IMG/VR virus record: IMGVR_UViG_3300028571_000830
Location: 1 to 64,000 of that record
Length of the DNA: 64,000 nt
From: a virus
Reading direction: 5' to 3' (one strand)
Within the stretch, counting starts at the first letter, position 1. Every line of letters starts with the position of its first letter. The notes beneath the pieces were generated by a model that was given only the letters and a program-made list of their open reading frames with translations, had not been told where the DNA came from and searched no databases. The position numbers and the translations under genes were made by a program. This document shows positions 1 through 64,000 of this stretch, one piece after another.

Positions 1-1
1 C

Positions 2-952
2 GAAATAGGATTAAGACCTTTTCAATTCTGTAATCTGTGTGATGTAAACGTGAGTGATATAACAGACCAAGAAGATCTTAATGATAGAGTGGCTATAGCA
101 TCATTCTTTGGCACATTACAGGCAGGATTTTATGATTTCCATTACTTACGTCCTATTTGGTCTAAAACTACGCAGAAGGATGCATTACTAGGTATAGGGA
201 TGACAGGTATTGGATCTGGAGAAATACTTAAATATGACTTAACAATTGCTGCTAATACAGCAAAGGTGGTGAATAGTATGATTTCTGAAAAGATTGGTAC
301 TAATGAAGCTGCTAGACTTACATGTGTTAAACCTTCAGGTACAACTAGTCTTGTATTAGGTACAGCATCAGGTATACATGCATGGCATAATGACTATTAT
401 CTCAGAACTATGAGATTTAATAAATCTGAAGACATTGCTACATACATGATGATTAATCATCCAGAACTAGTTGAAGATGATTTGTTACGTCCTACAGATA
501 CAATATGTCTTAGAATTCCTGTTAAAGCACCAGAAGGATCTATATTCAGAACTGAAACAGCTATTGATACATTAGAACGTGTTAAGAAATTTTCTATAGA
601 ATGGATTAATGAAGGACACATCAATGGTGCTAATACACATAATGTTTCTGCTACAGTTTCTATTGATAAAAGTAGAATCTATGAGTTTAAATCATTTAAT
701 CTAGATGAATGGGAAATGGTAGGAGATTGGATGTGGGAGAATAGAGAATTCTACAATGGCCTATCTGTCCTTAACTATGATGGAGGAAGTTATGTACAAG
801 CTCCTTTCGAAGACATATCTGAAGAAGAATACAAGATTCGTGTTTCTCATTTAAAATCTGTAGATTTGACAAATGTTATTGAGATGGATGACACTGTAGA
901 TTTTGGTGCTATTCAAGCATGTGGTGGTGGAGCTTGTGAAGTAAATATTTAA
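2..952 (+). CDS. nrdJ: Class II (B12-dependent) ribonucleotide reductase, C-terminal part (gene begins left of the window)
   Basis: Frame is open from position 2 (EIGLRPFQFCNLCDV). Contains TCVKPSGTTSL and a C-terminal redox Cys pair ACGGGACEV typical of monomeric RTPR-like RNRs. Confidence 0.9.
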   Translation, partial: EIGLRPFQFCNLCDVNVSDITDQEDLNDRVAIASFFGTLQAGFYDFHYLRPIWSKTTQKDALLGIGMTGIGSGEILKYDLTIAANTAKVVNSMISEKIGTNEAARLTCVKPSGTTSLVLGTASGIHAWHNDYYLRTMRFNKSEDIATYMMINHPELVEDDLLRPTDTICLRIPVKAPEGSIFRTETAIDTLERVKKFSIEWINEGHINGANTHNVSATVSIDKSRIYEFKSFNLDEWEMVGDWMWENREFYNGLSVLNYDGGSYVQAPFEDISEEEYKIRVSHLKSVDLTNVIEMDDTVDFGAIQACGGGACEVNI

Positions 953-992
953 TAAAAATAATAAATCGTTTTCCATTGTTGTTTTGTTTAAT

Positions 993-1026
993 ACCCCTAG
1001 GAGCTTGTCACTCCTAGGGTTTTTTT
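993..1026 (+). terminator. Rho-independent terminator after nrdJ
   Basis: CCCTAGGAG-cttgtca-CTCCTAGGG perfect 9-bp stem followed by T7. Confidence 0.85.
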
Positions 1027-1089
1027 ATGCAATTACAACAAATAATTAACAAAAATTTCGTAAATTTATATTCTAAAAACAACTAAATA

Positions 1090-3030
1090 ATGGCAAAAAA
1101 ACAAAAAGAAAATGGTGTTGCTACTACTAACAAATTTCAAGAAGCACTAGACAGGTTAAACAAAACTTATGGTGTAGGATCAATTCTAGAACTAGATAGT
1201 AAGAGAAGTGATAATTATGACATCATTAGTACAGGATCAATTGGATTTGATCACATCACTCTTGGTGTAGGAGGTTTTGTAAAAGGTAAAATGTATGAAC
1301 TACGAGGTTGGGAGGGATGCCTTGCAGAAGACACTTATATTAAGTTTATTAATGTAAGACCTGATGGAATTGTACAAGACTGCAAAGGAGCATCTATTAA
1401 AAATCTTTATGAGAGATTTCATAATAGAACTGATTCAACAAAAGATACGACATTTAATGTAACATCAATTAATGAAGAAAATAAAATCTTTAGAAATGAA
1501 ATTGCAGACGTTGTTAAATCTGGAGTAAAAGAGTGTTTTGAATTAACGACTTCTCATGGATTTAAAATTAAAGCAACTAAAGATCATAAGTTCTTTGTAG
1601 GTGATAGTTATGTAGCTCTTAGTGAATTAAAAGTGGGAGATGTAGTGTACATTCATAAAAATACCCCATATAAAAATGATGAAATTTCTGAAAGAAAAAA
1701 ATATGCAGAAACTACATTAAAATGGTATTATAAAGGGACCCCTAGAGAGATAAATGGTAGTATGTATTATAGAGAAAAAGTTCATAGGCTTATATTTGAA
1801 GCTAATATGAACAATATGTCTTATGAGCAATATACTAATTATTTAAATGGAAATTTACAAGCTAAGCCTGAAGATGGTTGGGATTTTTTGACAATTCCTG
1901 AAGGATATGATGTGCATCACATTAATGAAAATACTAGTAATAATGATATAGAAAATTTACAATTATATAGTAAATCTGAACATGCAAAATTTCATGCTTT
2001 AGATAGACACAATAATCTTAGATTCGTTGTTACAGAAGATACAATAGTTAGTATTACATTAGTAGGAGAAATGGAAACATATGACATTAAATGTTATTTT
2101 CCTTATAATAACTTTATTGCTAATGGAATAGTAGTTCACAACTCAGGGAAATCTACTATATGTGGACATGCTGTAGCTGAGTGTCAAAAGCAAGGAGGTA
2201 AAGTGTTGTATATTGATGGCGAGTATGCTGTTGATAAAAAATACTTCCAACAATTAGGTGTTGACACAACTAAAATGTTAATAGCTCAACCATCATGTGG
2301 TGAAGAAGGTTTTAACATTGCTATGGAAATGATTAACACAGGAGAAATAGATCTTGTTGTTATTGATTCTGATAGTTCATTAATTCCTAAGAAGATGCTT
2401 GATGGTGAGGTGGGAGATTCTACAATAGGTAGAAAAGCTTTATTAAATAGTAATGCTTATCCAAAACTAAAAGGTGCTCTATCACAACATAATGTTTGTG
2501 TTATAGTTATCAGTCAGTATCGTGAGAAGATTGGTGTTATGTTTGGTAATCCTACAACAACTCAAGGAGGACATGCTCTTAAGTTTTATAGTGATTGTAT
2601 TATAGAACTAACTAAAACAGGAGCAAAAGATGGTGATTTTCAATATGGTAATGTTACTAAAGTGAAATCTATTAAGAATAAAATGTTTCCTCCATATAGA
2701 AAATCAGAATTTGAGATTGTATATGGTGTAGGTATTGATAAGTTTAAAGAAATCATGGAGCTTGGTAATGAGTATAACATTTTACGTAAGTATGGTAAAA
2801 CTATCACTTATTCTGATGTTAAATATCAAGCAGACGAATTTGAAGAATTACTATCTGATAATCCTGAGTTCTTAGATTCTATAACTAATGACATTATAGC
2901 TAAGATTAAGCTTATAGATGCTCCAGAAGTGATAGAAATAGAAGAAGAAGAAGAAACAACTATTGTTACCACTGCAACATTTTCTTATAGTAACCAATTA
3001 TCACAACAAGAATTAACTGAAGAATTATGA
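1090..3030 (+). CDS. recA: RecA-family recombinase (about 371 aa extein) interrupted by an intein
   Basis: ISTGSIGFD, P-loop GWEG/SGKST split by the intein, YIDGEYAVD, Walker B LVVIDS, QYREKIGVMFGNPTTTQGGHALKFY, KNKMFPPYR. Confidence 0.95.
   Translation: MAKKQKENGVATTNKFQEALDRLNKTYGVGSILELDSKRSDNYDIISTGSIGFDHITLGVGGFVKGKMYELRGWEGCLAEDTYIKFINVRPDGIVQDCKGASIKNLYERFHNRTDSTKDTTFNVTSINEENKIFRNEIADVVKSGVKECFELTTSHGFKIKATKDHKFFVGDSYVALSELKVGDVVYIHKNTPYKNDEISERKKYAETTLKWYYKGTPREINGSMYYREKVHRLIFEANMNNMSYEQYTNYLNGNLQAKPEDGWDFLTIPEGYDVHHINENTSNNDIENLQLYSKSEHAKFHALDRHNNLRFVVTEDTIVSITLVGEMETYDIKCYFPYNNFIANGIVVHNSGKSTICGHAVAECQKQGGKVLYIDGEYAVDKKYFQQLGVDTTKMLIAQPSCGEEGFNIAMEMINTGEIDLVVIDSDSSLIPKKMLDGEVGDSTIGRKALLNSNAYPKLKGALSQHNVCVIVISQYREKIGVMFGNPTTTQGGHALKFYSDCIIELTKTGAKDGDFQYGNVTKVKSIKNKMFPPYRKSEFEIVYGVGIDKFKEIMELGNEYNILRKYGKTITYSDVKYQADEFEELLSDNPEFLDSITNDIIAKIKLIDAPEVIEIEEEEETTIVTTATFSYSNQLSQQELTEEL
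1318..2142 (+). mobile_element. Intein (275 aa) with HNH-type homing endonuclease, inserted in the RecA Walker A motif
   Basis: Begins C-LAEDT (block A), has block B ATKDHKF, ends TYDI...NFIANGIVVHN followed by Ser +1. Internal KVHRLI...DVHHINENTSNNDIENLQL..KSEHAKFH is an HNH motif. Confidence 0.93.
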
Positions 3031-3491
3031 AAATAAAATTTAAGAAAAAAGATGAGCAAAGTAAGTTACCCATAAAGGGTAGCTTACAAGCTGCTGCAAA
3101 TGATGCCTATGCACACACTATTATTACAAGAGAAGATGGTAAAGTTGTTGTAGGTCTTGGGTTCTCTACAGAAATACCTAGAGGTTTTAAAGGAATCATT
3201 GTACCACGTAGTAACTTAACTAAGTATAACTGGGTACTTAATAATTCTTTTGGAGTTATTGATTCTGATTATAGAGGAGAGTGGATGGCTGTATTCACTC
3301 CTATATTATCCTCACCTACTAGTGAAGGAGTATTGGAAAAAGTTTACAATTCAAACTTTCCTTATAATGTAGGAGATAGAGTTTGTCAGATATTCTTTGA
3401 TATAGTATTAGATGTAGAAATTGAAGAAGTAGATGAATTATCTAATACAGAAAGAGGAGTAGGAGGATTTGGTAGTACAGGAATACGATAA
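3027..3491 (+). CDS. dut: Trimeric dUTPase
   Basis: PRS, GVIDSDYRGE, GDRVCQ and ERGVGGFGSTG motifs. Confidence 0.93.
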   Translation: MKIKFKKKDEQSKLPIKGSLQAAANDAYAHTIITREDGKVVVGLGFSTEIPRGFKGIIVPRSNLTKYNWVLNNSFGVIDSDYRGEWMAVFTPILSSPTSEGVLEKVYNSNFPYNVGDRVCQIFFDIVLDVEIEEVDELSNTERGVGGFGSTGIR

Positions 3492-3889
3492 TGTTACCTA
3501 CTAAACTATGTAAAGTAGAAGGATGTAAAATGAAAGCTTGGTCTGGGGGTGTGTGTAAAAATCACACTCCCAAAAAAGCTATTCCATCTACACCAAAACT
3601 TGTCAATAATAGTGATGAGATACTAAAGATGCAAGAGTTCTTTCTATCTATATGGAAGAAAAGACCTCATAAATCTGAAATTAGTGGAATTTATTTAGGT
3701 AAAGAACCCATGAGTACTTATTTCCATCATATTCTTCCAAAAGAAAAATATCCAGAAGCTTGCTTTGATGAAGAAAATATAGTAGTTTTGTCTCTTAATG
3801 AACATTCGAATGTAGAAAACGATATGTATAAATATCCAGAAATAAACAATAGGCGTGAGGTTTTAAAAGTAAAATATACAATTAATTAA
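3491..3889 (+). CDS. Small HNH-like nuclease (NinG/recombination-type) with Cys-rich N-terminus
   Basis: SEISG...FHHILPKEKYP...ENIVVLSLNEH pattern; N-terminal CKVEGC...CKNH. Confidence 0.6.
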   Translation: MLPTKLCKVEGCKMKAWSGGVCKNHTPKKAIPSTPKLVNNSDEILKMQEFFLSIWKKRPHKSEISGIYLGKEPMSTYFHHILPKEKYPEACFDEENIVVLSLNEHSNVENDMYKYPEINNRREVLKVKYTIN

Positions 3890-3892
3890 ATT

Positions 3893-4258
3893 ATGAATAA
3901 AAGAACCCTAATTAGAATTACAATTATTTGTGCTTTATTAACACAAATAAATCATGCTGCACATGTATTTTACATCTTATCACCTCCTAGCACCTACTCA
4001 TTAATAATGAGTTGGGTGTTTGCTGTAAGTTTAGAAGCAAGTGTATACTTGTTTACAATGTATGGTAGAAAAAATACAGCAATCTTTTTTGGTATAGTTT
4101 CGTGGAGCCTTAACATCTTATATTATTGGTTTGGTGTAGGATTTACACAAGAGTTTGTAGCTATGAATATAATAAGTCCAATTATTCCTATAACAATATA
4201 TTTTTATTCTGAATTAATCCAAAGAGAAAAAAGAACATATAAATCAAAAATACAATGA
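3893..4258 (+). CDS. Hypothetical membrane protein (about 4 TM helices)
   Basis: Four hydrophobic stretches; translationally coupled within the operon. Confidence 0.7.
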   Translation: MNKRTLIRITIICALLTQINHAAHVFYILSPPSTYSLIMSWVFAVSLEASVYLFTMYGRKNTAIFFGIVSWSLNILYYWFGVGFTQEFVAMNIISPIIPITIYFYSELIQREKRTYKSKIQ

Positions 4259-4545
4259 AAAATCAATTTGTTTACACAAGAATGCTGGAGGATGAATCTA
4301 GCAATAAAACTATCTATGTAAAAGATAGTTTTAATATTGAAAAGGTGGTACGTACAATCACTATGGATGATGGACGTACACTAGTGTTACTTGATGACTT
4401 ACATGAAAGAGTACAAGAAGTTCCAGATGTAAATCCTAAGACAGGAAAGATGACAGGAATGAAGAGAGAACGTAATACATTCCAAAGTGAGATATATCTT
4501 ACTAAGGAAGATGGTGAAAGATTTTTATTAATTACAGAACTATAA
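4255..4545 (+). CDS. Hypothetical protein
   Basis: ATGA/TAATG overlaps with both neighbours. Confidence 0.7.
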   Translation: MKNQFVYTRMLEDESSNKTIYVKDSFNIEKVVRTITMDDGRTLVLLDDLHERVQEVPDVNPKTGKMTGMKRERNTFQSEIYLTKEDGERFLLITEL

Positions 4546-4835
4546 TGGAAAAAGGATTTAAAACATTGAAGGGTGTCAGAGTGATGCTTTCAATTCCAAA
4601 GAAAGAAGAATCAATTATTCAACTAGATCCAAAAACAAAAAAGGAGATGGATAAAGAATTTGTAGAGAGTTTTAAAAGTCTTGAAGTTTATGCTGTAGGT
4701 GATGCTGTTGACTTTGTCAATGAAGGAGATAAGGTGTATGTTCCTACAGAAGATCTGCAAAAAAGTATACTTGTTACTGTTAATGGTGAGCAAAAACTTA
4801 TTATTAACTCTTTTAGTATAGCAATTATCTGGTAA
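4545..4835 (+). CDS. GroES-like co-chaperonin
   Basis: 96 aa; LKGVRVML...SIIQL...EVYAVGDAVDFVNEGDKVYV...IAII matches the Cpn10 layout. Confidence 0.65.
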   Translation: MEKGFKTLKGVRVMLSIPKKEESIIQLDPKTKKEMDKEFVESFKSLEVYAVGDAVDFVNEGDKVYVPTEDLQKSILVTVNGEQKLIINSFSIAIIW

Positions 4836-5590
4836 TGAATTATCCTTTCATATCTGCAAAATGCATCACTTATGGAAGAGTGTCTACGTTGGAGGAATCT
4901 ATTTATAGTTTTCTCCAACAAGACTATCCTGGTGAAAAGGAATTGATCATAGTTAATGATTACCCTCTACAGAAATTGATATTTGATCATCCAGAGATTA
5001 AAATAATCAATCTAGATGAAACATTTGATACAATTGGAGATAAAGAAAATTATGCTATTGAATTATGTAAAGGAGAATTAATTGCTGTATGGGATGATGA
5101 TGATGTTGCCTTACCAAATCATTTAAGTAACATAGCTAAATACTGGAAAGAAGATACTAATTTATTACATTGGCAAAGAGGGGTGTATTACAATGCTCCT
5201 AATATTACAGACATTGTATCTATTGGAAACTCAGGAATAGTATATAGCAAGAAAGCTTGGGAGGCTATTGGTAAAAGTCCTATTGAAAATGCAGGAGGAG
5301 ATATGTCTTTAGTAATAAGAATACATAATCTTGGAAGAGAACAAGTTGTTCTTGCATCTCCTCCAGATGATGAAGTGAGTTGGTTTTATAGATGGGGAGG
5401 AATAGATGTGTATCATCAATCAGGACAAGGACATGATGTTCCAGGAACAGCTAATGCTATTCAAAGACATTCTCTATTTATTGAACAGAAAAGACAAAGA
5501 GGACAAATACCAACAGGAGATGTTGTATTAAATCCTAATTGGAAATATGATTATGTACAAATGTTAAAATCGTTCAATGAAAATAAATAA
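4835..5590 (+). CDS. Glycosyltransferase family 2 (GT-A)
   Basis: ITYGR, SFLQQDY, ELIIVND, GDKEN, IAVWDDDDVALP. Confidence 0.85.
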   Translation: MNYPFISAKCITYGRVSTLEESIYSFLQQDYPGEKELIIVNDYPLQKLIFDHPEIKIINLDETFDTIGDKENYAIELCKGELIAVWDDDDVALPNHLSNIAKYWKEDTNLLHWQRGVYYNAPNITDIVSIGNSGIVYSKKAWEAIGKSPIENAGGDMSLVIRIHNLGREQVVLASPPDDEVSWFYRWGGIDVYHQSGQGHDVPGTANAIQRHSLFIEQKRQRGQIPTGDVVLNPNWKYDYVQMLKSFNENK

Positions 5591-6218
5591 GCTAATAATT
5601 GATTCTACATATTCTGAAACAGAATTGTGTGATTTAGGAGCATTTTATGGAACAGATAAATCTCCTTACAATACTGATGTAAACTTACATAAACATTCAT
5701 ATACAGCTATATATGATTTTCTCTTTGCTTCTTGGAAATATATTCCATTAACATTAGCAGAAATTGGTATTTTAAAGAACAAATCTATGTCATGTTGGAG
5801 ACAATATTTTCCTAAAGCATATCTGTATGGCTTTGAGTTTTTTGAAAGTGAAATACAAAATGCTAAATTAGATAAATTAAGTGATACAGAATACCACTTT
5901 ATGGATATTAAAAGTGAGCATAGTATTAATAAATCTCTTAAAGGTGCAATGAGAATGTACGATATTGTTATAGAAGACAGTACACATGTATTTGAGGATC
6001 AGATAAGATTTATTAATTGTATACATAAATACATGTATCCAGGAGCTGTATTAGTTGTCGAAGATATTTTTAAAAATGCTGATGAAAATCTTTATATAAA
6101 AGAACTATCTCATCTCACTGATGAATTTCACTCTGTTACATTTATAGAAGCTAATCATATTAATAACTTCTCTCCTGGTTGGGATAATGATAAGTTATTA
6201 GTTTTATTTAAAAAATAA
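5577..6218 (+). CDS. SAM-dependent methyltransferase (sugar O-methyltransferase-like)
   Basis: YGTDK, HSYTAIY, LAEIGI, WRQYFP, YDIVIEDSTH, PGAVLVVEDI. Confidence 0.8.
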   Translation: MKINKLIIDSTYSETELCDLGAFYGTDKSPYNTDVNLHKHSYTAIYDFLFASWKYIPLTLAEIGILKNKSMSCWRQYFPKAYLYGFEFFESEIQNAKLDKLSDTEYHFMDIKSEHSINKSLKGAMRMYDIVIEDSTHVFEDQIRFINCIHKYMYPGAVLVVEDIFKNADENLYIKELSHLTDEFHSVTFIEANHINNFSPGWDNDKLLVLFKK

Positions 6219-6222
6219 AAAC

Positions 6223-6759
6223 ATGCTCATAAATATTATCACTCCTTGCTCAAGACCAGAAAATTTACATCTAATTGCTAAGAGTATCAATCTACCTAGT
6301 TATGCTTATAGATGGATTGTTGTTTTTGATGCAGATGAAATTCCTGATAACATTCCTGATACATGTGAACCTTATGCTGTAAAAGTGGAAGGTAGTGTGT
6401 TTGGAAACGGACAAAGAAACTTTGCTATAGATCTTATTGAAGATGGTTATTTATATTTCAATGATGATGATACAGAAATGTCTGATAGATTTTGGGAGAA
6501 TGTCAAAGACCTAGATGAAGATTTTATATCATTTGGTCAAATAAACAAAAATGGAACTATAAGACTAGAAGGTAAAATTATTGCTGTAGGATATATAGAT
6601 AGTCATAACTTTCTTGTAAAGAGAGAATGTGTAGGAGATATTAGATGGTCATTATCTAGATATGATGCTGATGGTGTGTTTGCTCATGAGTGTTATAAAA
6701 AAGCAAAGACAAAGAAATACATTCCTAAAACTCTCTCTACATATAATTCTTTAAAATAA
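6223..6759 (+). CDS. Glycosyltransferase family 2-like
   Basis: IITPCSRPENL, WIVVFD, GNGQRN, LYFNDDD, YDADG. Confidence 0.8.
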   Translation: MLINIITPCSRPENLHLIAKSINLPSYAYRWIVVFDADEIPDNIPDTCEPYAVKVEGSVFGNGQRNFAIDLIEDGYLYFNDDDTEMSDRFWENVKDLDEDFISFGQINKNGTIRLEGKIIAVGYIDSHNFLVKRECVGDIRWSLSRYDADGVFAHECYKKAKTKKYIPKTLSTYNSLK

Positions 6760-6790
6760 GAAAAGCCCCAGTTAAGGGGCTTTCTTTCTT
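6760..6790. terminator. Bidirectional intrinsic terminator between convergent gene blocks
   Basis: AAAGCCCC-agttaa-GGGGCTTT flanked by A-rich and T-rich tracts, exactly where plus and minus operons meet. Confidence 0.85.
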
Positions 6791-6948
6791 TATTTACTAA
6801 GTCTTTTTTGTTTCATAGGCCATTGAGGACTTTTCAGTCTCAATTTTGTATCAGCCTCCTTCATATAATTACCATTGATTGGATTAGGAGGTGCCACTTT
6901 AGGAGCTTTTCTTGGCTTACCAGATTTCTTAGCTTTACCAGCTGTCAT
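6790..6948 (-). CDS. Small Lys-rich protein (52 aa, MTAGKAKKSG...)
   Basis: ATG at 6948 directly after the stop of the upstream gene; basic composition. Confidence 0.6.
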   Translation of the reverse strand: MTAGKAKKSGKPRKAPKVAPPNPINGNYMKEADTKLRLKSPQWPMKQKRLSK

Positions 6949-6949
6949 A

Positions 6950-7249
6950 TTACTTACAGCCATATTTGCACTTAGCCATTTTACCACCTTTTTTCATAGA
7001 AGGAACCATAGAAGCAGCAGATCCCCCATATTGCATTTTCTTCATAGCAGCACCATTTTTAGCTTTACCAGCATTTTTCTTAGCACCAGCAATTTTATCA
7101 GCAAATGTAGCTTTATCATAAGGAGGAGCAAGAGCAGCAAATGAACCACCAGATTTAGCTTTAGCCATTCCACCTTTTTTCATCATTGGAGTGGTGTTTG
7201 CCATTCCACCCATCTGCATTTTCTTAGCAGGTTTTTTGATTGCTTTCAT
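6950..7249 (-). CDS. Small Lys/Met/Gly-rich protein with repeated xxxGG motifs
   Basis: MQMGG, MKKGG, AKSGG, MQYGG, MKKGG repeats. Confidence 0.75.
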   Translation of the reverse strand: MKAIKKPAKKMQMGGMANTTPMMKKGGMAKAKSGGSFAALAPPYDKATFADKIAGAKKNAGKAKNGAAMKKMQYGGSAASMVPSMKKGGKMAKCKYGCK

Positions 7250-7260
7250 TATAATATTTT

Positions 7261-7404
7261 TTAATTAGATTTAGATTTTTTAACAGAATTATTAATTGCT
7301 TTGTTATTTTTAGGAGCATATTTACCTACACCATCTTGTCTATCTAAAAGATCAGCCATACGAGCATCTGCTTTAGCTTTAGCTTTAGTTTTACTCTTTG
7401 CCAT
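7261..7404 (-). CDS. Small basic protein (47 aa, MAKSKTKAKAKADARMADLLDRQDG...), missing from the ORF track
   Basis: Manual translation; TAATG overlap with the upstream gene at 7404. Confidence 0.6.
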   Translation of the reverse strand: MAKSKTKAKAKADARMADLLDRQDGVGKYAPKNNKAINNSVKKSKSN

Positions 7405-7709
7405 TACTTTTTAAGCTTACTTGTTAATCTATCTATTCTTTTATTAACTCTACTTTCTTTATTAGCAACTCTATTAGCAATTCTTTCAGACTTATTTTGT
7501 ATTCTACCTGCTATTCTTTTTCCTTTATTCATTAATCTTTCAACACCTTTTGGTGCAGAAGATAAAGAAGAACTTTTCTTAGGTGCACTTGAAGAAGCAA
7601 ATTTAACATTCTTTACTGCTGGAGTTTTAGCAACACCAGTAGTTTTTGTCACTCCTACAGTTTTAGCAGATAAACCTTCTGCAGGGTTAACCCTTGAAAA
7701 AGGAACCAT
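7404..7709 (-). CDS. Basic hypothetical protein
   Basis: K/R-rich coiled-coil C-terminus; its ATG lies at the end of an A9 run. Confidence 0.6.
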   Translation of the reverse strand: MVPFSRVNPAEGLSAKTVGVTKTTGVAKTPAVKNVKFASSSAPKKSSSLSSAPKGVERLMNKGKRIAGRIQNKSERIANRVANKESRVNKRIDRLTSKLKK

Positions 7710-7815
7710 TTTTTTTTAGTTTTTGTTTTTGTGTTTTCTTTAACACCATTGGTGAAAGAGGTTTACCTATTTCATCTCTTCTGTTGTAATCTGTAATTTT
7801 AGGTTTAATAGCCAT
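7687..7815 (-). CDS. Small basic ORF (42 aa, MAIKPKITDYNRRDEIG...), possibly the N-terminus of the 7404-7709 gene via frameshift
   Basis: Manual translation; A-rich leader; overlaps the next ORF across the A9 run. Confidence 0.45.
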   Translation of the reverse strand: MAIKPKITDYNRRDEIGKPLSPMVLKKTQKQKLKKNGSFFKG

Positions 7816-7835
7816 TTTATTTTAAATTTTAATTG

Positions 7836-8117
7836 TTAACAATTCCATTTACGTAAAGATTTATTAATTCTGCTATTTGGATCATTAGCTGTTTTAGCAG
7901 ATGTTAATTTCTTTTTCATACCTGACATTCTACTACAAAATGACTTACGTCTACTTGCAGCTTTACTACCAGGTTTAAGTTTAGAGGGTTTAGTAGTGAC
8001 AGCAGTCTTTAATTTACTACCAGGATTAGCTCTTCTATATGAAGCCACTCCCTTAGCGTTTAATCCTCCAGAAGGATTTTTACCTTCTTTTCTTTGCCAT
8101 GCTTCAGATTTAGCCAT
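7836..8117 (-). CDS. Conserved basic phage protein (MAKSEAWQRKEGKNPSGGLNAKG...RRKSFCSRM...WNC)
   Basis: Sequence type recurrent in uncultured phages; likely start at ATG 8117. Confidence 0.75.
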   Translation of the reverse strand: MAKSEAWQRKEGKNPSGGLNAKGVASYRRANPGSKLKTAVTTKPSKLKPGSKAASRRKSFCSRMSGMKKKLTSAKTANDPNSRINKSLRKWNC

Positions 8118-8736
8118 TCTCTTGTTTATTAATATTGTAATAAAATGAATCAGAGTTTTCACTCACCCATCTATCAGAGTGTGATTCTACAGATTCAAGC
8201 TTAGTATCCACCTTTATTTGTTTTACATCTAATGGAAAATCTTGTGTCACCCAATTACTATCCTTCCAATATATTCTATTGTTTGGTTGGCATAGTAAGT
8301 ATCCATCATCAGCAACTAGTATATGTCCACATTTATAATCTGTGGGTTCATCTGAATAGGGGTTGTTAAACCAATCAACAGTGAACATGTATGTAGCCCA
8401 TATTTTAGTTCCATCTTTAAGAACCACTTGACATCTCTTTTCATTGAGATATTCAAACTTTGTAACTGTAACATTTTCTGAGAAGCAATCCCAGAGTTGT
8501 TTATAATGTGAAGGAATATCTTCTAATGGTTTTTTAATAAAGATTTCACTAATAGGAACTCTACTTCTTAACATCCCATAAGATGTCATAATATGAAATG
8601 TGAGTATCTTTGCTGTTATTGATTGGATTCCAAAAGCATAAGCCTCGTGATATTCATCTTTGTGTTGATCATTTTTTGTTAAATGTTCAACTCTTACGTA
8701 ACACTTAAATGAATGTACACTTCTATTTAATATCAC
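8110..8736 (-). CDS. Conserved phage protein of unknown function
   Basis: QLWDCFS, YMFTVDW, KCGH, QPNNRI motifs; GTGA overlap with the upstream gene. Confidence 0.75.
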   Translation of the reverse strand: MILNRSVHSFKCYVRVEHLTKNDQHKDEYHEAYAFGIQSITAKILTFHIMTSYGMLRSRVPISEIFIKKPLEDIPSHYKQLWDCFSENVTVTKFEYLNEKRCQVVLKDGTKIWATYMFTVDWFNNPYSDEPTDYKCGHILVADDGYLLCQPNNRIYWKDSNWVTQDFPLDVKQIKVDTKLESVESHSDRWVSENSDSFYYNINKQENG

Positions 8737-9002
8737 TTTTTCTTAACGCAATTATTGACTGTTTTACCACCTTTTTTCTTAGTGCCTTTCTTAACATATC
8801 CTGTCCAGCACTTAATTTTACCACCATTCTTTAATGTGCTTCCTTTAAATGGGCCTTTCTTTTTAATAAGAGGACCATTAGGAACAGGTGTGATAGATCC
8901 TTTAATAGAAGTGAGGGTGTCACCATTTCTAAGAACACCTTTACCAACATAAGCTGTTGCTTTTTGTGGATTCCAAGGACCTGCTTTCTTAATATTTGCC
9001 AT
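8733..9002 (-). CDS. Small Lys-rich protein with C-terminal CWxGY...VNNCVK module
   Basis: LKNGG motif; KCWTGYVKKGTKKKGGKTVNNCVKKK. Confidence 0.7.
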   Translation of the reverse strand: MANIKKAGPWNPQKATAYVGKGVLRNGDTLTSIKGSITPVPNGPLIKKKGPFKGSTLKNGGKIKCWTGYVKKGTKKKGGKTVNNCVKKK

Positions 9003-9157
9003 TATTTAGCTTTTCTTTTAGCAGCCATAGCTTTAAATGTTTTAGCTAATGCTTTTCTTTTTGGTGTGCACGTAACCTTGGTCATAGGGGTGCAATATCC
9101 TTTATGTTTTGGATTTACAGCTTTCTGTATCCAATTTTTATCCTTAGCCTTTGGCAT
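9002..9157 (-). CDS. Small basic protein (51 aa, MPKAKDKNWIQKAVNPKHKGYCTPMTK...), missing from the ORF track
   Basis: Manual translation; TAATG overlap at 9002. Confidence 0.65.
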   Translation of the reverse strand: MPKAKDKNWIQKAVNPKHKGYCTPMTKVTCTPKRKALAKTFKAMAAKRKAK

Positions 9158-9159
9158 GA

Positions 9160-9657
9160 TTATTTCTTTTTCATCTTACCACCACCAGCTTGTTTTCTTT
9201 CAGTTCTAGAAGCATCAAGTTCTTTATCTTTCTTTAATACAGCTTTACCTCTAGCACCAGCTAATGTTTTCTTTTGTACTTTAGTCCAAGCACCATTAGG
9301 ATCTACAGGACCCACTCTTTTAGTAGATGCTTTAAGTCCAGATAGACTTCCACCATTTTGCATCTTTTTCTTAGGAGCTGGTTTTTCATTTTTACCTTCA
9401 TATCTACCCATTCTACTTACAGGACTTTCTCCAGGATAAGCATTTACACCTTTTTTTCCTAAATTATAACCAGCTTTATAAGCCATACTATCTTGTTTAG
9501 TAGGTTTTATTCCTTCTTTTCTATATCCACTTCTTTCTTCTTCTTCAAGACTTACACCCAGAGGTAAGTTTTTATAAGTGGGTTCTCCTTTTTTAGGAGT
9601 CATTTTTGGTTTAACCACAGCTTTAGCTTTAGGTTTAGGTTGTAGCATCTTTGCCAT
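9160..9657 (-). CDS. Lys-rich protein
   Basis: MQNGG and QAGGG motifs; strongly basic. Confidence 0.7.
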   Translation of the reverse strand: MAKMLQPKPKAKAVVKPKMTPKKGEPTYKNLPLGVSLEEEERSGYRKEGIKPTKQDSMAYKAGYNLGKKGVNAYPGESPVSRMGRYEGKNEKPAPKKKMQNGGSLSGLKASTKRVGPVDPNGAWTKVQKKTLAGARGKAVLKKDKELDASRTERKQAGGGKMKKK

Positions 9658-9844
9658 TTCTTCTGAATGTTATATTAGGTTTAACAATTATGTCACGATG
9701 CGTAAACTGCCAAAGCTCACCAGTTTCGTTAATTATAATAGTGTAGATTGTATCAGTTTCGTGACCTAGCTCTGTAACTAGCCACACTATACCATCTCCT
9801 TTAGGAGTGGTTACATCAAGCCTATTAGTAGGCTCGAAGATCAT
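9635..9844 (-). CDS. Hypothetical protein
   Basis: ATGA coupling; beta-rich 69 aa. Confidence 0.65.
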   Translation of the reverse strand: MIFEPTNRLDVTTPKGDGIVWLVTELGHETDTIYTIIINETGELWQFTHRDIIVKPNITFRRNGKDATT

Positions 9845-9987
9845 TTTCCTTTAGCTTTGATTTTCTTTTCTTGCTTAAGCATTGCAGCTGTAGGCTTTTT
9901 TCCAGATCCCTTAGCAGCTCTGATATTATCCCAAAGTCCTCTTTGAGAAACAGAACCATCAGCACGTTTTATCATTTGTTTTGCCAT
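9841..9987 (-). CDS. Small basic protein (48 aa, MAKQMIKRADGSVSQRGLWDNIRAAKG...), missing from the ORF track
   Basis: Manual translation; ATGA overlap at 9841-9844; GLWDNI-type motif seen in small phage proteins. Confidence 0.65.
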   Translation of the reverse strand: MAKQMIKRADGSVSQRGLWDNIRAAKGSGKKPTAAMLKQEKKIKAKGK

Positions 9988-9999
9988 CTTTTTATAATT

Positions 10000-10227
10000 T
10001 TATTCTTCTACCACTTCAATAGCAACACCATCGTTAACAGCTCTTTCCACCATCTTCTCAATGATTTCATTAGCTTGATGAGCTAACATAATTCTACTAG
10101 CTTCTGGTGTTCCTAATACAGCTCTTAAGCTATTTAAAATAAGACCAAATTCATCACCTTTAAGACTGAATTGATCCTCTGGACCCCATGTGTACTTTTT
10201 TTGTGGGTTGTAAATGTTGTTTGACAT
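10000..10227 (-). CDS. Hypothetical protein
   Basis: A-rich leader; TATATTTA promoter-like element upstream. Confidence 0.65.
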   Translation of the reverse strand: MSNNIYNPQKKYTWGPEDQFSLKGDEFGLILNSLRAVLGTPEASRIMLAHQANEIIEKMVERAVNDGVAIEVVEE

Positions 10228-10259
10228 AATTATAGTTTTTGGTTTAATTTGTAAATATA

Positions 10260-10547
10260 CTAATTATCTAAAGTTATTTGAAAAGAAATGGTAGCTGATG
10301 CTTTAATGCTTTTTGATAAATCTAATTTAATTTGAAACATGTTGTGAAACTTTAATATTTCTTCCAATAACATTGAGTTATACTTAGGTAGACTAGGTGC
10401 TAGTCTAAATATATAAGCATTGGGCCCTTTAGTTATTTCTAATGTAGATAGTTCATCTACTGAATCTATTATTCCTTCTAAATGAGAAAAATACATTTCT
10501 TCATTATCTGGAAGTATTTCTGGAAAAAACTTTTTACTTATTTGCAC
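10260..10547 (-). CDS. Hypothetical protein
   Basis: ORF in operon orientation. Confidence 0.6.
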   Translation of the reverse strand: MQISKKFFPEILPDNEEMYFSHLEGIIDSVDELSTLEITKGPNAYIFRLAPSLPKYNSMLLEEILKFHNMFQIKLDLSKSIKASATISFQITLDN

Positions 10548-10574
10548 AATAATTTCTCACTTATTTGCACAATT

Positions 10575-10988
10575 CTAAGAAAGTGTTAATAGATATTTAG
10601 TTTTAGCTGCTTCTCCTGATAATGCATCTGCTAAGTTACATATGTCATGAAACTTATTAGCTTCACCATATGCTTTTAAATCAGAAGCAAACATACCTAA
10701 ATCTTTTACAACATCCATAGAGGATGCATTAGATAGAGGATCAATCTTAAATACACCAGGACGTTTACCTAAATATCCCATAAGCTTCTCTACTACATCA
10801 TCTTTAAAATCTTGTACATATTCATACAATTTTCCTAAAGCTTTATGTGTAGCATACGAAGTTGTTTGCCAGTGCAATAGATGTAATTGCTCATGAAAAT
10901 ATGTAAGCTTTCCAGCTATAGTTTCTAATGTCAATTCTTCAGAGGATGATGCTTTCATCATCTCTTCTGGAAAGAATGATTTTGCCAT
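10575..10988 (-). CDS. Ferritin/Dps-like four-helix-bundle protein
   Basis: LHLLHWQTTSYATHKALGKLYE...DDVVE and C-terminal KTKYLLTL match the phage Dps-like pattern. Confidence 0.8.
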   Translation of the reverse strand: MAKSFFPEEMMKASSSEELTLETIAGKLTYFHEQLHLLHWQTTSYATHKALGKLYEYVQDFKDDVVEKLMGYLGKRPGVFKIDPLSNASSMDVVKDLGMFASDLKAYGEANKFHDICNLADALSGEAAKTKYLLTLS

Positions 10989-10993
10989 AGTTT

Positions 10994-11236
10994 TTATCCT
11001 CCTATAGTGGTGGTAGTAGTTGTTGTAGGAGCTACAGTTGTAGTGGTTGTAGTAGTTGTAGGAGCCACTGTAGTAGTTGTGGTGGTGGTATAATTACAAC
11101 ATTCATATGCTGTAATTTCTTGCCAATTACCCACTTTAGGTTTATTTTTTCTAAGAATAAGAGATCCTGCTACCACTCTACCAGTTCCATCAAATCTTAC
11201 ATACGCTTTTAAGCGTTGATTGTTACCATTTGCCAT
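10994..11236 (-). CDS. Small protein (80 aa) with C-terminal mucin-like poly-Thr tail
   Basis: MANGNNQRLKAYVRFDGTGRVVAGS...ECCNY-T8-VAP-T8-VAP-T7-IGG; start at ATG 11236. Confidence 0.8.
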   Translation of the reverse strand: MANGNNQRLKAYVRFDGTGRVVAGSLILRKNKPKVGNWQEITAYECCNYTTTTTTTVAPTTTTTTTTVAPTTTTTTTIGG

Positions 11237-11328
11237 TTTAATTTTTTTTTTTTTAATTTGTGAATAAAAATTTTCTTTATGTATATAAATTAAGATGAAG
11301 ACTTCTAGCAACCAGGGCTACAAAATCT

Positions 11329-12351
11329 TTATTCATATTTAAGGTTGTATTTCTTCTTTAATTCAAGAAGTTGTTGTAGATAATAATGATTGCAATGTTT
11401 TTTAGAAATGTCATTATTTAATACATCTTGCAAATGAGGATCATCAAATGGATCTTTACCAGTGTGATATGTTCCTTTATAAAAAGCTGGATAGCTTCCT
11501 CCCATAAATGGATCAGTTATTCCTGCATTATGTAATATAGTTGTTCTTTCAAGTTTCTCAATAGGATCAGAACTCCAAGCAAATTCCATATCTGGAGTGA
11601 TTATTGTTTGTCCTTCTCTTTTCCAGATGTTCCAAAGTACAGCCCACATATCAGCACACCAACTTTGAAATCCTTTATTCTCATTTTCAAAGAACTCTTG
11701 ATTGATATTTCTTAAGTGTGTACGTATAAGTAAACAACTTGTCATTACATCACTCCAGAATTTTTCATCTACATTCTTTAATAGATATTGAGCTCCTCCT
11801 GAATGTAAGTTATTAGCTTCTGCTATTTCTCTTGATATACCATTTAGAGATGTAATCTCTTGTAGTATGTCTCTTTCTTTATAAGCTTCTAGTTTATCTG
11901 GAAGGACATCTTTTATCTTACTATCAAAATATGAAGCATTGATGTAACTGTTTGTATCTGATAGATAACTTATATCATCATCTATATACTTATCAATATT
12001 GAATTTCTCTGTAAAAACTATATCGCTATCACAATAGAATACAGCTTTATCTTTCATTTCAGGATGGTCTCTAAAATATCTCATTAGAACATAAGGTCTA
12101 ATGATTGGTATATAGATGCCTAGAAGTTTACTCACTTTATCTACATCTTTATAGAAAACAAATTCTGTTTCTGGATATAGGTTAATAACCTGTTCCCATC
12201 TAGTATTCTTTTCTCTAAAGTCAGGGATGTATATTAATACAGTGGCTTTATTTGAATGCCCAAGTTTTTTTAAACTTTCAAGCCATAAATGCACCTGCCA
12301 TGTGTAATAGGTGTCATCTGGTTGGGCACAAAGAAATCTTAATTCCTTCAT
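11329..12351 (-). CDS. GT-A glycosyltransferase resembling plant peptidyl O-glycosyltransferases (HPAT/GT95, SGT1/GT96)
   Basis: YYTWQ, YIPIIRP, DxD (YCDSDIVF), WCADMWA, ILHNAG in the order seen in HPAT/SGT1 (YxxWQ, NR/KP, DxD, WxxEMY). Confidence 0.65.
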   Translation of the reverse strand: MKELRFLCAQPDDTYYTWQVHLWLESLKKLGHSNKATVLIYIPDFREKNTRWEQVINLYPETEFVFYKDVDKVSKLLGIYIPIIRPYVLMRYFRDHPEMKDKAVFYCDSDIVFTEKFNIDKYIDDDISYLSDTNSYINASYFDSKIKDVLPDKLEAYKERDILQEITSLNGISREIAEANNLHSGGAQYLLKNVDEKFWSDVMTSCLLIRTHLRNINQEFFENENKGFQSWCADMWAVLWNIWKREGQTIITPDMEFAWSSDPIEKLERTTILHNAGITDPFMGGSYPAFYKGTYHTGKDPFDDPHLQDVLNNDISKKHCNHYYLQQLLELKKKYNLKYE

Positions 12352-12378
12352 ATATGTAGTTATTGGTTTATTACAAAA

Positions 12379-12576
12379 TTATAAAGTTGTTGTAGTAGTA
12401 GTTGTAGGAGCTACAGTTGTAGTTGTAGTGCTTGTACTAGTACTGCTGCTAGTTGTAGTAGTGGTAGCAGGAATGTTCCTACCCATCACTCCTGTTAAAG
12501 CTTCTAATTGCTTAGATATCTGCCAAAGTAGTTTAGCCTTTTGGCTCCAGCCAATTTGTTGAGAAGGTATTGCCAT
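12379..12576 (-). CDS. Small protein with Thr/Ser-rich tail
   Basis: N-terminus paralogous to 12586-13095; C-terminal TTTTTSSSTSTSTTTTTVAPTTTTTTTL. Confidence 0.75.
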   Translation of the reverse strand: MAIPSQQIGWSQKAKLLWQISKQLEALTGVMGRNIPATTTTTSSSTSTSTTTTTVAPTTTTTTTL

Positions 12577-12585
12577 GTTATTATT

Positions 12586-13095
12586 TTAAGCTATTTCGTA
12601 TGTTCCTGAGATATCAAAATGACTTGTTACAGTAGTTCCTCCCACTGGTGTATTGAATTTCCAGTTTAAATCTGTTGTAGATCCTGAATAATATAATTTA
12701 TGTATTGTTGGACTAACTACTACATCTGTAACACCAGCGATGTGATATAAAGAATTCCCAGTTGTTTGATGCAACGTACCATTAGCTTGCCTCATTGTTT
12801 CTATAGATGGAAAAGGTAATGTTATTTGATATTGTAATGTACCAAAGTTAGTACAACCAGCAAAGTCTACATACACTCTAAAATAGCAAATCTTTGATGC
12901 TATCATTGTATATGAACCTGTTGCTGTAACACCAGCCAACGTTCCAGAAGCATCTGTAAACAATGGATTAAACGATTGAGGTATTGTATTTTGTGAATTA
13001 TAAGTCACCCTTGTAAGATATTCTAATTGCTTAGAAATTTGCCATAAAAGGTTTTCTTCTGTTCCCCAGCCTATTTGTCTATTTGGTATTGACAT
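12586..13095 (-). CDS. Putative virion decoration/fibre protein with beta-sandwich C-terminus
   Basis: IPNRQIGW...LLWQISKQLE N-terminus; GSYTMI...ITLPF...ISGTYEI receptor-binding head-like pattern. Confidence 0.65.
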   Translation of the reverse strand: MSIPNRQIGWGTEENLLWQISKQLEYLTRVTYNSQNTIPQSFNPLFTDASGTLAGVTATGSYTMIASKICYFRVYVDFAGCTNFGTLQYQITLPFPSIETMRQANGTLHQTTGNSLYHIAGVTDVVVSPTIHKLYYSGSTTDLNWKFNTPVGGTTVTSHFDISGTYEIA

Positions 13096-13126
13096 TGTTT
13101 TTTATTTAAAAAAATATTACTAAATA

Positions 13127-13134
13127 CAAAAGTA
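13127..13134 (-). promoter_or_regulatory. Bacteroidota-type -7 promoter element (TACTTTTG)
   Basis: Matches TAnnTTTG about 30 nt upstream of the 13095 start. Confidence 0.55.
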
Positions 13135-13162
13135 TAGTAAATTATGTAACATTTAATAATAT

Positions 13163-13192
13163 TACGTAATTTACTATAATGAAATAGATTAG
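13163..13192. promoter_or_regulatory. Copy 1 of a 30-bp repeated intergenic motif
   Basis: TACGTAATTTACTATAATGAAATAGATTAG; similar to 47007 and 61685; partial second copy CTAATCAAATTAATTAT at about 13200-13216. Confidence 0.6.
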
Positions 13193-13215
13193 AATATCTC
13201 TAATCAAATTAATTA

Positions 13216-13347
13216 TCATCTTCCTTGACCTCTATATTTAGAGCTAGGAGATGAATGTTTATTGGTGGTTTTAGAATGTTTTCCTATACGTCTTTTACCA
13301 AACGTCACCTTTATATTTTCTTTTGCAGAATTTGCTTTCTTTGCCAT
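13216..13347 (-). CDS. Small basic protein (43 aa) ending in KYRGQGR, missing from the ORF track
   Basis: Manual translation MAKKANSAKENIKVTFGKRRIGKHSKTTNKHSSPSSKYRGQGR. Confidence 0.7.
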   Translation of the reverse strand: MAKKANSAKENIKVTFGKRRIGKHSKTTNKHSSPSSKYRGQGR

Positions 13348-13351
13348 TGGG

Positions 13352-13942
13352 TTACTTTATATCTGAAGATTCAATTAAAGTGTATGTGAATGAATTGCCA
13401 TGTATATCTTTAGCTTTTCTTATGATAGCCATAAATTCATCAAAATCAGCAGCCTTCTTAAATACTTGGCATCCTTCTGACCAATTTTCTACATAGGTTG
13501 AATCAGCTCCAGCTTTATGGATGTTAATACCAAACACACCTTCTTGAATTTTTGATTCATCATAAGTCATGTCTTTATTAGCATCACGATAAACCTTAAC
13601 TTCTTTAGCTTGTTTTAAGGCTTCATATTTACCTTGATGTAAACCAATTACATGAGAGCCTCTATATTGCCCTTCAACAAGCCTTGCCACTCCTGCAGCA
13701 TTATGAAACTCTTTAACGCCTTTAGTACCAGGATCTGTTGTTGCCATCCATGAATGGAATTTCCATTTACCATCTACCTTGTAAGATAATGTCATAACAT
13801 CATCAAATACGTTTGTAACTTTCTGATCTGTTGCAGAATTTCTTACACCTACAATATTAACATCAAAATCTTTATCTCCCTCAAACCAAACATACCCTTT
13901 TGCCTTTACTGATTCTTCTATTTGTTCTTTAGATAGTTTCAT
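13352..13942 (-). CDS. Putative endolysin (L,D-transpeptidase-like His/Cys catalytic motif)
   Basis: ATTDPG, VYRDAN, FGINIHKAG...WSEGCQV; located next to holin- and spanin-like genes. Confidence 0.65.
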   Translation of the reverse strand: MKLSKEQIEESVKAKGYVWFEGDKDFDVNIVGVRNSATDQKVTNVFDDVMTLSYKVDGKWKFHSWMATTDPGTKGVKEFHNAAGVARLVEGQYRGSHVIGLHQGKYEALKQAKEVKVYRDANKDMTYDESKIQEGVFGINIHKAGADSTYVENWSEGCQVFKKAADFDEFMAIIRKAKDIHGNSFTYTLIESSDIK

Positions 13943-14153
13943 TTTTCTTCTTAAATATTTTTTCAGCAGATGTTAAACCTAAGCAACCAAAAGCCAACAA
14001 GGCTACTGACTCAACCAATATTGCAGATGGTGCGGTATGTTCCTCACTAAAGGAGTTATGATACATAGTCACACATAAAGCTATAACACAAAGCAATCCG
14101 CATAAACGCTTCATGCTTAGACTTCCACTTTCATCACAAAAAAACTGTTTCAT
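13929..14153 (-). CDS. Putative holin (2 TM)
   Basis: SMKRL + TM, second TM, basic C-terminus; adjacent to the endolysin. Confidence 0.6.
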   Translation of the reverse strand: MKQFFCDESGSLSMKRLCGLLCVIALCVTMYHNSFSEEHTAPSAILVESVALLAFGCLGLTSAEKIFKKKNETI

Positions 14154-14488
14154 TGTACTGTATCCTTTTTACTTTTACCCCAGAAGTTTTTCTTTTCTGT
14201 AACAAAAACAGTATCCCTAACAGTATCAATTTGAATTTGTACTCTTGGATTTGCTTTTATTTCAGCTACCTCACTAAACAATTGTTTAATCTGTTTTTTA
14301 TCCTCAATAATACTTTCAACAGTTTTGTTAATTATTTTAGCTTCTTTCTTTGTAGCCTCAACAATACTACTATCCATCTTTAATTGACTTTTAGCAACTT
14401 TTAATAGTAAAGTATCGTATTTTTTTACCTGCTCGGGTTCAGTTGTTGTACACGAACTTATGAAAAGTATGAATACTAAATATCTCAT
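14150..14488 (-). CDS. Putative lipoprotein (spanin-like)
   Basis: Signal peptide with lipobox FISSC; coiled coil. Confidence 0.6.
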   Translation of the reverse strand: MRYLVFILFISSCTTTEPEQVKKYDTLLLKVAKSQLKMDSSIVEATKKEAKIINKTVESIIEDKKQIKQLFSEVAEIKANPRVQIQIDTVRDTVFVTEKKNFWGKSKKDTVQ

Positions 14489-14784
14489 TTGATTTTCTGA
14501 ATTTTACCTAATGATTCCAATGTGCTTAACTTTGCAGATGCTCCACTCATTGCACCTTCGCACTTAATTAATGATTGACTCATAGCATCCATTTTAGCTT
14601 CAAGTTTCTCGATTTTTGCTCCTTGATTATCAATTTGCTCATGAAACGTGCTTCTAATATCAATGTATAAAGCACTAATGCCAATGATTACTAAGAACAT
14701 TGTACCCACCACTGGGTTTTTACTAAAATCCTTAAAATTTATTGGTAAAGGATTTGTTAAATTTACTTTTTCTTTGATTGCCAT
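14485..14784 (-). CDS. Single-TM coiled-coil protein (lysis cassette)
   Basis: One TM followed by heptad repeats. Confidence 0.55.
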   Translation of the reverse strand: MAIKEKVNLTNPLPINFKDFSKNPVVGTMFLVIIGISALYIDIRSTFHEQIDNQGAKIEKLEAKMDAMSQSLIKCEGAMSGASAKLSTLESLGKIQKIK

Positions 14785-14786
14785 AA

Positions 14787-15323
14787 TTATAATTTTAATG
14801 AATAACCTACTGAATAACCACTCATTCCATACCCAACGCTAAATAAACCTTTCTTACGTGTCTTTAGACTTAATGTGATGTTGTGATTTATATTGTTATA
14901 ATCTATGCTCACATCGCTTCTTATTCCTAAATACAGAGCAGCTTTAGGTTTGGATTCTATATTGTTTGTAATTGTTATCGTTTTTTCTTGTACTTGTGCT
15001 TTAAATGATCTCCCAATGATTCTATTTTGATTGATGGTATCTTTGATAACAAAGAGGTTACTATCTTGCTTAATGCTGTCTATATATTCTTTAACTTGGT
15101 TATAGTCTTTAACAATATAAATTGTATCATGAACAGTTGTATCTGTATAAATAGTATCTAAAACTTTAAAAGGTATGTTGTTCCCTTTAGTATATTTAGT
15201 TAAAGTTTTAGTAGTGACTATTGTATCTACATTAGTTTTAGTGAGAGTCTTTGTTGGAATTCTAAATTCAAACAAAAACAAAGACAATAAAATCAAAATA
15301 AATATTATTCCATTCTTTATCAT
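14787..15323 (-). CDS. N-terminally anchored protein with C-terminal beta strands (spanin-like)
   Basis: Hydrophobic N-terminus; repeated DT motifs; ends YSVGYSLKL. Confidence 0.55.
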   Translation of the reverse strand: MIKNGIIFILILLSLFLFEFRIPTKTLTKTNVDTIVTTKTLTKYTKGNNIPFKVLDTIYTDTTVHDTIYIVKDYNQVKEYIDSIKQDSNLFVIKDTINQNRIIGRSFKAQVQEKTITITNNIESKPKAALYLGIRSDVSIDYNNINHNITLSLKTRKKGLFSVGYGMSGYSVGYSLKL

Positions 15324-15487
15324 TTGATTTTGTTTGTTGCTTTAATGTAATACCTAATCGCAAAAATTCCACTTATTATAGCTACCACAGAAGCTATTAA
15401 AGTTACCATTGGTTGTATATCAGCAATACTTAGCATTGCACCTGATACACTTACTACTGTCGCTAAATCAGCGTTATTATTTGTCAT
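15320..15487 (-). CDS. Small membrane protein / holin-like (55 aa), missing from the ORF track
   Basis: MTNNNADLATVSSVSGAMLSIADIQPMVTLIASVVAIISGIFAIRYYIKATNKIK; ATGA overlap at 15320-15323. Confidence 0.65.
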   Translation of the reverse strand: MTNNNADLATVVSVSGAMLSIADIQPMVTLIASVVAIISGIFAIRYYIKATNKIK

Positions 15488-15543
15488 ATTTTAATTTGGG
15501 GATTTACTATTACGTGTAGAAAGGCAATTTACACTATGAGTAA

Positions 15544-15591
15544 CAAAGCTAAGTATTAGTTTTGAGAATTGCAAATGTTTTTTTACATTTG
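15544..15591. promoter_or_regulatory. Overlapping divergent Bacteroidota sigma-A-type promoters
   Basis: Plus strand: TTTG(15561-64)-19 nt-TACATTTG(15584-91). Minus strand: TTTG(15575-72)-20 nt-TAGCTTTG(15551-44). Confidence 0.7.
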
Positions 15592-15612
15592 ATGAATAAA
15601 ACCAATTCTTAT

Positions 15613-18573
15613 ATGTCATCTGATATAAAATTTGAAAAAGCATATGTATTATATGCAAATGCAGCTTATTTTGAAACAGTGCTATCTTGTGTAAAATCTA
15701 TAAAGACATTTAGTGATGTTCCTATTATTGTTTACATGCTTAACTCTAAGTTAAAGATTGATGGAGCTCTTACAATAAATTGGGAATGTGACGTAGATAT
15801 CATTCATAAACAGAAATATATAGATAGAACGAATGATAAAGTGTACAAGCTGTTGATACAACGTCCACTTATTGTTAAAGATGCTCTAATGAATTATGCC
15901 AAATCTGTTGCTTATATAGATGCAGATAGTGTAGCTACAAAATATGTAGACAATATATTTACAATGTTTGATAATGATTCTACTCATCCATATTTTGTAG
16001 AAGGTATGTATGACTATTTATTAATTAATGGTAGAGGTGGGGCAGTTAGTAGAAAAGATCTATCTACAACATTAGAACATCCAGCATGTGAGTTATTTAA
16101 TGTTAACCAATATGTAAGACAGAAATATAGACAAACTGGTTATTTTGTATCTGGACAGAATTGTGTAGAGTTTTTAAATGAGTGGTATGCTATGTGCGTT
16201 CATCCAGAAGTGTTAGCTAATTCTTCACATTATGCTCCCTATCACGAAGAAACTATTGTTAATGTTTTATTGTGGAAGAAGAATATACATGTAGGTCTTC
16301 CATACATGTATATTAATGGATCATATGATACTATCAATGAAGTGTATGACACTATTGGATTTAATGGTAGAGACAACACTGTTAGAGAATGGGTAAAGAT
16401 TCCTAAGACTAAATCAAATTTATTATTCTTTCATGGAGAAAAAAATGGTACAATTATGAATAAAATGATAGCTAAACTAAATAGTAAATTAAAAATATTA
16501 TTTCTAGCACCTCACTTATCTACAGGAGGAATGCCAGCATTCTTATTGAAAAGAATAGAAGCTTTACAAACCTCTGGTGATGTTGATATATTTGTTGTAG
16601 AGCATCAATGTTATAGTCTTGATTATGTTGTACAGAGAGAGCAAATTAAAAACCTTGTTCCTGTTCATACACTATATGAAGATAAGAATGAACTATTTCA
16701 AATTATACAACAGTTCAAACCAGATGTTATTCATATAGATGAAATGTCTGAAAGATTGGATAGGGAAATGATCGTATCATTATACAATCAAAACAGATCA
16801 TATCGTATCATTGAAACTTGTCATGATGTATCATTCAATCCAAATGATAAAATATTTCATCCAGATGCGTATGCTTTCTGTACACCTCATCACTTAAAGA
16901 CATTCAATAACACAGATTCTTATAAACAAGTGATTGAGTTTCCAATAGAGCATTTGAAGAATAAAAAATGTATATGGGATGAAGCTATGTTTGATCTAGG
17001 ATTTGATTTCTCAAAAGAACATGTTGTAAATGTTGGACTGTGGACTTCAGGAAAGAATCAGAAAGAAGCTGTTGAACTAGCAAGACAAATGCCTGATGTA
17101 CAGTTTCATTTTGTAGGAAACATGGCTCCCAATTTTAAAGAATACTGGCAGCCAATACTTTTAAATCTTCCAGATAATTGTAAAATATGGGGAGAACGTG
17201 ATGATGTTTATAAATTCTTAATGGCTTCAGATGTATTTATGTTTAATAGCACTTGGGAATGTAATCCTTTAGTTATTAGGGAAGCTATTGGTCATGAGTG
17301 TAAAATCTTAGCAAGAAATCTACCACAATATTGTGGAATGTTTGATGAATACATTACACCAATAGGTGATAACTTAAAAGAACAATTAGAAGAAGCTTTA
17401 GAACAGCCTGTTACATACACTATTCCCACTGATGGATTTGTAAATTTTAGAGATGATCATATTACTTTATATAAACAAGTGGTTAGTAATGCTACCCAGA
17501 TGAGTAATGTAACTATTGTTCATCATTTTGTTAATAATCCATTTCTTGAAATAAAAGGAATTTCTGATAGTGTATTTAAAATATGTTTTTACGATGAACA
17601 TGATGTTCTACAATACCAGAACACTGTAAAAGCTAATCATTGGGTGAGGCTAAATAGACAATGGTATACCAAGTGGACAACTAAAGTGTGGGAGAATGAT
17701 GAGTTGATATTTAATCAATCTCTTGATTTATCTAATAAGAGAGTGTATATAGCCTTTGGTAGCTCCTCTCTTGGAGATAGTATAGCCTGGATACCTTATT
17801 GTTTAGAGTTTAAGAATAAACATAATTGCGATGTTATTGTAAGTACATTCCATAACTATTTATTTGAGAGTGTATATCCAGAACTTGAATTTGTATCTAA
17901 TGGAAGTGTTGTAGAAAACATATATGCTCAATACAACTTAGGGTGGTATTATAATCTGGATAAAGAACCTGTGACACCTCCTAATATAATACCATTACAA
18001 CAAACAGCTACAAACATATTAGGTCTTGAATACAAAGAGATTAAGCCTAGAATTGCATACACTCCTGGTAAGAATATATACTATAAGAAAACTGTTACAA
18101 TAGCTACCAACTCCACAGCTGGGTGTAAGTTTTGGACCAAAGAAGGATGGCAACAATTAATAAATCATCTATATAGTAATGGGTACGATGTAGTGAATAT
18201 ATCCAAAGAGGAAAATCCTTTTGATAATTGTTATCAGATTGTTGATAAGTCTATAGAAAATACTATGAATGTAATACATCATAGTGAGTTCTTTATAGGA
18301 CTATCTAGTGGATTAAGCTGGCTAGCTTGGGGAATGGGTAAACAAGTGGTGATGATTGCTAACTTTAGTGAAAAAGACCATGAGTTTAGTTGTATCAGGA
18401 TAACAAATGATAAATTGTGTCATGGATGTTGGAACAATCCTGATTATAAATTTGATAAGGGGGATTGGGATTGGTGCCCCAAACACAAAAATACCCCTAG
18501 ACATTTTGAATGCCATAGGGGTATATCTGCAAAACAAGTGATTGATAGTTTAGTCTTTCTTAAACACTTGTAA
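15613..18573 (+). CDS. Three-domain glycosyltransferase: GT-A (DxD) + GT4-like GT-B + TibC/AAH-like protein O-heptosyltransferase domain
   Basis: YIDADS/HEETIVN/FFHGEK; LAPHLSTGGMP/KNQ/ECNPLVIREA; SSSLGDSIAWIPY, FIGLSSGLSWLAW, CHGCWN...WCPKH...FECH. Likely start is ATG 15613, downstream of the promoter. Confidence 0.85.
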   Translation: MSSDIKFEKAYVLYANAAYFETVLSCVKSIKTFSDVPIIVYMLNSKLKIDGALTINWECDVDIIHKQKYIDRTNDKVYKLLIQRPLIVKDALMNYAKSVAYIDADSVATKYVDNIFTMFDNDSTHPYFVEGMYDYLLINGRGGAVSRKDLSTTLEHPACELFNVNQYVRQKYRQTGYFVSGQNCVEFLNEWYAMCVHPEVLANSSHYAPYHEETIVNVLLWKKNIHVGLPYMYINGSYDTINEVYDTIGFNGRDNTVREWVKIPKTKSNLLFFHGEKNGTIMNKMIAKLNSKLKILFLAPHLSTGGMPAFLLKRIEALQTSGDVDIFVVEHQCYSLDYVVQREQIKNLVPVHTLYEDKNELFQIIQQFKPDVIHIDEMSERLDREMIVSLYNQNRSYRIIETCHDVSFNPNDKIFHPDAYAFCTPHHLKTFNNTDSYKQVIEFPIEHLKNKKCIWDEAMFDLGFDFSKEHVVNVGLWTSGKNQKEAVELARQMPDVQFHFVGNMAPNFKEYWQPILLNLPDNCKIWGERDDVYKFLMASDVFMFNSTWECNPLVIREAIGHECKILARNLPQYCGMFDEYITPIGDNLKEQLEEALEQPVTYTIPTDGFVNFRDDHITLYKQVVSNATQMSNVTIVHHFVNNPFLEIKGISDSVFKICFYDEHDVLQYQNTVKANHWVRLNRQWYTKWTTKVWENDELIFNQSLDLSNKRVYIAFGSSSLGDSIAWIPYCLEFKNKHNCDVIVSTFHNYLFESVYPELEFVSNGSVVENIYAQYNLGWYYNLDKEPVTPPNIIPLQQTATNILGLEYKEIKPRIAYTPGKNIYYKKTVTIATNSTAGCKFWTKEGWQQLINHLYSNGYDVVNISKEENPFDNCYQIVDKSIENTMNVIHHSEFFIGLSSGLSWLAWGMGKQVVMIANFSEKDHEFSCIRITNDKLCHGCWNNPDYKFDKGDWDWCPKHKNTPRHFECHRGISAKQVIDSLVFLKHL

Positions 18574-18819
18574 CATTTGTCCTTTAGCTAATATAGTAAG
18601 AGATTCATTTTCTTTAATAAAGGTTTTAATAAGCTCTTGATCAGACGTATCTAGATCAATAATTTCTCCTTTATTTAAATTCAATGCCATTTCCCAAAAC
18701 TTCATAGCATCTCCTTTTGATGATTGTACTAAAGATGTTGCTAATAATTTTCCTGCATTAGCATTCTCAATCTCTTTACCATCTAGATCAACAAGATTAA
18801 AATTAAAATTTAATTTCAT
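18550..18819 (-). CDS. Hypothetical protein
   Basis: Own TATATTTG promoter; 3' end overlaps the convergent glycosyltransferase gene. Confidence 0.7.
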   Translation of the reverse strand: MKLNFNFNLVDLDGKEIENANAGKLLATSLVQSSKGDAMKFWEMALNLNKGEIIDLDTSDQELIKTFIKENESLTILAKGQMLQVFKKD

Positions 18820-18845
18820 AATGATTTTTTGTTAGTTTTTATTGA

Positions 18846-18853
18846 CAAATATA
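18846..18853 (-). promoter_or_regulatory. Bacteroidota-type -7 element (TATATTTG)
   Basis: TAnnTTTG consensus about 27 nt upstream of ATG 18819. Confidence 0.55.
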
Positions 18854-18862
18854 AATAATAAT

Positions 18863-19264
18863 TTATTTAATTACAACATTTTCTGTAGTTGTAGATGTTG
18901 TTGTAGTGGTGGGTTCAACTATTGGCTCAACAACAGGAGCCCAAGGTAAAGGTAAAGTAACCTCCACAGGATTAATTTGTAAAGCAATATTAGCTTCTAA
19001 TCCTAATTTCATATCTTCAACAGGCAATATTTTCTCTAACCAACTTATCACTTCCTCTTCCGTTACATCTTCATAAGGTATAAAGTTTTGAGGATTAGGT
19101 TGTGATACGCTTGAAGAACCATAAATGTCTGCAAAATATGTCTTATCGCCATCTACTTTTGTGGCGTTATATCTCCAATGTATTACATTAATAACATTTG
19201 GTAATCCTTCTGATTCTACTACACAATTTAGTTGGGCAATTACCCATTGAAAGTTTGTTTCCAT
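18863..19264 (-). CDS. Tail-fibre-associated protein with poly-Thr C-terminus
   Basis: W.I..L...IHWRY...FIPYEDVTEEEVISW pattern common next to phage fibre genes; ends EPTTTTTSTTT. Confidence 0.7.
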   Translation of the reverse strand: METNFQWVIAQLNCVVESEGLPNVINVIHWRYNATKVDGDKTYFADIYGSSSVSQPNPQNFIPYEDVTEEEVISWLEKILPVEDMKLGLEANIALQINPVEVTLPLPWAPVVEPIVEPTTTTTSTTTENVVIK

Positions 19265-19265
19265 A

Positions 19266-21713
19266 TTATTTTATTAATGTTTTTAATTCTTCTATTTCTG
19301 CTTTTAATTCTTGAATTGCCTTGATGTATACTGCATGAAGCTGATCATAATTAATACCCATTTTATCAGTTGATGGAGTTGTAAATACTGCTTCTGGTAT
19401 TATTTCTTCAATTTCTTGTGCTATATTACCATTCTGTCTACCTTGACCAAAGTTTTTGTATTCATCAACAAATTCAAACCAAATAGGATTCATTTTCATG
19501 ATTTCATGTAATCCGTATCCAATAGGCTTAATATTTTGTTTTACAGATATATCAGAAACTGGAGCAGATAAATTACCACTTGCATCTGCTAATACTGCTC
19601 TGCTTCCCGTGCCTGCTAAATTCACTATTGTAACTACGCCATCCGAATCCATTGAGAATTTTTCATTGCCTTCTTTGTAAATTCTAAAAATATTAGATAC
19701 TACAGCAAGCGAGTAATTATTAGCACCTTGTGTTAATACTAATCCCGAATTACTACCATTTGAAATATTTAAAACCCTTGCAAGTCCTGGGGGATTAGAG
19801 ATAGTTGAACTTCCTATTCCGACATCACCACCTGATGTGATACGCATACGTTCTGAAAGTGTTGATGCTGTTACTGTAAGAAACGTTAAATATCCAGAAG
19901 TTTTTGAAGCTTCAAGTGCCCCTAAAATTGCCGCACCTGTTGTAGGTACAGAACTCCCATTTAATGCTCCTAATCTAATATATATTCCTGCATCAGAAGC
20001 GGTACTAAAATTTCTATAAACACCTAATCCTTCTGCATCATTATTATCTAATATAGTTAAACGTTGATTAATATTAGAATTTGTTCCTATACCTACGTTA
20101 CCATCCCTTGCAACAGTAAGACGATTTAATCCTGCCGTTACTAAGTTTATAACACCACCCGTAACATCTCCTGCGTTAATATCTATTCTTCCAGTTCCTA
20201 CTGCTTCATTACCAAAAAGGTTAATTCCTGCACCTCTATCTGAACCCCTTGCACCACCCCCGTTTATAGATACAAATTTATTGTCAGAGCCGTCTGTTGT
20301 GTTTGAAACTATACCTCTGTCTGTTGTGTCGAATATTACATTCCCACTAAACGTAGCACTTGTACCTACTAATGCTCTGCTCACCAATGTAACAGTAGTT
20401 CCATCATCAGTGATAGCACTATCGCCTATTGTACTTGCACCTGTAAATTTAGGTAGAGTGTTTGTTGTGCCTGTTCCTGTTATTTGATTTACAGGTGTTG
20501 TTCCACTACTTCCTGATGTTCCTGAACTACCACTTGTTCCTGTTGAACCTGAAGTTCCGCTAGTTCCTGAAGTACCGTCTGTTCCACTAGTACCTGATGA
20601 GCCACTAGTACCTGTTGTTCCTGAAGTTCCACTAGTTCCAGAAGATCCTGTTGTACCAGAGGTGCCAGATGTACCATCTATTGCAGAGGTTCCACTTGTT
20701 CCTGTGGTACCACTTGTGCCTGATGTACCTGATGTACCTGTAGTACCAGATGTTCCAGTGGTACCAGATGTACCATTTGTACCATCTCCACCAGAAGCAC
20801 CATCAAGATTTACATACCATATAGGGAAACTTCCTGATCCAACAGTTCTTGTAGGAGCAGCAAATATTAATATTCCTGTTAAAGGATCATAAGATATCAC
20901 TTCACATTCTTGGAAGTTATTAGCATCTCCTGCTATAATTATAGATTGTGCTACTGAGTAAGACAATCCTAAACCCACTGTTAATGTTCCTGCGTTACCT
21001 AAAACAAAACTTGTTACAGAAGTGGTGGCATATCTATCTCCTTGTATTCCTGAGCTTCCTGATGTACCAGATGTAGCAGAAGAACCACTTGTTCCAGTGG
21101 TGCCTGATGTAGCAGATGATCCACTAGTACCTGATGTAGCAGACGAACCACTAGACCCTGATGTTCCACTAGTACCAGAGGTAGCAGAGGTTCCAGAGGT
21201 GCCTGTTGTACCACTAGTTCCTGTTGTTCCAGAAGTACCTGTGGTTCCACTTGTACCAGATGTTCCATTTATTCCACTAGTACCAGAAGATCCACTAGTA
21301 CCTGTTGTACCACTTGTTCCACTGCTTCCATTTGTACCATCTATTCCACTAGTTCCACTTGTTCCATCTATACCACTTGTTCCACTGGTTCCTGAAGTTC
21401 CTTTTGTACCTGAAGATCCACTTGTACCTGTAGTACCAGATGTGCCACTTGTACCTGTTGTACCTGACGTACCAGAAGTTCCTGTGGATCCAATAGATCC
21501 ACTAGTTCCAGAACTACCAGAAGATCCAGAAGATCCTGATGTTCCACTAGTACCAACAGCAATAGCTCCAATAGCAGCATCAATTTTTTGAAGAGCTAAT
21601 TGAAGATTGTCGTTAGTATTAATTCCTGTATATACTAAATTAGCTCCTTCGTAATGTACACAAAGAGCATTTAGTATGACAGGACAAGGAATAGCTTGAC
21701 AAAGAGTATTCAT
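19266..21713 (-). CDS. Tail fibre with two (Gly-Thr-Ser)n collagen-like blocks and C-terminal intramolecular chaperone (peptidase S74-like)
   Basis: GNVGIGT and RMRITSGG fibre repeats; SDISVKQNI...GNIAQEIEEIIPEAV...INYDQL...AIQELKAEIEELK. Confidence 0.85.
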   Translation of the reverse strand: MNTLCQAIPCPVILNALCVHYEGANLVYTGINTNDNLQLALQKIDAAIGAIAVGTSGTSGSSGSSGSSGTSGSIGSTGTSGTSGTTGTSGTSGTTGTSGSSGTKGTSGTSGTSGIDGTSGTSGIDGTNGSSGTSGTTGTSGSSGTSGINGTSGTSGTTGTSGTTGTSGTTGTSGTSATSGTSGTSGSSGSSATSGTSGSSATSGTTGTSGSSATSGTSGSSGIQGDRYATTSVTSFVLGNAGTLTVGLGLSYSVAQSIIIAGDANNFQECEVISYDPLTGILIFAAPTRTVGSGSFPIWYVNLDGASGGDGTNGTSGTTGTSGTTGTSGTSGTSGTTGTSGTSAIDGTSGTSGTTGSSGTSGTSGTTGTSGSSGTSGTDGTSGTSGTSGSTGTSGSSGTSGSSGTTPVNQITGTGTTNTLPKFTGASTIGDSAITDDGTTVTLVSRALVGTSATFSGNVIFDTTDRGIVSNTTDGSDNKFVSINGGGARGSDRGAGINLFGNEAVGTGRIDINAGDVTGGVINLVTAGLNRLTVARDGNVGIGTNSNINQRLTILDNNDAEGLGVYRNFSTASDAGIYIRLGALNGSSVPTTGAAILGALEASKTSGYLTFLTVTASTLSERMRITSGGDVGIGSSTISNPPGLARVLNISNGSNSGLVLTQGANNYSLAVVSNIFRIYKEGNEKFSMDSDGVVTIVNLAGTGSRAVLADASGNLSAPVSDISVKQNIKPIGYGLHEIMKMNPIWFEFVDEYKNFGQGRQNGNIAQEIEEIIPEAVFTTPSTDKMGINYDQLHAVYIKAIQELKAEIEELKTLIK
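20497..21554 (-). repeat. Two blocks of 9-bp-periodic Gly-X-Y (GTS/GTT/GSS) repeats (about 21040-21554 and about 20497-20800)
   Basis: Gly at nearly every third residue; synonymous codons vary. Confidence 0.95.
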
Positions 21714-21723
21714 ATTTTATATA

Positions 21724-22377
21724 TTATAAAATAGTATAGGTGAAGTTGAAATAAAAGGTGGTGGGGGAAGTGGTTGTAGTTATACCTTTTAATATTGCTT
21801 GGTTATTAAGCACATCTGCTTCAATGTATCCAAAATTAGTTAGTGCTGGAAGTCCAAGATAGGAAATAGCCATTCCACTAACATCTGTTAATGCTACAAG
21901 AGATGATGATATTGGTAGAGCTATAATTAATTCAAAAGCTCCAATTATTGTTGTTGAAACATCTAACGATCCTTGAACACTCACTTGGCCTTCTGTTCTC
22001 ATATAATGAGAATTATAAGATGCTGCTGAAGCTACGTTTAATACAGCCACTGTTACAGGTGTGTATATGCCTGAACTTGTGTTAACAGGAGTGGACGCAC
22101 CAAGTGCCACCCAATCATTAACACCAGTTCCTATAGATTCAGCAAAATATAATGTAGGAGCAGATGTATCTAGATACAACTGTCCTAAGTAAATAGCACT
22201 ACCTACAGGAGGAACTGTTCCTGTAATAGGAACTAAATTATCATTAATCTTTATAATTGCTGTCTCAACAGAATCTAATGGAGTTATGTCTGTGTTGGTT
22301 AAATAATCTCCATTATATAAAACACACAATGCGTTTTCAAAGGTGGAGCATGTTGGGCATATAGAAGCTGTACGCAT
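21724..22377 (-). CDS. Putative virion fibre/decoration protein with shared Cys-rich N-terminal anchor
   Basis: MRTASICPTCSTFENALCVLYNG N-terminus nearly identical to 23235-24977. Confidence 0.75.
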   Translation of the reverse strand: MRTASICPTCSTFENALCVLYNGDYLTNTDITPLDSVETAIIKINDNLVPITGTVPPVGSAIYLGQLYLDTSAPTLYFAESIGTGVNDWVALGASTPVNTSSGIYTPVTVAVLNVASAASYNSHYMRTEGQVSVQGSLDVSTTIIGAFELIIALPISSSLVALTDVSGMAISYLGLPALTNFGYIEADVLNNQAILKGITTTTSPTTFYFNFTYTIL

Positions 22378-22417
22378 AATATTTTATTTGAATTTATTTA
22401 ATTTTTTAATAATATAA

Positions 22418-23233
22418 CTAGCAATCAATTCCTGTATCAGAAGTTAATTCTCCTGTTCCTGAGTTCATATAGTAAATATCTGGTGAACCTGATGCACGTA
22501 CTACATAGTCAAAGCCTGTCACTGGATTTGTAAGAGCAGTATCATAGAATATAAAGTCACCACTAGTTAACAATATACTACTTGAGTAAACTGTATAACT
22601 AGGGTCTGTACATATGGTTCCTAAATTATTACTAGGTCTTACTACATAAGTATAATATACTGGAGGAGGAGGAGTGGTAGTAGTTGTAGTTGTTGGAGGA
22701 ACGATAGTGGTGGTGGTAGTTGTTGTCGAACCACAACATTGTGTACTAAGATTAAATGATGAATTTGAAGCAAAAATTTTAGTTATTTCTAATGGAGAAT
22801 CGTAATAATATAAATAAGGGTCAGGTGTAGGTATTGCAAATGAATACACACAAATAACATCGTTATATATTCCAGAACTTGGGAACGTATATGTTGCTGT
22901 TACTGCACCTGCTCCAGCACAAGTAAAATAATCAGCATAAACAGTTAAGTTATATGATGCTCCAATATCTAAAGAAGATATTGTGAATCCATAGTATTCA
23001 CAATTACAAGAAGCCGCAACTAAGTCTGATTTAACCACTAATTGATTACTAGCCTTTGCTGCATAAGGAGCATAGCCAGTATCTATATTAACATAATATG
23101 CAGCTTCTGCTTTTGTTATTTGTTTTGTACCTGCAGGTATAGTATTTATTAAAGTAAATACAGAAGTGTTTACAGCATCCTGTAAATTATTAAGTGATAC
23201 GCATTGATTAGATGCTATTCCTGCCCAACTCAT
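22418..23233 (-). CDS. Cys-rich virion protein with poly-Thr linker
   Basis: NQLVVKSDL motif; CCGSTTTTTTTIVPPTTTTTTTPPPP linker between domains. Confidence 0.75.
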   Translation of the reverse strand: MSWAGIASNQCVSLNNLQDAVNTSVFTLINTIPAGTKQITKAEAAYYVNIDTGYAPYAAKASNQLVVKSDLVAASCNCEYYGFTISSLDIGASYNLTVYADYFTCAGAGAVTATYTFPSSGIYNDVICVYSFAIPTPDPYLYYYDSPLEITKIFASNSSFNLSTQCCGSTTTTTTTIVPPTTTTTTTPPPPVYYTYVVRPSNNLGTICTDPSYTVYSSSILLTSGDFIFYDTALTNPVTGFDYVVRASGSPDIYYMNSGTGELTSDTGIDC

Positions 23234-23234
23234 A

Positions 23235-24977
23235 TTAGTTTAACTTAGCTTTTAGTTCCCTTATCTCTTGCTGTAACTGAGCAATTAATATAGTGTGTAC
23301 ATCTAAATATTTAACTGAGGTTACATCCCTGTCTGTTAGTTCAGGCATTAATAAATGTATCTGCTCTGCAGAATAACCATATCTTACATCCTTATTTACA
23401 TCAGTTTTACGTATATATTGTATAACATCTAAATTAAGATTAGTTGATGGATTTGTTTTAAGTATATTTTTTCCTGCAACGCTTGAACTTTCAAAGAATG
23501 CTGAGGCAGTTACACTGCTACTAAATGAAGCAGATGTACCCCCTAGAGCACCAGTTAATGTTCCACCACTTAATGGTAAATATCCACTAAGAGCAGCTGA
23601 TGTTATAAATCCTGCAGGATTTGAAGAATCATATGGAGTGTATCCAAGAGCACTTGTAACTTGTCCAGATGTAAGTGTTAAAGTTCCTCCTAACGTTAAT
23701 GATCCAGATGTACTTACTGAACCTGAAAGTGTAATTCCACTAACAGTGCCTGTTCCAGATATAGATGTAACTGTACCAACATTCCAAGTTCTATCTGCAG
23801 AAAGTGTTTGAGCATTTCCATTTATTGTAAGAGTTCTTGATGTAGGTACACCACCTAGTCCTGCTAATGTGTAATTAGGAACATTTAATACATTACTTAA
23901 TAATGTAGCAGCTCCACTATTTCCAGTGGTAGTTAAACTTCCTAATAGCCCACTTGTACCTGATGTACCTGAAGTACCAACAGCTCCTGAAACTCCTGAC
24001 GTGCCACTTGTTCCTGATGTACCAGTGGCTCCTGGTGTACCAGCAGCTCCACTAGTACCTGATGTACCACTTGTTCCTGTATTACCATTAACTCCACTAG
24101 TTCCAGAGGTACCTCTTGTACCTGAAGTACCACTAGTGCCTGTGGTTCCACTAGTGCCTGTGGTTCCACTAGTGCCTGAAATTCCACTCGTACCTGTTGT
24201 ACCAGAGGTTCCATTAATACCAGAGGTTCCATTAATACCAGAAGTACCACTTGTTCCATCTCCTCCCGAAGCACCTGCTAAGTTTACTATCCAAGCTGAC
24301 TGTGTACCAGATCCCACTGTAGTAGAAGGAGCACCAAATTGTAAAGATCCAGTTCCAGGATTGTAAGCAATAACACTAGATTCTTGATAATTACTTATAT
24401 TATAAGCAATAATTATAGTTTGTGCAACACTATATGCTAATCCTAAATCAACTGTGATTGTTCCAGCATTTCCTAAAGTGAATGATGTAACTGATGTTGT
24501 ATAATATTTATCTCCTGATTCACCTGAAGTACCTGTAGTTCCACTACTACCTGATGTACCACTAGTGCCTGTAGAGCCACTTGTACCACTGGTGCCACTT
24601 GTTCCTGTTGTGCCAGAAGATCCACTAGTACCACTTGTACCACTTGTTCCACTACTACCTGATGTTCCTGTTGTACCACTTGTTCCACTACTTCCACTGG
24701 TTCCTGATGTACCATTAACACCAGATGTACCATTGATTCCTGATGTACCATTGATTCCAGAGGTGCCATTAACACCAGAGGTGCCAGAACTTCCTGATGT
24801 ACCTGAAGTACCAGCAGTTCCATTATATGAATCAAATGTATTATTGATTTTTATTAAGGCTTCCTCAAGGGAATCCATAGGATCAACATCTATATTAGAT
24901 AAGTATTCTCCATCATATAACACACATAGAGCATTCTCGTATGTGGCACATGTAGGGCATATAGCTGCGGTTCTCAT
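23235..24977 (-). CDS. Second (Gly-Thr-Ser)n collagen-like tail fibre with degenerate S74-like chaperone C-terminus
   Basis: Same architecture as 19266-21713; YLPLSGGTLTG; FFESS...YGYSAEQI...VKYLDVH coiled coil; likely start ATG 24977. Confidence 0.85.
   Translation of the reverse strand: MRTAAICPTCATYENALCVLYDGEYLSNIDVDPMDSLEEALIKINNTFDSYNGTAGTSGTSGSSGTSGVNGTSGINGTSGINGTSGVNGTSGTSGSSGTSGTTGTSGSSGTSGTSGTSGSSGTTGTSGTSGTSGSTGTSGTSGSSGTTGTSGESGDKYYTTSVTSFTLGNAGTITVDLGLAYSVAQTIIIAYNISNYQESSVIAYNPGTGSLQFGAPSTTVGSGTQSAWIVNLAGASGGDGTSGTSGINGTSGINGTSGTTGTSGISGTSGTTGTSGTTGTSGTSGTRGTSGTSGVNGNTGTSGTSGTSGAAGTPGATGTSGTSGTSGVSGAVGTSGTSGTSGLLGSLTTTGNSGAATLLSNVLNVPNYTLAGLGGVPTSRTLTINGNAQTLSADRTWNVGTVTSISGTGTVSGITLSGSVSTSGSLTLGGTLTLTSGQVTSALGYTPYDSSNPAGFITSAALSGYLPLSGGTLTGALGGTSASFSSSVTASAFFESSSVAGKNILKTNPSTNLNLDVIQYIRKTDVNKDVRYGYSAEQIHLLMPELTDRDVTSVKYLDVHTILIAQLQQEIRELKAKLN
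23940..24822 (-). repeat. Two blocks of Gly-X-Y (GTS/GIN/GVN) repeats (about 24513-24822 and about 23940-24275)
   Basis: Direct translation. Confidence 0.95.
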
Positions 24978-25048
24978 AATATGCAAATTTATTTATTTTT
25001 AATGTATAATTGATTGTTTATCTGTATATAGTTGACATAATATAGCTA

Positions 25049-28000
25049 TCATCTCTGCCTTGATTGGGTTGTAACTCTAATGCCTAATTCTTTAGCTAGT
25101 TCTGGGTTTAGATAAGGAAGAACCTCTGTTTGTAATTGAGCTCCTATAGGAATCATGTTCAGGAAGTATTTGATAGGATAGTTTTTGTCAATCATCTCTG
25201 GGTCATCAATAACATATCCAGCCACCTCTTTACTAAAGGCTTCTCCAAATGTAAAAATTTTACTACCAAGACCTAGTGCAGGTATTAAAGATCCTCTAGT
25301 AATAGAGTCTGCTGATGCTGGATTGTAATAAAAACTAATCTCATCTGAGATTTTGTTAATCATTTTAGCCCAGAATTTATATCTATTTTTTTCAAGATCT
25401 GTAGCATCTTCAGGAGGTTCTGCTGCTTTGGCTGCAACTAATAATCCAAGCATACCAAATAGAACACCAAACTCTTTCATTTGATTACTTATTTGAGTTC
25501 TAATAAGATCGTTAAATTCTTCCTGAGTTATTTGCAGTTCCTGTCCTGTTTTCTCAAAATAATCTTGTTTTTTAGATGCTAAAAGTTCTTCTAGTAAAGC
25601 AAGACCTTCAACACTACCATTAGAGATTTGAATCATTTTATTGACATTCCAATTACATAAAGCAATCCATGTCTTAAAGAATACCCTAGCTCTACCATAT
25701 TCCCACTCTCCCAGCTCTACATCTTTTTTAATATCTCCAGTACGTACATATACTTGTTTAGGAATCCAGTGTTTGAACATCATGAAAGAACTAAATATAC
25801 TATCTCTTCTGTACCCTGCTTTATTACTCTCACTCATCTGTCCATTCAACTTTCTTCCAAATTCTACAATCTTTGTACGATATTTAGCAAGCTCCTGTGT
25901 ACTAACTCCAGGAATAGAAGCTCCATCTTCATTAACTTCTACTACATGTATTAATGCAGACTTGTCTTTTAATTCTAACACTCTTTTCTCAAAAGATTTT
26001 TCTAACTCTTGACGTTCTGGAACTGAAAGTTTTTCCCTAGCTAGTCTATCTTGTGCTCTTAAATGCTGTCTAATATTAATTATTTTACCATCTACAACCA
26101 TAGAGTTATCTAAAAAACTTAAAGCATTTGTAAGTTGTAGTCTTTTTTCAGGAAAGGAGTTGGTAGACATCATTACATCTGTAAATGTCCAGGAGCCTAT
26201 AAAGTCTAGGAAAGATTTTTTTCCTGCTAGTTCTTTTATTTTTTCTCCAGCAATATCCTCGTTTAGAGGCACAAAGATGTTAATAAGAGCTTTCTCTTTA
26301 GTCGAGAGACCTGCCACCACTTTTACATGGTTCTTCATAAACTCTTTGTAGTTGTACATATTACCCCCATTGATTAATGCTTGGAAGTTATATCCTGCCC
26401 AGTTGGCAATAGCAATAAGTGGCTTTAAACCCACAGCAAGAGCTCTAACTAATGTATCAGCATTTTTTAATGCTTTCTTACTAGACACTACTCTTTTCTC
26501 TACAGCCTCTTGATCCTTAGATAGTTTACCTACAAAGGATGTAAGTTGGATGTTACCAAGAGAGTTTAGATTCTCTTTAATACCATAAAGATCGTCATCA
26601 ATAATAGTTTCTAAAATGTCTGCGTTTTTATTAGTGGCTTCATTAACTCTTGGTTTCCCTCCTTCAAATATTACATTATTGTTTTCATCTAAAACAAGGC
26701 TTCCTTTAGCTTTCTCTACAGCTTGTAAAGTGAGAAGAGTGTTTTCCATGTTTTTAGAAGCCTCATAGTTTAACAAAGATTTCATCCATAGTATACCCAC
26801 TTTATTCAAATCTCTGGAAAGCTGGTCTGCAGCTTTTTCTGATCTCTTAAAGTATCTAGGGATTTGTTTTACAATTTTACCTGTCTCCTTATCTTTCACA
26901 CCAAAACCCTGTTCTTCATCCACCTGTGCTGTGTAAAGTTCTTTAAAGAAGTCAGAAGACTGTGCAAAGAAATCTCCTCTTTGACCAAACTTTTCAAGAG
27001 TGGTGGCTTCTATTAGAGGGAAGAATGAAGATCCTTCTTTTTCCAAATAACCCAAGTTTTTAGCTTTCTGGTTTAGAGCTATGAAGAAATTCCATACAGC
27101 TAATGCAGCATCACTCTTACGCATTTCTTCATACTCCTGAGAGTAATGACCTTCCTCTTTCATAGTTCTGTTAAATAGATAACTAAAGGTGAAGTCTTCA
27201 TAACCATTAAAGGAAGAGCTATTTATTTCTAGAGAATCTTTGAGTTTTTTAATTATATAAGCTTTTTGTCCTGCGTCTGCCTCTGGGTCAGAAAAAAATT
27301 GTATACGATTAATTTCATCCATCCCCTTTTTAATAGCTTCTTCAGATAACTTATTGTACTCTTCAAGATCTATATTTTTTATCAAAAACTCTTTATCTCT
27401 AACTTTTTTAGCTTTATTAATAGCCTCCCAAAAAGTTGGATCAATTTTTTTTATAAGTTTTAATTTACCATTAGTCACTGTACCAATCATGTCAAAAGCT
27501 TTTTTACCTTTAGCTCTTGCTTCTTTTTCTAGTGGTAATAATATTTTTTCAAACTCTCCTACAGCTTTGGATAGAATTATATCCACCTCGCTGCGTACAT
27601 TAATAACTAAATTAGACGCAGCCTTAATAAGCTTTGGAGAAAGCTTAGAACCTTCAATAAAGTTTTTTTCTAGCATAGACACTTCTGCCTCAGCAGCTAG
27701 TGCAGTCATCTTATCTGCTTCTGTTGTAACTCCTTGTCTTAAGGCAAATTCCACAGCAAACTCTCTTTGTAGTTCTAAGATTTCATTATCCATCCTTTTA
27801 GTAAAAGTGGATATATCCTCTAAAGAAGATAACACTTTTTTATCTTCAACACTAAGTCCTTCTTTAGGAAACACAGATAGGAATATAACATCTAAGGCAC
27901 TAAACTTATCTGCACTATTTTGGTAGGAAATAAGTTCTTTAAGTTTTATTTCTATTTCTTCTTTAGAAAGATCTGAAAACTTAGTTTTCTTGATATTGTC

Positions 28001-31000
28001 TATTGCAAGTCTGGCATTTTTAATAAATGTTTTACCAACGTTTACAAGAGGTTCAAAGTCCAACTTAACATGTAGCTGTCTGATAGCTTTACTGTATTCA
28101 GAAAGCCTTAGTCTTTTTGCCATTTGCTGTTCTGCAGGTACATACTGACTTTGCAGCTTATCATACTCTGTCCTCATTGCACTTAATAAGGAATCCACCT
28201 TTTCATTACCAGTAGATTCACTATTTACAGGTACAGGTAGAAGATATAGAGTGGTTTCTTTAAGACTATCTAATTTACCAATCTCTACAGATTTAGCAAT
28301 TAAAGGACTTTTTCTATCATTAGGAATAGAGTTTTCATAATTAACTATGAAAGGAATCATTCTGGCTTTCCTAAGTTGATTAGGCTTTAGTCCATAGTTG
28401 TATAAGATTTTGGTATATTCCCCCATCTGCTCTTTCCATTCTTTCTGCTTGAACCAAGGAACATCTTCTTCTCTACGTTTGTCTATACTACTAAACTTCC
28501 AATCTAGAATATCCACTTTAATATCTGATGTGCCATCAGCTTTTGTAATAGGCTCTATAGCCATAAAGTCCACAGTAGAAGCAAGAAGTCCTTTTACTTT
28601 TTCATTGATCACCATCTTCTCAAGTATAAACCTAGTACCAGGAGCATAAGAGTTTATAAGCTCTACAGCAAACCTCTCCACTTTATCTACAATATCTTTA
28701 GAGAGAGATGTAGTGATAACTTCGCCAGATACAGGTGTAGGTCTTTTATATCCATTCTCATCAATTAATACATTACTAATGTATTTCTCAAGATATCTAT
28801 GTCCATCTAAACCCCAATCTCTCTTTTGCTCATCCACCTTCTTTTGCTCTTCAGTTCTTTCAGGACCTTTATAAGCTTCTTTAATCTTTTGTGTAACTGA
28901 TTTAAGCACTCTAATTGCCTTGTACATATAATATCTATCCTTTGGGTCTGCATCATTTAATACTAAATCTGCATCCTTTTCCAGAATAGTGTTGTACATT
29001 TGATCTACTAAAGGATTTTCCTGCACTTGGAAAAATACTTCATCACCTATTACATCAGTGACAGGCCCTATTTCTCCTGCTACAATTTGAGAAGCTACAT
29101 CCTTAAACAAATCAATATTTGCCTTTCTATAAAGACTCTTAATAAAATCTAGGATACTAGTCCACCATGAACGTACTTGATTAACATTTTCTTCTTGTCT
29201 AAGTTCAGGAAACTGATCTGGATTCTGACCATCATTAATAATGAGTTCTGCTATGAGTTTATCTACAGCTTCTTTCTTAATCTTACGAATGTTTGGTTTA
29301 CCATTAGGAAGTTGATAAGCTTTTAACTTGCTATACTTATCCAAGACAACTTTGTATATCTTGAACTTATCAATCTTAGATATTAGAGTGGTGATTATTT
29401 CAGGAGAAGTTTGTTCAATCATAGCTGTAGCTATATGGACCACTTCTTCTGTAATAGCTTCTCCTTCTTTACCTGTAGCAATGGCAATAGTTTTTTGGGC
29501 TAGATCTGCAACAGCATTAATTCCTGTAGAAGGTATGTCAGGATTACCTTTTAAATAGTCAGAAAGATCTTGAAGACTAACACCCATTTTAGTAGCCACC
29601 TCTTTCATTCTATCTATAACTTCTTTATTAGCTGTAGAAGAGAGTACTCCTGTGGATTGTAATAAGCTAGTATCTGAAGACTTAATAAACTCTTTAAAAC
29701 CTTCTATATCTTGTTTGTTTCCTAGTATATGAATTTGTTCTGGTTCAAATACTGCAAGTTCATCTCCTAATACACTTTCTTTTTCAAAATAACTATCAGC
29801 ATTAGGATAATTATCTTTATAAAATTGCTCACCCTCTTCTAGTTGAATAGGATTCCGCATATTCAATAAATTAGCTATTACTTTACCATAATCTTTAGCT
29901 TGATTATAAGATGTAGTAAAATGAACAGCTCCATACTCTCCAGTATTATATTTTTCAAAAGTATCTCCTTTAGTACCATGATAAACAATATCCTTCACTT
30001 TACTATCAGGAAATATAGTGTCTAAGTATTGAGAGTATAGTTGTAAAGCTTGTTGTTTTTGTTGTGGGGTTATTTGAGGTTGTTGAAAAAAAGCTTCTTC
30101 AGAATATGCTATTACATCTTCTAAAATAGAAGTGTTTGTAAACCCCAGTATTTTAGCAACAGCATCTACAAAATCTTTAAATAAGTTAGATTTTTTACCT
30201 TCTGTAGGTATTTCTTTAAGTATATTTATTAATTCAGGGTTTGTAAATACTTCAGAAATAAACTCATGTAAATCTGTTTCAGATTCAGTATAATTTGTTC
30301 TTATAAAATAATCATAAGTACCAAACCCTCTATCTTGTTTTTGTATCCTATCTTTATTTTGTTCTACATAAGATACTACTTTGTTTCTTATTCTAACTAA
30401 GTTGTCTAAAGCTTCTATCTGAGATTTACTCAAATCAACAGGTTTTATATAACCTTGTCTTATATTATCTTTATTATACTTATCATTAAAATCTATAACC
30501 CCTTTTAAATTTTGGTAGCTGTAAATAATATTATCAGTAACAGAATGTAATAATTCATGTCCTATTTTTTTAGCAAGAGTAGACTTGTTTCCTCCCTGTG
30601 CTTCTATTTTTTTAAGATTAGGTTTCCATATACCATATTCTAATCCACCTAAAACAATATCTGTTTCATTTATTTTAGGTAAAAATCCTCCATTTAATAA
30701 TTTTTTAATTAAAATAGAACTAGGAATATTATTTCTTTCACCAGAAGTCAATTCTTCTATTACATCAAAATTTACTAATTCCCCATCTATAGCTTTTCTA
30801 CCTTGTAATTTTGTAGTAGGTGTTTCAAACCCTAAAGCGTCATATACTTGATTAGCTAACTCAGGATTAGAATCAAATAGTTCTTCCACTCCTGGTTTAA
30901 TTTCTCCTGCAGGAGCTACTTGATAAAAGAAACCCTTGGCATTGTCAATAGCTTTGAAGGCTCTCTTGTTAGGAACAGCCTTTGTACTGTCGTTCTCTTC

Positions 31001-31177
31001 AGAGAATAGTCTTTCCTGTACTCCATACCTTTCTTTAGCTCTGTCAGAAAATATAGTGTTATATTTTCTAAAAGCATTCAAGTCTAGAATATTAAGAAAT
31101 TTATCTATAATATTTCTAGTACGCATCCAAGCTTTTGTAGAAGCTTCTGCTGTTTTAAATTCGCAACTACTTGCCAT
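25049..31177 (-). CDS. Large polyvalent ejection/cargo protein (zincin + ART-like + PD-(D/E)xK domains)
   Basis: GHELLHS...LHEFISE zincin; VYHGT...HFTTSYNQAKDY ART-PolyVal-like; degenerate ITEEVVH; TVDFMAI...ILDWKF nuclease-like; hydrophobic C-terminus. Confidence 0.7.
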   Translation of the reverse strand: MASSCEFKTAEASTKAWMRTRNIIDKFLNILDLNAFRKYNTIFSDRAKERYGVQERLFSEENDSTKAVPNKRAFKAIDNAKGFFYQVAPAGEIKPGVEELFDSNPELANQVYDALGFETPTTKLQGRKAIDGELVNFDVIEELTSGERNNIPSSILIKKLLNGGFLPKINETDIVLGGLEYGIWKPNLKKIEAQGGNKSTLAKKIGHELLHSVTDNIIYSYQNLKGVIDFNDKYNKDNIRQGYIKPVDLSKSQIEALDNLVRIRNKVVSYVEQNKDRIQKQDRGFGTYDYFIRTNYTESETDLHEFISEVFTNPELINILKEIPTEGKKSNLFKDFVDAVAKILGFTNTSILEDVIAYSEEAFFQQPQITPQQKQQALQLYSQYLDTIFPDSKVKDIVYHGTKGDTFEKYNTGEYGAVHFTTSYNQAKDYGKVIANLLNMRNPIQLEEGEQFYKDNYPNADSYFEKESVLGDELAVFEPEQIHILGNKQDIEGFKEFIKSSDTSLLQSTGVLSSTANKEVIDRMKEVATKMGVSLQDLSDYLKGNPDIPSTGINAVADLAQKTIAIATGKEGEAITEEVVHIATAMIEQTSPEIITTLISKIDKFKIYKVVLDKYSKLKAYQLPNGKPNIRKIKKEAVDKLIAELIINDGQNPDQFPELRQEENVNQVRSWWTSILDFIKSLYRKANIDLFKDVASQIVAGEIGPVTDVIGDEVFFQVQENPLVDQMYNTILEKDADLVLNDADPKDRYYMYKAIRVLKSVTQKIKEAYKGPERTEEQKKVDEQKRDWGLDGHRYLEKYISNVLIDENGYKRPTPVSGEVITTSLSKDIVDKVERFAVELINSYAPGTRFILEKMVINEKVKGLLASTVDFMAIEPITKADGTSDIKVDILDWKFSSIDKRREEDVPWFKQKEWKEQMGEYTKILYNYGLKPNQLRKARMIPFIVNYENSIPNDRKSPLIAKSVEIGKLDSLKETTLYLLPVPVNSESTGNEKVDSLLSAMRTEYDKLQSQYVPAEQQMAKRLRLSEYSKAIRQLHVKLDFEPLVNVGKTFIKNARLAIDNIKKTKFSDLSKEEIEIKLKELISYQNSADKFSALDVIFLSVFPKEGLSVEDKKVLSSLEDISTFTKRMDNEILELQREFAVEFALRQGVTTEADKMTALAAEAEVSMLEKNFIEGSKLSPKLIKAASNLVINVRSEVDIILSKAVGEFEKILLPLEKEARAKGKKAFDMIGTVTNGKLKLIKKIDPTFWEAINKAKKVRDKEFLIKNIDLEEYNKLSEEAIKKGMDEINRIQFFSDPEADAGQKAYIIKKLKDSLEINSSSFNGYEDFTFSYLFNRTMKEEGHYSQEYEEMRKSDAALAVWNFFIALNQKAKNLGYLEKEGSSFFPLIEATTLEKFGQRGDFFAQSSDFFKELYTAQVDEEQGFGVKDKETGKIVKQIPRYFKRSEKAADQLSRDLNKVGILWMKSLLNYEASKNMENTLLTLQAVEKAKGSLVLDENNNVIFEGGKPRVNEATNKNADILETIIDDDLYGIKENLNSLGNIQLTSFVGKLSKDQEAVEKRVVSSKKALKNADTLVRALAVGLKPLIAIANWAGYNFQALINGGNMYNYKEFMKNHVKVVAGLSTKEKALINIFVPLNEDIAGEKIKELAGKKSFLDFIGSWTFTDVMMSTNSFPEKRLQLTNALSFLDNSMVVDGKIINIRQHLRAQDRLAREKLSVPERQELEKSFEKRVLELKDKSALIHVVEVNEDGASIPGVSTQELAKYRTKIVEFGRKLNGQMSESNKAGYRRDSIFSSFMMFKHWIPKQVYVRTGDIKKDVELGEWEYGRARVFFKTWIALCNWNVNKMIQISNGSVEGLALLEELLASKKQDYFEKTGQELQITQEEFNDLIRTQISNQMKEFGVLFGMLGLLVAAKAAEPPEDATDLEKNRYKFWAKMINKISDEISFYYNPASADSITRGSLIPALGLGSKIFTFGEAFSKEVAGYVIDDPEMIDKNYPIKYFLNMIPIGAQLQTEVLPYLNPELAKELGIRVTTQSRQR

Positions 31178-31180
31178 ATA

Positions 31181-34100
31181 TTAACATTCAAATGGGTCTT
31201 GTGATTCGTTAGTTTCTGATGTCCAATCTTTATCTGTTATTGATAAATCTTTTCTTACTTCAAGTTCTTTAGATAGATCTATTGTAGGTTTAATAATAGT
31301 AGATGGTTGAGAAGTTTGAAGAGCATCATTTAATTGTTCTCTCCAATTTGAGTCAGCCATATTAATTGCAGGAATACCTTTTCTTCTAGCCATCTCTACA
31401 GCTTGTCCAGTTCCACCTTTAGGTCTAATACCTGATGTTTCTTGTGCATAGAATAAAACAAAGTCCACAGGAGTATTAAGATTATCACCAAATATTTGAT
31501 TTGTATTTCTAGCCATTAGTTTAAGAGCTCCTGGAGATAATGCTCCTGGATTAGGATGCAACTCTCTAGCAATGTTTTGTTCTTTAGGTCTACTTCCTTG
31601 TTTCTCAGGAGAGAACAAATTCTTTTTATTTGTTCCTTTAGAAAATGCTGCATCAGCACCCTCTTCTCCACCACGGAATGTAACTCCTGTGTTAAGTGTA
31701 TATCCTTTAGATGTTAGTTCTTTAGCTACTTGTGTCATTTGATTTAACACTTCTTGAGGAGTTTGTCTACTACCAATACCAGCATAAGTCATAGTTGGAA
31801 CTTCTGATTTAGAAGGAAGTTTATTAAACTCTGTCATATTTGGAGATTCTTGAATAGGTGCCTCTTGCAAAGGTATGGAAGTTGGTAGAAATTTCCTAAT
31901 TTCTGCATCAGTTCTTTCTGGAGAAGTGTAAATAGTTTCTTCTAATACATCCCCAAAGAAGTTGTATTGTTTAATGTAAGAACCTTTTTGTACAGGAATG
32001 AAATCATTGTCAAATACAGAAGGTCTTTCTGTGTCATAGAATTCATTAGCCCTAAATCCATCTCCCCAAGCATTTACCATTTTGTAAACAAAATTTTCAT
32101 ATTGTTTCTCTCTAAGGACTACAGGATCAGTTTTTAAATCATCATTATACACTTTAACAAATAATCCTCTTTTAATGAAAGAATAGTCTCTTATCTTACG
32201 CATTTCCTGTTTTTCTTTCTTACTAAGATTTGCTTCCCAAGTGTATACAATTGCATCTGATTGTGTAGCTCTAGAACGTGTAGATAGTTTTATAAGCTGT
32301 GGTATTTGTCCATTTGCAATGGCTGTTTTGATTGTATCTTTAAAAGATACCATTGGCATATTGTAATACCATCTTCCCGAAGCACTTATCCCTCCTCTAG
32401 CCTTTTCATGAGGAACAATTGTATTATCAGACCAGTTATTTCTTTGAAGAACATTGAGCTTGTAGTAATCCATTAAGTCAATATCTGTACGTTCTTCTAA
32501 ACTATTTATTACATCTCCATATACATCTTGGAAATCTTCATATGGAAGAAGGGATGTAAATGAATAAGGTGTAACTGAAAGCCCTGATTGTAGAATAGAC
32601 ACTGCTACAATCTTTTTGTAGGTTTTTAGATCCCCTATAGAAATAAAATAATTTCTCATCTCCCTAAAAGAGTATATGATTTGATCTTGATCATAAATCT
32701 TATTGTCTTTATTATCTATAGATAGATTGTTGGCTCTACCTGGTCTATCTGATGATTTTAGTACTAAGATACCTTTCTTACCAACAATATGATTATCATA
32801 TAGAGGATGGGTGGGATCTTGTGCTATATCATTTTTTAGATTAGTAATTTGTGTAGGAGCATTGTCATCTGATAATAATATAAGTTTAAGAAATTGATTT
32901 CTTTCATCTGTAAGTTGTACTGCCCAATCAAAGAAGTCATTAATAGCTTTTCTTGAAATCTTTAAGAAGTCTCTATCATTAGTAGTCAAAGTGTAAGGGC
33001 TTAATACGTCTTCTAGCACTTGTCTCACTTTACCTCTATCAGATAAGAAAATGGTATCACCTAAAGCACTTCTCATCTTTTCCACCCTATCTACAGTCTT
33101 TCTAATAAAGGAGTTTTCTAATAGAAAATCTGCAGAAGAAATGATAGATTTCTTAGCTCTTTCTAACTGTTCTGATTTTTTAAATACCAAGAAAGGGTCT
33201 CCAAGACTGGCTGTATCATAGTTGGTTCCTTGAGTTACGTAAAGCAACTGTTCAGACATCTTGGCATATTTCAAGAATTCAGTTAAAGCCACTTGTTGAA
33301 CAGCTTTGTCTTCAGGGGTAAATTCCTTGGCACCTACAAGTTCTCCTAGTTTAATAGTACTTGGTAGTTGATTGGGAAGAGGAGTGGAAGTTTTATACTT
33401 CTCTTGAGCTGCTTCTACAAATGAGTCTATAAATAGATATGAATATCCTGCATTTTCAATTTCTTGTAAGTAATCTAAAATGATAGGCTGGTTCATAAAG
33501 AAAGCCACTGTATCTATTGGCACTCCCAACTTAACTAAGAATAAAAACGTAGAAGCTACATTAGGCTTGGCTCCAAGTTGCATGATCCAAGGACCCTTTG
33601 AAATGTCCACATATCCATCAATGAATTGACCAATAATATCAGAAATATGTTGTCCTTTTGGATATTTTTTACTTCTTTCAGCATTTTTAATCATAGATAA
33701 AGTGGGTACTTCCTTACCGTTGATTTTTATCTTATTATATTCAGGAAGTTTAATAGTCATATCTACTGGATTCATAGAGCCTCCTGTCAACCAGAATTTA
33801 TCTTGTTTATCTAAATTTGCAAATCTAGACTCATCAATATAAATAGGTTGTCTTTGATTTAAGGAATGGTTTGTCTGAGCCACAGCCGCAATACCAATTG
33901 CATACTTACCTCTAACAAATGCATGTCTTAAAGTATCCATGAATGTTCTATCCAACATATTACCTACAGCATCACTTTCAAAAGTTTTTTCTCCTAGCTT
34001 TTTAGTAATATTATCTGCAAGATCTTTTAGTTGCTTTGCAGAATTGGGTTTAATTAGTTGTTCATAATTTGCTTCACTCGATACTAAATTCTGAAGAGAT

Positions 34101-37100
34101 TGAATGTAAGCATTCTCTAAAGACTTTCTGTACATTCTATCTGCAAGAACATCATAGTCATCCTCAATCTTATCAAGATCTTTATTTCTTTCTCCTAGAA
34201 GAACATATTCAATATCCTCTTTTATAATAAGATCTTTAATCTTTTGTTTAGCCTGATCCCCTATTCCAAAATAAGGAACTATCTTAAGATCTCCTTTAGC
34301 AGTGGTGTAGACATTCTTAAAGTAGATACTCAACTTGTCAATATCAAAGTCAGATCCCACTTTTCTAACAAGGGCAGAAGGAACTACAACAGAATCTCCA
34401 AATTCTTTTGGTAAGAATTGTTTAATTACAAAAGAATCAATTGAGTTTTGTTTCTGTGTAGGAATACGGAATGCAATTCCAGATAAAATCTTTTGTCCTT
34501 CAGGAGTGTTATTTAAGTATTCAAGAAGTTTCTCATCAGACATATTAGTATTAAACCATCTGCCCACCATAATCTCTGCTACACGTTTACCATCTTTCTC
34601 ATAAAACTTCAATACATCAGAAGTGTATCCCTCTTTACCATTGATAGAAGTTTTTTCAGCTCTTATTTCTTCAAGACCTGTAGAAGGAATTTGCACCTTT
34701 AAGCCTCCAGAAATCTTAGGAGAAACAATATACTTATCTACTAATGAGTAAAGAATACTTTTAATTTGGCTGTAAGCAGGGGTGGCTTCTAGTGCAGATT
34801 TGTCACTTAAGAAATCTTTTAAGGCTTGAACAATGTTTGAGTTCACCTCTCTTCTTAAGATTTCATCATTAAGAGCTTTTCCAGCTTTAGACTTATCCAC
34901 TATAACATAGGTGTCATCCTTTTCTTCTATGCCTAATTTGTTAAGAAGAGTTTGATATCCCATCTCTGTCATTTCTTCAAGAAGCATTTGATTATCTTGA
35001 ATCTCTCTAAACAGTGGGGATGTAGTTCTTCTTTCTTCATTGGACAACTTGCTCCATTCATCATATCCTTTCTCATAATCTATAGGTACTCCTGCATTCA
35101 TGAAGTCCATAGTTACAAGTTTGGTCACCTGAGATCCTCTAGTAACAAAAGGTTCTTCTTTTGAAGGCACATCAGATTGAATACTCATAATTGCAAAAGG
35201 CACTTTTATCTTCCCTTTATATGGAGTTGTATTAAATTTACCATCTGCATCATAGAATGGATTAGGAGATTCTGCTCCCACCTTTCTAGCAGTGTTAAAT
35301 ACAACATAGTCTATATTCTCTAGTTGCATTTTATCATAGAGCTTTAAAAGATTGGAAGAAACTCTTCCACCATTCTTAGCTATCTCTTTCTGCACACGAT
35401 AAGACAGAGGGTATAAAGCAAACTTATCTAAGATGACATCATTGTAAGGTCTGCCATTACCCTTGTTACCAGCAACAATAGGCTTTTGAGCAGTGTAAGT
35501 ACTAGTAACTCCAGGATTTCTTTTTGCTAACAGATCCATCTCTTCTTGAGAGAGAGGGATTTTCCTGTCTCTTTTTTCCCAAGCTACATCATACCTATAC
35601 TGAAGTTCTTCCATATCATTCCAATTACTAGCACGTATTCTTAAATTACGATAAGCTTTCATAGAAATCATACCACCACCATCTCCTTCATCCCAAGGCT
35701 CATAGTCTGGAAGATCAATAACTCCTTGAACATCTTCTAAAGTGGTGGATGTAAAATAATCTTGAGTAAAATCTGTATAACCAATATCTCCAGGCTCATA
35801 TCCTTCATTCCAAACTCTATTCATAACAGAGTTCATTTCACGAGAATTATTAATGATAGCTTGCCTAGGTGACAAGAAGTTCTTGATACGTTTTAACTCC
35901 TCTGAATATTGATATGGATCAGAGTATAATACTTTATGGAATTCAATATTATTAATAATGTAATTAGCAGTGAGTGTAGATAGAGCTAAGTCTAAATTTG
36001 CATTGGAGATTATTCTATTTTGGGCAAATGCCAAACTTTCTACATTATGAGTTTCTCCATCATCTGATTTAGAAATAATACTATACTTCTCTAATACATC
36101 ATATACCTTTTCAGACTCTGTTTTAATAAATTTTTCAACAGCAGAGTCTATTTTAGATTTATACTTATTATAGATTTCTTCTGGTGAAATAGTTTTATCT
36201 GAAAGAACAGTTTTAGATAATTCCTCTCCAAGAATAGCTTGCATAAATCTTAACTCACTATTCTTTCTCTTCTTAGCAACAGGACGTTTTTCTCTTACAA
36301 GATTAATCTCATCAATTAAGTATCCTCTAAATATATTATGAATTTGGGTATAGCCCATTCTCATATCTTCTTTAGTAATAGGATTACCCATGTAAGTCAT
36401 ATATTCTCTAGAGGCATCTCCTGCTACAAGATTGTAGTAGTAGCCATCTAAATTCATATTTATCTCTTGCACCATACGTTCTTTAAAGTTTAAAGAACTA
36501 GAAGCCTTCTTCTTACCCTTACCCTGATCATTCGTACCATCAGCAGCAGCAGGTTTTAATAGTTGATCTACATCTCCTCCAGTTCTTTTTGATCCTGTTT
36601 TTGTTTCTGGATCAATATTGAAAATGGAGTTCAGAAGAACAGAGTTTTGAGCAAAAGAATCTGTATACAAATAACTGTATTGAGGACTATCTTTCAAAGA
36701 CTCATAAGTAGGATATGCAGACAAAGCCTTGTATAAATCAGAACTAGGATTGGTACCAATAAAGGTTTGACTCTTCTCTCCATTAATAGCATAGAAAGTA
36801 CTGGCAAAGTCTGGGTTTTCAATCTTAGCTTTAATAGAAGCTAAAGTGAGAAGTCTGCTGTTAATATCTAAAGCCCTGCTACCAATAGTAGCGATTTTTT
36901 TTCTTTCAGTCATACTGGTTTTAATACCAGTGGTAGCTATATTAAACTTCTCAAACAAACTAGGATTGGTTATCTCTAAGTCTCTAAGATCTGAAGCATC
37001 AAACTCAATACCCAGAGAGGCTAAAAATTTAACCTTTTCTTCCAGAGTATTAATCTTTACACCATTGAAAGCTTTTTCCTTAGCTATATAAGCCTTTTGC

Positions 37101-40100
37101 TTAGTGTTGTATTCAAAATAAGGATTTTTAGGATTGTTAAATAATGCCCTCAAACCATTAATAAATCTAGACTCAATTTGTCTAGTAGCAGTGCTTAGGT
37201 TAGAATCCCCCACTTGCACATCTTCGTTTGCTAAAATGTTTAACATTTTAACATCAGGATTTTGTTTGTTAAAGGCAGTACTAAATGCAGCTATTAATTG
37301 TACATCATGTCTTTTTAGTAAAGACCAATCAATCTCATCAGAAGAACTCACCTTCGTCAGCCTTTTAAATAGAGTTTCATAGTTAGGGTCTTCTTTAGCC
37401 ATAGTCCTAAGCTTTTCAAGCATATCATCTGTAGATAATGCATCATGAACATTACTCATTACAGACACCCATGCTTCGCTTAGAGGTATTAGTTGTACAC
37501 CCCCTATAGATGTAGGTTTAGGCTTCCCATCTTGATTAAGTACAGGAAGTGTAGATAATAATAACTTAGTAGCACTATTAAGTTTTCTAAAGTGGTCAAT
37601 CTTATCAGCACCATCATATTCTCCTTTACCAGTTTTATCTGGATCATTAAGGTTTATACTATCATTATCATCAAACTCTACATCATATTTCTTAAGATAG
37701 ATCTCATGGGTTTTTAGAAGTTCTTCCCAATTTAATATAATAGAGTTAAATAAAGATTTGTACTTAGCAGTTTCTTTGTCTGCAGAAGCTTTTTTAGAAG
37801 CTTTTTTAGAAGCATCTTTTTCAGCTTCAGCTTCAGCTTGTGCAATATTAGACAAGCCTTTAATCTTTTCTCTTAAGTTAGCTTGTATTTTACCATACAG
37901 TTCTGTCTTATTAATAGGGGTCACTGCAAAAAGACTTTGATCATCTCTCTGCAAATAACCTAGAGTGAGAAAAGTCATATGCTGCATAATCTCATGTATC
38001 TGAGAATTAGTAAGTCCAGGTATTTCACTAAGTTCTGAACCTAAAACTATTTCAGCGTTCTCTATGTCAATGATTCCATCTTTAGCAAAAGATAGTGTAG
38101 ACTCCTCAGGGATGAATGTTTTGTAATACCCTGAACCAATTCTCTCAAATAGTTGTTTAGTATTATTAGATGCACTATCTCCAGTGAAGAAGTTCTTAAT
38201 AAAAGCTACAAGTTCTTTGAACAATCTAGAAATCAAAGACTGACCTTCCACCTTTGTGGTGGGAAGAATTCCATTATTAATATATGCTCTAAATTCTTCT
38301 GCTAGTTCTTCTTTAGCTTGTTGAGGAGTGGCTTCAGAATATTTAATTGTCTTACCTAACACTCTATCTACAAAAGAACCAGGACGATTTTTAAACTCTG
38401 AAAGTATAAGAGCCTGTTCTTTTGGATCAGTAAACATTTTCCAAATAGCCTCAAACACTTCATGATAAGCTGTACCCACTTCTGCATTTCTATAAACATA
38501 GATGGCCCCTTGGCTAAACATACCCCAGGCCTGCTTACCATTAGTAGATCTTAAAACATTCTTAACTCTATATACAGGGATGTTTGCTGGCAACACTTTC
38601 TTTAAGAAAGCCTCCACTTTATTCCAATCTTCTCCTTCATACTGATCCATAGTTTTGGAAACCATTTCACGAAGTTCTGGATCATCCGCATTTCCTTCTG
38701 TAGAATCCCAAGCATCATCTAATTGTTGATCTACAGCTGGTGTGATTTCTTCTGTAGTGATTTCTGCTTTAACTTCAGGGGCAGCTTCAATAACTGGAGC
38801 TTGGGCTGCAGCTTCTTGTTTAGCTTGTTCTAAAGCTGCAACATCTTTTGCTATCTCATTGAAAGTGTATTTAATAAGGGCAGCATTAGTTAATGCTTCT
38901 TTAGCTGTTTCCTCAGAAATAGTTTCTTCTCCAGCTCTATCAGAAATGTATTTATCAACAGCCTCTTGAGTTAAAGTTTTTTTGTAATTATCTTTAACCT
39001 TAATATCCACTTCAAAGTCTTTTAAAGTGTCAGGAGTGGCAGGATCATAAACAAATTTAATATTACCATCAAGTTTTGTTAGAGTGATGGTATTTGGAGT
39101 TTCTCCATCTAATACAAATTTTCCTTTAGGAGTTTCTGCTACAGGGGCTTTTTCTACAGGTTTTGCAGGTGTGCCAGGGGTTTGTATAGTGATGGCTTTT
39201 CCTTCAGGAGCTACATCTGTAGCCTGCTTATCAAAGTCTTTAGTATCAATGAAGAAATATATACCTGCCCTATTAGGTTGTCCCTCTTTAACAGGAGCCA
39301 TGTAAGTAGTTAGAGGAATATCTTCTGAAGCTCTATTTAAAGATAGTTTACCAGTGGCATCAGGAGCTTTATTAGACAATAAGTATGTTTGATAGTTTGG
39401 CCATACAACTGACTCATATTGTCCTTCAGAAGTTACAGAAATGATTTGCTCATATCTTTGATTGTAATAAGTGCTATCTGTTAATTTAGAATTTGTATTA
39501 GCATACATTTTCTGTAACAACATAGTGATGGTCCCTTTGTTTGCAGCTAGGTCAGTGGGTGTAAACTCTGAAACAGCCACCTCTTTACCAGACATAAAGA
39601 GTTTAAATCCTTCTGCAGTTTTATCAAACCATAAACTATTGTAGCTAGGATTTTTACCCTCTCTAGGAGTGCCCCAGTGAGTGACAGTTCTTAACCAATC
39701 AATAAGACGCATTGCTTCAGGAGAATCTGAAAGAACGAATTTACCTTTTGTGTTCTCTTCTACAATAACAGTGGCTAAACGCTGTAAGGCATCATAGATA
39801 GCATTAGCTTCTTTATCAGTGTGTTGTCTATTGTTTAAAGGTTGATAAGCATTCTTAAGTCTCAAGAAAGGTCTACCTAAAGCTTTTGAGAAAGATGTTG
39901 AACCTAAAGATATTTTCTCTTCCTGAGTGGGAACATATACCACTGGACTCTGTCTCAAGTCAGAATCTGTAATTAGTCCTGCGTCTTGTGTAGAAACTTT
40001 TGCATCATAGTCTGTTACAAATTTCTTTTTATCATCATCCCATTTTTGTACAAACTCAGGAATACCAAAAGATGCTTGTACATCATATCCTTTTAGAGAT

Positions 40101-43100
40101 GAGGAAGCTAGAGCTTCTTCTCTCCATTTAGTATAATTATAAGCACGTTTTATAACAGTCTCTTTGTTTACACTCTCTGAAAATAAGTTTTGTATACTAA
40201 GTGGGAATACCTGAAAAATCCCTTGATTATAAAGTCTCTCTACAAATTCTTCTTGGGATTCTCCTTTTTCTTTTGTTAAAGGCTTACCATTTTCATCCAC
40301 TGGAGTATATGTACCATTCTTGTTTTCAATAGCCATAACAAGAGAAACAGTTGTAGAACTATCCACATCTTCTTTACCTTGTTTTAAAAACTCTGTTAGT
40401 CCAGGAATAATTTCATCTTGGTTTGTAGAATTAACTACCACACCTTTAATTTTATTTCTGTTTGGCAAAGTGTTTAGTTTAATACCAAATTGATTTGCTC
40501 TTGCATGATAAGGAGCTTCTTCTTCCTGAGTTTCTTTAAAAGATCTTTTAGAAGGAACTATAGTGGCTCTATCAACAAGTTGTTCTGGCTTTTTAGCATC
40601 TGGTTCATAAGCCTTATCATATTGAGTATTTTGAGTACCTTGATTCAAGGTGCCCAGTATTTGTTTTACAATAGCTTCATTGTTTTTTATAAGGGCTTCT
40701 TCTGCTAGTTTTTGTTTATAAGCTTTAGCTACTGATTCAAACCTATCTAGAATAAGTTGTTTTGCTACAATCTCTTTCTGTAGTTCTACAGCATCTTTTT
40801 GGATAATATCTAAGTGTTCATTTAAATCTTTAATTCTTTGTTCATTGATAGATATATCTCCATCTTCAACATTAGTAATGAGATCATCTAGTTCAGAAAG
40901 TTCTTCTCTGTAAAGAGGTTTAACTTTTAAGAAATTAGGATTAATCTTTAAGAAATCTACAAATTCCTGTCCCATAATACGTGGAACATTTGGATACTTA
41001 GCTTCAAACTTACTAATTAAATTTGTTAAAAAATCTACAGCAGAGTCTATTGCTTTTTCTGTTTCCTTAATTAATTTTACTACTACAGAAATTTGGGCTC
41101 CTGTTTTTTCTTGAAGAAGTTCAAGGTCTAACACTTGATTATTTATCTCTTCTAAAAACTCAGAACTTTCTGTAGGGAGCACATCAATATTTTGAGCTAA
41201 GTCTGCTACATAGGCTAAGTTAAATTCAATTTCATCTTTGTCTGAATTTAAAGTTTCCATTTCTCTCTCTAGTTGCGTTTGCATTCTAGAAAGTTTCATA
41301 GCAGAAGAAAGTGCAGTTTTAGTTGCAGATTTAAAACGTACAGTGTTTTTAGATCTTTTATCTATCTCTGCGTTTGCTATTTCCTCCTCTAAAAGAGCTA
41401 AGTCTTTCTTAATTTTTGTAATTTCTTCTTGCTTTTTCTTGATTAAAGAATCTGTTTTTTCTTGATTAGAAGATAGTTCTTCAAATAAATCATTTAGGAT
41501 TTGTAATCTAAACTCTCTCTTTGCTCCAAGTCTATCATCCACTTCAGAAATAAATTCTTCTAGTACGGTCTGTTGTGCAGGAGTTAAGGTTTCTACTGAA
41601 GTGATCATAGCTTGTTTATATCCTTTTTGTGGAACAAACTGATCTCCAGTCACTTCTATAGTTTTTAGTTGTCCTTTTTTGTTGGTATAGACAAATAATA
41701 AAATACGTCCTTTTGGGTCATATTCTAATCTACCTTTAACTTTATTTCCTTTACCAAAGTTAAATTCAAATACAGTGTTTATATTTTTTAAGAAAAAATT
41801 AGCTTTCTTGTTGTTAATAGTGTCAGACACCTTTCCAAGTTTGTAGTCTGCCAATTCTTCTTTGGAGATGTTCTTTAAATTTCCCTCAGGAGTTTTTATT
41901 TGAATTGTACCATCTTCATTTTCACCTATAATAGATATAACAGGAAATCTATACACTGGATTTCCTTCAGCATCATATTTTATAGTTTTACCTAAGAAGT
42001 ATTCTGTACCTATTTCTACATCTTCTACACCATCTGCAGTTTTTAAACTGACAGTGTTTTTTTCCACCTCTCCTGTTTCTGGGTTTATTTGAGGTTCCAC
42101 TTTTACAGGCTCTATCTCCTTAAACTTTTTAGGAGAATTTTTAATATCATTATATTGATTTATAAATTCTTTTCTTAATATAGAAGCTCTTGCTAAATCT
42201 TTTAAATCTTGTAAAGAACTATCAGAATCTATATTTTTACTATCAGTTAATGTAGCTATTGCTTTATTATACTCACTATCATTATCATTTAATAAATCAT
42301 CTATAATAGTATCTGTATTTATTATTCCTGAATTATTAAGACTCATGGAAAGCTGAGGTATACGTACATCATAGTCTGCCACTTTACTTGCAGCATAAAC
42401 CATTTTGTCCATCACCTCAGAAGAATATAATTGTTTACCATCTTTATCTACAAGATTACCATATCTTAGATTTAAAGATTGATATAAAGATTTAACATTT
42501 CCAGCTGTTTGTTCTAAACTAGAAATTCTTTTTAAATATTTTTCTCTAGTATCTTCTTCAAGAACTTTTCCTTCTGATTGTAATTGAGCAAAACCTTCTT
42601 CTGTACTAGCAAGAGCTTTGTAGTCAGCAATATCTGACATTACTAAATCATATCTACCATACTTTATTCTAGGAGATAAGTAATTTATAATGTAATCAGT
42701 TTCTTTATCTTTACTTCCTGCTACATCCCCTTCTTTTAAAAGACCTTCTCTTTCTTCTTGAAGTATAGTTCCTCTATTAACAGAGTCAATAGTTTCTTTG
42801 GTAAAATCTGAAAGTTTAAACTTATTAAATTTTTGAATAGCATCTGCTGTATTTAAGGCTTTTTGTCCAGATTCTCTAAATCTACCCCTAGCTGTCATTA
42901 TAGATCCAGATAATCCACCAATCAAAACATTCTCCATACCCTCATCTGTACCCAGAGTTTGAGTAATTCCTTGGGATAGACTTTCTAAGAAATCTGTAGC
43001 ATCTCCTTTATATTTTTTATCATAATAATCATTCACACCTTTACCAATTGCAAATTGAGATCCTTCTTCAAAAGCCTCTGTTCCTGAGAATGAATATTTT

Positions 43101-44317
43101 CTAACTGTATCTAATCCTGATAAAACTTTACCAAAACCTTTCTTAGACACTTGTTCAGCGTATTCTCCTACACCAATTGTAGCTATATCTTTTATTTCTT
43201 TAGATAATGAATTGATAGCTCCTTTTTCTGCTGTATAAGTAGACCCTAATATTTTAGGAAACTGAATATAGTTGGTTGCAGATAGTAGTCCTACGTTAGC
43301 TAAGAAAGAAGCATTACCTACACTATCCGCAGCTTCATTAATTTCAGCTAAATCTGCTCCTTGAGGTTCTTGTCCAAAATTGTTTTCTTTGAACTCTCTA
43401 ATCTTTTGTTCTCTAAATTCATTTAGATTTTGAAAAGCTTCAAACCCTGCTTCTCCTGTAGTAGCTAGTCCTGCTACTAAAGCTCTTCCTCCTGGATTTA
43501 AAACATTATAACTACTTATAAACTTATCAGAAAGAGATCTTATCTTTCCATATGTATCTGCCACTTTACTCACACCTAGCAGTCCTTGTTCTGTAGCAGC
43601 TAAAGCTTCTGCAGCTTTACCCACTGAGAATAATCTAGCAGTGAGAGGAATAGCTTTTAAGCCTGCTGCAAAAGCTCCACCAGATAAGGCAGCTCCTGCT
43701 GCAAAACCTAAGTTCTTAATAATACCATCCCATAAAAAGTTAGCACTAAATAATTTTGTAGGTGAATACCATCTAGCATTCTTTTCTACATCTGTATAAT
43801 AATTAGGGGCAATGTCTTCTGCTTTTTTATTTATATCATCAACCCATCTATTTAAATCATTATCATAAAATGAAGCAGCTCTTCCATCAGCAAAACCTCT
43901 AGCAACACCATTAACTAGACCCACTGTTGATTGTAAGAATGTAGTACCTGTAAGTAATAGTCCTTTACCTACACTGTTAACCATTTTCTCAGTCCATCCT
44001 TGTCCTTGAGCATAGGCATCCTCATTATTATAATCTCCAGGAACAAAGTTATCATACCTAGGAGAACTAAGTTCTGAAAGACTTCTTTGAATAGATCCTC
44101 CAGTCATTTTTCCATCACTAGGTTTTTTAGAAAATAAAGAATTTTCTATAGCAGTTAATGAAGACACTGGTGCCTCTCTATTACCACTAGTTTTAGGCAT
44201 AGGATTATCTAAACCTCTAAATGCAACATTTGGAAGATCAGGAGAAGCTTGGGGAATATTAACATTATTAAATTGATTCTCTAATGCTGCTCTATCTACT
44301 AAAGGTTCGTCTACCAT
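31181..44317 (-). CDS. Giant (4378 aa) virion-packaged RNA polymerase polyprotein, crAss-like
   Basis: RIPTQ...GSDFDIDKL catalytic motif (DFDID at 34337-34351) as in phi14:2 gp66-type RNAPs; also a degenerate zincin AYHEVFE...EELAEEF and a C-terminal SLOG/DprA-like domain. Confidence 0.85.
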   Translation of the reverse strand: MVDEPLVDRAALENQFNNVNIPQASPDLPNVAFRGLDNPMPKTSGNREAPVSSLTAIENSLFSKKPSDGKMTGGSIQRSLSELSSPRYDNFVPGDYNNEDAYAQGQGWTEKMVNSVGKGLLLTGTTFLQSTVGLVNGVARGFADGRAASFYDNDLNRWVDDINKKAEDIAPNYYTDVEKNARWYSPTKLFSANFLWDGIIKNLGFAAGAALSGGAFAAGLKAIPLTARLFSVGKAAEALAATEQGLLGVSKVADTYGKIRSLSDKFISSYNVLNPGGRALVAGLATTGEAGFEAFQNLNEFREQKIREFKENNFGQEPQGADLAEINEAADSVGNASFLANVGLLSATNYIQFPKILGSTYTAEKGAINSLSKEIKDIATIGVGEYAEQVSKKGFGKVLSGLDTVRKYSFSGTEAFEEGSQFAIGKGVNDYYDKKYKGDATDFLESLSQGITQTLGTDEGMENVLIGGLSGSIMTARGRFRESGQKALNTADAIQKFNKFKLSDFTKETIDSVNRGTILQEEREGLLKEGDVAGSKDKETDYIINYLSPRIKYGRYDLVMSDIADYKALASTEEGFAQLQSEGKVLEEDTREKYLKRISSLEQTAGNVKSLYQSLNLRYGNLVDKDGKQLYSSEVMDKMVYAASKVADYDVRIPQLSMSLNNSGIINTDTIIDDLLNDNDSEYNKAIATLTDSKNIDSDSSLQDLKDLARASILRKEFINQYNDIKNSPKKFKEIEPVKVEPQINPETGEVEKNTVSLKTADGVEDVEIGTEYFLGKTIKYDAEGNPVYRFPVISIIGENEDGTIQIKTPEGNLKNISKEELADYKLGKVSDTINNKKANFFLKNINTVFEFNFGKGNKVKGRLEYDPKGRILLFVYTNKKGQLKTIEVTGDQFVPQKGYKQAMITSVETLTPAQQTVLEEFISEVDDRLGAKREFRLQILNDLFEELSSNQEKTDSLIKKKQEEITKIKKDLALLEEEIANAEIDKRSKNTVRFKSATKTALSSAMKLSRMQTQLEREMETLNSDKDEIEFNLAYVADLAQNIDVLPTESSEFLEEINNQVLDLELLQEKTGAQISVVVKLIKETEKAIDSAVDFLTNLISKFEAKYPNVPRIMGQEFVDFLKINPNFLKVKPLYREELSELDDLITNVEDGDISINEQRIKDLNEHLDIIQKDAVELQKEIVAKQLILDRFESVAKAYKQKLAEEALIKNNEAIVKQILGTLNQGTQNTQYDKAYEPDAKKPEQLVDRATIVPSKRSFKETQEEEAPYHARANQFGIKLNTLPNRNKIKGVVVNSTNQDEIIPGLTEFLKQGKEDVDSSTTVSLVMAIENKNGTYTPVDENGKPLTKEKGESQEEFVERLYNQGIFQVFPLSIQNLFSESVNKETVIKRAYNYTKWREEALASSSLKGYDVQASFGIPEFVQKWDDDKKKFVTDYDAKVSTQDAGLITDSDLRQSPVVYVPTQEEKISLGSTSFSKALGRPFLRLKNAYQPLNNRQHTDKEANAIYDALQRLATVIVEENTKGKFVLSDSPEAMRLIDWLRTVTHWGTPREGKNPSYNSLWFDKTAEGFKLFMSGKEVAVSEFTPTDLAANKGTITMLLQKMYANTNSKLTDSTYYNQRYEQIISVTSEGQYESVVWPNYQTYLLSNKAPDATGKLSLNRASEDIPLTTYMAPVKEGQPNRAGIYFFIDTKDFDKQATDVAPEGKAITIQTPGTPAKPVEKAPVAETPKGKFVLDGETPNTITLTKLDGNIKFVYDPATPDTLKDFEVDIKVKDNYKKTLTQEAVDKYISDRAGEETISEETAKEALTNAALIKYTFNEIAKDVAALEQAKQEAAAQAPVIEAAPEVKAEITTEEITPAVDQQLDDAWDSTEGNADDPELREMVSKTMDQYEGEDWNKVEAFLKKVLPANIPVYRVKNVLRSTNGKQAWGMFSQGAIYVYRNAEVGTAYHEVFEAIWKMFTDPKEQALILSEFKNRPGSFVDRVLGKTIKYSEATPQQAKEELAEEFRAYINNGILPTTKVEGQSLISRLFKELVAFIKNFFTGDSASNNTKQLFERIGSGYYKTFIPEESTLSFAKDGIIDIENAEIVLGSELSEIPGLTNSQIHEIMQHMTFLTLGYLQRDDQSLFAVTPINKTELYGKIQANLREKIKGLSNIAQAEAEAEKDASKKASKKASADKETAKYKSLFNSIILNWEELLKTHEIYLKKYDVEFDDNDSINLNDPDKTGKGEYDGADKIDHFRKLNSATKLLLSTLPVLNQDGKPKPTSIGGVQLIPLSEAWVSVMSNVHDALSTDDMLEKLRTMAKEDPNYETLFKRLTKVSSSDEIDWSLLKRHDVQLIAAFSTAFNKQNPDVKMLNILANEDVQVGDSNLSTATRQIESRFINGLRALFNNPKNPYFEYNTKQKAYIAKEKAFNGVKINTLEEKVKFLASLGIEFDASDLRDLEITNPSLFEKFNIATTGIKTSMTERKKIATIGSRALDINSRLLTLASIKAKIENPDFASTFYAINGEKSQTFIGTNPSSDLYKALSAYPTYESLKDSPQYSYLYTDSFAQNSVLLNSIFNIDPETKTGSKRTGGDVDQLLKPAAADGTNDQGKGKKKASSSLNFKERMVQEINMNLDGYYYNLVAGDASREYMTYMGNPITKEDMRMGYTQIHNIFRGYLIDEINLVREKRPVAKKRKNSELRFMQAILGEELSKTVLSDKTISPEEIYNKYKSKIDSAVEKFIKTESEKVYDVLEKYSIISKSDDGETHNVESLAFAQNRIISNANLDLALSTLTANYIINNIEFHKVLYSDPYQYSEELKRIKNFLSPRQAIINNSREMNSVMNRVWNEGYEPGDIGYTDFTQDYFTSTTLEDVQGVIDLPDYEPWDEGDGGGMISMKAYRNLRIRASNWNDMEELQYRYDVAWEKRDRKIPLSQEEMDLLAKRNPGVTSTYTAQKPIVAGNKGNGRPYNDVILDKFALYPLSYRVQKEIAKNGGRVSSNLLKLYDKMQLENIDYVVFNTARKVGAESPNPFYDADGKFNTTPYKGKIKVPFAIMSIQSDVPSKEEPFVTRGSQVTKLVTMDFMNAGVPIDYEKGYDEWSKLSNEERRTTSPLFREIQDNQMLLEEMTEMGYQTLLNKLGIEEKDDTYVIVDKSKAGKALNDEILRREVNSNIVQALKDFLSDKSALEATPAYSQIKSILYSLVDKYIVSPKISGGLKVQIPSTGLEEIRAEKTSINGKEGYTSDVLKFYEKDGKRVAEIMVGRWFNTNMSDEKLLEYLNNTPEGQKILSGIAFRIPTQKQNSIDSFVIKQFLPKEFGDSVVVPSALVRKVGSDFDIDKLSIYFKNVYTTAKGDLKIVPYFGIGDQAKQKIKDLIIKEDIEYVLLGERNKDLDKIEDDYDVLADRMYRKSLENAYIQSLQNLVSSEANYEQLIKPNSAKQLKDLADNITKKLGEKTFESDAVGNMLDRTFMDTLRHAFVRGKYAIGIAAVAQTNHSLNQRQPIYIDESRFANLDKQDKFWLTGGSMNPVDMTIKLPEYNKIKINGKEVPTLSMIKNAERSKKYPKGQHISDIIGQFIDGYVDISKGPWIMQLGAKPNVASTFLFLVKLGVPIDTVAFFMNQPIILDYLQEIENAGYSYLFIDSFVEAAQEKYKTSTPLPNQLPSTIKLGELVGAKEFTPEDKAVQQVALTEFLKYAKMSEQLLYVTQGTNYDTASLGDPFLVFKKSEQLERAKKSIISSADFLLENSFIRKTVDRVEKMRSALGDTIFLSDRGKVRQVLEDVLSPYTLTTNDRDFLKISRKAINDFFDWAVQLTDERNQFLKLILLSDDNAPTQITNLKNDIAQDPTHPLYDNHIVGKKGILVLKSSDRPGRANNLSIDNKDNKIYDQDQIIYSFREMRNYFISIGDLKTYKKIVAVSILQSGLSVTPYSFTSLLPYEDFQDVYGDVINSLEERTDIDLMDYYKLNVLQRNNWSDNTIVPHEKARGGISASGRWYYNMPMVSFKDTIKTAIANGQIPQLIKLSTRSRATQSDAIVYTWEANLSKKEKQEMRKIRDYSFIKRGLFVKVYNDDLKTDPVVLREKQYENFVYKMVNAWGDGFRANEFYDTERPSVFDNDFIPVQKGSYIKQYNFFGDVLEETIYTSPERTDAEIRKFLPTSIPLQEAPIQESPNMTEFNKLPSKSEVPTMTYAGIGSRQTPQEVLNQMTQVAKELTSKGYTLNTGVTFRGGEEGADAAFSKGTNKKNLFSPEKQGSRPKEQNIARELHPNPGALSPGALKLMARNTNQIFGDNLNTPVDFVLFYAQETSGIRPKGGTGQAVEMARRKGIPAINMADSNWREQLNDALQTSQPSTIIKPTIDLSKELEVRKDLSITDKDWTSETNESQDPFEC

Positions 44318-44328
44318 TATATATTATT

Positions 44329-46944
44329 TTAAAAAGGTTTTTTAGATGCATTCTTCACTCTGTTTAAATCTGCAGAGGTGGGAGCTTTATCATTGATTAA
44401 TTCATACATAGCAGCATCATTTAAGTTAATTAATGCTTCTGCTATTCTGTCTTCACTTAAAAGACCTGTACGTGGGTATGCAAGATTATCTTGCCATTGT
44501 TTTGTTTCAGGATCAAAGCCACTAACTCTAATAGAATATCCTCCATTATATTGTACTATGTTTGCTTTAACTCCATATATACTTACACTTGGAAAATCTA
44601 TAGAATTTAAAAAAGCGTTTGTATGAGAAGATTGTCCTGGAGAATATGCAGTACTATTACCTCCCATTTTTCTCATTTGTTCAAGATAGGGTTTTACCAT
44701 TTGTATTGCAGGAGAAGAATCAAACCTATTACCAAACATGGCTTTTTTTTGTTCAGGAGTCATTCTAACTTTTGTAGAACCATCCTTTCCTGTATAACTC
44801 AATTCATACATTGAAGGCTCTATTTCAGATCCCTCTACCACTTTTATAGATCCTGTTAAATTAGGATCTAAAGCTATATCTCTTGCAATACCTGGATCAA
44901 ATCCAGGAGAATTAGCAATACCTCCTTTTTGAGATTCTGCTAAGTCAGCAAATCTAGTTAAGGATGTAGCAAAACTACTTCTCTGAGCTCCAGTTCCTGT
45001 AGGAATTTCGTAATCCATAGCTTGAGAAGCTGTAAGTCTTTTTGTTACTTCTTGAGCTGTAAAATTATTTATAGCTGTTAGTTTTTCACGATAAGGTTGA
45101 TTTACAGTTTTAAAGTAATTATCTGCATTGTTTACTATTATTTTTTCATATTCAGATAAAGGTTTACTTTGTTGTTTCTTTTTATATATATTATATAAAT
45201 ATAACTCTTTATCTGATAACTCTGATTTAGCTTTATCATCATCAAAAAACAAAGACCCACTTCCTCCTGGTCCTGCTGGACCTAAATACTTACTGTATTT
45301 ATTAAAAGTTTGATTGAAGTCAACAAAATCTTTAGGAGAAAAAGAATAAGATACATTAGACATTTTTACATTAATGTTAGGAGCATTTCTAGGAATTAAA
45401 TCTGTAATGCTACCATAAGGTCTTCCTGTTTTTGGATCTATTTGTTGAGAAGCTAGTTTATTGATATCTCCAACCATAATCTTATTAGCATCTAATCTTC
45501 TTCTTTGGTTTTCTGTATTATTAAAATGTGCAGCAATACCTGGATCAACACCATTAGGATTTTTATCCCAAGCTACTTTCTGTAAGTCTAACCAGTTTTG
45601 ATCTTTACCTTCTTGTTGTAAAAAAGATCTATCTGAATTAACTATAGCTTTTTCTCCTTGCTCAATCTCTACTACCACTCTACCTAAGTTGTATTGAGGA
45701 ACATCTGAAACATCTCTACCCCCTGGCAATCCTCCATATCCAGCATCTCCTTCTGCTTTTAATCTATTAGCCTCCACCTTAGTGCCAATGTCTAACATTT
45801 GCAGTTCACGATCTTGCCTCATCTTTCTCTCATCTTGCTCAAGATTCATAACAGCTATTTTCCAAGTCTGTTCTTTAACCTCTCTTTGCATTTGCATATC
45901 TGCTAGTTCACTCTTTTCATAAGTCTTAGAAGTCTCAGTAAAAGAAAAAGCTTTTGAAAAACCATTTATGAAATTAATTGTTTCAAGTTTTGCTTTTGCA
46001 GATTCTACATCTCCCTTAGCAAATGTACTTGTTACATTTTCATATTCACTTTTCATGCTAGCCAACATTTTATCTATAGAATCTACTTGAGCTTTTAAGG
46101 TATTTTTTTCAACGTTTGAGCTAGTCTGAGAAATGGCTGCTAAGATTTCTTCTTTTTGAGCCATGAAAGATGTTTCTTTAGATTTATAAGAATTCTCAAT
46201 ACTTTGAATAAACTTATCATCAGGAATATTGGCATAGTTATACCTACCATCTATTTCCATTTGTTTAAAGTCTGCAGGGCTAAGTCCAACCATTAATGCT
46301 TGTTGAATTCTTTCTGGAGATATACCAGCCATTTTTTGACGAACAACAGCATCTGCAATTACAAGATTTCCTTTTTCATCCATTTTAAATGCATTCTCTG
46401 TAATTGTAGAATCTCCTGTTAATTGTTTAATTACTTCTAAAGCATTCTTTTTATTATTTGTATATGGAGTGTAAGAACCAGAAAAAGAAGCGTTAACATC
46501 TTCATTATTTAACCACTTACTTGCATCTTGTTTAAATATTGCATCATTAGAGGGAGAAGATTTACCTTCCTTCTGAGCATTCTGCATATCTGCCATACCT
46601 CTTCTATAAACATTTGTAGAAGACACAGCACTTTGAATAGTAGTATCTTTACCAATTTGTTTTGCCATCCCCCCTACAGAATTAACTAATTGATAATTAG
46701 AGAAATCTCCAGCAGCAACTGTTTTAAGTTTAGATCCTAGTTGATTGAGTTTAGATTGAAGATATGCTTTGTCTACATCTCTAACAACATCAAGTCCTGC
46801 AACATTATCAATGCTAGTTTGAATCTTTTCGACACCCTCATCATAGCGTTTTTGTTTTTCCATACCAACTTGAACCATTGCCTCTATAGGCAATTGTTGG
46901 ATGTATGGATTAAACTTTGGGGCAATATCTGTATATGAAGCCAT
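44329..46944 (-). CDS. Putative ejection/cargo protein
   Basis: Helical; N-terminal FNPYIQQLP...KQKRYDEG pattern typical of crAss-like cargo genes; adjacent to the RNAP. Confidence 0.6.
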   Translation of the reverse strand: MASYTDIAPKFNPYIQQLPIEAMVQVGMEKQKRYDEGVEKIQTSIDNVAGLDVVRDVDKAYLQSKLNQLGSKLKTVAAGDFSNYQLVNSVGGMAKQIGKDTTIQSAVSSTNVYRRGMADMQNAQKEGKSSPSNDAIFKQDASKWLNNEDVNASFSGSYTPYTNNKKNALEVIKQLTGDSTITENAFKMDEKGNLVIADAVVRQKMAGISPERIQQALMVGLSPADFKQMEIDGRYNYANIPDDKFIQSIENSYKSKETSFMAQKEEILAAISQTSSNVEKNTLKAQVDSIDKMLASMKSEYENVTSTFAKGDVESAKAKLETINFINGFSKAFSFTETSKTYEKSELADMQMQREVKEQTWKIAVMNLEQDERKMRQDRELQMLDIGTKVEANRLKAEGDAGYGGLPGGRDVSDVPQYNLGRVVVEIEQGEKAIVNSDRSFLQQEGKDQNWLDLQKVAWDKNPNGVDPGIAAHFNNTENQRRRLDANKIMVGDINKLASQQIDPKTGRPYGSITDLIPRNAPNINVKMSNVSYSFSPKDFVDFNQTFNKYSKYLGPAGPGGSGSLFFDDDKAKSELSDKELYLYNIYKKKQQSKPLSEYEKIIVNNADNYFKTVNQPYREKLTAINNFTAQEVTKRLTASQAMDYEIPTGTGAQRSSFATSLTRFADLAESQKGGIANSPGFDPGIARDIALDPNLTGSIKVVEGSEIEPSMYELSYTGKDGSTKVRMTPEQKKAMFGNRFDSSPAIQMVKPYLEQMRKMGGNSTAYSPGQSSHTNAFLNSIDFPSVSIYGVKANIVQYNGGYSIRVSGFDPETKQWQDNLAYPRTGLLSEDRIAEALINLNDAAMYELINDKAPTSADLNRVKNASKKPF

Positions 46945-46960
46945 AGTCTTTAGGGATGAG

Positions 46961-46968
46961 CAAATTTA
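46961..46968 (-). promoter_or_regulatory. Bacteroidota-type -7 element (TAAATTTG)
   Basis: TAnnTTTG 16 nt upstream of ATG 46944. Confidence 0.5.
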
Positions 46969-47006
46969 ACTTAAAGTATTATATCTTACAAGTATAATAA
47001 CTGTTT

Positions 47007-47036
47007 TAGGTAATTTGCTATAATTGAATTAATTAT
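47007..47036. promoter_or_regulatory. Copy 2 of the 30-bp repeated intergenic motif
   Basis: TAGGTAATTTGCTATAATTGAATTAATTAT. Confidence 0.6.
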
Positions 47037-50000
47037 AAATTTTTAATTGCTTTGACAATTGAACCATTTCTACTCTTAACATTTTTAGCAGATTTTGCTT
47101 TTTTCTCTTGTGCTTCTTTAATAGTAGCCATTGCTTCTAGTTCTTTTGGTGTCATTGACTGTATATCTAAATCAAATTGAGCCAAAGGATTCATGTTAAT
47201 TGCTCTTCCAGATTTATCGTATCTGTAATTGTATAGATTTTCCATAACACCTAATTGTCTGTTCTCAAGTTTGTTTTGAGCATACTTAGAAGCAATAGAA
47301 TTTAAAGCTTCTTGTGTTGTAGCTTTTGTAGCACTCTTTGCTGCTTCTTGTCTTTGTTGTTGAGTATCGTATATTTGCAAGTTTTGCAACTTAGCTTGGT
47401 TTAATGCATCTATATTACCAGCATATGTTTGTGCTCTTTGTCCTTGGTTGATTCTCATTTGTTCTCCTAAGATTTGATTCTTAGCCATAGTAGCTTGTCC
47501 ATATATAGCAGCTAATGCTTCTGGATTATTTCCAGCAAGTCTTTCAGCTTGTCTAGTTTGAGCAGTGATTTCATTTAACTGATCTTGAAGAGATATATCA
47601 TATGGGGTTTGTAGTTGTGGTTGGAATGTTTGTGCTTGCACTGGTTCTAACTGATTATTAGATAGTGCATACATCTCACCCATCAACTGTCTAGGATCCA
47701 ATTGTTCAGCATCAGTGGGTCTTAAGAATGGAAGCACTTGATTAAAGGCACCTATTCCTTGTTCCAACCAAGAAGACTTTGGTGCTTCTCTTTCTTTTAA
47801 ATCTTTCATATTAGCTAGGAGAGTTTTTAACTGCTCATCTTGAGTACGTTTAGTTAACTTAGCATAATTATCATTAGAAGGAAGTGATCCAGGCTTAAGA
47901 GGTGTACCATAATCTAAAGGATTTGCTTGATACAAAAAGTCTTTAACATTATATGCAGCTCCTAACATATCATCAATCTTAACATCCTCAGTTCCATAAA
48001 GTTCTTTATTTTTAGATTTTATTAGGGCAGCTCTTTTAGGATCTTTTAGTAAGAACTCTTGAAATTCTTTGTTTCCTTTTCCAGTAAAACCTAAAGACTT
48101 TGCAATATTATCCAATTGCTCTGCATTATATGCAGATTTGGTTTTTTGTCCAAGAGCATCTTTATTACCCTCCCAAGGTTTTAAACCATACTTGCTAGTA
48201 TATCCCTTTTGAGCCATAGGAATAGAAGCACCAAGTTTAGCTTTCTTTATCTTACCTTGTGCAAGATCATCAGCAACTAAATTGTATTCTTCTGCTGTAT
48301 CATTAATAGCACTTTGTAAATCAGCTGCATCTTGTTTCTTTCCAGCAATATCTTTAAGTTTCATATTACCACCCATTAAGTTTGCTTGAAGAGCAGACAT
48401 CTTTAATTTATCAAATGAACTATTAACATCAAGATTGTCTAACATATCTGTAGAATTATCTATAAGCTTATTTTGTTTAGCTTCAATTTTAGATAAATCA
48501 TTTACATAGTTTTTAAACTTCTGATTCTTTAGTTTAGGATTTCCTAATATGTTAGCACCTTCTTTATTAATCTTAAGATTACCAAATACAACCATATTAT
48601 CTTCTCCAGATCCACCATCTCTTAGTTTAACAGCAGGTTCACCACCTTCCACTTCTACAGGACTTTGTCCATAAGATATAGGCATACCACCATTCTCATG
48701 AGAAGGTCCTCTAAACATTACAGTTTCTCCTCCATCTGGAAGATATGGATTATTTGATATTGGTTCTGCTTCTCCTCTATACACTTGTAACTCTCCACCC
48801 ATAGCATAGGTTTGCATAGCTCTTTCACTAGGAGGTGTATAACTTTTTAGATGTCCACCAGCTCTTAACATATCTGCATCAGCAGGAGGGTGCAATAAAT
48901 CTTTTACATCATACTCTCCAAATTTAGCAATCACTTGTGGCTGCCAATCATTGCTCACCCATCCACCATCTTCCATTACATTACCAAACTGTTGAGGAAT
49001 ATAGTTACCCATCATTCCTGCTATATTACGATTAGATATGTCATCATATTTTTCTATGTTCCTACCACTTTGATCTATAAGACTTCCAATAGCTTGTCCT
49101 GCAAATTTACCTACAGCAGCTCCAACAGGACCTCCAAAGTATGTACCTGCTGCTGCACCCACTCCACCACCTATTTTAGAACCAGCACTAGGACCTCTTC
49201 CTTTATTAATAAGCATGTTACTAATATTTCCAAGAGCTTCACTTCCACCTTGATTGTTCATAGCATTACCAAATCCTCCTTGATTGATGGCTGTAGAGAA
49301 TCCTGAAGCAGCCATAGGTATTCTACCACCATGATAGAAAGCTTTAATCTGATCACTATCATTTAAAGGCTCATATCCTAGATCATCATACAGAGTGTTA
49401 GGAGCATATGTATTTTGTATCTCTGCACCATATTGTGCAATTATATTTCCTCCATCTTCTCTAGTAGGAACTGCTTTATATCCTTTACTAAAATCTTGTG
49501 CAAAGTTAGTAGCACCTTTTACCACTTTACTTGTTCCTTTCTTTATGGCTGTATTTGTTTTTCCTGCTAGTGGACCAATCATTTTATTAAGAAGAAGATT
49601 GGTTACAGCATCAGATGCTTGTACTGCTGTATTCATTCCCCTGTCTGGATTACCAGCTCTAGTAGCCATTAATTGTTCATCAGTGGTATATGGAATAAAT
49701 CCCATAGAATTTTCATTAAGCCAATCTGCGGCTCTAGGACTAACTCCTTTTACAGCATCTCCTATAGCACTTCCTCCAAACGTTGATACTGCATTTAAAA
49801 GTCTTGTGTTAAGATCTGTAGCCCAATTAGGAACAACTTTTCCATTTTGTGCAGAAAGAATATTAGTTCCTACACCATAAGAAGGAGACAGTTGATCAGG
49901 TTGAATGATTGTATCTTCTGGTCTAGTATAATAATTTTTTAATGGTTGTCTTCTTTGACTAGCAGCTGCATCAGCTTGCACTCCTGTTAACAAAGAATTT

Positions 50001-50395
50001 TGTTTAGCTTCTTTAACAGCTTTGTTCTGATCTTTAATCATAGACACTCCTTCTACAACATCCATTCCTGCTTGAATATAACCAGCAGCTCCTCCTCCTC
50101 CTTTAATACCAGGAACTTTATAAGCATCTAATGTAGCTGGGGTTTTAGGCATTCCTCCCATAGTATTTGTAGCACCAATAGTTTTAGCTAAAGGTATAAC
50201 TTCTCCTCTTTGTGCAATAGGTGGATTACCAAAATCACTTAACTGATGAAGTTGTTTTTTCACCATAGAAGCACCCATAGCAGCTTTCTTAAAAGCTTTA
50301 CCATGCATCTTCATAAATGCTTCTTCTGTTGGGAATTTTTTGTAAAAGCTCTTCTCATCTTTTACACCTGCTAGTTTTAAAATTTCACTCTTCAT
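47033..50395 (-). CDS. Putative internal virion/cargo protein with many xxxG(G) motifs
   Basis: GPSHENGG and VEVEGGE motifs; Gly zipper GGGVGAAAGTYFGGPVGAAVG; Gln-rich helical C-terminus. Confidence 0.7.
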   Translation of the reverse strand: MKSEILKLAGVKDEKSFYKKFPTEEAFMKMHGKAFKKAAMGASMVKKQLHQLSDFGNPPIAQRGEVIPLAKTIGATNTMGGMPKTPATLDAYKVPGIKGGGGAAGYIQAGMDVVEGVSMIKDQNKAVKEAKQNSLLTGVQADAAASQRRQPLKNYYTRPEDTIIQPDQLSPSYGVGTNILSAQNGKVVPNWATDLNTRLLNAVSTFGGSAIGDAVKGVSPRAADWLNENSMGFIPYTTDEQLMATRAGNPDRGMNTAVQASDAVTNLLLNKMIGPLAGKTNTAIKKGTSKVVKGATNFAQDFSKGYKAVPTREDGGNIIAQYGAEIQNTYAPNTLYDDLGYEPLNDSDQIKAFYHGGRIPMAASGFSTAINQGGFGNAMNNQGGSEALGNISNMLINKGRGPSAGSKIGGGVGAAAGTYFGGPVGAAVGKFAGQAIGSLIDQSGRNIEKYDDISNRNIAGMMGNYIPQQFGNVMEDGGWVSNDWQPQVIAKFGEYDVKDLLHPPADADMLRAGGHLKSYTPPSERAMQTYAMGGELQVYRGEAEPISNNPYLPDGGETVMFRGPSHENGGMPISYGQSPVEVEGGEPAVKLRDGGSGEDNMVVFGNLKINKEGANILGNPKLKNQKFKNYVNDLSKIEAKQNKLIDNSTDMLDNLDVNSSFDKLKMSALQANLMGGNMKLKDIAGKKQDAADLQSAINDTAEEYNLVADDLAQGKIKKAKLGASIPMAQKGYTSKYGLKPWEGNKDALGQKTKSAYNAEQLDNIAKSLGFTGKGNKEFQEFLLKDPKRAALIKSKNKELYGTEDVKIDDMLGAAYNVKDFLYQANPLDYGTPLKPGSLPSNDNYAKLTKRTQDEQLKTLLANMKDLKEREAPKSSWLEQGIGAFNQVLPFLRPTDAEQLDPRQLMGEMYALSNNQLEPVQAQTFQPQLQTPYDISLQDQLNEITAQTRQAERLAGNNPEALAAIYGQATMAKNQILGEQMRINQGQRAQTYAGNIDALNQAKLQNLQIYDTQQQRQEAAKSATKATTQEALNSIASKYAQNKLENRQLGVMENLYNYRYDKSGRAINMNPLAQFDLDIQSMTPKELEAMATIKEAQEKKAKSAKNVKSRNGSIVKAIKNL

Positions 50396-50401
50396 AATGT
50401 T

Positions 50402-51883
50402 TTAATTGTATTTGGATAACCAACCACCATTTTTCTTCATAGGATACTCTGTAACAGACTTTCCTTTAAACTTGTATTCTTGACCAGGTTGCATCATTTG
50501 CGTGTCTCCTGTGTCACTTATACCCAGTACGTTGTAAGGAACTCCCTGCATAGTTATTTGGTTGGAGTTTATCTTAGTTATCTCTCCTGGGTATTTTAAT
50601 TGTCCTCTATCATCTTCAATAATTACTCCCTCTTCATATTTATTTAACCATCCTCCATCCTTAAATTTACTAGTTGCTACACTATCCACATAATTCCTAA
50701 ACGCTTTGTTTTCATCTGACATTAGAATTTCTTTTTCTTTAGCCACTTTATTTGGATAGTCAGGATCCCCATAATTATACCCCCTAATAAATGTTCCTTT
50801 TTTAGTCTTATCATTTATAGTTTTCATTTCTCCTTGAAATGGGTATTGTAATATAGAATCATAATATTTTTTAGCCTTATTATACACTCTTGCTGGTACT
50901 TCATTACCAATAGTCCCTAAGTCTTCCCTATTCAAACCCTGATTCATAAGCTCCCAATTTGAAAAGATAGAACTTGGCCTAGTTTCTTCTACTCTAGCCT
51001 TATTATGTATTCTTCTATCACTATAATAACCTATTCCAGTTTCTCTTTGAGCAATAGCTAAAGCTGTATAAGGGTCTATTTTACTCTTAACAGCAGCTTT
51101 GACTATATCATCTAATATAGCAGTATTCACTCTTTGATTATGTCTTGTGTTATATTTTGTATCTTTAATATTTATAAATTTTTTATTTGCAGAATATTTC
51201 ATCTTGGCATCCCTCTCTGCATCATTATATGTATTTTGAAGCTGATCAAATTCTTTACGAGAGTAGGGTAAATTGCTATTACCTGTCAACTTAATATTTA
51301 TATTTCTTTGATTTGTAATTGTATCTAAAGGATTAGCACTAGATAATTGCTGAAGATTAGTATTTACAACTGTGTTATCCTGTTTAGAATTAAAGTTTTC
51401 TTTTAATAAACTAGGTAAACTGAATTTTTTATATTCTCCTTTTACAGTTTTAGCTGTTTGAGCTTTACTTAATTTTCCACCATCCCTACTAATGTTCTTT
51501 GGTTTCCAATCTAGTCCCTCTTGGTAGAACTTCATCTCTTGTCCATTCTGTGCAGAAGCTTTTGTCTTCTTAGCATAAGGACCATTACTAGGAGCAGGAT
51601 CTTGTGTACGTGCGTATGTGAATCCTACAGAACCAGGAAGACTTCCTCCCATTGCCATTGTTCCCCCCCATGCACCATTGTAATTGAAACCTTTGTCTGT
51701 TAATCCAGCCATAGTTCCTTCTATACCATTCTGTGCTTCAGGAGCATCAAACTTATCTAACCATCCACCATCTTTCATAGAATTATCTTTACCACATTGA
51801 TGGCAAATATACATATCCTTCTTACTGGAATCTGATTTATTCCATGACCAGCCACATGTACATTTAACTTTACTGCTCATCAT
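50402..51883 (-). CDS. Virion protein with Zn-ribbon N-terminus, GGWLxKY repeats and a lytic-transglycosylase-like domain
   Basis: CTCG...CHQCG; DGGWLDKF, DGGWLNKY, NGGWLSKY; IDPYTALAIAQRETG...YN.GDPDYPNKV. Confidence 0.6.
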   Translation of the reverse strand: MMSSKVKCTCGWSWNKSDSSKKDMYICHQCGKDNSMKDGGWLDKFDAPEAQNGIEGTMAGLTDKGFNYNGAWGGTMAMGGSLPGSVGFTYARTQDPAPSNGPYAKKTKASAQNGQEMKFYQEGLDWKPKNISRDGGKLSKAQTAKTVKGEYKKFSLPSLLKENFNSKQDNTVVNTNLQQLSSANPLDTITNQRNINIKLTGNSNLPYSRKEFDQLQNTYNDAERDAKMKYSANKKFINIKDTKYNTRHNQRVNTAILDDIVKAAVKSKIDPYTALAIAQRETGIGYYSDRRIHNKARVEETRPSSIFSNWELMNQGLNREDLGTIGNEVPARVYNKAKKYYDSILQYPFQGEMKTINDKTKKGTFIRGYNYGDPDYPNKVAKEKEILMSDENKAFRNYVDSVATSKFKDGGWLNKYEEGVIIEDDRGQLKYPGEITKINSNQITMQGVPYNVLGISDTGDTQMMQPGQEYKFKGKSVTEYPMKKNGGWLSKYN

Positions 51884-52746
51884 TTGAAAGAGATTTGAGA
51901 TGGAACAACTATGAATTGGCTCACTATATGTATCTCAGAATTGTTATCTAATATATGTCTTATCTTTAAATCTTTAGCCCTAAATGTATCTTTCTTGAAT
52001 GACATGGTTGTGTAATTCATATTGGCTTGATTTATAATTTTATCTATAGATAGAGATTCACAACTTCTTACAAACAAGGGAACACTCTTATCTTTAACCA
52101 AAGACCAAAATGTATTGTATTGATAGAAGTTATCACTCTTAGTATATGTAATAGTTTTACTATCTGTGTTATATATTGGATATTTTAAATATGCACTTAA
52201 GTTATTAATTGGTTTAGGTACAAGTTCTAATATTCCTGAAGATTGTTGATCGTTGTACACTAGAGCTTTATTAAACCAAAAGTTATATACAGCTATTTTA
52301 TCACATTCGTCAGAAACAAAATCAACATCACGAAGATATCTATACACTTTGGAATAATCTTTTACATTTTGTAATATCTCATCTTGATATTGATATGCAA
52401 AAGGGTATTCAATAATATAAGGTTCTATGTTATTATAGAAATAATTGTATACAACAGGATTTTTTAAATGTCTCCATATGCATGCATTACTACTAGGAAC
52501 AAATTTTGTACTAGCAATTTCACTCGGATAAACAGTACCAACAGGAAAGTTGCGTTTATTCTTACATTTTCCTAAAGATTCAATAGATATAATAGTTACA
52601 TCATTTTCCACTGAATATCCCATACCTGCTATTAATTCATTCTTACTAACAAGAGCATCTATAACATCTCCATTCTGAGCATTAGTCACTTTGAATGGAC
52701 CCGCTTTAATAGAAGAAGAAATAAGTTTTATAAATATAGTTTTCAT
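51880..52746 (-). CDS. Small Ig-like domain fused to a probable C-terminal part of the tail stabilization (muzzle) protein
   Basis: N-terminus paralogous to 62470-63075; WRH...YNYFY...PYIIEY...FNKALVYNDQQSSG. Confidence 0.6.
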   Translation of the reverse strand: MKTIFIKLISSSIKAGPFKVTNAQNGDVIDALVSKNELIAGMGYSVENDVTIISIESLGKCKNKRNFPVGTVYPSEIASTKFVPSSNACIWRHLKNPVVYNYFYNNIEPYIIEYPFAYQYQDEILQNVKDYSKVYRYLRDVDFVSDECDKIAVYNFWFNKALVYNDQQSSGILELVPKPINNLSAYLKYPIYNTDSKTITYTKSDNFYQYNTFWSLVKDKSVPLFVRSCESLSIDKIINQANMNYTTMSFKKDTFRAKDLKIRHILDNNSEIHIVSQFIVVPSQISFK

Positions 52747-55700
52747 TAATATGTCGTTACATTTATTGTATTTGTAGCTCTTGTATATACAAATGTGAGT
52801 ATTAAATTACCAACACTTGTTCCAACAGTGCCATTAGCTCCAGATATAACATTAGAACTCCATGGTGTAGGTGTAGGCCCTCCTGCTGGAGTAACCGATG
52901 GAATATAGCTTCCCAATGATCCTGTCATTGTCATTGTTTGATTTGGAAATTTTAATGAATATTCACCTGAAACAGCAGCAGAACTTGCAGCTCTACCTCT
53001 TACTTGTAGTGTAAAAGTAGGATAGGTCGTTTGGTTTGGGTATTCAAAATGCAATCTATTAATGTTCCATTCAAATCTTCTTGTTAAAGAAGGACTGGGA
53101 ACTATATTATCTGAAGATAAAAGATAAGCATTAGCAGCAGCATCTCCTGGTACATAAAAATTCAAAGCTCCCACAGCTGAAACAATATTACTTGATGGTG
53201 TCACTCCCAAAGTATCTATATAAGCACACACATCTAAAGAAGTATTATCATACATATCTACAACTAATATAGATATCTGTGTAGGGCTTTGTGTTGTAGT
53301 GGTGGTTGTAGTGGGTTCAATTGTTGTTGTAGTGGTGGTTGTAGTGGGTTCAATTGTTGTTGTAGTGGTGGTTGTGGTAGGTTCTAATGTTGTTGTAGTG
53401 GTGGTTGTGGTAGGTGCTACAGTTGTAGTGGTGGTTGTAGTTGGTGTAGGAACTTCTTCTGCTGTTCCACCTAAATCACAATATAACACTGTTGTAGTGG
53501 TAGTGGTGGTTGCAGGAAGTTCTGCTGTTCCTGCTAATTCACAATTATAAGCCACCACTGTTCCTGCTAAACGACAATCTATAGCAATGGTGGTAGTTGT
53601 AGTGGTGGTGGGTTGTGGAACCAATTCACCTACAATAGCATCAATTTCACTACAGCAATCATTAAGTCCTGAATAGAAGAAGTTATTTTCAGCTACATAC
53701 CAATTAGGTAAATAACTATGGAATGAAATCCAACTCTTTGTATTAAAGTTAAATGAAACTGACCAAGACTTATTACAGAAGTAATCAAGATCTGTAAGAT
53801 ACACTTGTGTTAATATCTCCACATCATTCACTATTTCTTTTACATAGTATTCTTTTGTAATTGAATCATATATAATGTTATTTGTTTTTGGAATATAGTC
53901 AAGCTTTGTAATGATTATTCTATCATACTTGCTATCAAATACACCATGTAATCCTACACCAGTGAAATGATTATCTGTATCCACTTCTGGAAAGTATTTT
54001 ATAATCTCAAAAGCTAAATGATCTGTAAACCATCTATTCATACCAGAACCAAAACCTGTTAAATCTGTAGCTTGGTTACCAGCAATTAAGAACACTTGTC
54101 CTCTCTTAGCATCTATTGTTATTTGTCCTTGTGGAATCTTTAACAACATCTTGTTTTGAGAACCTACATATCCAAGATCTGTTTCTGCAAAATCAATAGC
54201 AGGGGAAGATTCAAATAGTCTACTATTACCTACGTAAGCAGCTTGGGGATTACTTGTATTGATTGTTAATAAAGTGTTATATAATAAACTCTTATTATCA
54301 AATCTAGCAAGAACAGCTTTGTTCTCAATACCATCTAATGATGTAAGATTACCATAATTCTGAGGAAAATCAAAATAAGAAACAGCTCTATAAATTAACC
54401 AATTATTTACTATATTACCTACAGTGCTTATCTGAGGATCAGAATAAATTGCTCTAAATGGAAACACTGTTTTACATAAGTCAGGAGTCCAGTTAATAGG
54501 AAGATGACTAAAGAAGTTTTCTGTATTTTGTTTAGAGAATGTAGTGTTATAGTAATATGTATTATCTTGAGCAATTGTTACATTGCTTTCTTGTACCCAA
54601 TCATCAGGTATATCTGTGCTAACATGAGGCCAGAAATCTCCTTCTTTATTATTAAAGGCTTGACGTAAGTCTACATTATATCCTGATTCACAATAGAAAT
54701 AAGGAATACCATAAGCAAACAAATACATCTTACCATCATAGAAAGTTCTTCCTGGATTAGTTTCAGGAGTTTGACTGTTAGGACAATCTAGATTGTGAGC
54801 TTTAATTGATATAAAGTTTCTTAGATTTATACCATCTACAGAAACATCACTAAGAACAGATCTTGCTGAAAACCAATACTCAGGATATGCAACATTTCCT
54901 ATCTCATCATAATATATATCAGAATCATCAGGAGCTCCCACTCTATTATCTATAAAGAAAGGAAGTTTAGTTTTAAAAGCAAACTTACTAATAAATGTAT
55001 CACCACCAAACACTGTATCATACACTGGTGCAAGGATGGGTGTAATATCTCTTTGGAATCCAGTATCTATTGTATCATATGAATAGATTTGTCCCCATTG
55101 ATTTACAAATTGATTCTTTAATGAAGCGTAATAAGAAACAACAGAAGTGGAAGATATTTCTTCAGGTTTACTACAATCTTTTTCAGATAGAACAAATCTT
55201 GAATCATCTGTAACCATAGGTATTCCACTAGGAGCTATAGATGGTGTTTTATCTGGAAATGGTAATGGTGGTTTAGCATCATCAGTTTTTAAATAAACTG
55301 AAGATTCTCTTTGCCAGTTGTTTATATTTTTATCATCACCAACACTCTGTACACCAGGAATTAAATACTGAGCAATATCAAGAGTTCTTTGTTTAATACC
55401 TAATACACCATCTGCACTAGTAGCTGCATTATCAATATACCCACTATAGTCATAACTACCTATTGAGTTAAATGAATAAGCATAGTTACGTCTAGTTATA
55501 CCATTGATATAAATAGTTAGATATGATTGATATGCTGCAAATAAAACAGAAGCATCTAATGATCCTGTTATAGAAGCAATATCAGTGGAGCTCTTTAATG
55601 CATCTTCTTGAGCTTCTCTACTAATCATTTTATAAAGAGCATTCTTTCTCACTTGAACAAAATGAGCCCTACCAGCTCCAAACATTACATTTTCAAGTTT

Positions 55701-58202
55701 AAGAATATCTCCTAAGAATGGTTGACCAAAAGAAGTTTCTGGAGAGTTGAATACATGTCTATATTTAGAACCATCTGTATTAAATCCATCTAAGTTTTTA
55801 GGAACACAGATATCATAACCAACAGATCCCACTTCAACAATAGTATAATTCTTAGCTCCTCCTACTACCCATTCAGGAATAACTAAAGAATTAACTCTAG
55901 TGGCTCCTGTCACTCCTATTAAAGTTTTATTAGGAGGTTGTGTACAACAATCCACTGATGGGGCAGCATCTATACTGCAATAAGCACAAAGAGAAGGATA
56001 AGGTGCAGGACTTCCACAAGTAAAGCCAGGTTTTTCCCCTATAGTGGGAAAGTGTATATTAAAACTTGCAGAAAAAGAACCAACAGGAAGGATTTCATAT
56101 ATCTTATATGTATGACATTCAAAGCATCCCTTACCACTAATAATTTTTGGAGAAGGAAAATCAAGACAACAGAAGTTTAAAGTTTCTCCTACAGATGTAG
56201 CTTGTTTTGTAACGATTGTATTTGTATAACAATCTATATATTCAACTGTGAATATACCAGCACTGAGTTCTGTAACAGTTACACTAAAGTTTCTACATAT
56301 GGCATTACCACCATCTTTTGCATTTGCTGTATAGGCATTGTTTTGAGCTAGTAAGAATGGATCTATAGAAAGATCATTATAAGGATAGTTAGGATAGTAG
56401 TATTCTGTTCCTTCTCTATCATACTTACCAACATTTCTAAGAATACCTTTTGCAACAATAGATCTGTTTGTATTTCTATTACCTCTTACAATCTTAAAGC
56501 CTTCTATATTATCTTTTTCAGTTTGTGAAAGACCTGATTGACCAATCAATGCTGTTATTTGTGATAAGTCTACACTTACACCAATAGGATATATAGCATC
56601 CTTTTGTACAGTCATTGCTCCTGGAGAGGAGAATATAGCTGACTCATAAATAGGACTTATAAGAGCATCTGGAAACTTATGATGTCTAATTGGTTGGTTT
56701 GATAAGTCTCCCCAAACTAATTCATTACATGGATAGGTTTCTGTTGATTCCCAATAAGCAAATTCACCATATTGGTAATTACCTTTATAGCTAGTTGATG
56801 TGTTATACTCTGGAGAAAATCCTGTTACAGTGGCACTGTTATATATCTTCCACCAAGGACTAGTTCCTGTAAGAGGATCTGGTTCTCCTATAAAATCATT
56901 GTTGGTAGGAGATACAGGAGATAAGTCATTACCATTTGCACTTCTGCCTGGAATATGAAAACCATCAGTTTGTTTACCATTTTTTAATAAGAATACAATT
57001 TCAAATGCATACACCTCATCACGCATGTACCCACGAAGGTTAGTTGCGTTAAGTCCATCAGCATAAGTTTCTGTATTAGGAATTCTATATGATTGCCATT
57101 GAAGAGTTATTTGATTTGCTATTCTTTGGTAATTAACTTTATCTATAGATGTTAATTGATCCCACACAAGAATGTCTCTCACCGTTGTAACATCTTGAGC
57201 TATTTCATAATATGGAAACTTCTCAAAAATGTCTTGTAGCGTTAGTCTTATTTGTTCTTGATTTTGTCCAGTGTAAGTTATCACTGTTGAAACTTCATCA
57301 ATAAAATATGTACCAATTAATTCTACAGATGTAATAGCGTTAATAGTCTTTATAACAGCTAAGTTATAATATTGCCATTGTCCTGTTACATCTAGATTAG
57401 ATATAGTGAGGTCAATAGATCTACCCACTGGATAATTAAAATTAGGAGTGGTGAGTTGTGGATCAGAAATAGGTGTGGGATTGGTTACTGAATAATAAGA
57501 AGAATAACCAAATCCTATAGCATCTGAATATTGAATAGCAAATTGATATGTACCAGCAATTAAGTCTCCACCACTATTGATGTCAGTGATCTCTAACTGA
57601 GGAATAGAAAAATTAGGTTGAAGTAATAATTGATTACAGTCAAGTTCTTCAGTAAATTGTGGATCACATAAATCTGAAAAATAAGTTTGAATGTAAGGAA
57701 TATTATCTATATCTAGATATCTTCTAGGATTTAATCCATCAGTCCAATAAATTTCTGTAGTACAGTTTGTTATCTTGTGTACTGATTTATGAATAGGATT
57801 GTTAATATTAAAGTTTAAACATTTAGCATTAACAAGAGTGCGATATACACAATCATTGTTATCCATATATCCTATTTCAGAATCTTCTGTTTCAGGATTT
57901 ACAATAAAGAATATATGTTTATTTTTTTCAAATATAGAATGAGTACCAATCAGTTGATATCCTTCAGGAAAATTAAAGCAAAGCTCATTCCCTGGTTCAT
58001 TTTGATAATTAACAGAATTTGCATCAAAGTTTTCTACAGCAGCATTTAAAGCATACGTAAGACTGCCTTTGTTAATCTGATTAATAGATTGATCTAAATT
58101 TAATCCAACAGTGGCACTGTTATATTCTTGATTAACAGAACTACTATCAGGACTAACTAAATTCTTTATTTTGCTAACTATATTATTGTTATCTTCTGCC
58201 AT
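52746..58202 (-). CDS. Tail stabilization/muzzle protein (crAss-like) with poly-Thr insertion
   Basis: GLNLD...YALNA, IYWTDGLNPRR, YMRDEVYAF, IRHHKFP, FGGDTFI, WISFHSYLP; mucin-like segment near the C-terminus. Confidence 0.75.
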   Translation of the reverse strand: MAEDNNNIVSKIKNLVSPDSSSVNQEYNSATVGLNLDQSINQINKGSLTYALNAAVENFDANSVNYQNEPGNELCFNFPEGYQLIGTHSIFEKNKHIFFIVNPETEDSEIGYMDNNDCVYRTLVNAKCLNFNINNPIHKSVHKITNCTTEIYWTDGLNPRRYLDIDNIPYIQTYFSDLCDPQFTEELDCNQLLLQPNFSIPQLEITDINSGGDLIAGTYQFAIQYSDAIGFGYSSYYSVTNPTPISDPQLTTPNFNYPVGRSIDLTISNLDVTGQWQYYNLAVIKTINAITSVELIGTYFIDEVSTVITYTGQNQEQIRLTLQDIFEKFPYYEIAQDVTTVRDILVWDQLTSIDKVNYQRIANQITLQWQSYRIPNTETYADGLNATNLRGYMRDEVYAFEIVFLLKNGKQTDGFHIPGRSANGNDLSPVSPTNNDFIGEPDPLTGTSPWWKIYNSATVTGFSPEYNTSTSYKGNYQYGEFAYWESTETYPCNELVWGDLSNQPIRHHKFPDALISPIYESAIFSSPGAMTVQKDAIYPIGVSVDLSQITALIGQSGLSQTEKDNIEGFKIVRGNRNTNRSIVAKGILRNVGKYDREGTEYYYPNYPYNDLSIDPFLLAQNNAYTANAKDGGNAICRNFSVTVTELSAGIFTVEYIDCYTNTIVTKQATSVGETLNFCCLDFPSPKIISGKGCFECHTYKIYEILPVGSFSASFNIHFPTIGEKPGFTCGSPAPYPSLCAYCSIDAAPSVDCCTQPPNKTLIGVTGATRVNSLVIPEWVVGGAKNYTIVEVGSVGYDICVPKNLDGFNTDGSKYRHVFNSPETSFGQPFLGDILKLENVMFGAGRAHFVQVRKNALYKMISREAQEDALKSSTDIASITGSLDASVLFAAYQSYLTIYINGITRRNYAYSFNSIGSYDYSGYIDNAATSADGVLGIKQRTLDIAQYLIPGVQSVGDDKNINNWQRESSVYLKTDDAKPPLPFPDKTPSIAPSGIPMVTDDSRFVLSEKDCSKPEEISSTSVVSYYASLKNQFVNQWGQIYSYDTIDTGFQRDITPILAPVYDTVFGGDTFISKFAFKTKLPFFIDNRVGAPDDSDIYYDEIGNVAYPEYWFSARSVLSDVSVDGINLRNFISIKAHNLDCPNSQTPETNPGRTFYDGKMYLFAYGIPYFYCESGYNVDLRQAFNNKEGDFWPHVSTDIPDDWVQESNVTIAQDNTYYYNTTFSKQNTENFFSHLPINWTPDLCKTVFPFRAIYSDPQISTVGNIVNNWLIYRAVSYFDFPQNYGNLTSLDGIENKAVLARFDNKSLLYNTLLTINTSNPQAAYVGNSRLFESSPAIDFAETDLGYVGSQNKMLLKIPQGQITIDAKRGQVFLIAGNQATDLTGFGSGMNRWFTDHLAFEIIKYFPEVDTDNHFTGVGLHGVFDSKYDRIIITKLDYIPKTNNIIYDSITKEYYVKEIVNDVEILTQVYLTDLDYFCNKSWSVSFNFNTKSWISFHSYLPNWYVAENNFFYSGLNDCCSEIDAIVGELVPQPTTTTTTTIAIDCRLAGTVVAYNCELAGTAELPATTTTTTTVLYCDLGGTAEEVPTPTTTTTTTVAPTTTTTTTTLEPTTTTTTTTIEPTTTTTTTTIEPTTTTTTTQSPTQISILVVDMYDNTSLDVCAYIDTLGVTPSSNIVSAVGALNFYVPGDAAANAYLLSSDNIVPSPSLTRRFEWNINRLHFEYPNQTTYPTFTLQVRGRAASSAAVSGEYSLKFPNQTMTMTGSLGSYIPSVTPAGGPTPTPWSSNVISGANGTVGTSVGNLILTFVYTRATNTINVTTY
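53292..53450 (-). repeat. 33-bp tandem repeat encoding (E/A)P-T7/8-(I/L/V) mucin-like units
   Basis: TGTTGTAGTGGTGGTTGTAGTGGGTTCAATTGT repeated exactly twice, plus 2-3 diverged copies. Confidence 0.85.
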
Positions 58203-58210
58203 GGTTAATT

Positions 58211-59185
58211 TTAGTTATTTCTTCTTCCGAATCTATTAGTTCTATTAGGAAGTTCATACATATTAAACCTATTCAGATCATTTTTAATTCTTCTCTGTTT
58301 AGTCCAAGCATCTTGTTTCTTTATTTCAATATCAGCCATGATGAATGCCTCATCACAAAGTTGTTTATAATAAAGCATCTTTTGCTGTATCTGATTAAAT
58401 GTTTCATCATTGATTTGGTTAGATAAAGTTTCAAAAACTTTATACTTAATAAATGCCTCAACAAATTCTCTAATACGATAGTTATCAGGAATCATTTGAT
58501 TACCTCCACTATCATATTCTGTAGCATACATAATTAAATGTACAATACCATTTCTAAAATTAGTTACAAACTTATTATCTCTAACATCAAATGAATCATA
58601 ACTAGAAGATCCTGGAGTAAAGTTTCTATTATTAGTAGATGTATTTTCTGTAAGTGCCCAAGCATTTGTGTACTCTACACTACAGTTTTGTCTTGCAGAA
58701 ATATTACCTGGTTTTAATAAATATTGTCTTTGATAAGATCTTGGAGTAGAACTATTAGTCTTGTAAACAGCTTGAATAAGTTCAGGCATACAATTGCCAT
58801 CGCACTCAGGATTACGACATGATGGACTGTTACAAGGTGTACCTCCTATAGTTAAAGGAGCCACTTGAATAGTGGTGAGTGAAGCAGCTTGAGAATAAAA
58901 TGAACTAGCATCTTGATAAGGTCTCATAGAGATTTCAGCACACATCCAAGCTTCTCTAACAGCAAAAAAGTTATCTGGTAGTCTAGCTTCAAAATCTTCA
59001 ATTACTAAAGCTTGTTCACTTATAACATAAGTGGCTCTTCCTAGTTTTCTAAGACACTTATCAAGATAGGTGGGAAACATTAAGTCATCCACAGCACCTG
59101 TATCCATATATGACTTAAGTTCTTCTTTTACTATACTATATACAGGTTCAGGAGAAACAAAATTATATTTATAATAGTAACTCAT
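58211..59185 (-). CDS. Putative tail ring/tubular (head-tail connector) protein
   Basis: ARLPDNF, FVTNFRNG.V.L.Y, MIPDN; position upstream of the muzzle gene as in crAss-like phages. Confidence 0.6.
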   Translation of the reverse strand: MSYYYKYNFVSPEPVYSIVKEELKSYMDTGAVDDLMFPTYLDKCLRKLGRATYVISEQALVIEDFEARLPDNFFAVREAWMCAEISMRPYQDASSFYSQAASLTTIQVAPLTIGGTPCNSPSCRNPECDGNCMPELIQAVYKTNSSTPRSYQRQYLLKPGNISARQNCSVEYTNAWALTENTSTNNRNFTPGSSSYDSFDVRDNKFVTNFRNGIVHLIMYATEYDSGGNQMIPDNYRIREFVEAFIKYKVFETLSNQINDETFNQIQQKMLYYKQLCDEAFIMADIEIKKQDAWTKQRRIKNDLNRFNMYELPNRTNRFGRRNN

Positions 59186-59194
59186 AATATTAAA

Positions 59195-59671
59195 TTATTT
59201 TTTCCACTCTTGATAGAGATATTGATATTTATCCTCAATTTTAAGGAAATGTGATAGTAGTCTTGATGTAGCTCTTGAAGGTTTAAAGTACCATAGTTCT
59301 AGATGTTTGAATCTAGCTGTATCTTTAAACCACATCCATCCAAAGAAGTAGCCTTCTGTATGGTAGTTGAAGTTATAAATTACTTTACCCTTCTCTTTAG
59401 TCTTTTGCCAATCTATAGGAAGATTGATAAACTCTTTACCGTTTATACCTTTAATTTTTTTTCTTTTCTTTTTGTTAATGGAGAATTCTCCAAATCCAAA
59501 AGGAAGTTTTGCTCTTTCACCAGTTTCTAGAATGTATTCTTTATAAGATTCATTAAATGCATATATTATAACTTTCCATTCATCAAATGATATCTTTATA
59601 GAACTATGTTTCTTACAAAAGTTGTTATAATTATCTTTGCTAGAACTTCTCCAATCAACTCTCGTTCTCAA
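59195..59671 (-). CDS. IHF/HU-like DNA-binding protein (crAss-type)
   Basis: ILETGERAKLPFGFGEFSINKKK; IDWQKTKE...NYHTEGY; FKPSR. Confidence 0.65.
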   Translation of the reverse strand: MRTRVDWRSSSKDNYNNFCKKHSSIKISFDEWKVIIYAFNESYKEYILETGERAKLPFGFGEFSINKKKRKKIKGINGKEFINLPIDWQKTKEKGKVIYNFNYHTEGYFFGWMWFKDTARFKHLELWYFKPSRATSRLLSHFLKIEDKYQYLYQEWKK

Positions 59672-59677
59672 GTTATA

Positions 59678-60406
59678 TTATCTTGTTGGTGGTACATTGG
59701 CAGCCTGACCATCTAGATTATCTGATGTAATGTCAGTTTTTAATTGGAAGTAGGTGGACAAGAGCTTTTGTGATGTTAACTCTAACACTTGCTTCTCTAG
59801 ATATCCTGGAAGAGAAAATGGTTTATCCAATGGATTCATACACCAATCTTCATCAGATGGTCCACAACCCCCACATCCAGTTTCAGGATACATAAGTTCA
59901 TTAGGAACTTCTTGTTCAAAACAAGCAGCAAGTCTAATTGCTTGAAGCAATGGGTTATTTACATATAGATAATCATTTAATATCCAATAGTATTCTTCCT
60001 TCTTTATAATTGGAAGCTTTATCAGATTTGTATATCTGTTGATAGTTATCTCTTTTAGTTTAGTTCCTGTGCCTCCCATAGCATTAATAGAATAAACTCC
60101 TTGAATAAGATATTGATAATTTCCTTCAGATATACGAGGAATTTTGTATTTAGTTCTAGCAACGTTACAAGGATCTTGATAATCACAACATTCAGAAATA
60201 GGAACTTCAATCATTTCAAGACATGGGATAGTAGTGAATAGAGTACTAGTAGCCCAAAGTTTTCTAAGATTAGTCTCTCTCTTAATCAATAAGATACTAT
60301 TATTACGTATCTCAGAAGCAATAGCTCTATCTGTCAGTAAACTATCTGTTGATAGGATTTTATGCATAGAACGTACATCTGAAACTAACTTTCTTAATGT
60401 TGCCAT
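59678..60406 (-). CDS. Putative tail ring/adaptor protein
   Basis: TIPCLEMIEV...CC...C..ARTKYKIP; YYWILNDYLY; position in the tail module. Confidence 0.6.
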   Translation of the reverse strand: MATLRKLVSDVRSMHKILSTDSLLTDRAIASEIRNNSILLIKRETNLRKLWATSTLFTTIPCLEMIEVPISECCDYQDPCNVARTKYKIPRISEGNYQYLIQGVYSINAMGGTGTKLKEITINRYTNLIKLPIIKKEEYYWILNDYLYVNNPLLQAIRLAACFEQEVPNELMYPETGCGGCGPSDEDWCMNPLDKPFSLPGYLEKQVLELTSQKLLSTYFQLKTDITSDNLDGQAANVPPTR

Positions 60407-60409
60407 TAT

Positions 60410-61609
60410 TTACAATCTAAATTCAAATTCACTTATTTTTCCTAAAGTTTTATCATAAACTAAAGCTAACCCAGCTCTAATTGAATGTACAAAATTATTA
60501 TCTAAATGCCATCTATCAGTTCCTGAAAGACTAGGCATTTGTTGTATTCTCACTCCTTTAACTTCTTTAGCCATATAGTGATGTTTATCTCCTGTATGCA
60601 CTTCTCTATATTTAGCATTACCAAAATCTTGGCTATATTGAGGATGTGTTGCAAATAGTAGAGGAAGATCTTCCACTTTACAATTACCATGATGATAACC
60701 AATAAAAGTGTTTCCTAATACAACAGTTTTAACTACACTATGTTCTCTATCAAAATAAATATTATCATCTTGAGCGAAATAAACTTGGAGGGCGTGTGCT
60801 AAATAATATGATTTAGTTCTATCATGATTACCTTGAACTAATACAATGTGCAGTTTACTACACACCTTTTTCATCATAGTGATTGTATCTACAAGTAGAG
60901 CAAATCCCAATTCATACTCATCAGCATAATTAACAATAGTATCTTGTGGAGTACCATTAGTAGTTTGGTTTTGGTAGTTATCTGTGTGAAAGAAATCATT
61001 AGACACTGGAAATACAATTGTATCTATATCATAAACTGCTTTTACATCATAGACTAATGTTGTAGCTGCTGAAAAATATCTATTACATCTTGTAGTCATA
61101 GAATTATCCCCATCTACATGACTTTTAGCCAAATGATAATCAGACAAAGATATTTCAACATCAACTGTTCTATCAATAAAATTAAGTTTAGGTTGTATTT
61201 GTTCTTTGTAATTAGACTTATAATTTTCTAAAAACTTTGCAAAATCTTCAGGAGTATAATCGTTTGGTTTTTTAAGTTTGGAAAATACTGAAGATGTAAA
61301 TTTTCCATTGGGAAGTAATTTAGACCAATAGTTTGTAATGATATATTTATCTAAATTAATCTTATGTAATCTAGCTAACTCAATATCATTTTTAGGTTCA
61401 TAACTTAGTATTAATGTACTTTCTATTGTTCCTGTTTCATTGTTCACTTTACGAGTTGATTGATAATCTACATTATTGTTTTTCAACTGGTTAAGTAAAT
61501 TATTAACTTCCATCTCACTAATTCCAAGCTTTTTGGCATAAAAACTTTTACTTCCTTTTTGCTTCAACAGTCTTTTTAACTGATATAGAAGCTCTTGGTT
61601 TTCAGACAT
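60410..61609 (-). CDS. Calcineurin-like metallophosphoesterase with N-terminal HTH
   Basis: SDYHL, NDFFH, GNHD, HHG, GDKHH motifs. Confidence 0.85.
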   Translation of the reverse strand: MSENQELLYQLKRLLKQKGSKSFYAKKLGISEMEVNNLLNQLKNNNVDYQSTRKVNNETGTIESTLILSYEPKNDIELARLHKINLDKYIITNYWSKLLPNGKFTSSVFSKLKKPNDYTPEDFAKFLENYKSNYKEQIQPKLNFIDRTVDVEISLSDYHLAKSHVDGDNSMTTRCNRYFSAATTLVYDVKAVYDIDTIVFPVSNDFFHTDNYQNQTTNGTPQDTIVNYADEYELGFALLVDTITMMKKVCSKLHIVLVQGNHDRTKSYYLAHALQVYFAQDDNIYFDREHSVVKTVVLGNTFIGYHHGNCKVEDLPLLFATHPQYSQDFGNAKYREVHTGDKHHYMAKEVKGVRIQQMPSLSGTDRWHLDNNFVHSIRAGLALVYDKTLGKISEFEFRL

Positions 61610-61684
61610 ATATAGTCGAGTTTAGATAAAAATTTAGTAAAGATACAAAATAGTTTTTTAAAATACCAAATAATTTAAACCAAC

Positions 61685-61714
61685 TACGTTATTGTCTATA
61701 ATCAAATTAGTTAT
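61685..61714. promoter_or_regulatory. Copy 3 of the 30-bp repeated intergenic motif
   Basis: TACGTTATTGTCTATAATCAAATTAGTTAT; TATCTTTA -7-like element at 61638-61645 on the minus strand. Confidence 0.6.
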
Positions 61715-61736
61715 AAAATAAAAAACTCCTGAGAAA

Positions 61737-62351
61737 TTAAATAATTTGTATTTTTTCTATATATGCTTTTTTTATAAATTTTTGTATAGAGTTATAATAT
61801 TCTACACAAATAGGGTGAGAAAATTTATTTCTTTTTTTAACATTTTCAGATGCAGGTAACAGTTGAAGATTGCTTAAGCTATTAATTAAGTAAACAGGAG
61901 TTTCTTTAATAAACCAAGACACAGGTACTTTATGATCTATATGATAATTTTCTGGAATATTTCCAAATTTAATAACAAAGCAAGACTTAGTCCATCCTAA
62001 ATAATCTTTAGATAATTTAAGTTTAGATTCATTTTTATAATTTAAAGTTCTCCAAACAAGATTATTAATAGATTTAATTTCTTTAGTATTATTAGTTGTT
62101 CTTTCTATTTTAGGTTTTATTGTATAATATTTATGTTGATTTTTTATATTGTACTCTTTTAAATATTGTTTACGACTAGGAGTAATAATTCTTTTATAGG
62201 ATGATTGGTATAGTTTTCTATTATAGTTTTTACTTTTGTAATACTCTTGTCTACAAAGTTTACAATAACAATCTAAACCATCTTTACTGTTTTTCCTTTT
62301 ACCAAAGTCAAGGTTAGGTTTAAGAGTTTTACATTTTATACAATTTTTCAT
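61737..62351 (-). CDS. Free-standing HNH homing endonuclease
   Basis: CIKC...DGLDCYCKLC Zn finger; HIDHKVP...SNLQLLPASENVKK. Confidence 0.85.
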   Translation of the reverse strand: MKNCIKCKTLKPNLDFGKRKNSKDGLDCYCKLCRQEYYKSKNYNRKLYQSSYKRIITPSRKQYLKEYNIKNQHKYYTIKPKIERTTNNTKEIKSINNLVWRTLNYKNESKLKLSKDYLGWTKSCFVIKFGNIPENYHIDHKVPVSWFIKETPVYLINSLSNLQLLPASENVKKRNKFSHPICVEYYNSIQKFIKKAYIEKIQII

Positions 62352-62367
62352 TTTATGTTAAAATAAT

Positions 62368-62399
62368 AAGCCCCCAGTAATTTTCATACTAAGGGGCTT
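62368..62399 (-). terminator. Probable intrinsic terminator upstream of the HNH gene
   Basis: Minus strand AAGCCCCTTAGTA-loop-TACTGGGGGCTT followed by ATTATTTT. Confidence 0.55.
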
Positions 62400-62469
62400 G
62401 ATTTAGTAAGAAAACCAACAAACTTACTAAATAATTACTGTAAAACCAACAAAACAGGATTTTTGTATT

Positions 62470-63075
62470 TTAAAAACAATCTGTTTGACCTGATATTACT
62501 AATGTATTACTATAATATGCTGTATATAAATCAGTTGGATTTGACCCTAATGAATACGATAGGTATTTATTATATGCTGCTGTATCATCAAATGGAACTA
62601 ATAGACTACTATCATTAAAGAATTGTGTCACTCCTAAAGAAGTAGTAGATACTGCATACACTGCTAATTGTGGAGATCCATATGAAACCCAACCTGACCC
62701 TGATTGATTACAAGCCTCTCCTGAAATGTCACCATATCCATATAATCCATATAAAGTTCCCTCTACTGGTAGAGTAGTTGTTGTAGTTGTAGTGCTAGTG
62801 GATGTTGTACTAGATGTTGTACTAGATGTTGTACTAGATGTTGTAGTGGTGGTAGTGCCACCAACAATTAAATCAATGTAATTAGTACATATAGAATCAG
62901 ATTTCACTCTTATCACTATAGTTCCATTTGGAACTAAAGAAGAAGTGTATCCTGATACTAAAGAAGCTTTAGGTACATTATTTTCAAAAGGAACTACAAA
63001 TCCATCTACATCTGAATACAAATCAAATGGTCCTGTATCAGAACCTGCTATTGTTAATGTTATTAATACTGTCAT
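62470..63075 (-). CDS. Virion protein: Ig-like N-domain, Thr/Ser linker, C-domain
   Basis: ITLTIAGSDTGPFDLY...CTNYIDL; GGTTTTTTSSTTSSTTSSTTSTSTTTTTTTLP. Confidence 0.75.
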   Translation of the reverse strand: MTVLITLTIAGSDTGPFDLYSDVDGFVVPFENNVPKASLVSGYTSSLVPNGTIVIRVKSDSICTNYIDLIVGGTTTTTTSSTTSSTTSSTTSTSTTTTTTTLPVEGTLYGLYGYGDISGEACNQSGSGWVSYGSPQLAVYAVSTTSLGVTQFFNDSSLLVPFDDTAAYNKYLSYSLGSNPTDLYTAYYSNTLVISGQTDCF

Positions 63076-63108
63076 AATTTTTTATTTTTAGTTTTAATTA
63101 AAAACTTC

Positions 63109-63615
63109 TTATTGCTCTACTTCTTGTGCAACACCCGCTAAATTACAAGATAGCACTGTTGTGGTGGTAGTGGTTGTAGGTGTTTGAGTAGTGGTGGTGG
63201 TAGTTGTGCTTGTACTTGATGTAGTAGTTGTAGTTGGTGCTACAGTAGTTGTGGTAGTAGTAGTTGTTGGTGCTATTGTAGTTGTTGTAGTAGTTGTGCT
63301 ACTAGTGGAAGAAGATGTTGTTGTTGTAGTAGGTGTAATAGAACAAGAAGCTACTAATTGACAAAAGTATGCCTGAAGAAGAGGAGTGTTCTCAATTGTA
63401 TCTATAATATGTGCTATAAATTCATCAGAGCACATTCTATTATCTATCTTTTGTAAAGCCACCTCTAGATTATCTTTTGATTGAATTCCTGTACAAGGTA
63501 AATTTGGACCATTGTATATAATTTGAAAACTAGATATACAAGGATCATTACATGCAAATGGAAATGCAATTCTATAAGCATCATTGTAACAAGGCATTCC
63601 TGGTAAACAAGACAT
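63109..63615 (-). CDS. Cys-rich virion protein with long poly-Thr tail
   Basis: IIYNGPNLPCTGIQSKDNLEVALQKID anchor shared with the fibre genes; about 60-aa Thr/Ser tract. Confidence 0.8.
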   Translation of the reverse strand: MSCLPGMPCYNDAYRIAFPFACNDPCISSFQIIYNGPNLPCTGIQSKDNLEVALQKIDNRMCSDEFIAHIIDTIENTPLLQAYFCQLVASCSITPTTTTTSSSTSSTTTTTTTIAPTTTTTTTTVAPTTTTTSSTSTTTTTTTQTPTTTTTTTVLSCNLAGVAQEVEQ

Positions 63616-63624
63616 AGTATAAAT

Positions 63625-64000
63625 TTAAGGAAGGTATATAATATAATTAGTTGCCCATGCTGGCTGAAAATTTGGATGTGATAAACCACCACCTGCATTC
63701 TGTATATTTACAGATACACCATCTTGTGCAGAACTACTTTTACCTAAAGTTGGTGTTATAGTAGATAACATCATCTCATAATCTAAATCTGATCCAGGAA
63801 CAGCTCTAGCTCTTGCAACATTATTTGTAGCATTCACTACTTGTCCAATAGTTGAATTTACATCTGTAGTATACATGAAGTGTGTATGAGGAGTGACTGT
63901 TACAGTGTTTGTATGTGTGTGTGCAGGAATTTGTGTTGTAGTTAAAAGTACATTGTTTGTGCCATTCACTGAGTTTAATGTATACGTAGGATTACCAAAT
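63625..64000 (-). CDS. Tail collar/fibre protein C-terminus (gene extends beyond the window)
   Basis: Frame open to the window edge; LTTTQIPAHTH and GGGLSHPNFQP...NYII tail-collar pattern. Confidence 0.75.
   Translation of the reverse strand, partial: FGNPTYTLNSVNGTNNVLLTTTQIPAHTHTNTVTVTPHTHFMYTTDVNSTIGQVVNATNNVARARAVPGSDLDYEMMLSTITPTLGKSSSAQDGVSVNIQNAGGGLSHPNFQPAWATNYIIYLP

Follow-up and report, generated by a model that had tools for sequence, protein, structure and literature searches.

A 340-aa protein encoded by this uncultured crAss-like phage is, with an estimated probability of about 0.7, a cytoplasmic peptidyl-threonine O-glycosyltransferase that decorates poly-threonine tags on virion proteins. 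The pairing of enzyme and poly-threonine recurs in unrelated phages, which makes it probable that the virus glycosylates components of its own virion. The gene lies in the window, the whole 64,000-nucleotide stretch of DNA that was analyzed, which belongs to a genome of 116,917 bp. According to the ORF list of the window, positions 10994 to 12576 hold three co-oriented minus-strand ORFs of 65, 340, and 80 aa (Table 1). The first-pass annotation had described mini-proteins consisting mostly of poly-threonine tails on both sides of the 340-aa ORF, and this is the layout that was seen.

Table 1. Features of the locus, threonine-tagged proteins, and further candidate glycan-modifying enzymes
Feature	Coordinates	Strand	Description
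GT2-family glycosyltransferase, 251 aa	4835..5590	+	Pfam Glycos_transf_2, E 9e-13; candidate glycan-extending enzyme
Methyltransferase-like protein, 213 aa	5577..6218	+	Methyltransf_24, E 4e-4, 21.6 bits, below cut-off 26.3
80-aa mini-protein	10994..11236	-	92 nt downstream of 340-aa enzyme gene
340-aa enzyme	11329..12351	-	Soluble GT-A glycosyltransferase; PHROG 4417; without Pfam family; DxD motif D108-S-D110; late His H274
65-aa mini-protein	12379..12576	-	27 nt upstream of 340-aa enzyme gene; ends ...ATTTTTSSSTSTSTTTTTVAPTTTTTTTL
169-aa paralogue of 65-aa mini-protein	12586..13095	-	Shared N-terminal module; conserved beta-rich C-terminal domain replaces Thr tail
Multidomain glycosyltransferase, 1003 aa	15562..18573	+	GT1/GT4-type domain and weak GT9-like C-terminal domain
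133-aa DUF7936 protein	18863..19264	-	Ends ...EPTTTTTSTTTENVVIK; Pfam DUF7936, E 4.7e-24
271-aa protein	22418..23233	-	Internal linker T7-IVPP-T7-PPPP; among collagen-like fiber genes
crAss muzzle protein, 1818 aa	52746..58202	-	Virion tail component; seven T7-T8 runs at residues 1532-1637
201-aa protein	62470..63075	-	Internal 28-residue Thr/Ser linker
168-aa protein	63109..63615	-	58-residue Thr/Ser tract (T-runs spaced by IAP, VAP, QTP), then short C-terminal segment

In outline, each mini-protein has a conserved module at its N terminus and, after it, a threonine-only tail. The 65-aa protein carries the module MAIPxxQIGW..LLWQISKQLExLT and then a 27-residue Thr/Ser tail ending in VAP-T7-L. 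The 80-aa protein reads MANGNN...CCNY followed by T7-VAP-T8-VAP-T7-IGG, and its conserved 48-aa module, LKAYVRFDGTGRVVAGSLILRKxKPKVGNWQEI.AYECCN, precedes T7-VAP-T8-VAP-T7. A longer ORF of 105 aa with a TTG start occupies 10994 to 11311; the conserved form begins at the ATG at 11236, which gives 80 aa, a length also found for the downstream mini-protein in related contigs. Both mini-proteins are real genes, as their N-terminal modules remain conserved in contigs that encode an enzyme of 63 to 95% identity. The C-terminal domain that replaces the tail in the 169-aa paralogue is carried elsewhere by at least six different N-terminal modules. The model of this paralogue was of low confidence (pLDDT 60.2), with the N-terminal module predicted as a helix at residues 13 to 32. 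From the modular architecture of the two mini-proteins, they would be virion-bound. A complex prediction for the 340-aa enzyme and the 80-aa mini-protein gave scores of 0.02 and 0.08, where the mark was 0.32; these values neither support nor oppose pairing.

The 340-aa protein belongs to PHROG 4417, a family of unknown function, and a Pfam scan assigned it to no family. Its AlphaFold2 (AF2) model was obtained with very high confidence (pLDDT 97.6, pTM 0.94) and shows a GT-A fold, with the single Rossmann-like alpha/beta/alpha domain that this fold requires. D108, D110, and H274 are invariant in 77/77 homologues (30 to 49% identity), and the two aspartates are also invariant in all 51 homologues that are fused to other domains. 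In the model, the DSD motif directly follows the fourth strand (residues 103 to 107) and H274 closes the strand at 272 to 274; the two would sit at the usual GT-A metal-site positions. Neither a signal peptide nor a membrane segment was found in the sequence or the model, whose fold begins at residue 4. The best Foldseek match was glycogenin (E 2.9e-6), and the closest solved folds were the retaining GT8-type enzymes glycogenin, LgtC, the WbbM C-domain, and S. pneumoniae GlyE, with a Skp1-glycan galactosyltransferase also among the tied top matches. These observations bear out the earlier identification of the ORF as a glycosyltransferase.

The model has a GT8-like three-dimensional structure with a late putative metal-binding histidine, but the protein differs from GT8-type enzymes in sequence. 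Identity to the structural top matches is 9 to 12%, the protein is about 80 residues longer than glycogenin, and no GT8 family was present among its listed Pfam matches, the model Glyco_transf_8 being absent at E≤1. Nor was GT8 found among the two families matching the 77 homologues at E≤0.01 or among 25 of the 29 families listed at E≤10. Searching solved structures by sequence with the protein and with a homologue profile returned chance-level matches only. Structure prediction, which the first-pass annotation had proposed for comparison with plant enzymes, returned a GT-A glycosyltransferase, but one whose top matches are of GT8 type. As protein-, glycan-, and lipooligosaccharide-directed GT8 enzymes tie as top matches, the fold cannot reveal the acceptor. 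The structural match to A64R of Chlorovirus PBCV-1, a eukaryotic virus with atypical N-linked glycans on its capsid, was much weaker than that to GT8.

The first-pass annotation had placed the ORF with the plant hydroxyproline arabinosyltransferases (HPAT, GT95) or peptidyl-serine galactosyltransferases (SGT1, GT96). The motifs on which this was based, YYTWQ (residues 15 to 19), IRP (84 to 86), DSD (108 to 110), and WCADMW (231 to 236), are present in that order, which presumably resembles that of the plant enzymes. The Pfam comparison gave no support for membership itself. The Pfam model HPAT (PF23452, cut-off 23.9 bits) matched neither the 340-aa protein nor any of the 77 family members at E≤0.01; two of the 77 appeared at E≤10, the best with an E value of 0.012. 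It likewise matched 0/51 fused homologues and none of 26 further phage or bacterial homologues (0/10, 0/6, and 0/10). Searches of the phage's own genome (E≤10), five carrier phages, five bacteria, and a single phylum represented by 401 genomes also gave no match; they carry little weight, since the control matched nowhere either. The only positive lead for a link to HPAT came from a protein atlas of language-model neighbors, in which HPAT was the commonest Pfam label. PF23452 was found there on part of the members of 11 of the 30 nearest clusters and 22 of the 30 nearest named clusters, and its share of members in the two clusters listed was 10% and 58%.

If the enzyme were a true GT95/GT96 member, it would transfer arabinofuranose to hydroxyproline in the VAP/AAP spacers or alpha-galactose to serine. 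The atlas neighbors, the two weak homologue matches, and the motif order speak for this reading, which we judge highly improbable. Besides the failure of the Pfam model, several features speak against it. Plant HPAT enzymes have a type-II membrane anchor, are held in the Golgi, and act on hydroxyproline; the phage protein is soluble and its likely acceptor is threonine. The Thr tails of phages 1706, bIL285, and PT94 contain no proline, and no 2OG-FeII oxygenase of the prolyl hydroxylase type was found in the phage genome, which together argue for threonine and against hydroxyproline, a candidate acceptor that we rejected. Several tails in carrier phages lack serine as well as proline. What is shared with GT95/GT96 would be peptide-directed O-glycosylation of repetitive Pro/Ser/Thr-rich sequences.

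To assess synteny in the lineage, we used the best 80 of 553 confirmed IMG/VR relatives, in which the enzyme is 63 to 95% identical. The 153 kb of sequence no farther than 1 kb from the enzyme contained 146 ORFs with a run of at least five threonines, versus 15 in the remaining 965 kb, an approximately 60-fold higher density. Of 76 assessable loci, 53 have a poly-threonine ORF of the 65-aa family at most 150 nt upstream of the enzyme gene, and 54 have one of the 80-aa family at most 150 nt downstream. By the criteria used, an immediately adjacent poly-threonine ORF was missing upstream in 23/76 and downstream in 22/76 loci. Some contigs encode a downstream mini-protein with further domains beyond the Thr linker, reaching 414 aa. 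The 80 loci are kin and therefore not independent observations.

A second sample comprised 11 of the 77 phage records with a homologue, at 25 to 34% identity. Thr-rich tails or linkers on head, tail-tube, or neighboring proteins were found in all 11, so that the synteny survey suggested at the outset extends the association from the lineage to distant phages. C-terminal T-runs on annotated head or major tail/tail tube proteins, or on neighboring proteins, were present in nine of them (phiFL1A, 1706, bIL285, phiCTP1, Semele, iLp84, PT94, nattely, and TPWB06). In the other two, the gene preceding the enzyme homologue bears the feature: in MA9V-3 it lies 6 nt upstream and contains T/S linkers, and in 521B it lies 16 nt upstream and ends in a (TTV[KA]P)n tail. 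This recurrence in related and unrelated phages strongly backs the view, read from sequence, that the poly-threonine neighbors would be acceptors of the 340-aa enzyme.

The enzyme might instead act on something other than a phage protein, either host envelope glycans, as in superinfection exclusion or serotype conversion, or phage DNA, with the Thr runs serving as flexible hydrophilic linkers. Thr/Pro linkers are common in Bacteroidota proteins, and LgtC and WbbM, whose acceptors are glycolipid or polysaccharide, are among the tied top structural matches. In addition, no poly-threonine gene adjoins any of 21 fused bacterial chromosomal homologues (451 to 829 aa), so that poly-threonine cannot be the acceptor used by every member of the family. 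Transferases with which phages modify DNA or O-antigen are well documented (PMC12619734). Against this alternative, which we consider quite improbable, the gene lies inside head or tail modules beside Thr-tailed proteins in phages of Bacteroidota and of several Bacillota genera, and the protein is soluble. Moreover, many tags stand at the end of the protein, where there is nothing to link. Tail-protein homologues of bIL285 (45 to 56% identical) from six phages outside the 77 enzyme hits lacked the Thr tail in 6/6 cases, absence of the enzyme from these control phages being deduced from the organism tally of homologue hits.

Of the 465 ORFs of 40 aa or more in the whole genome, 8 carry a run of at least five threonines, and all of these are minus-strand ORFs located from 10,994 to 67,580; with so few ORFs affected, the runs are not due to chance. 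Threonine codons within them are mixed (ACT 61, ACA 61, and ACC 40), and the tracts are therefore kept at the protein level; an origin as a DNA microsatellite was rejected on this ground. One bearer is a real virion protein, the crAss muzzle protein (Pfam crAss_MUZ, E 6e-31; PHROG virion structural protein, E 7e-108). The 168-aa and 201-aa proteins match no Pfam or PHROG family. A 391-aa Thr-tailed protein encoded beyond the window gave no PHROG, Pfam, or PDB match, and our guess is that it is a capsid protein. The proposal that the enzyme is sandwiched between, or flanked by, its own substrates is thus supported in that both neighbors carry the tag and the acceptor idea gains from its recurrence; it was too narrow, as at least eight proteins, including the muzzle protein, are tagged.

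The window encodes further transferases, and these bear on which enzyme starts the glycan. The 1003-aa protein (Glycos_transf_1, E 9e-8; Glyco_transf_9, E 2.9e-4, with 20.7 bits below the cut-off of 22) is a candidate rival or partner of the 340-aa enzyme, and the 213-aa methyltransferase-like protein possibly methylates a sugar. The first sugar on the tags could be placed by a host enzyme, by the GT2 enzyme, or by the 1003-aa GT1/GT9-like protein, and the 340-aa protein would then only extend the glycan, in the manner of GlyE on the GlcNAc of serine-rich repeat proteins. The presence of the glycan-extending GlyE and the Skp1-glycan galactosyltransferase among the tied structural matches fits such a role. 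So does the frequent fusion of homologues to GT2, GT6, GT7C, or GT32 domains and to methyltransferase domains, from which it follows that multistep glycans are built. We nevertheless judge this division of labor unlikely, as tag and 340-aa-type enzyme travel together. In five of five Firmicute phages whose head or tail proteins are Thr-tailed, the 340-aa-type enzyme is encoded and no GT2 or GT1 Pfam match was obtained, although the controls matched in 14/14 genomes; the enzyme is therefore the sole recognizable phage transferase in these carriers.

Under the preferred reading of the 340-aa protein as a threonine-directed transferase, a soluble, metal-dependent GT-A enzyme would act in the cytoplasm during infection and transfer sugar from a host nucleotide-sugar to the hydroxyl groups of threonine runs. 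The fold, the catalytic motifs, the order of the genes, and the joint occurrence of enzyme and tag are observed; we infer the identity of the acceptor, the sugar, and the initiation of the glycan by this enzyme. The runs would serve as portable acceptor tags on phage proteins, namely, the two flanking mini-proteins, the muzzle protein, and at least five further late-region proteins. Each flanking mini-protein would combine a conserved attachment module with a Thr tail. Further processing of the glycan, by extension or trimming, may fall to the GT2 enzyme, the 1003-aa transferase, and the methyltransferase-like protein, and the outcome would be a virion with mucin-like glycosylated whiskers and linkers.

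Virion O-glycosylation in mycobacteriophages (Freeman et al. 2023, Cell Host Microbe 31:1216) is referred to in PMC12619734, PMC13313380, PMC12894461, and PMC12582341. There, phage-encoded transferases are stated to glycosylate the C termini of capsid and tail-tube subunits (PMC12619734), and a methyltransferase is associated with the modification (PMC13313380 and PMC12894461). As far as these papers describe that system, the likeness lies in the layout, with an enzyme and C-terminal tags on head and tail-tube proteins, which recurs here and in the Firmicute carriers. The pairing of a transferase gene with acceptor-type extensions on virion proteins is present in our phage, with the enzyme and eight Thr-tagged proteins including the muzzle protein. 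In contrast to the mycobacteriophages, the hosts here are Bacteroidota (crAss-like phages) and Bacillota, the enzyme belongs to the unannotated PHROG 4417 rather than to annotated GT families, and the putative acceptor is a homopolymeric Thr tag that also occurs on tiny stand-alone proteins.

Another comparison is offered by the serine-rich repeat adhesins of Gram-positive bacteria, which are glycosylated in the cytoplasm by GtfA/B and then by GlyE and others. In both cases a soluble enzyme would act on long hydroxy-amino-acid repeats in the cytoplasm, before assembly or export. However, the adhesin initiator GtfA is of the GT-B type, its acceptor is serine rich, and the modified proteins are bacterial adhesins and not virion proteins.

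More tentatively, these elements may form a single picture, whose joint truth we regard as possible but doubtful. Poly-threonine would be a portable, genetically encoded glyco-tag read by one soluble family that spans the crAss-like phages of Bacteroidota as well as sipho- and myoviruses infecting Bacillota, and mucin-like virion coats would be common in nature. The mini-proteins would be dedicated glycan-bearing whiskers, built from an attachment helix and a glycosylated tail, and not degenerate fibers, and the family would be a prokaryotic-virus sister of plant GT95/GT96.

To our knowledge, virion glycosylation in phages has so far rested on mycobacteriophage experiments. In the full-text literature, whose coverage leaves most subscription journals outside, we found no paper on the PHROG 4417 enzyme family or on poly-threonine tags in phages, in agreement with the initial remark that no characterized phage member was known. 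A total of 2,507 metagenomic homologues and 77 phage records are now annotated as "hypothetical," and their annotation would be affected if the reading is true. Glycosylated particles would then be widespread, including among the abundant uncultured crAss-like phages, with cultured carriers among phages of Enterococcus, Lactococcus, Lactobacillus, Staphylococcus, and Clostridium, so that the reading is directly testable in existing cultured phages. A cytoplasmic O-glycosylation system of one enzyme and one tag would be a useful tool. For the phages themselves, such a coat would bear on adhesion to mucus and polysaccharide matrices, on particle stability, and on antibody recognition in phage therapy.

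The window covers the initial 64 kb of an IMG/VR record that comprises 116,917 bp and is complete by CheckV. Pfam recognized tail ring proteins 1 and 2 and the muzzle protein of a crAss-like phage, and base composition gave a G+C content of approximately 31 to 33%. The first-pass annotation had proposed that a plant HPAT/SGT1-like peptidyl O-glycosyltransferase is encoded here between its two poly-Thr substrates. The motifs it quoted were found in the 340-aa ORF (YYTWQ at 15 to 19, IRP at 84 to 86, DSD at 108 to 110, and WCADMW at 231 to 236), and the minus-strand ORFs confirmed a small poly-Thr-tailed ORF on either side. Both C-terminal tails consist of threonine only, interrupted by VAP, and 80 aa is the length of the downstream mini-protein that is conserved among relatives. 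Across the whole genome, five or more consecutive Thr residues occurred in just 8 of the 465 ORFs that are 40 aa or longer, all on the minus strand and within 10,994 to 67,580. Poly-Thr runs are above background in this genome, and their Thr codons are mixed (ACT, 61; ACA, 61; ACC, 40). The PHROG 3000 gene and the membrane-protein-like ORFs that follow it are probably a lysis cassette adjoining the glycosylation locus.

Coordinates of genes in the crAss-like phage genome (G000:C1, whole genome; L135, stretch beyond the window)
Feature	Position	Strand	Remark
RecA-family protein, 646 aa	1090-3030	plus	Split by intein with HNH endonuclease domain; Pfam RecA E 1.8e-75 in two stretches, plus Intein_splicing, HNH_3
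GT2 enzyme	4835-5590		Candidate glycan elaborator
Methyltransferase-like protein	5577-6218		Candidate glycan elaborator; under Pfam cut-off
DUF5856 protein, 137 aa	10575-10988	minus	Directly 3' of 80-aa mini-protein; Pfam E 1.2e-14; also PHROG 858 "starvation-inducible transcriptional regulator", Dps-like
Downstream mini-protein	ATG at 11236 (80 aa); TTG start (105 aa)	minus	ORF list; 92 nt past enzyme
Enzyme, 340 aa	11329-12351	minus	ORF list; 27 nt after 65-aa ORF
Upstream mini-protein, 65 aa	12379-12576	minus	ORF list; first of three successive genes
169-aa protein	12586-13095	minus	
PHROG 3000 protein, 196 aa	13352-13942	minus	Weaker endolysin-family match
Small membrane-protein-like ORFs	13929-14784		
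1003-aa GT1 plus GT9-like protein	15562-18573		Candidate glycan elaborator
Collagen-type fibre protein	19266-21713	minus	
Thr-linker protein	22418-23233		
Collagen-type fibre protein	23235-24986	minus	
Thr-tailed protein, 391 aa	G000:C1:66405-67580 (= L135:2405-3580), beyond window	minus	Ends ...TTTSTTTTIWPTTTTTSTLIP

Neither a Pfam scan nor a sequence search of solved structures returned a match for the 340-aa protein. It belongs to PHROG 4417, a family of unknown function (E 4.8e-50). In a metagenome protein collection, 2,507 of 3,417 scored candidates were relatives; 763 cluster representatives matched at E ≤ 0.001, and 77 phage records carried a homologue, always below 60% identity. Structure prediction from an alignment of 77 homologues (30 to 49% identity) upheld the annotation as a glycosyltransferase, the AlphaFold model having a GT-A fold (pLDDT 97.6, pTM 0.94). 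Compared with 48,161 chains by VIA-align, with rows no more than 1 Z unit apart counted as tied, the modeled fold is that of a retaining GT8-like transferase. Foldseek agreed (glycogenin, E 2.9e-6), yet sequence scans gave no GT8 model. The acceptor is not readable from the fold, because the top structural rows lie within one Z unit and are tied. D108, D110, and H274 were invariant among the homologues aligned and, by their position in the model, may bind the metal and diphosphate as in GT-A enzymes. No hydrophobic leader precedes the first strand, at which the chain begins directly; the enzyme is therefore cytoplasmic. Elsewhere, members of the family are fused to GT2 (4 of 51), methyltransferase, GT6, GT7C, GT32, and radical-SAM/SPASM domains.

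Membership of plant HPAT found no support in the defining Pfam sequence model, which recognized neither the enzyme nor its genome nor its homologues as members. PF23452 was found on part of the members in 22 of the 30 nearest named protein-atlas clusters, and two weak HPAT matches occurred among the 77 homologues. These matches, the only support found, make remote kinship to plant HPAT possible but fall short of membership. True HPAT/SGT1 chemistry appears very improbable.

Synteny was surveyed in the top 80 among 553 confirmed IMG/VR relatives, with enzymes 63 to 95% identical, and the flanking poly-Thr arrangement proved to be kept across this lineage set. A poly-Thr ORF was located at most 150 nt upstream of the enzyme in 53 and downstream in 54 of the 76 assessable loci. 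Nearly all upstream ORFs belong to one family of 44 to 62 aa (MAIPxxQIGW..LLWQISKQLE, then T-runs), and the downstream ORFs form another (LKAYVRFDGSGRVVAGSLILRKxKPKVGxWxEI.AYECCN, then T-runs). Of the ORFs with at least five consecutive Thr residues, 146 lay no farther than 1 kb from the enzyme (153 kb over 80 loci) and 15 in the other 965 kb; because the 80 loci are kin, this enrichment represents conservation, not independent recurrence. At loci L004 to L014, with enzymes 92 to 95% identical, the upstream mini-protein has 45 aa (one T-run ending in VAP or IAP) or 52 aa (two T-runs), and tail length has thus diverged more quickly than other parts of the locus. On a 112-kb contig in a Sediminibacterium MAG (L088), poly-Thr ORFs flank an enzyme that is 63% identical. 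Since the contig probably represents the genome of a related phage that was binned together with its host, it hints that the lineage infects Chitinophagaceae.

At some lineage loci, the Thr tract links to extra domains, as in a 537-aa leucine-rich-repeat-like protein and a 267-aa protein; other proteins, of 133 to 414 aa, have several Thr-linked domains. Because the tract serves elsewhere as a linker to distal domains, the mini-proteins read as the simplest version of a modular layout made up of an attachment module, a Thr tract, and an optional distal domain. The 169-aa protein has its N-terminal module in common with the 65-aa mini-protein, and a beta-rich domain replaces the Thr tail. Its C-terminal domain of about 130 aa is 60 to 90% conserved in 885 metagenomic proteins and elsewhere follows six or more unrelated N-terminal modules. 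Such domain swapping matches the mosaicism typical of phage fibres, and the domain appears to be an exchangeable fibre tip. AF2 modeled the protein with low confidence (pLDDT 60.2), predicting the shared module as a helix at residues 13 to 32. We infer that the N-terminal modules of the mini-proteins and of this paralogue dock on the virion. Long Gly-X-Y repeats of collagen type (Pfam Collagen, E 1e-30 to 1e-33) mark two fibre proteins encoded next to a Thr-linker protein; a Peptidase_S74 intramolecular chaperone domain forms the C terminus of one of them. The 391-aa Thr-tailed protein, 95 to 98% identical in about 50 listed metagenomic relatives (3,589 matches at E ≤ 0.001), had no match in PHROG, Pfam, or PDB and no source name; it is possibly the capsid protein.

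Independent recurrence was assessed in 11 of the 77 homologue-carrying phage records (25 to 34% identity; gene names as annotated there). Strict T-run tails were present in 9 of the 11 carriers and Thr-rich tails or linkers in all of them. In Enterococcus phiFL1A, the enzyme gene directly follows that of the major tail protein. A Thr/Ser run closes the tail protein, and the C terminus of the major head protein reads ...T5-KP-T5-KP-T7-QG. In Lactococcus 1706, the enzyme gene begins 26 nt after that of a major tail protein (ending T10-HHD), and a 686-aa protein of the head module, encoded upstream, has the C terminus T9-HHD. The major head protein precedes the enzyme gene in bIL285, with a major tail protein ending in T9-RHD 1.3 kb on. 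Clostridium phiCTP1 has T-run tails on its tail tube protein and one head protein. Small "major tail protein" ORFs with little else than T-run repeats lie ahead of the enzyme gene in Lactobacillus Semele and iLp84, and T7-SK terminates the head and tail proteins of iLp84. The same T-run pattern was seen in Staphylococcus PT94, Enterococcus nattely, and Arcanobacterium TPWB06. The gene 6 nt upstream of the enzyme in Chryseobacterium MA9V-3 has long T/S linkers, and an Ig-domain gene 16 nt upstream in Lactobacillus 521B ends in a (TTV[KA]P)n tail.

Homologues of the bIL285 tail protein occur in 203 phage records. As a loss control, we used 6 of 194 such homologues falling under 60% identity: two from Streptococcus phages, one each from Ruminococcus, Exiguobacterium, and Geobacillus phages, and one from a faecal phage. 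These phages were counted as enzyme-free since their names were missing from the 77-record organism tally. All six proteins stop right after the conserved core, and the Thr tail is absent. We estimate a probability of roughly 70% that the enzyme is a peptidyl-Thr O-glycosyltransferase for phage proteins. Beside the recurrence of tagged neighbors, action on a non-protein acceptor, on which the fold is silent, seems improbable. In 33 loci taken from assembled bacterial genomes, a poly-Thr gene was found within about 150 nt upstream of 6 of 11 stand-alone forms (302 to 351 aa) and beside none of 21 fused forms (451 to 829 aa; L098, L100 to L104, and L106 to L120), whose acceptor is probably different. 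Hosts of the chromosomal fusions include Chitinophaga, Sphingobacterium, Pedobacter, Mucilaginibacter, Elizabethkingia, and others.

As a peptidyl-Thr transferase, the enzyme would take its sugar from a host nucleotide-sugar, because a family search found no epimerase/dehydratase or nucleotidyltransferase family gene in the phage. It would then O-glycosylate the tag threonines within the cytoplasm, either ahead of particle assembly or while it proceeds. The likely acceptor is Thr, and hydroxyproline was rejected, because several tags are proline-free and no 2OG-oxygenase was found in the phage genome. Given the retaining GT8-like fold, the first sugar may be alpha-linked. Three other phage gene products, the GT2, the methyltransferase-like, and the GT1 plus GT9-like proteins, might elaborate the glycan. 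That the enzyme itself merely extends a glycan begun by another enzyme is unlikely, though less so than the other alternatives: no GT2 or GT1 family gene was found in five Firmicute carriers (control genomes, 14/14 positive), and the enzyme is therefore their only recognizable phage transferase.

Serine-rich repeat adhesins are glycosylated in the cytoplasm, and the proposed enzyme would work alike. In mycobacteriophage virion glycosylation, glycans are reported to be attached at the C termini of capsid and tail tube subunits (cited in PMC12619734); the proposed system would resemble it. No description of the enzyme family or of a poly-Thr tag in phages was found in the literature searched, whose coverage is incomplete. 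Relative to known virion glycosylation, the predicted system would be new in its enzyme family, its homopolymeric acceptor tag, and its host groups, and also in its stand-alone tag-bearing mini-proteins.
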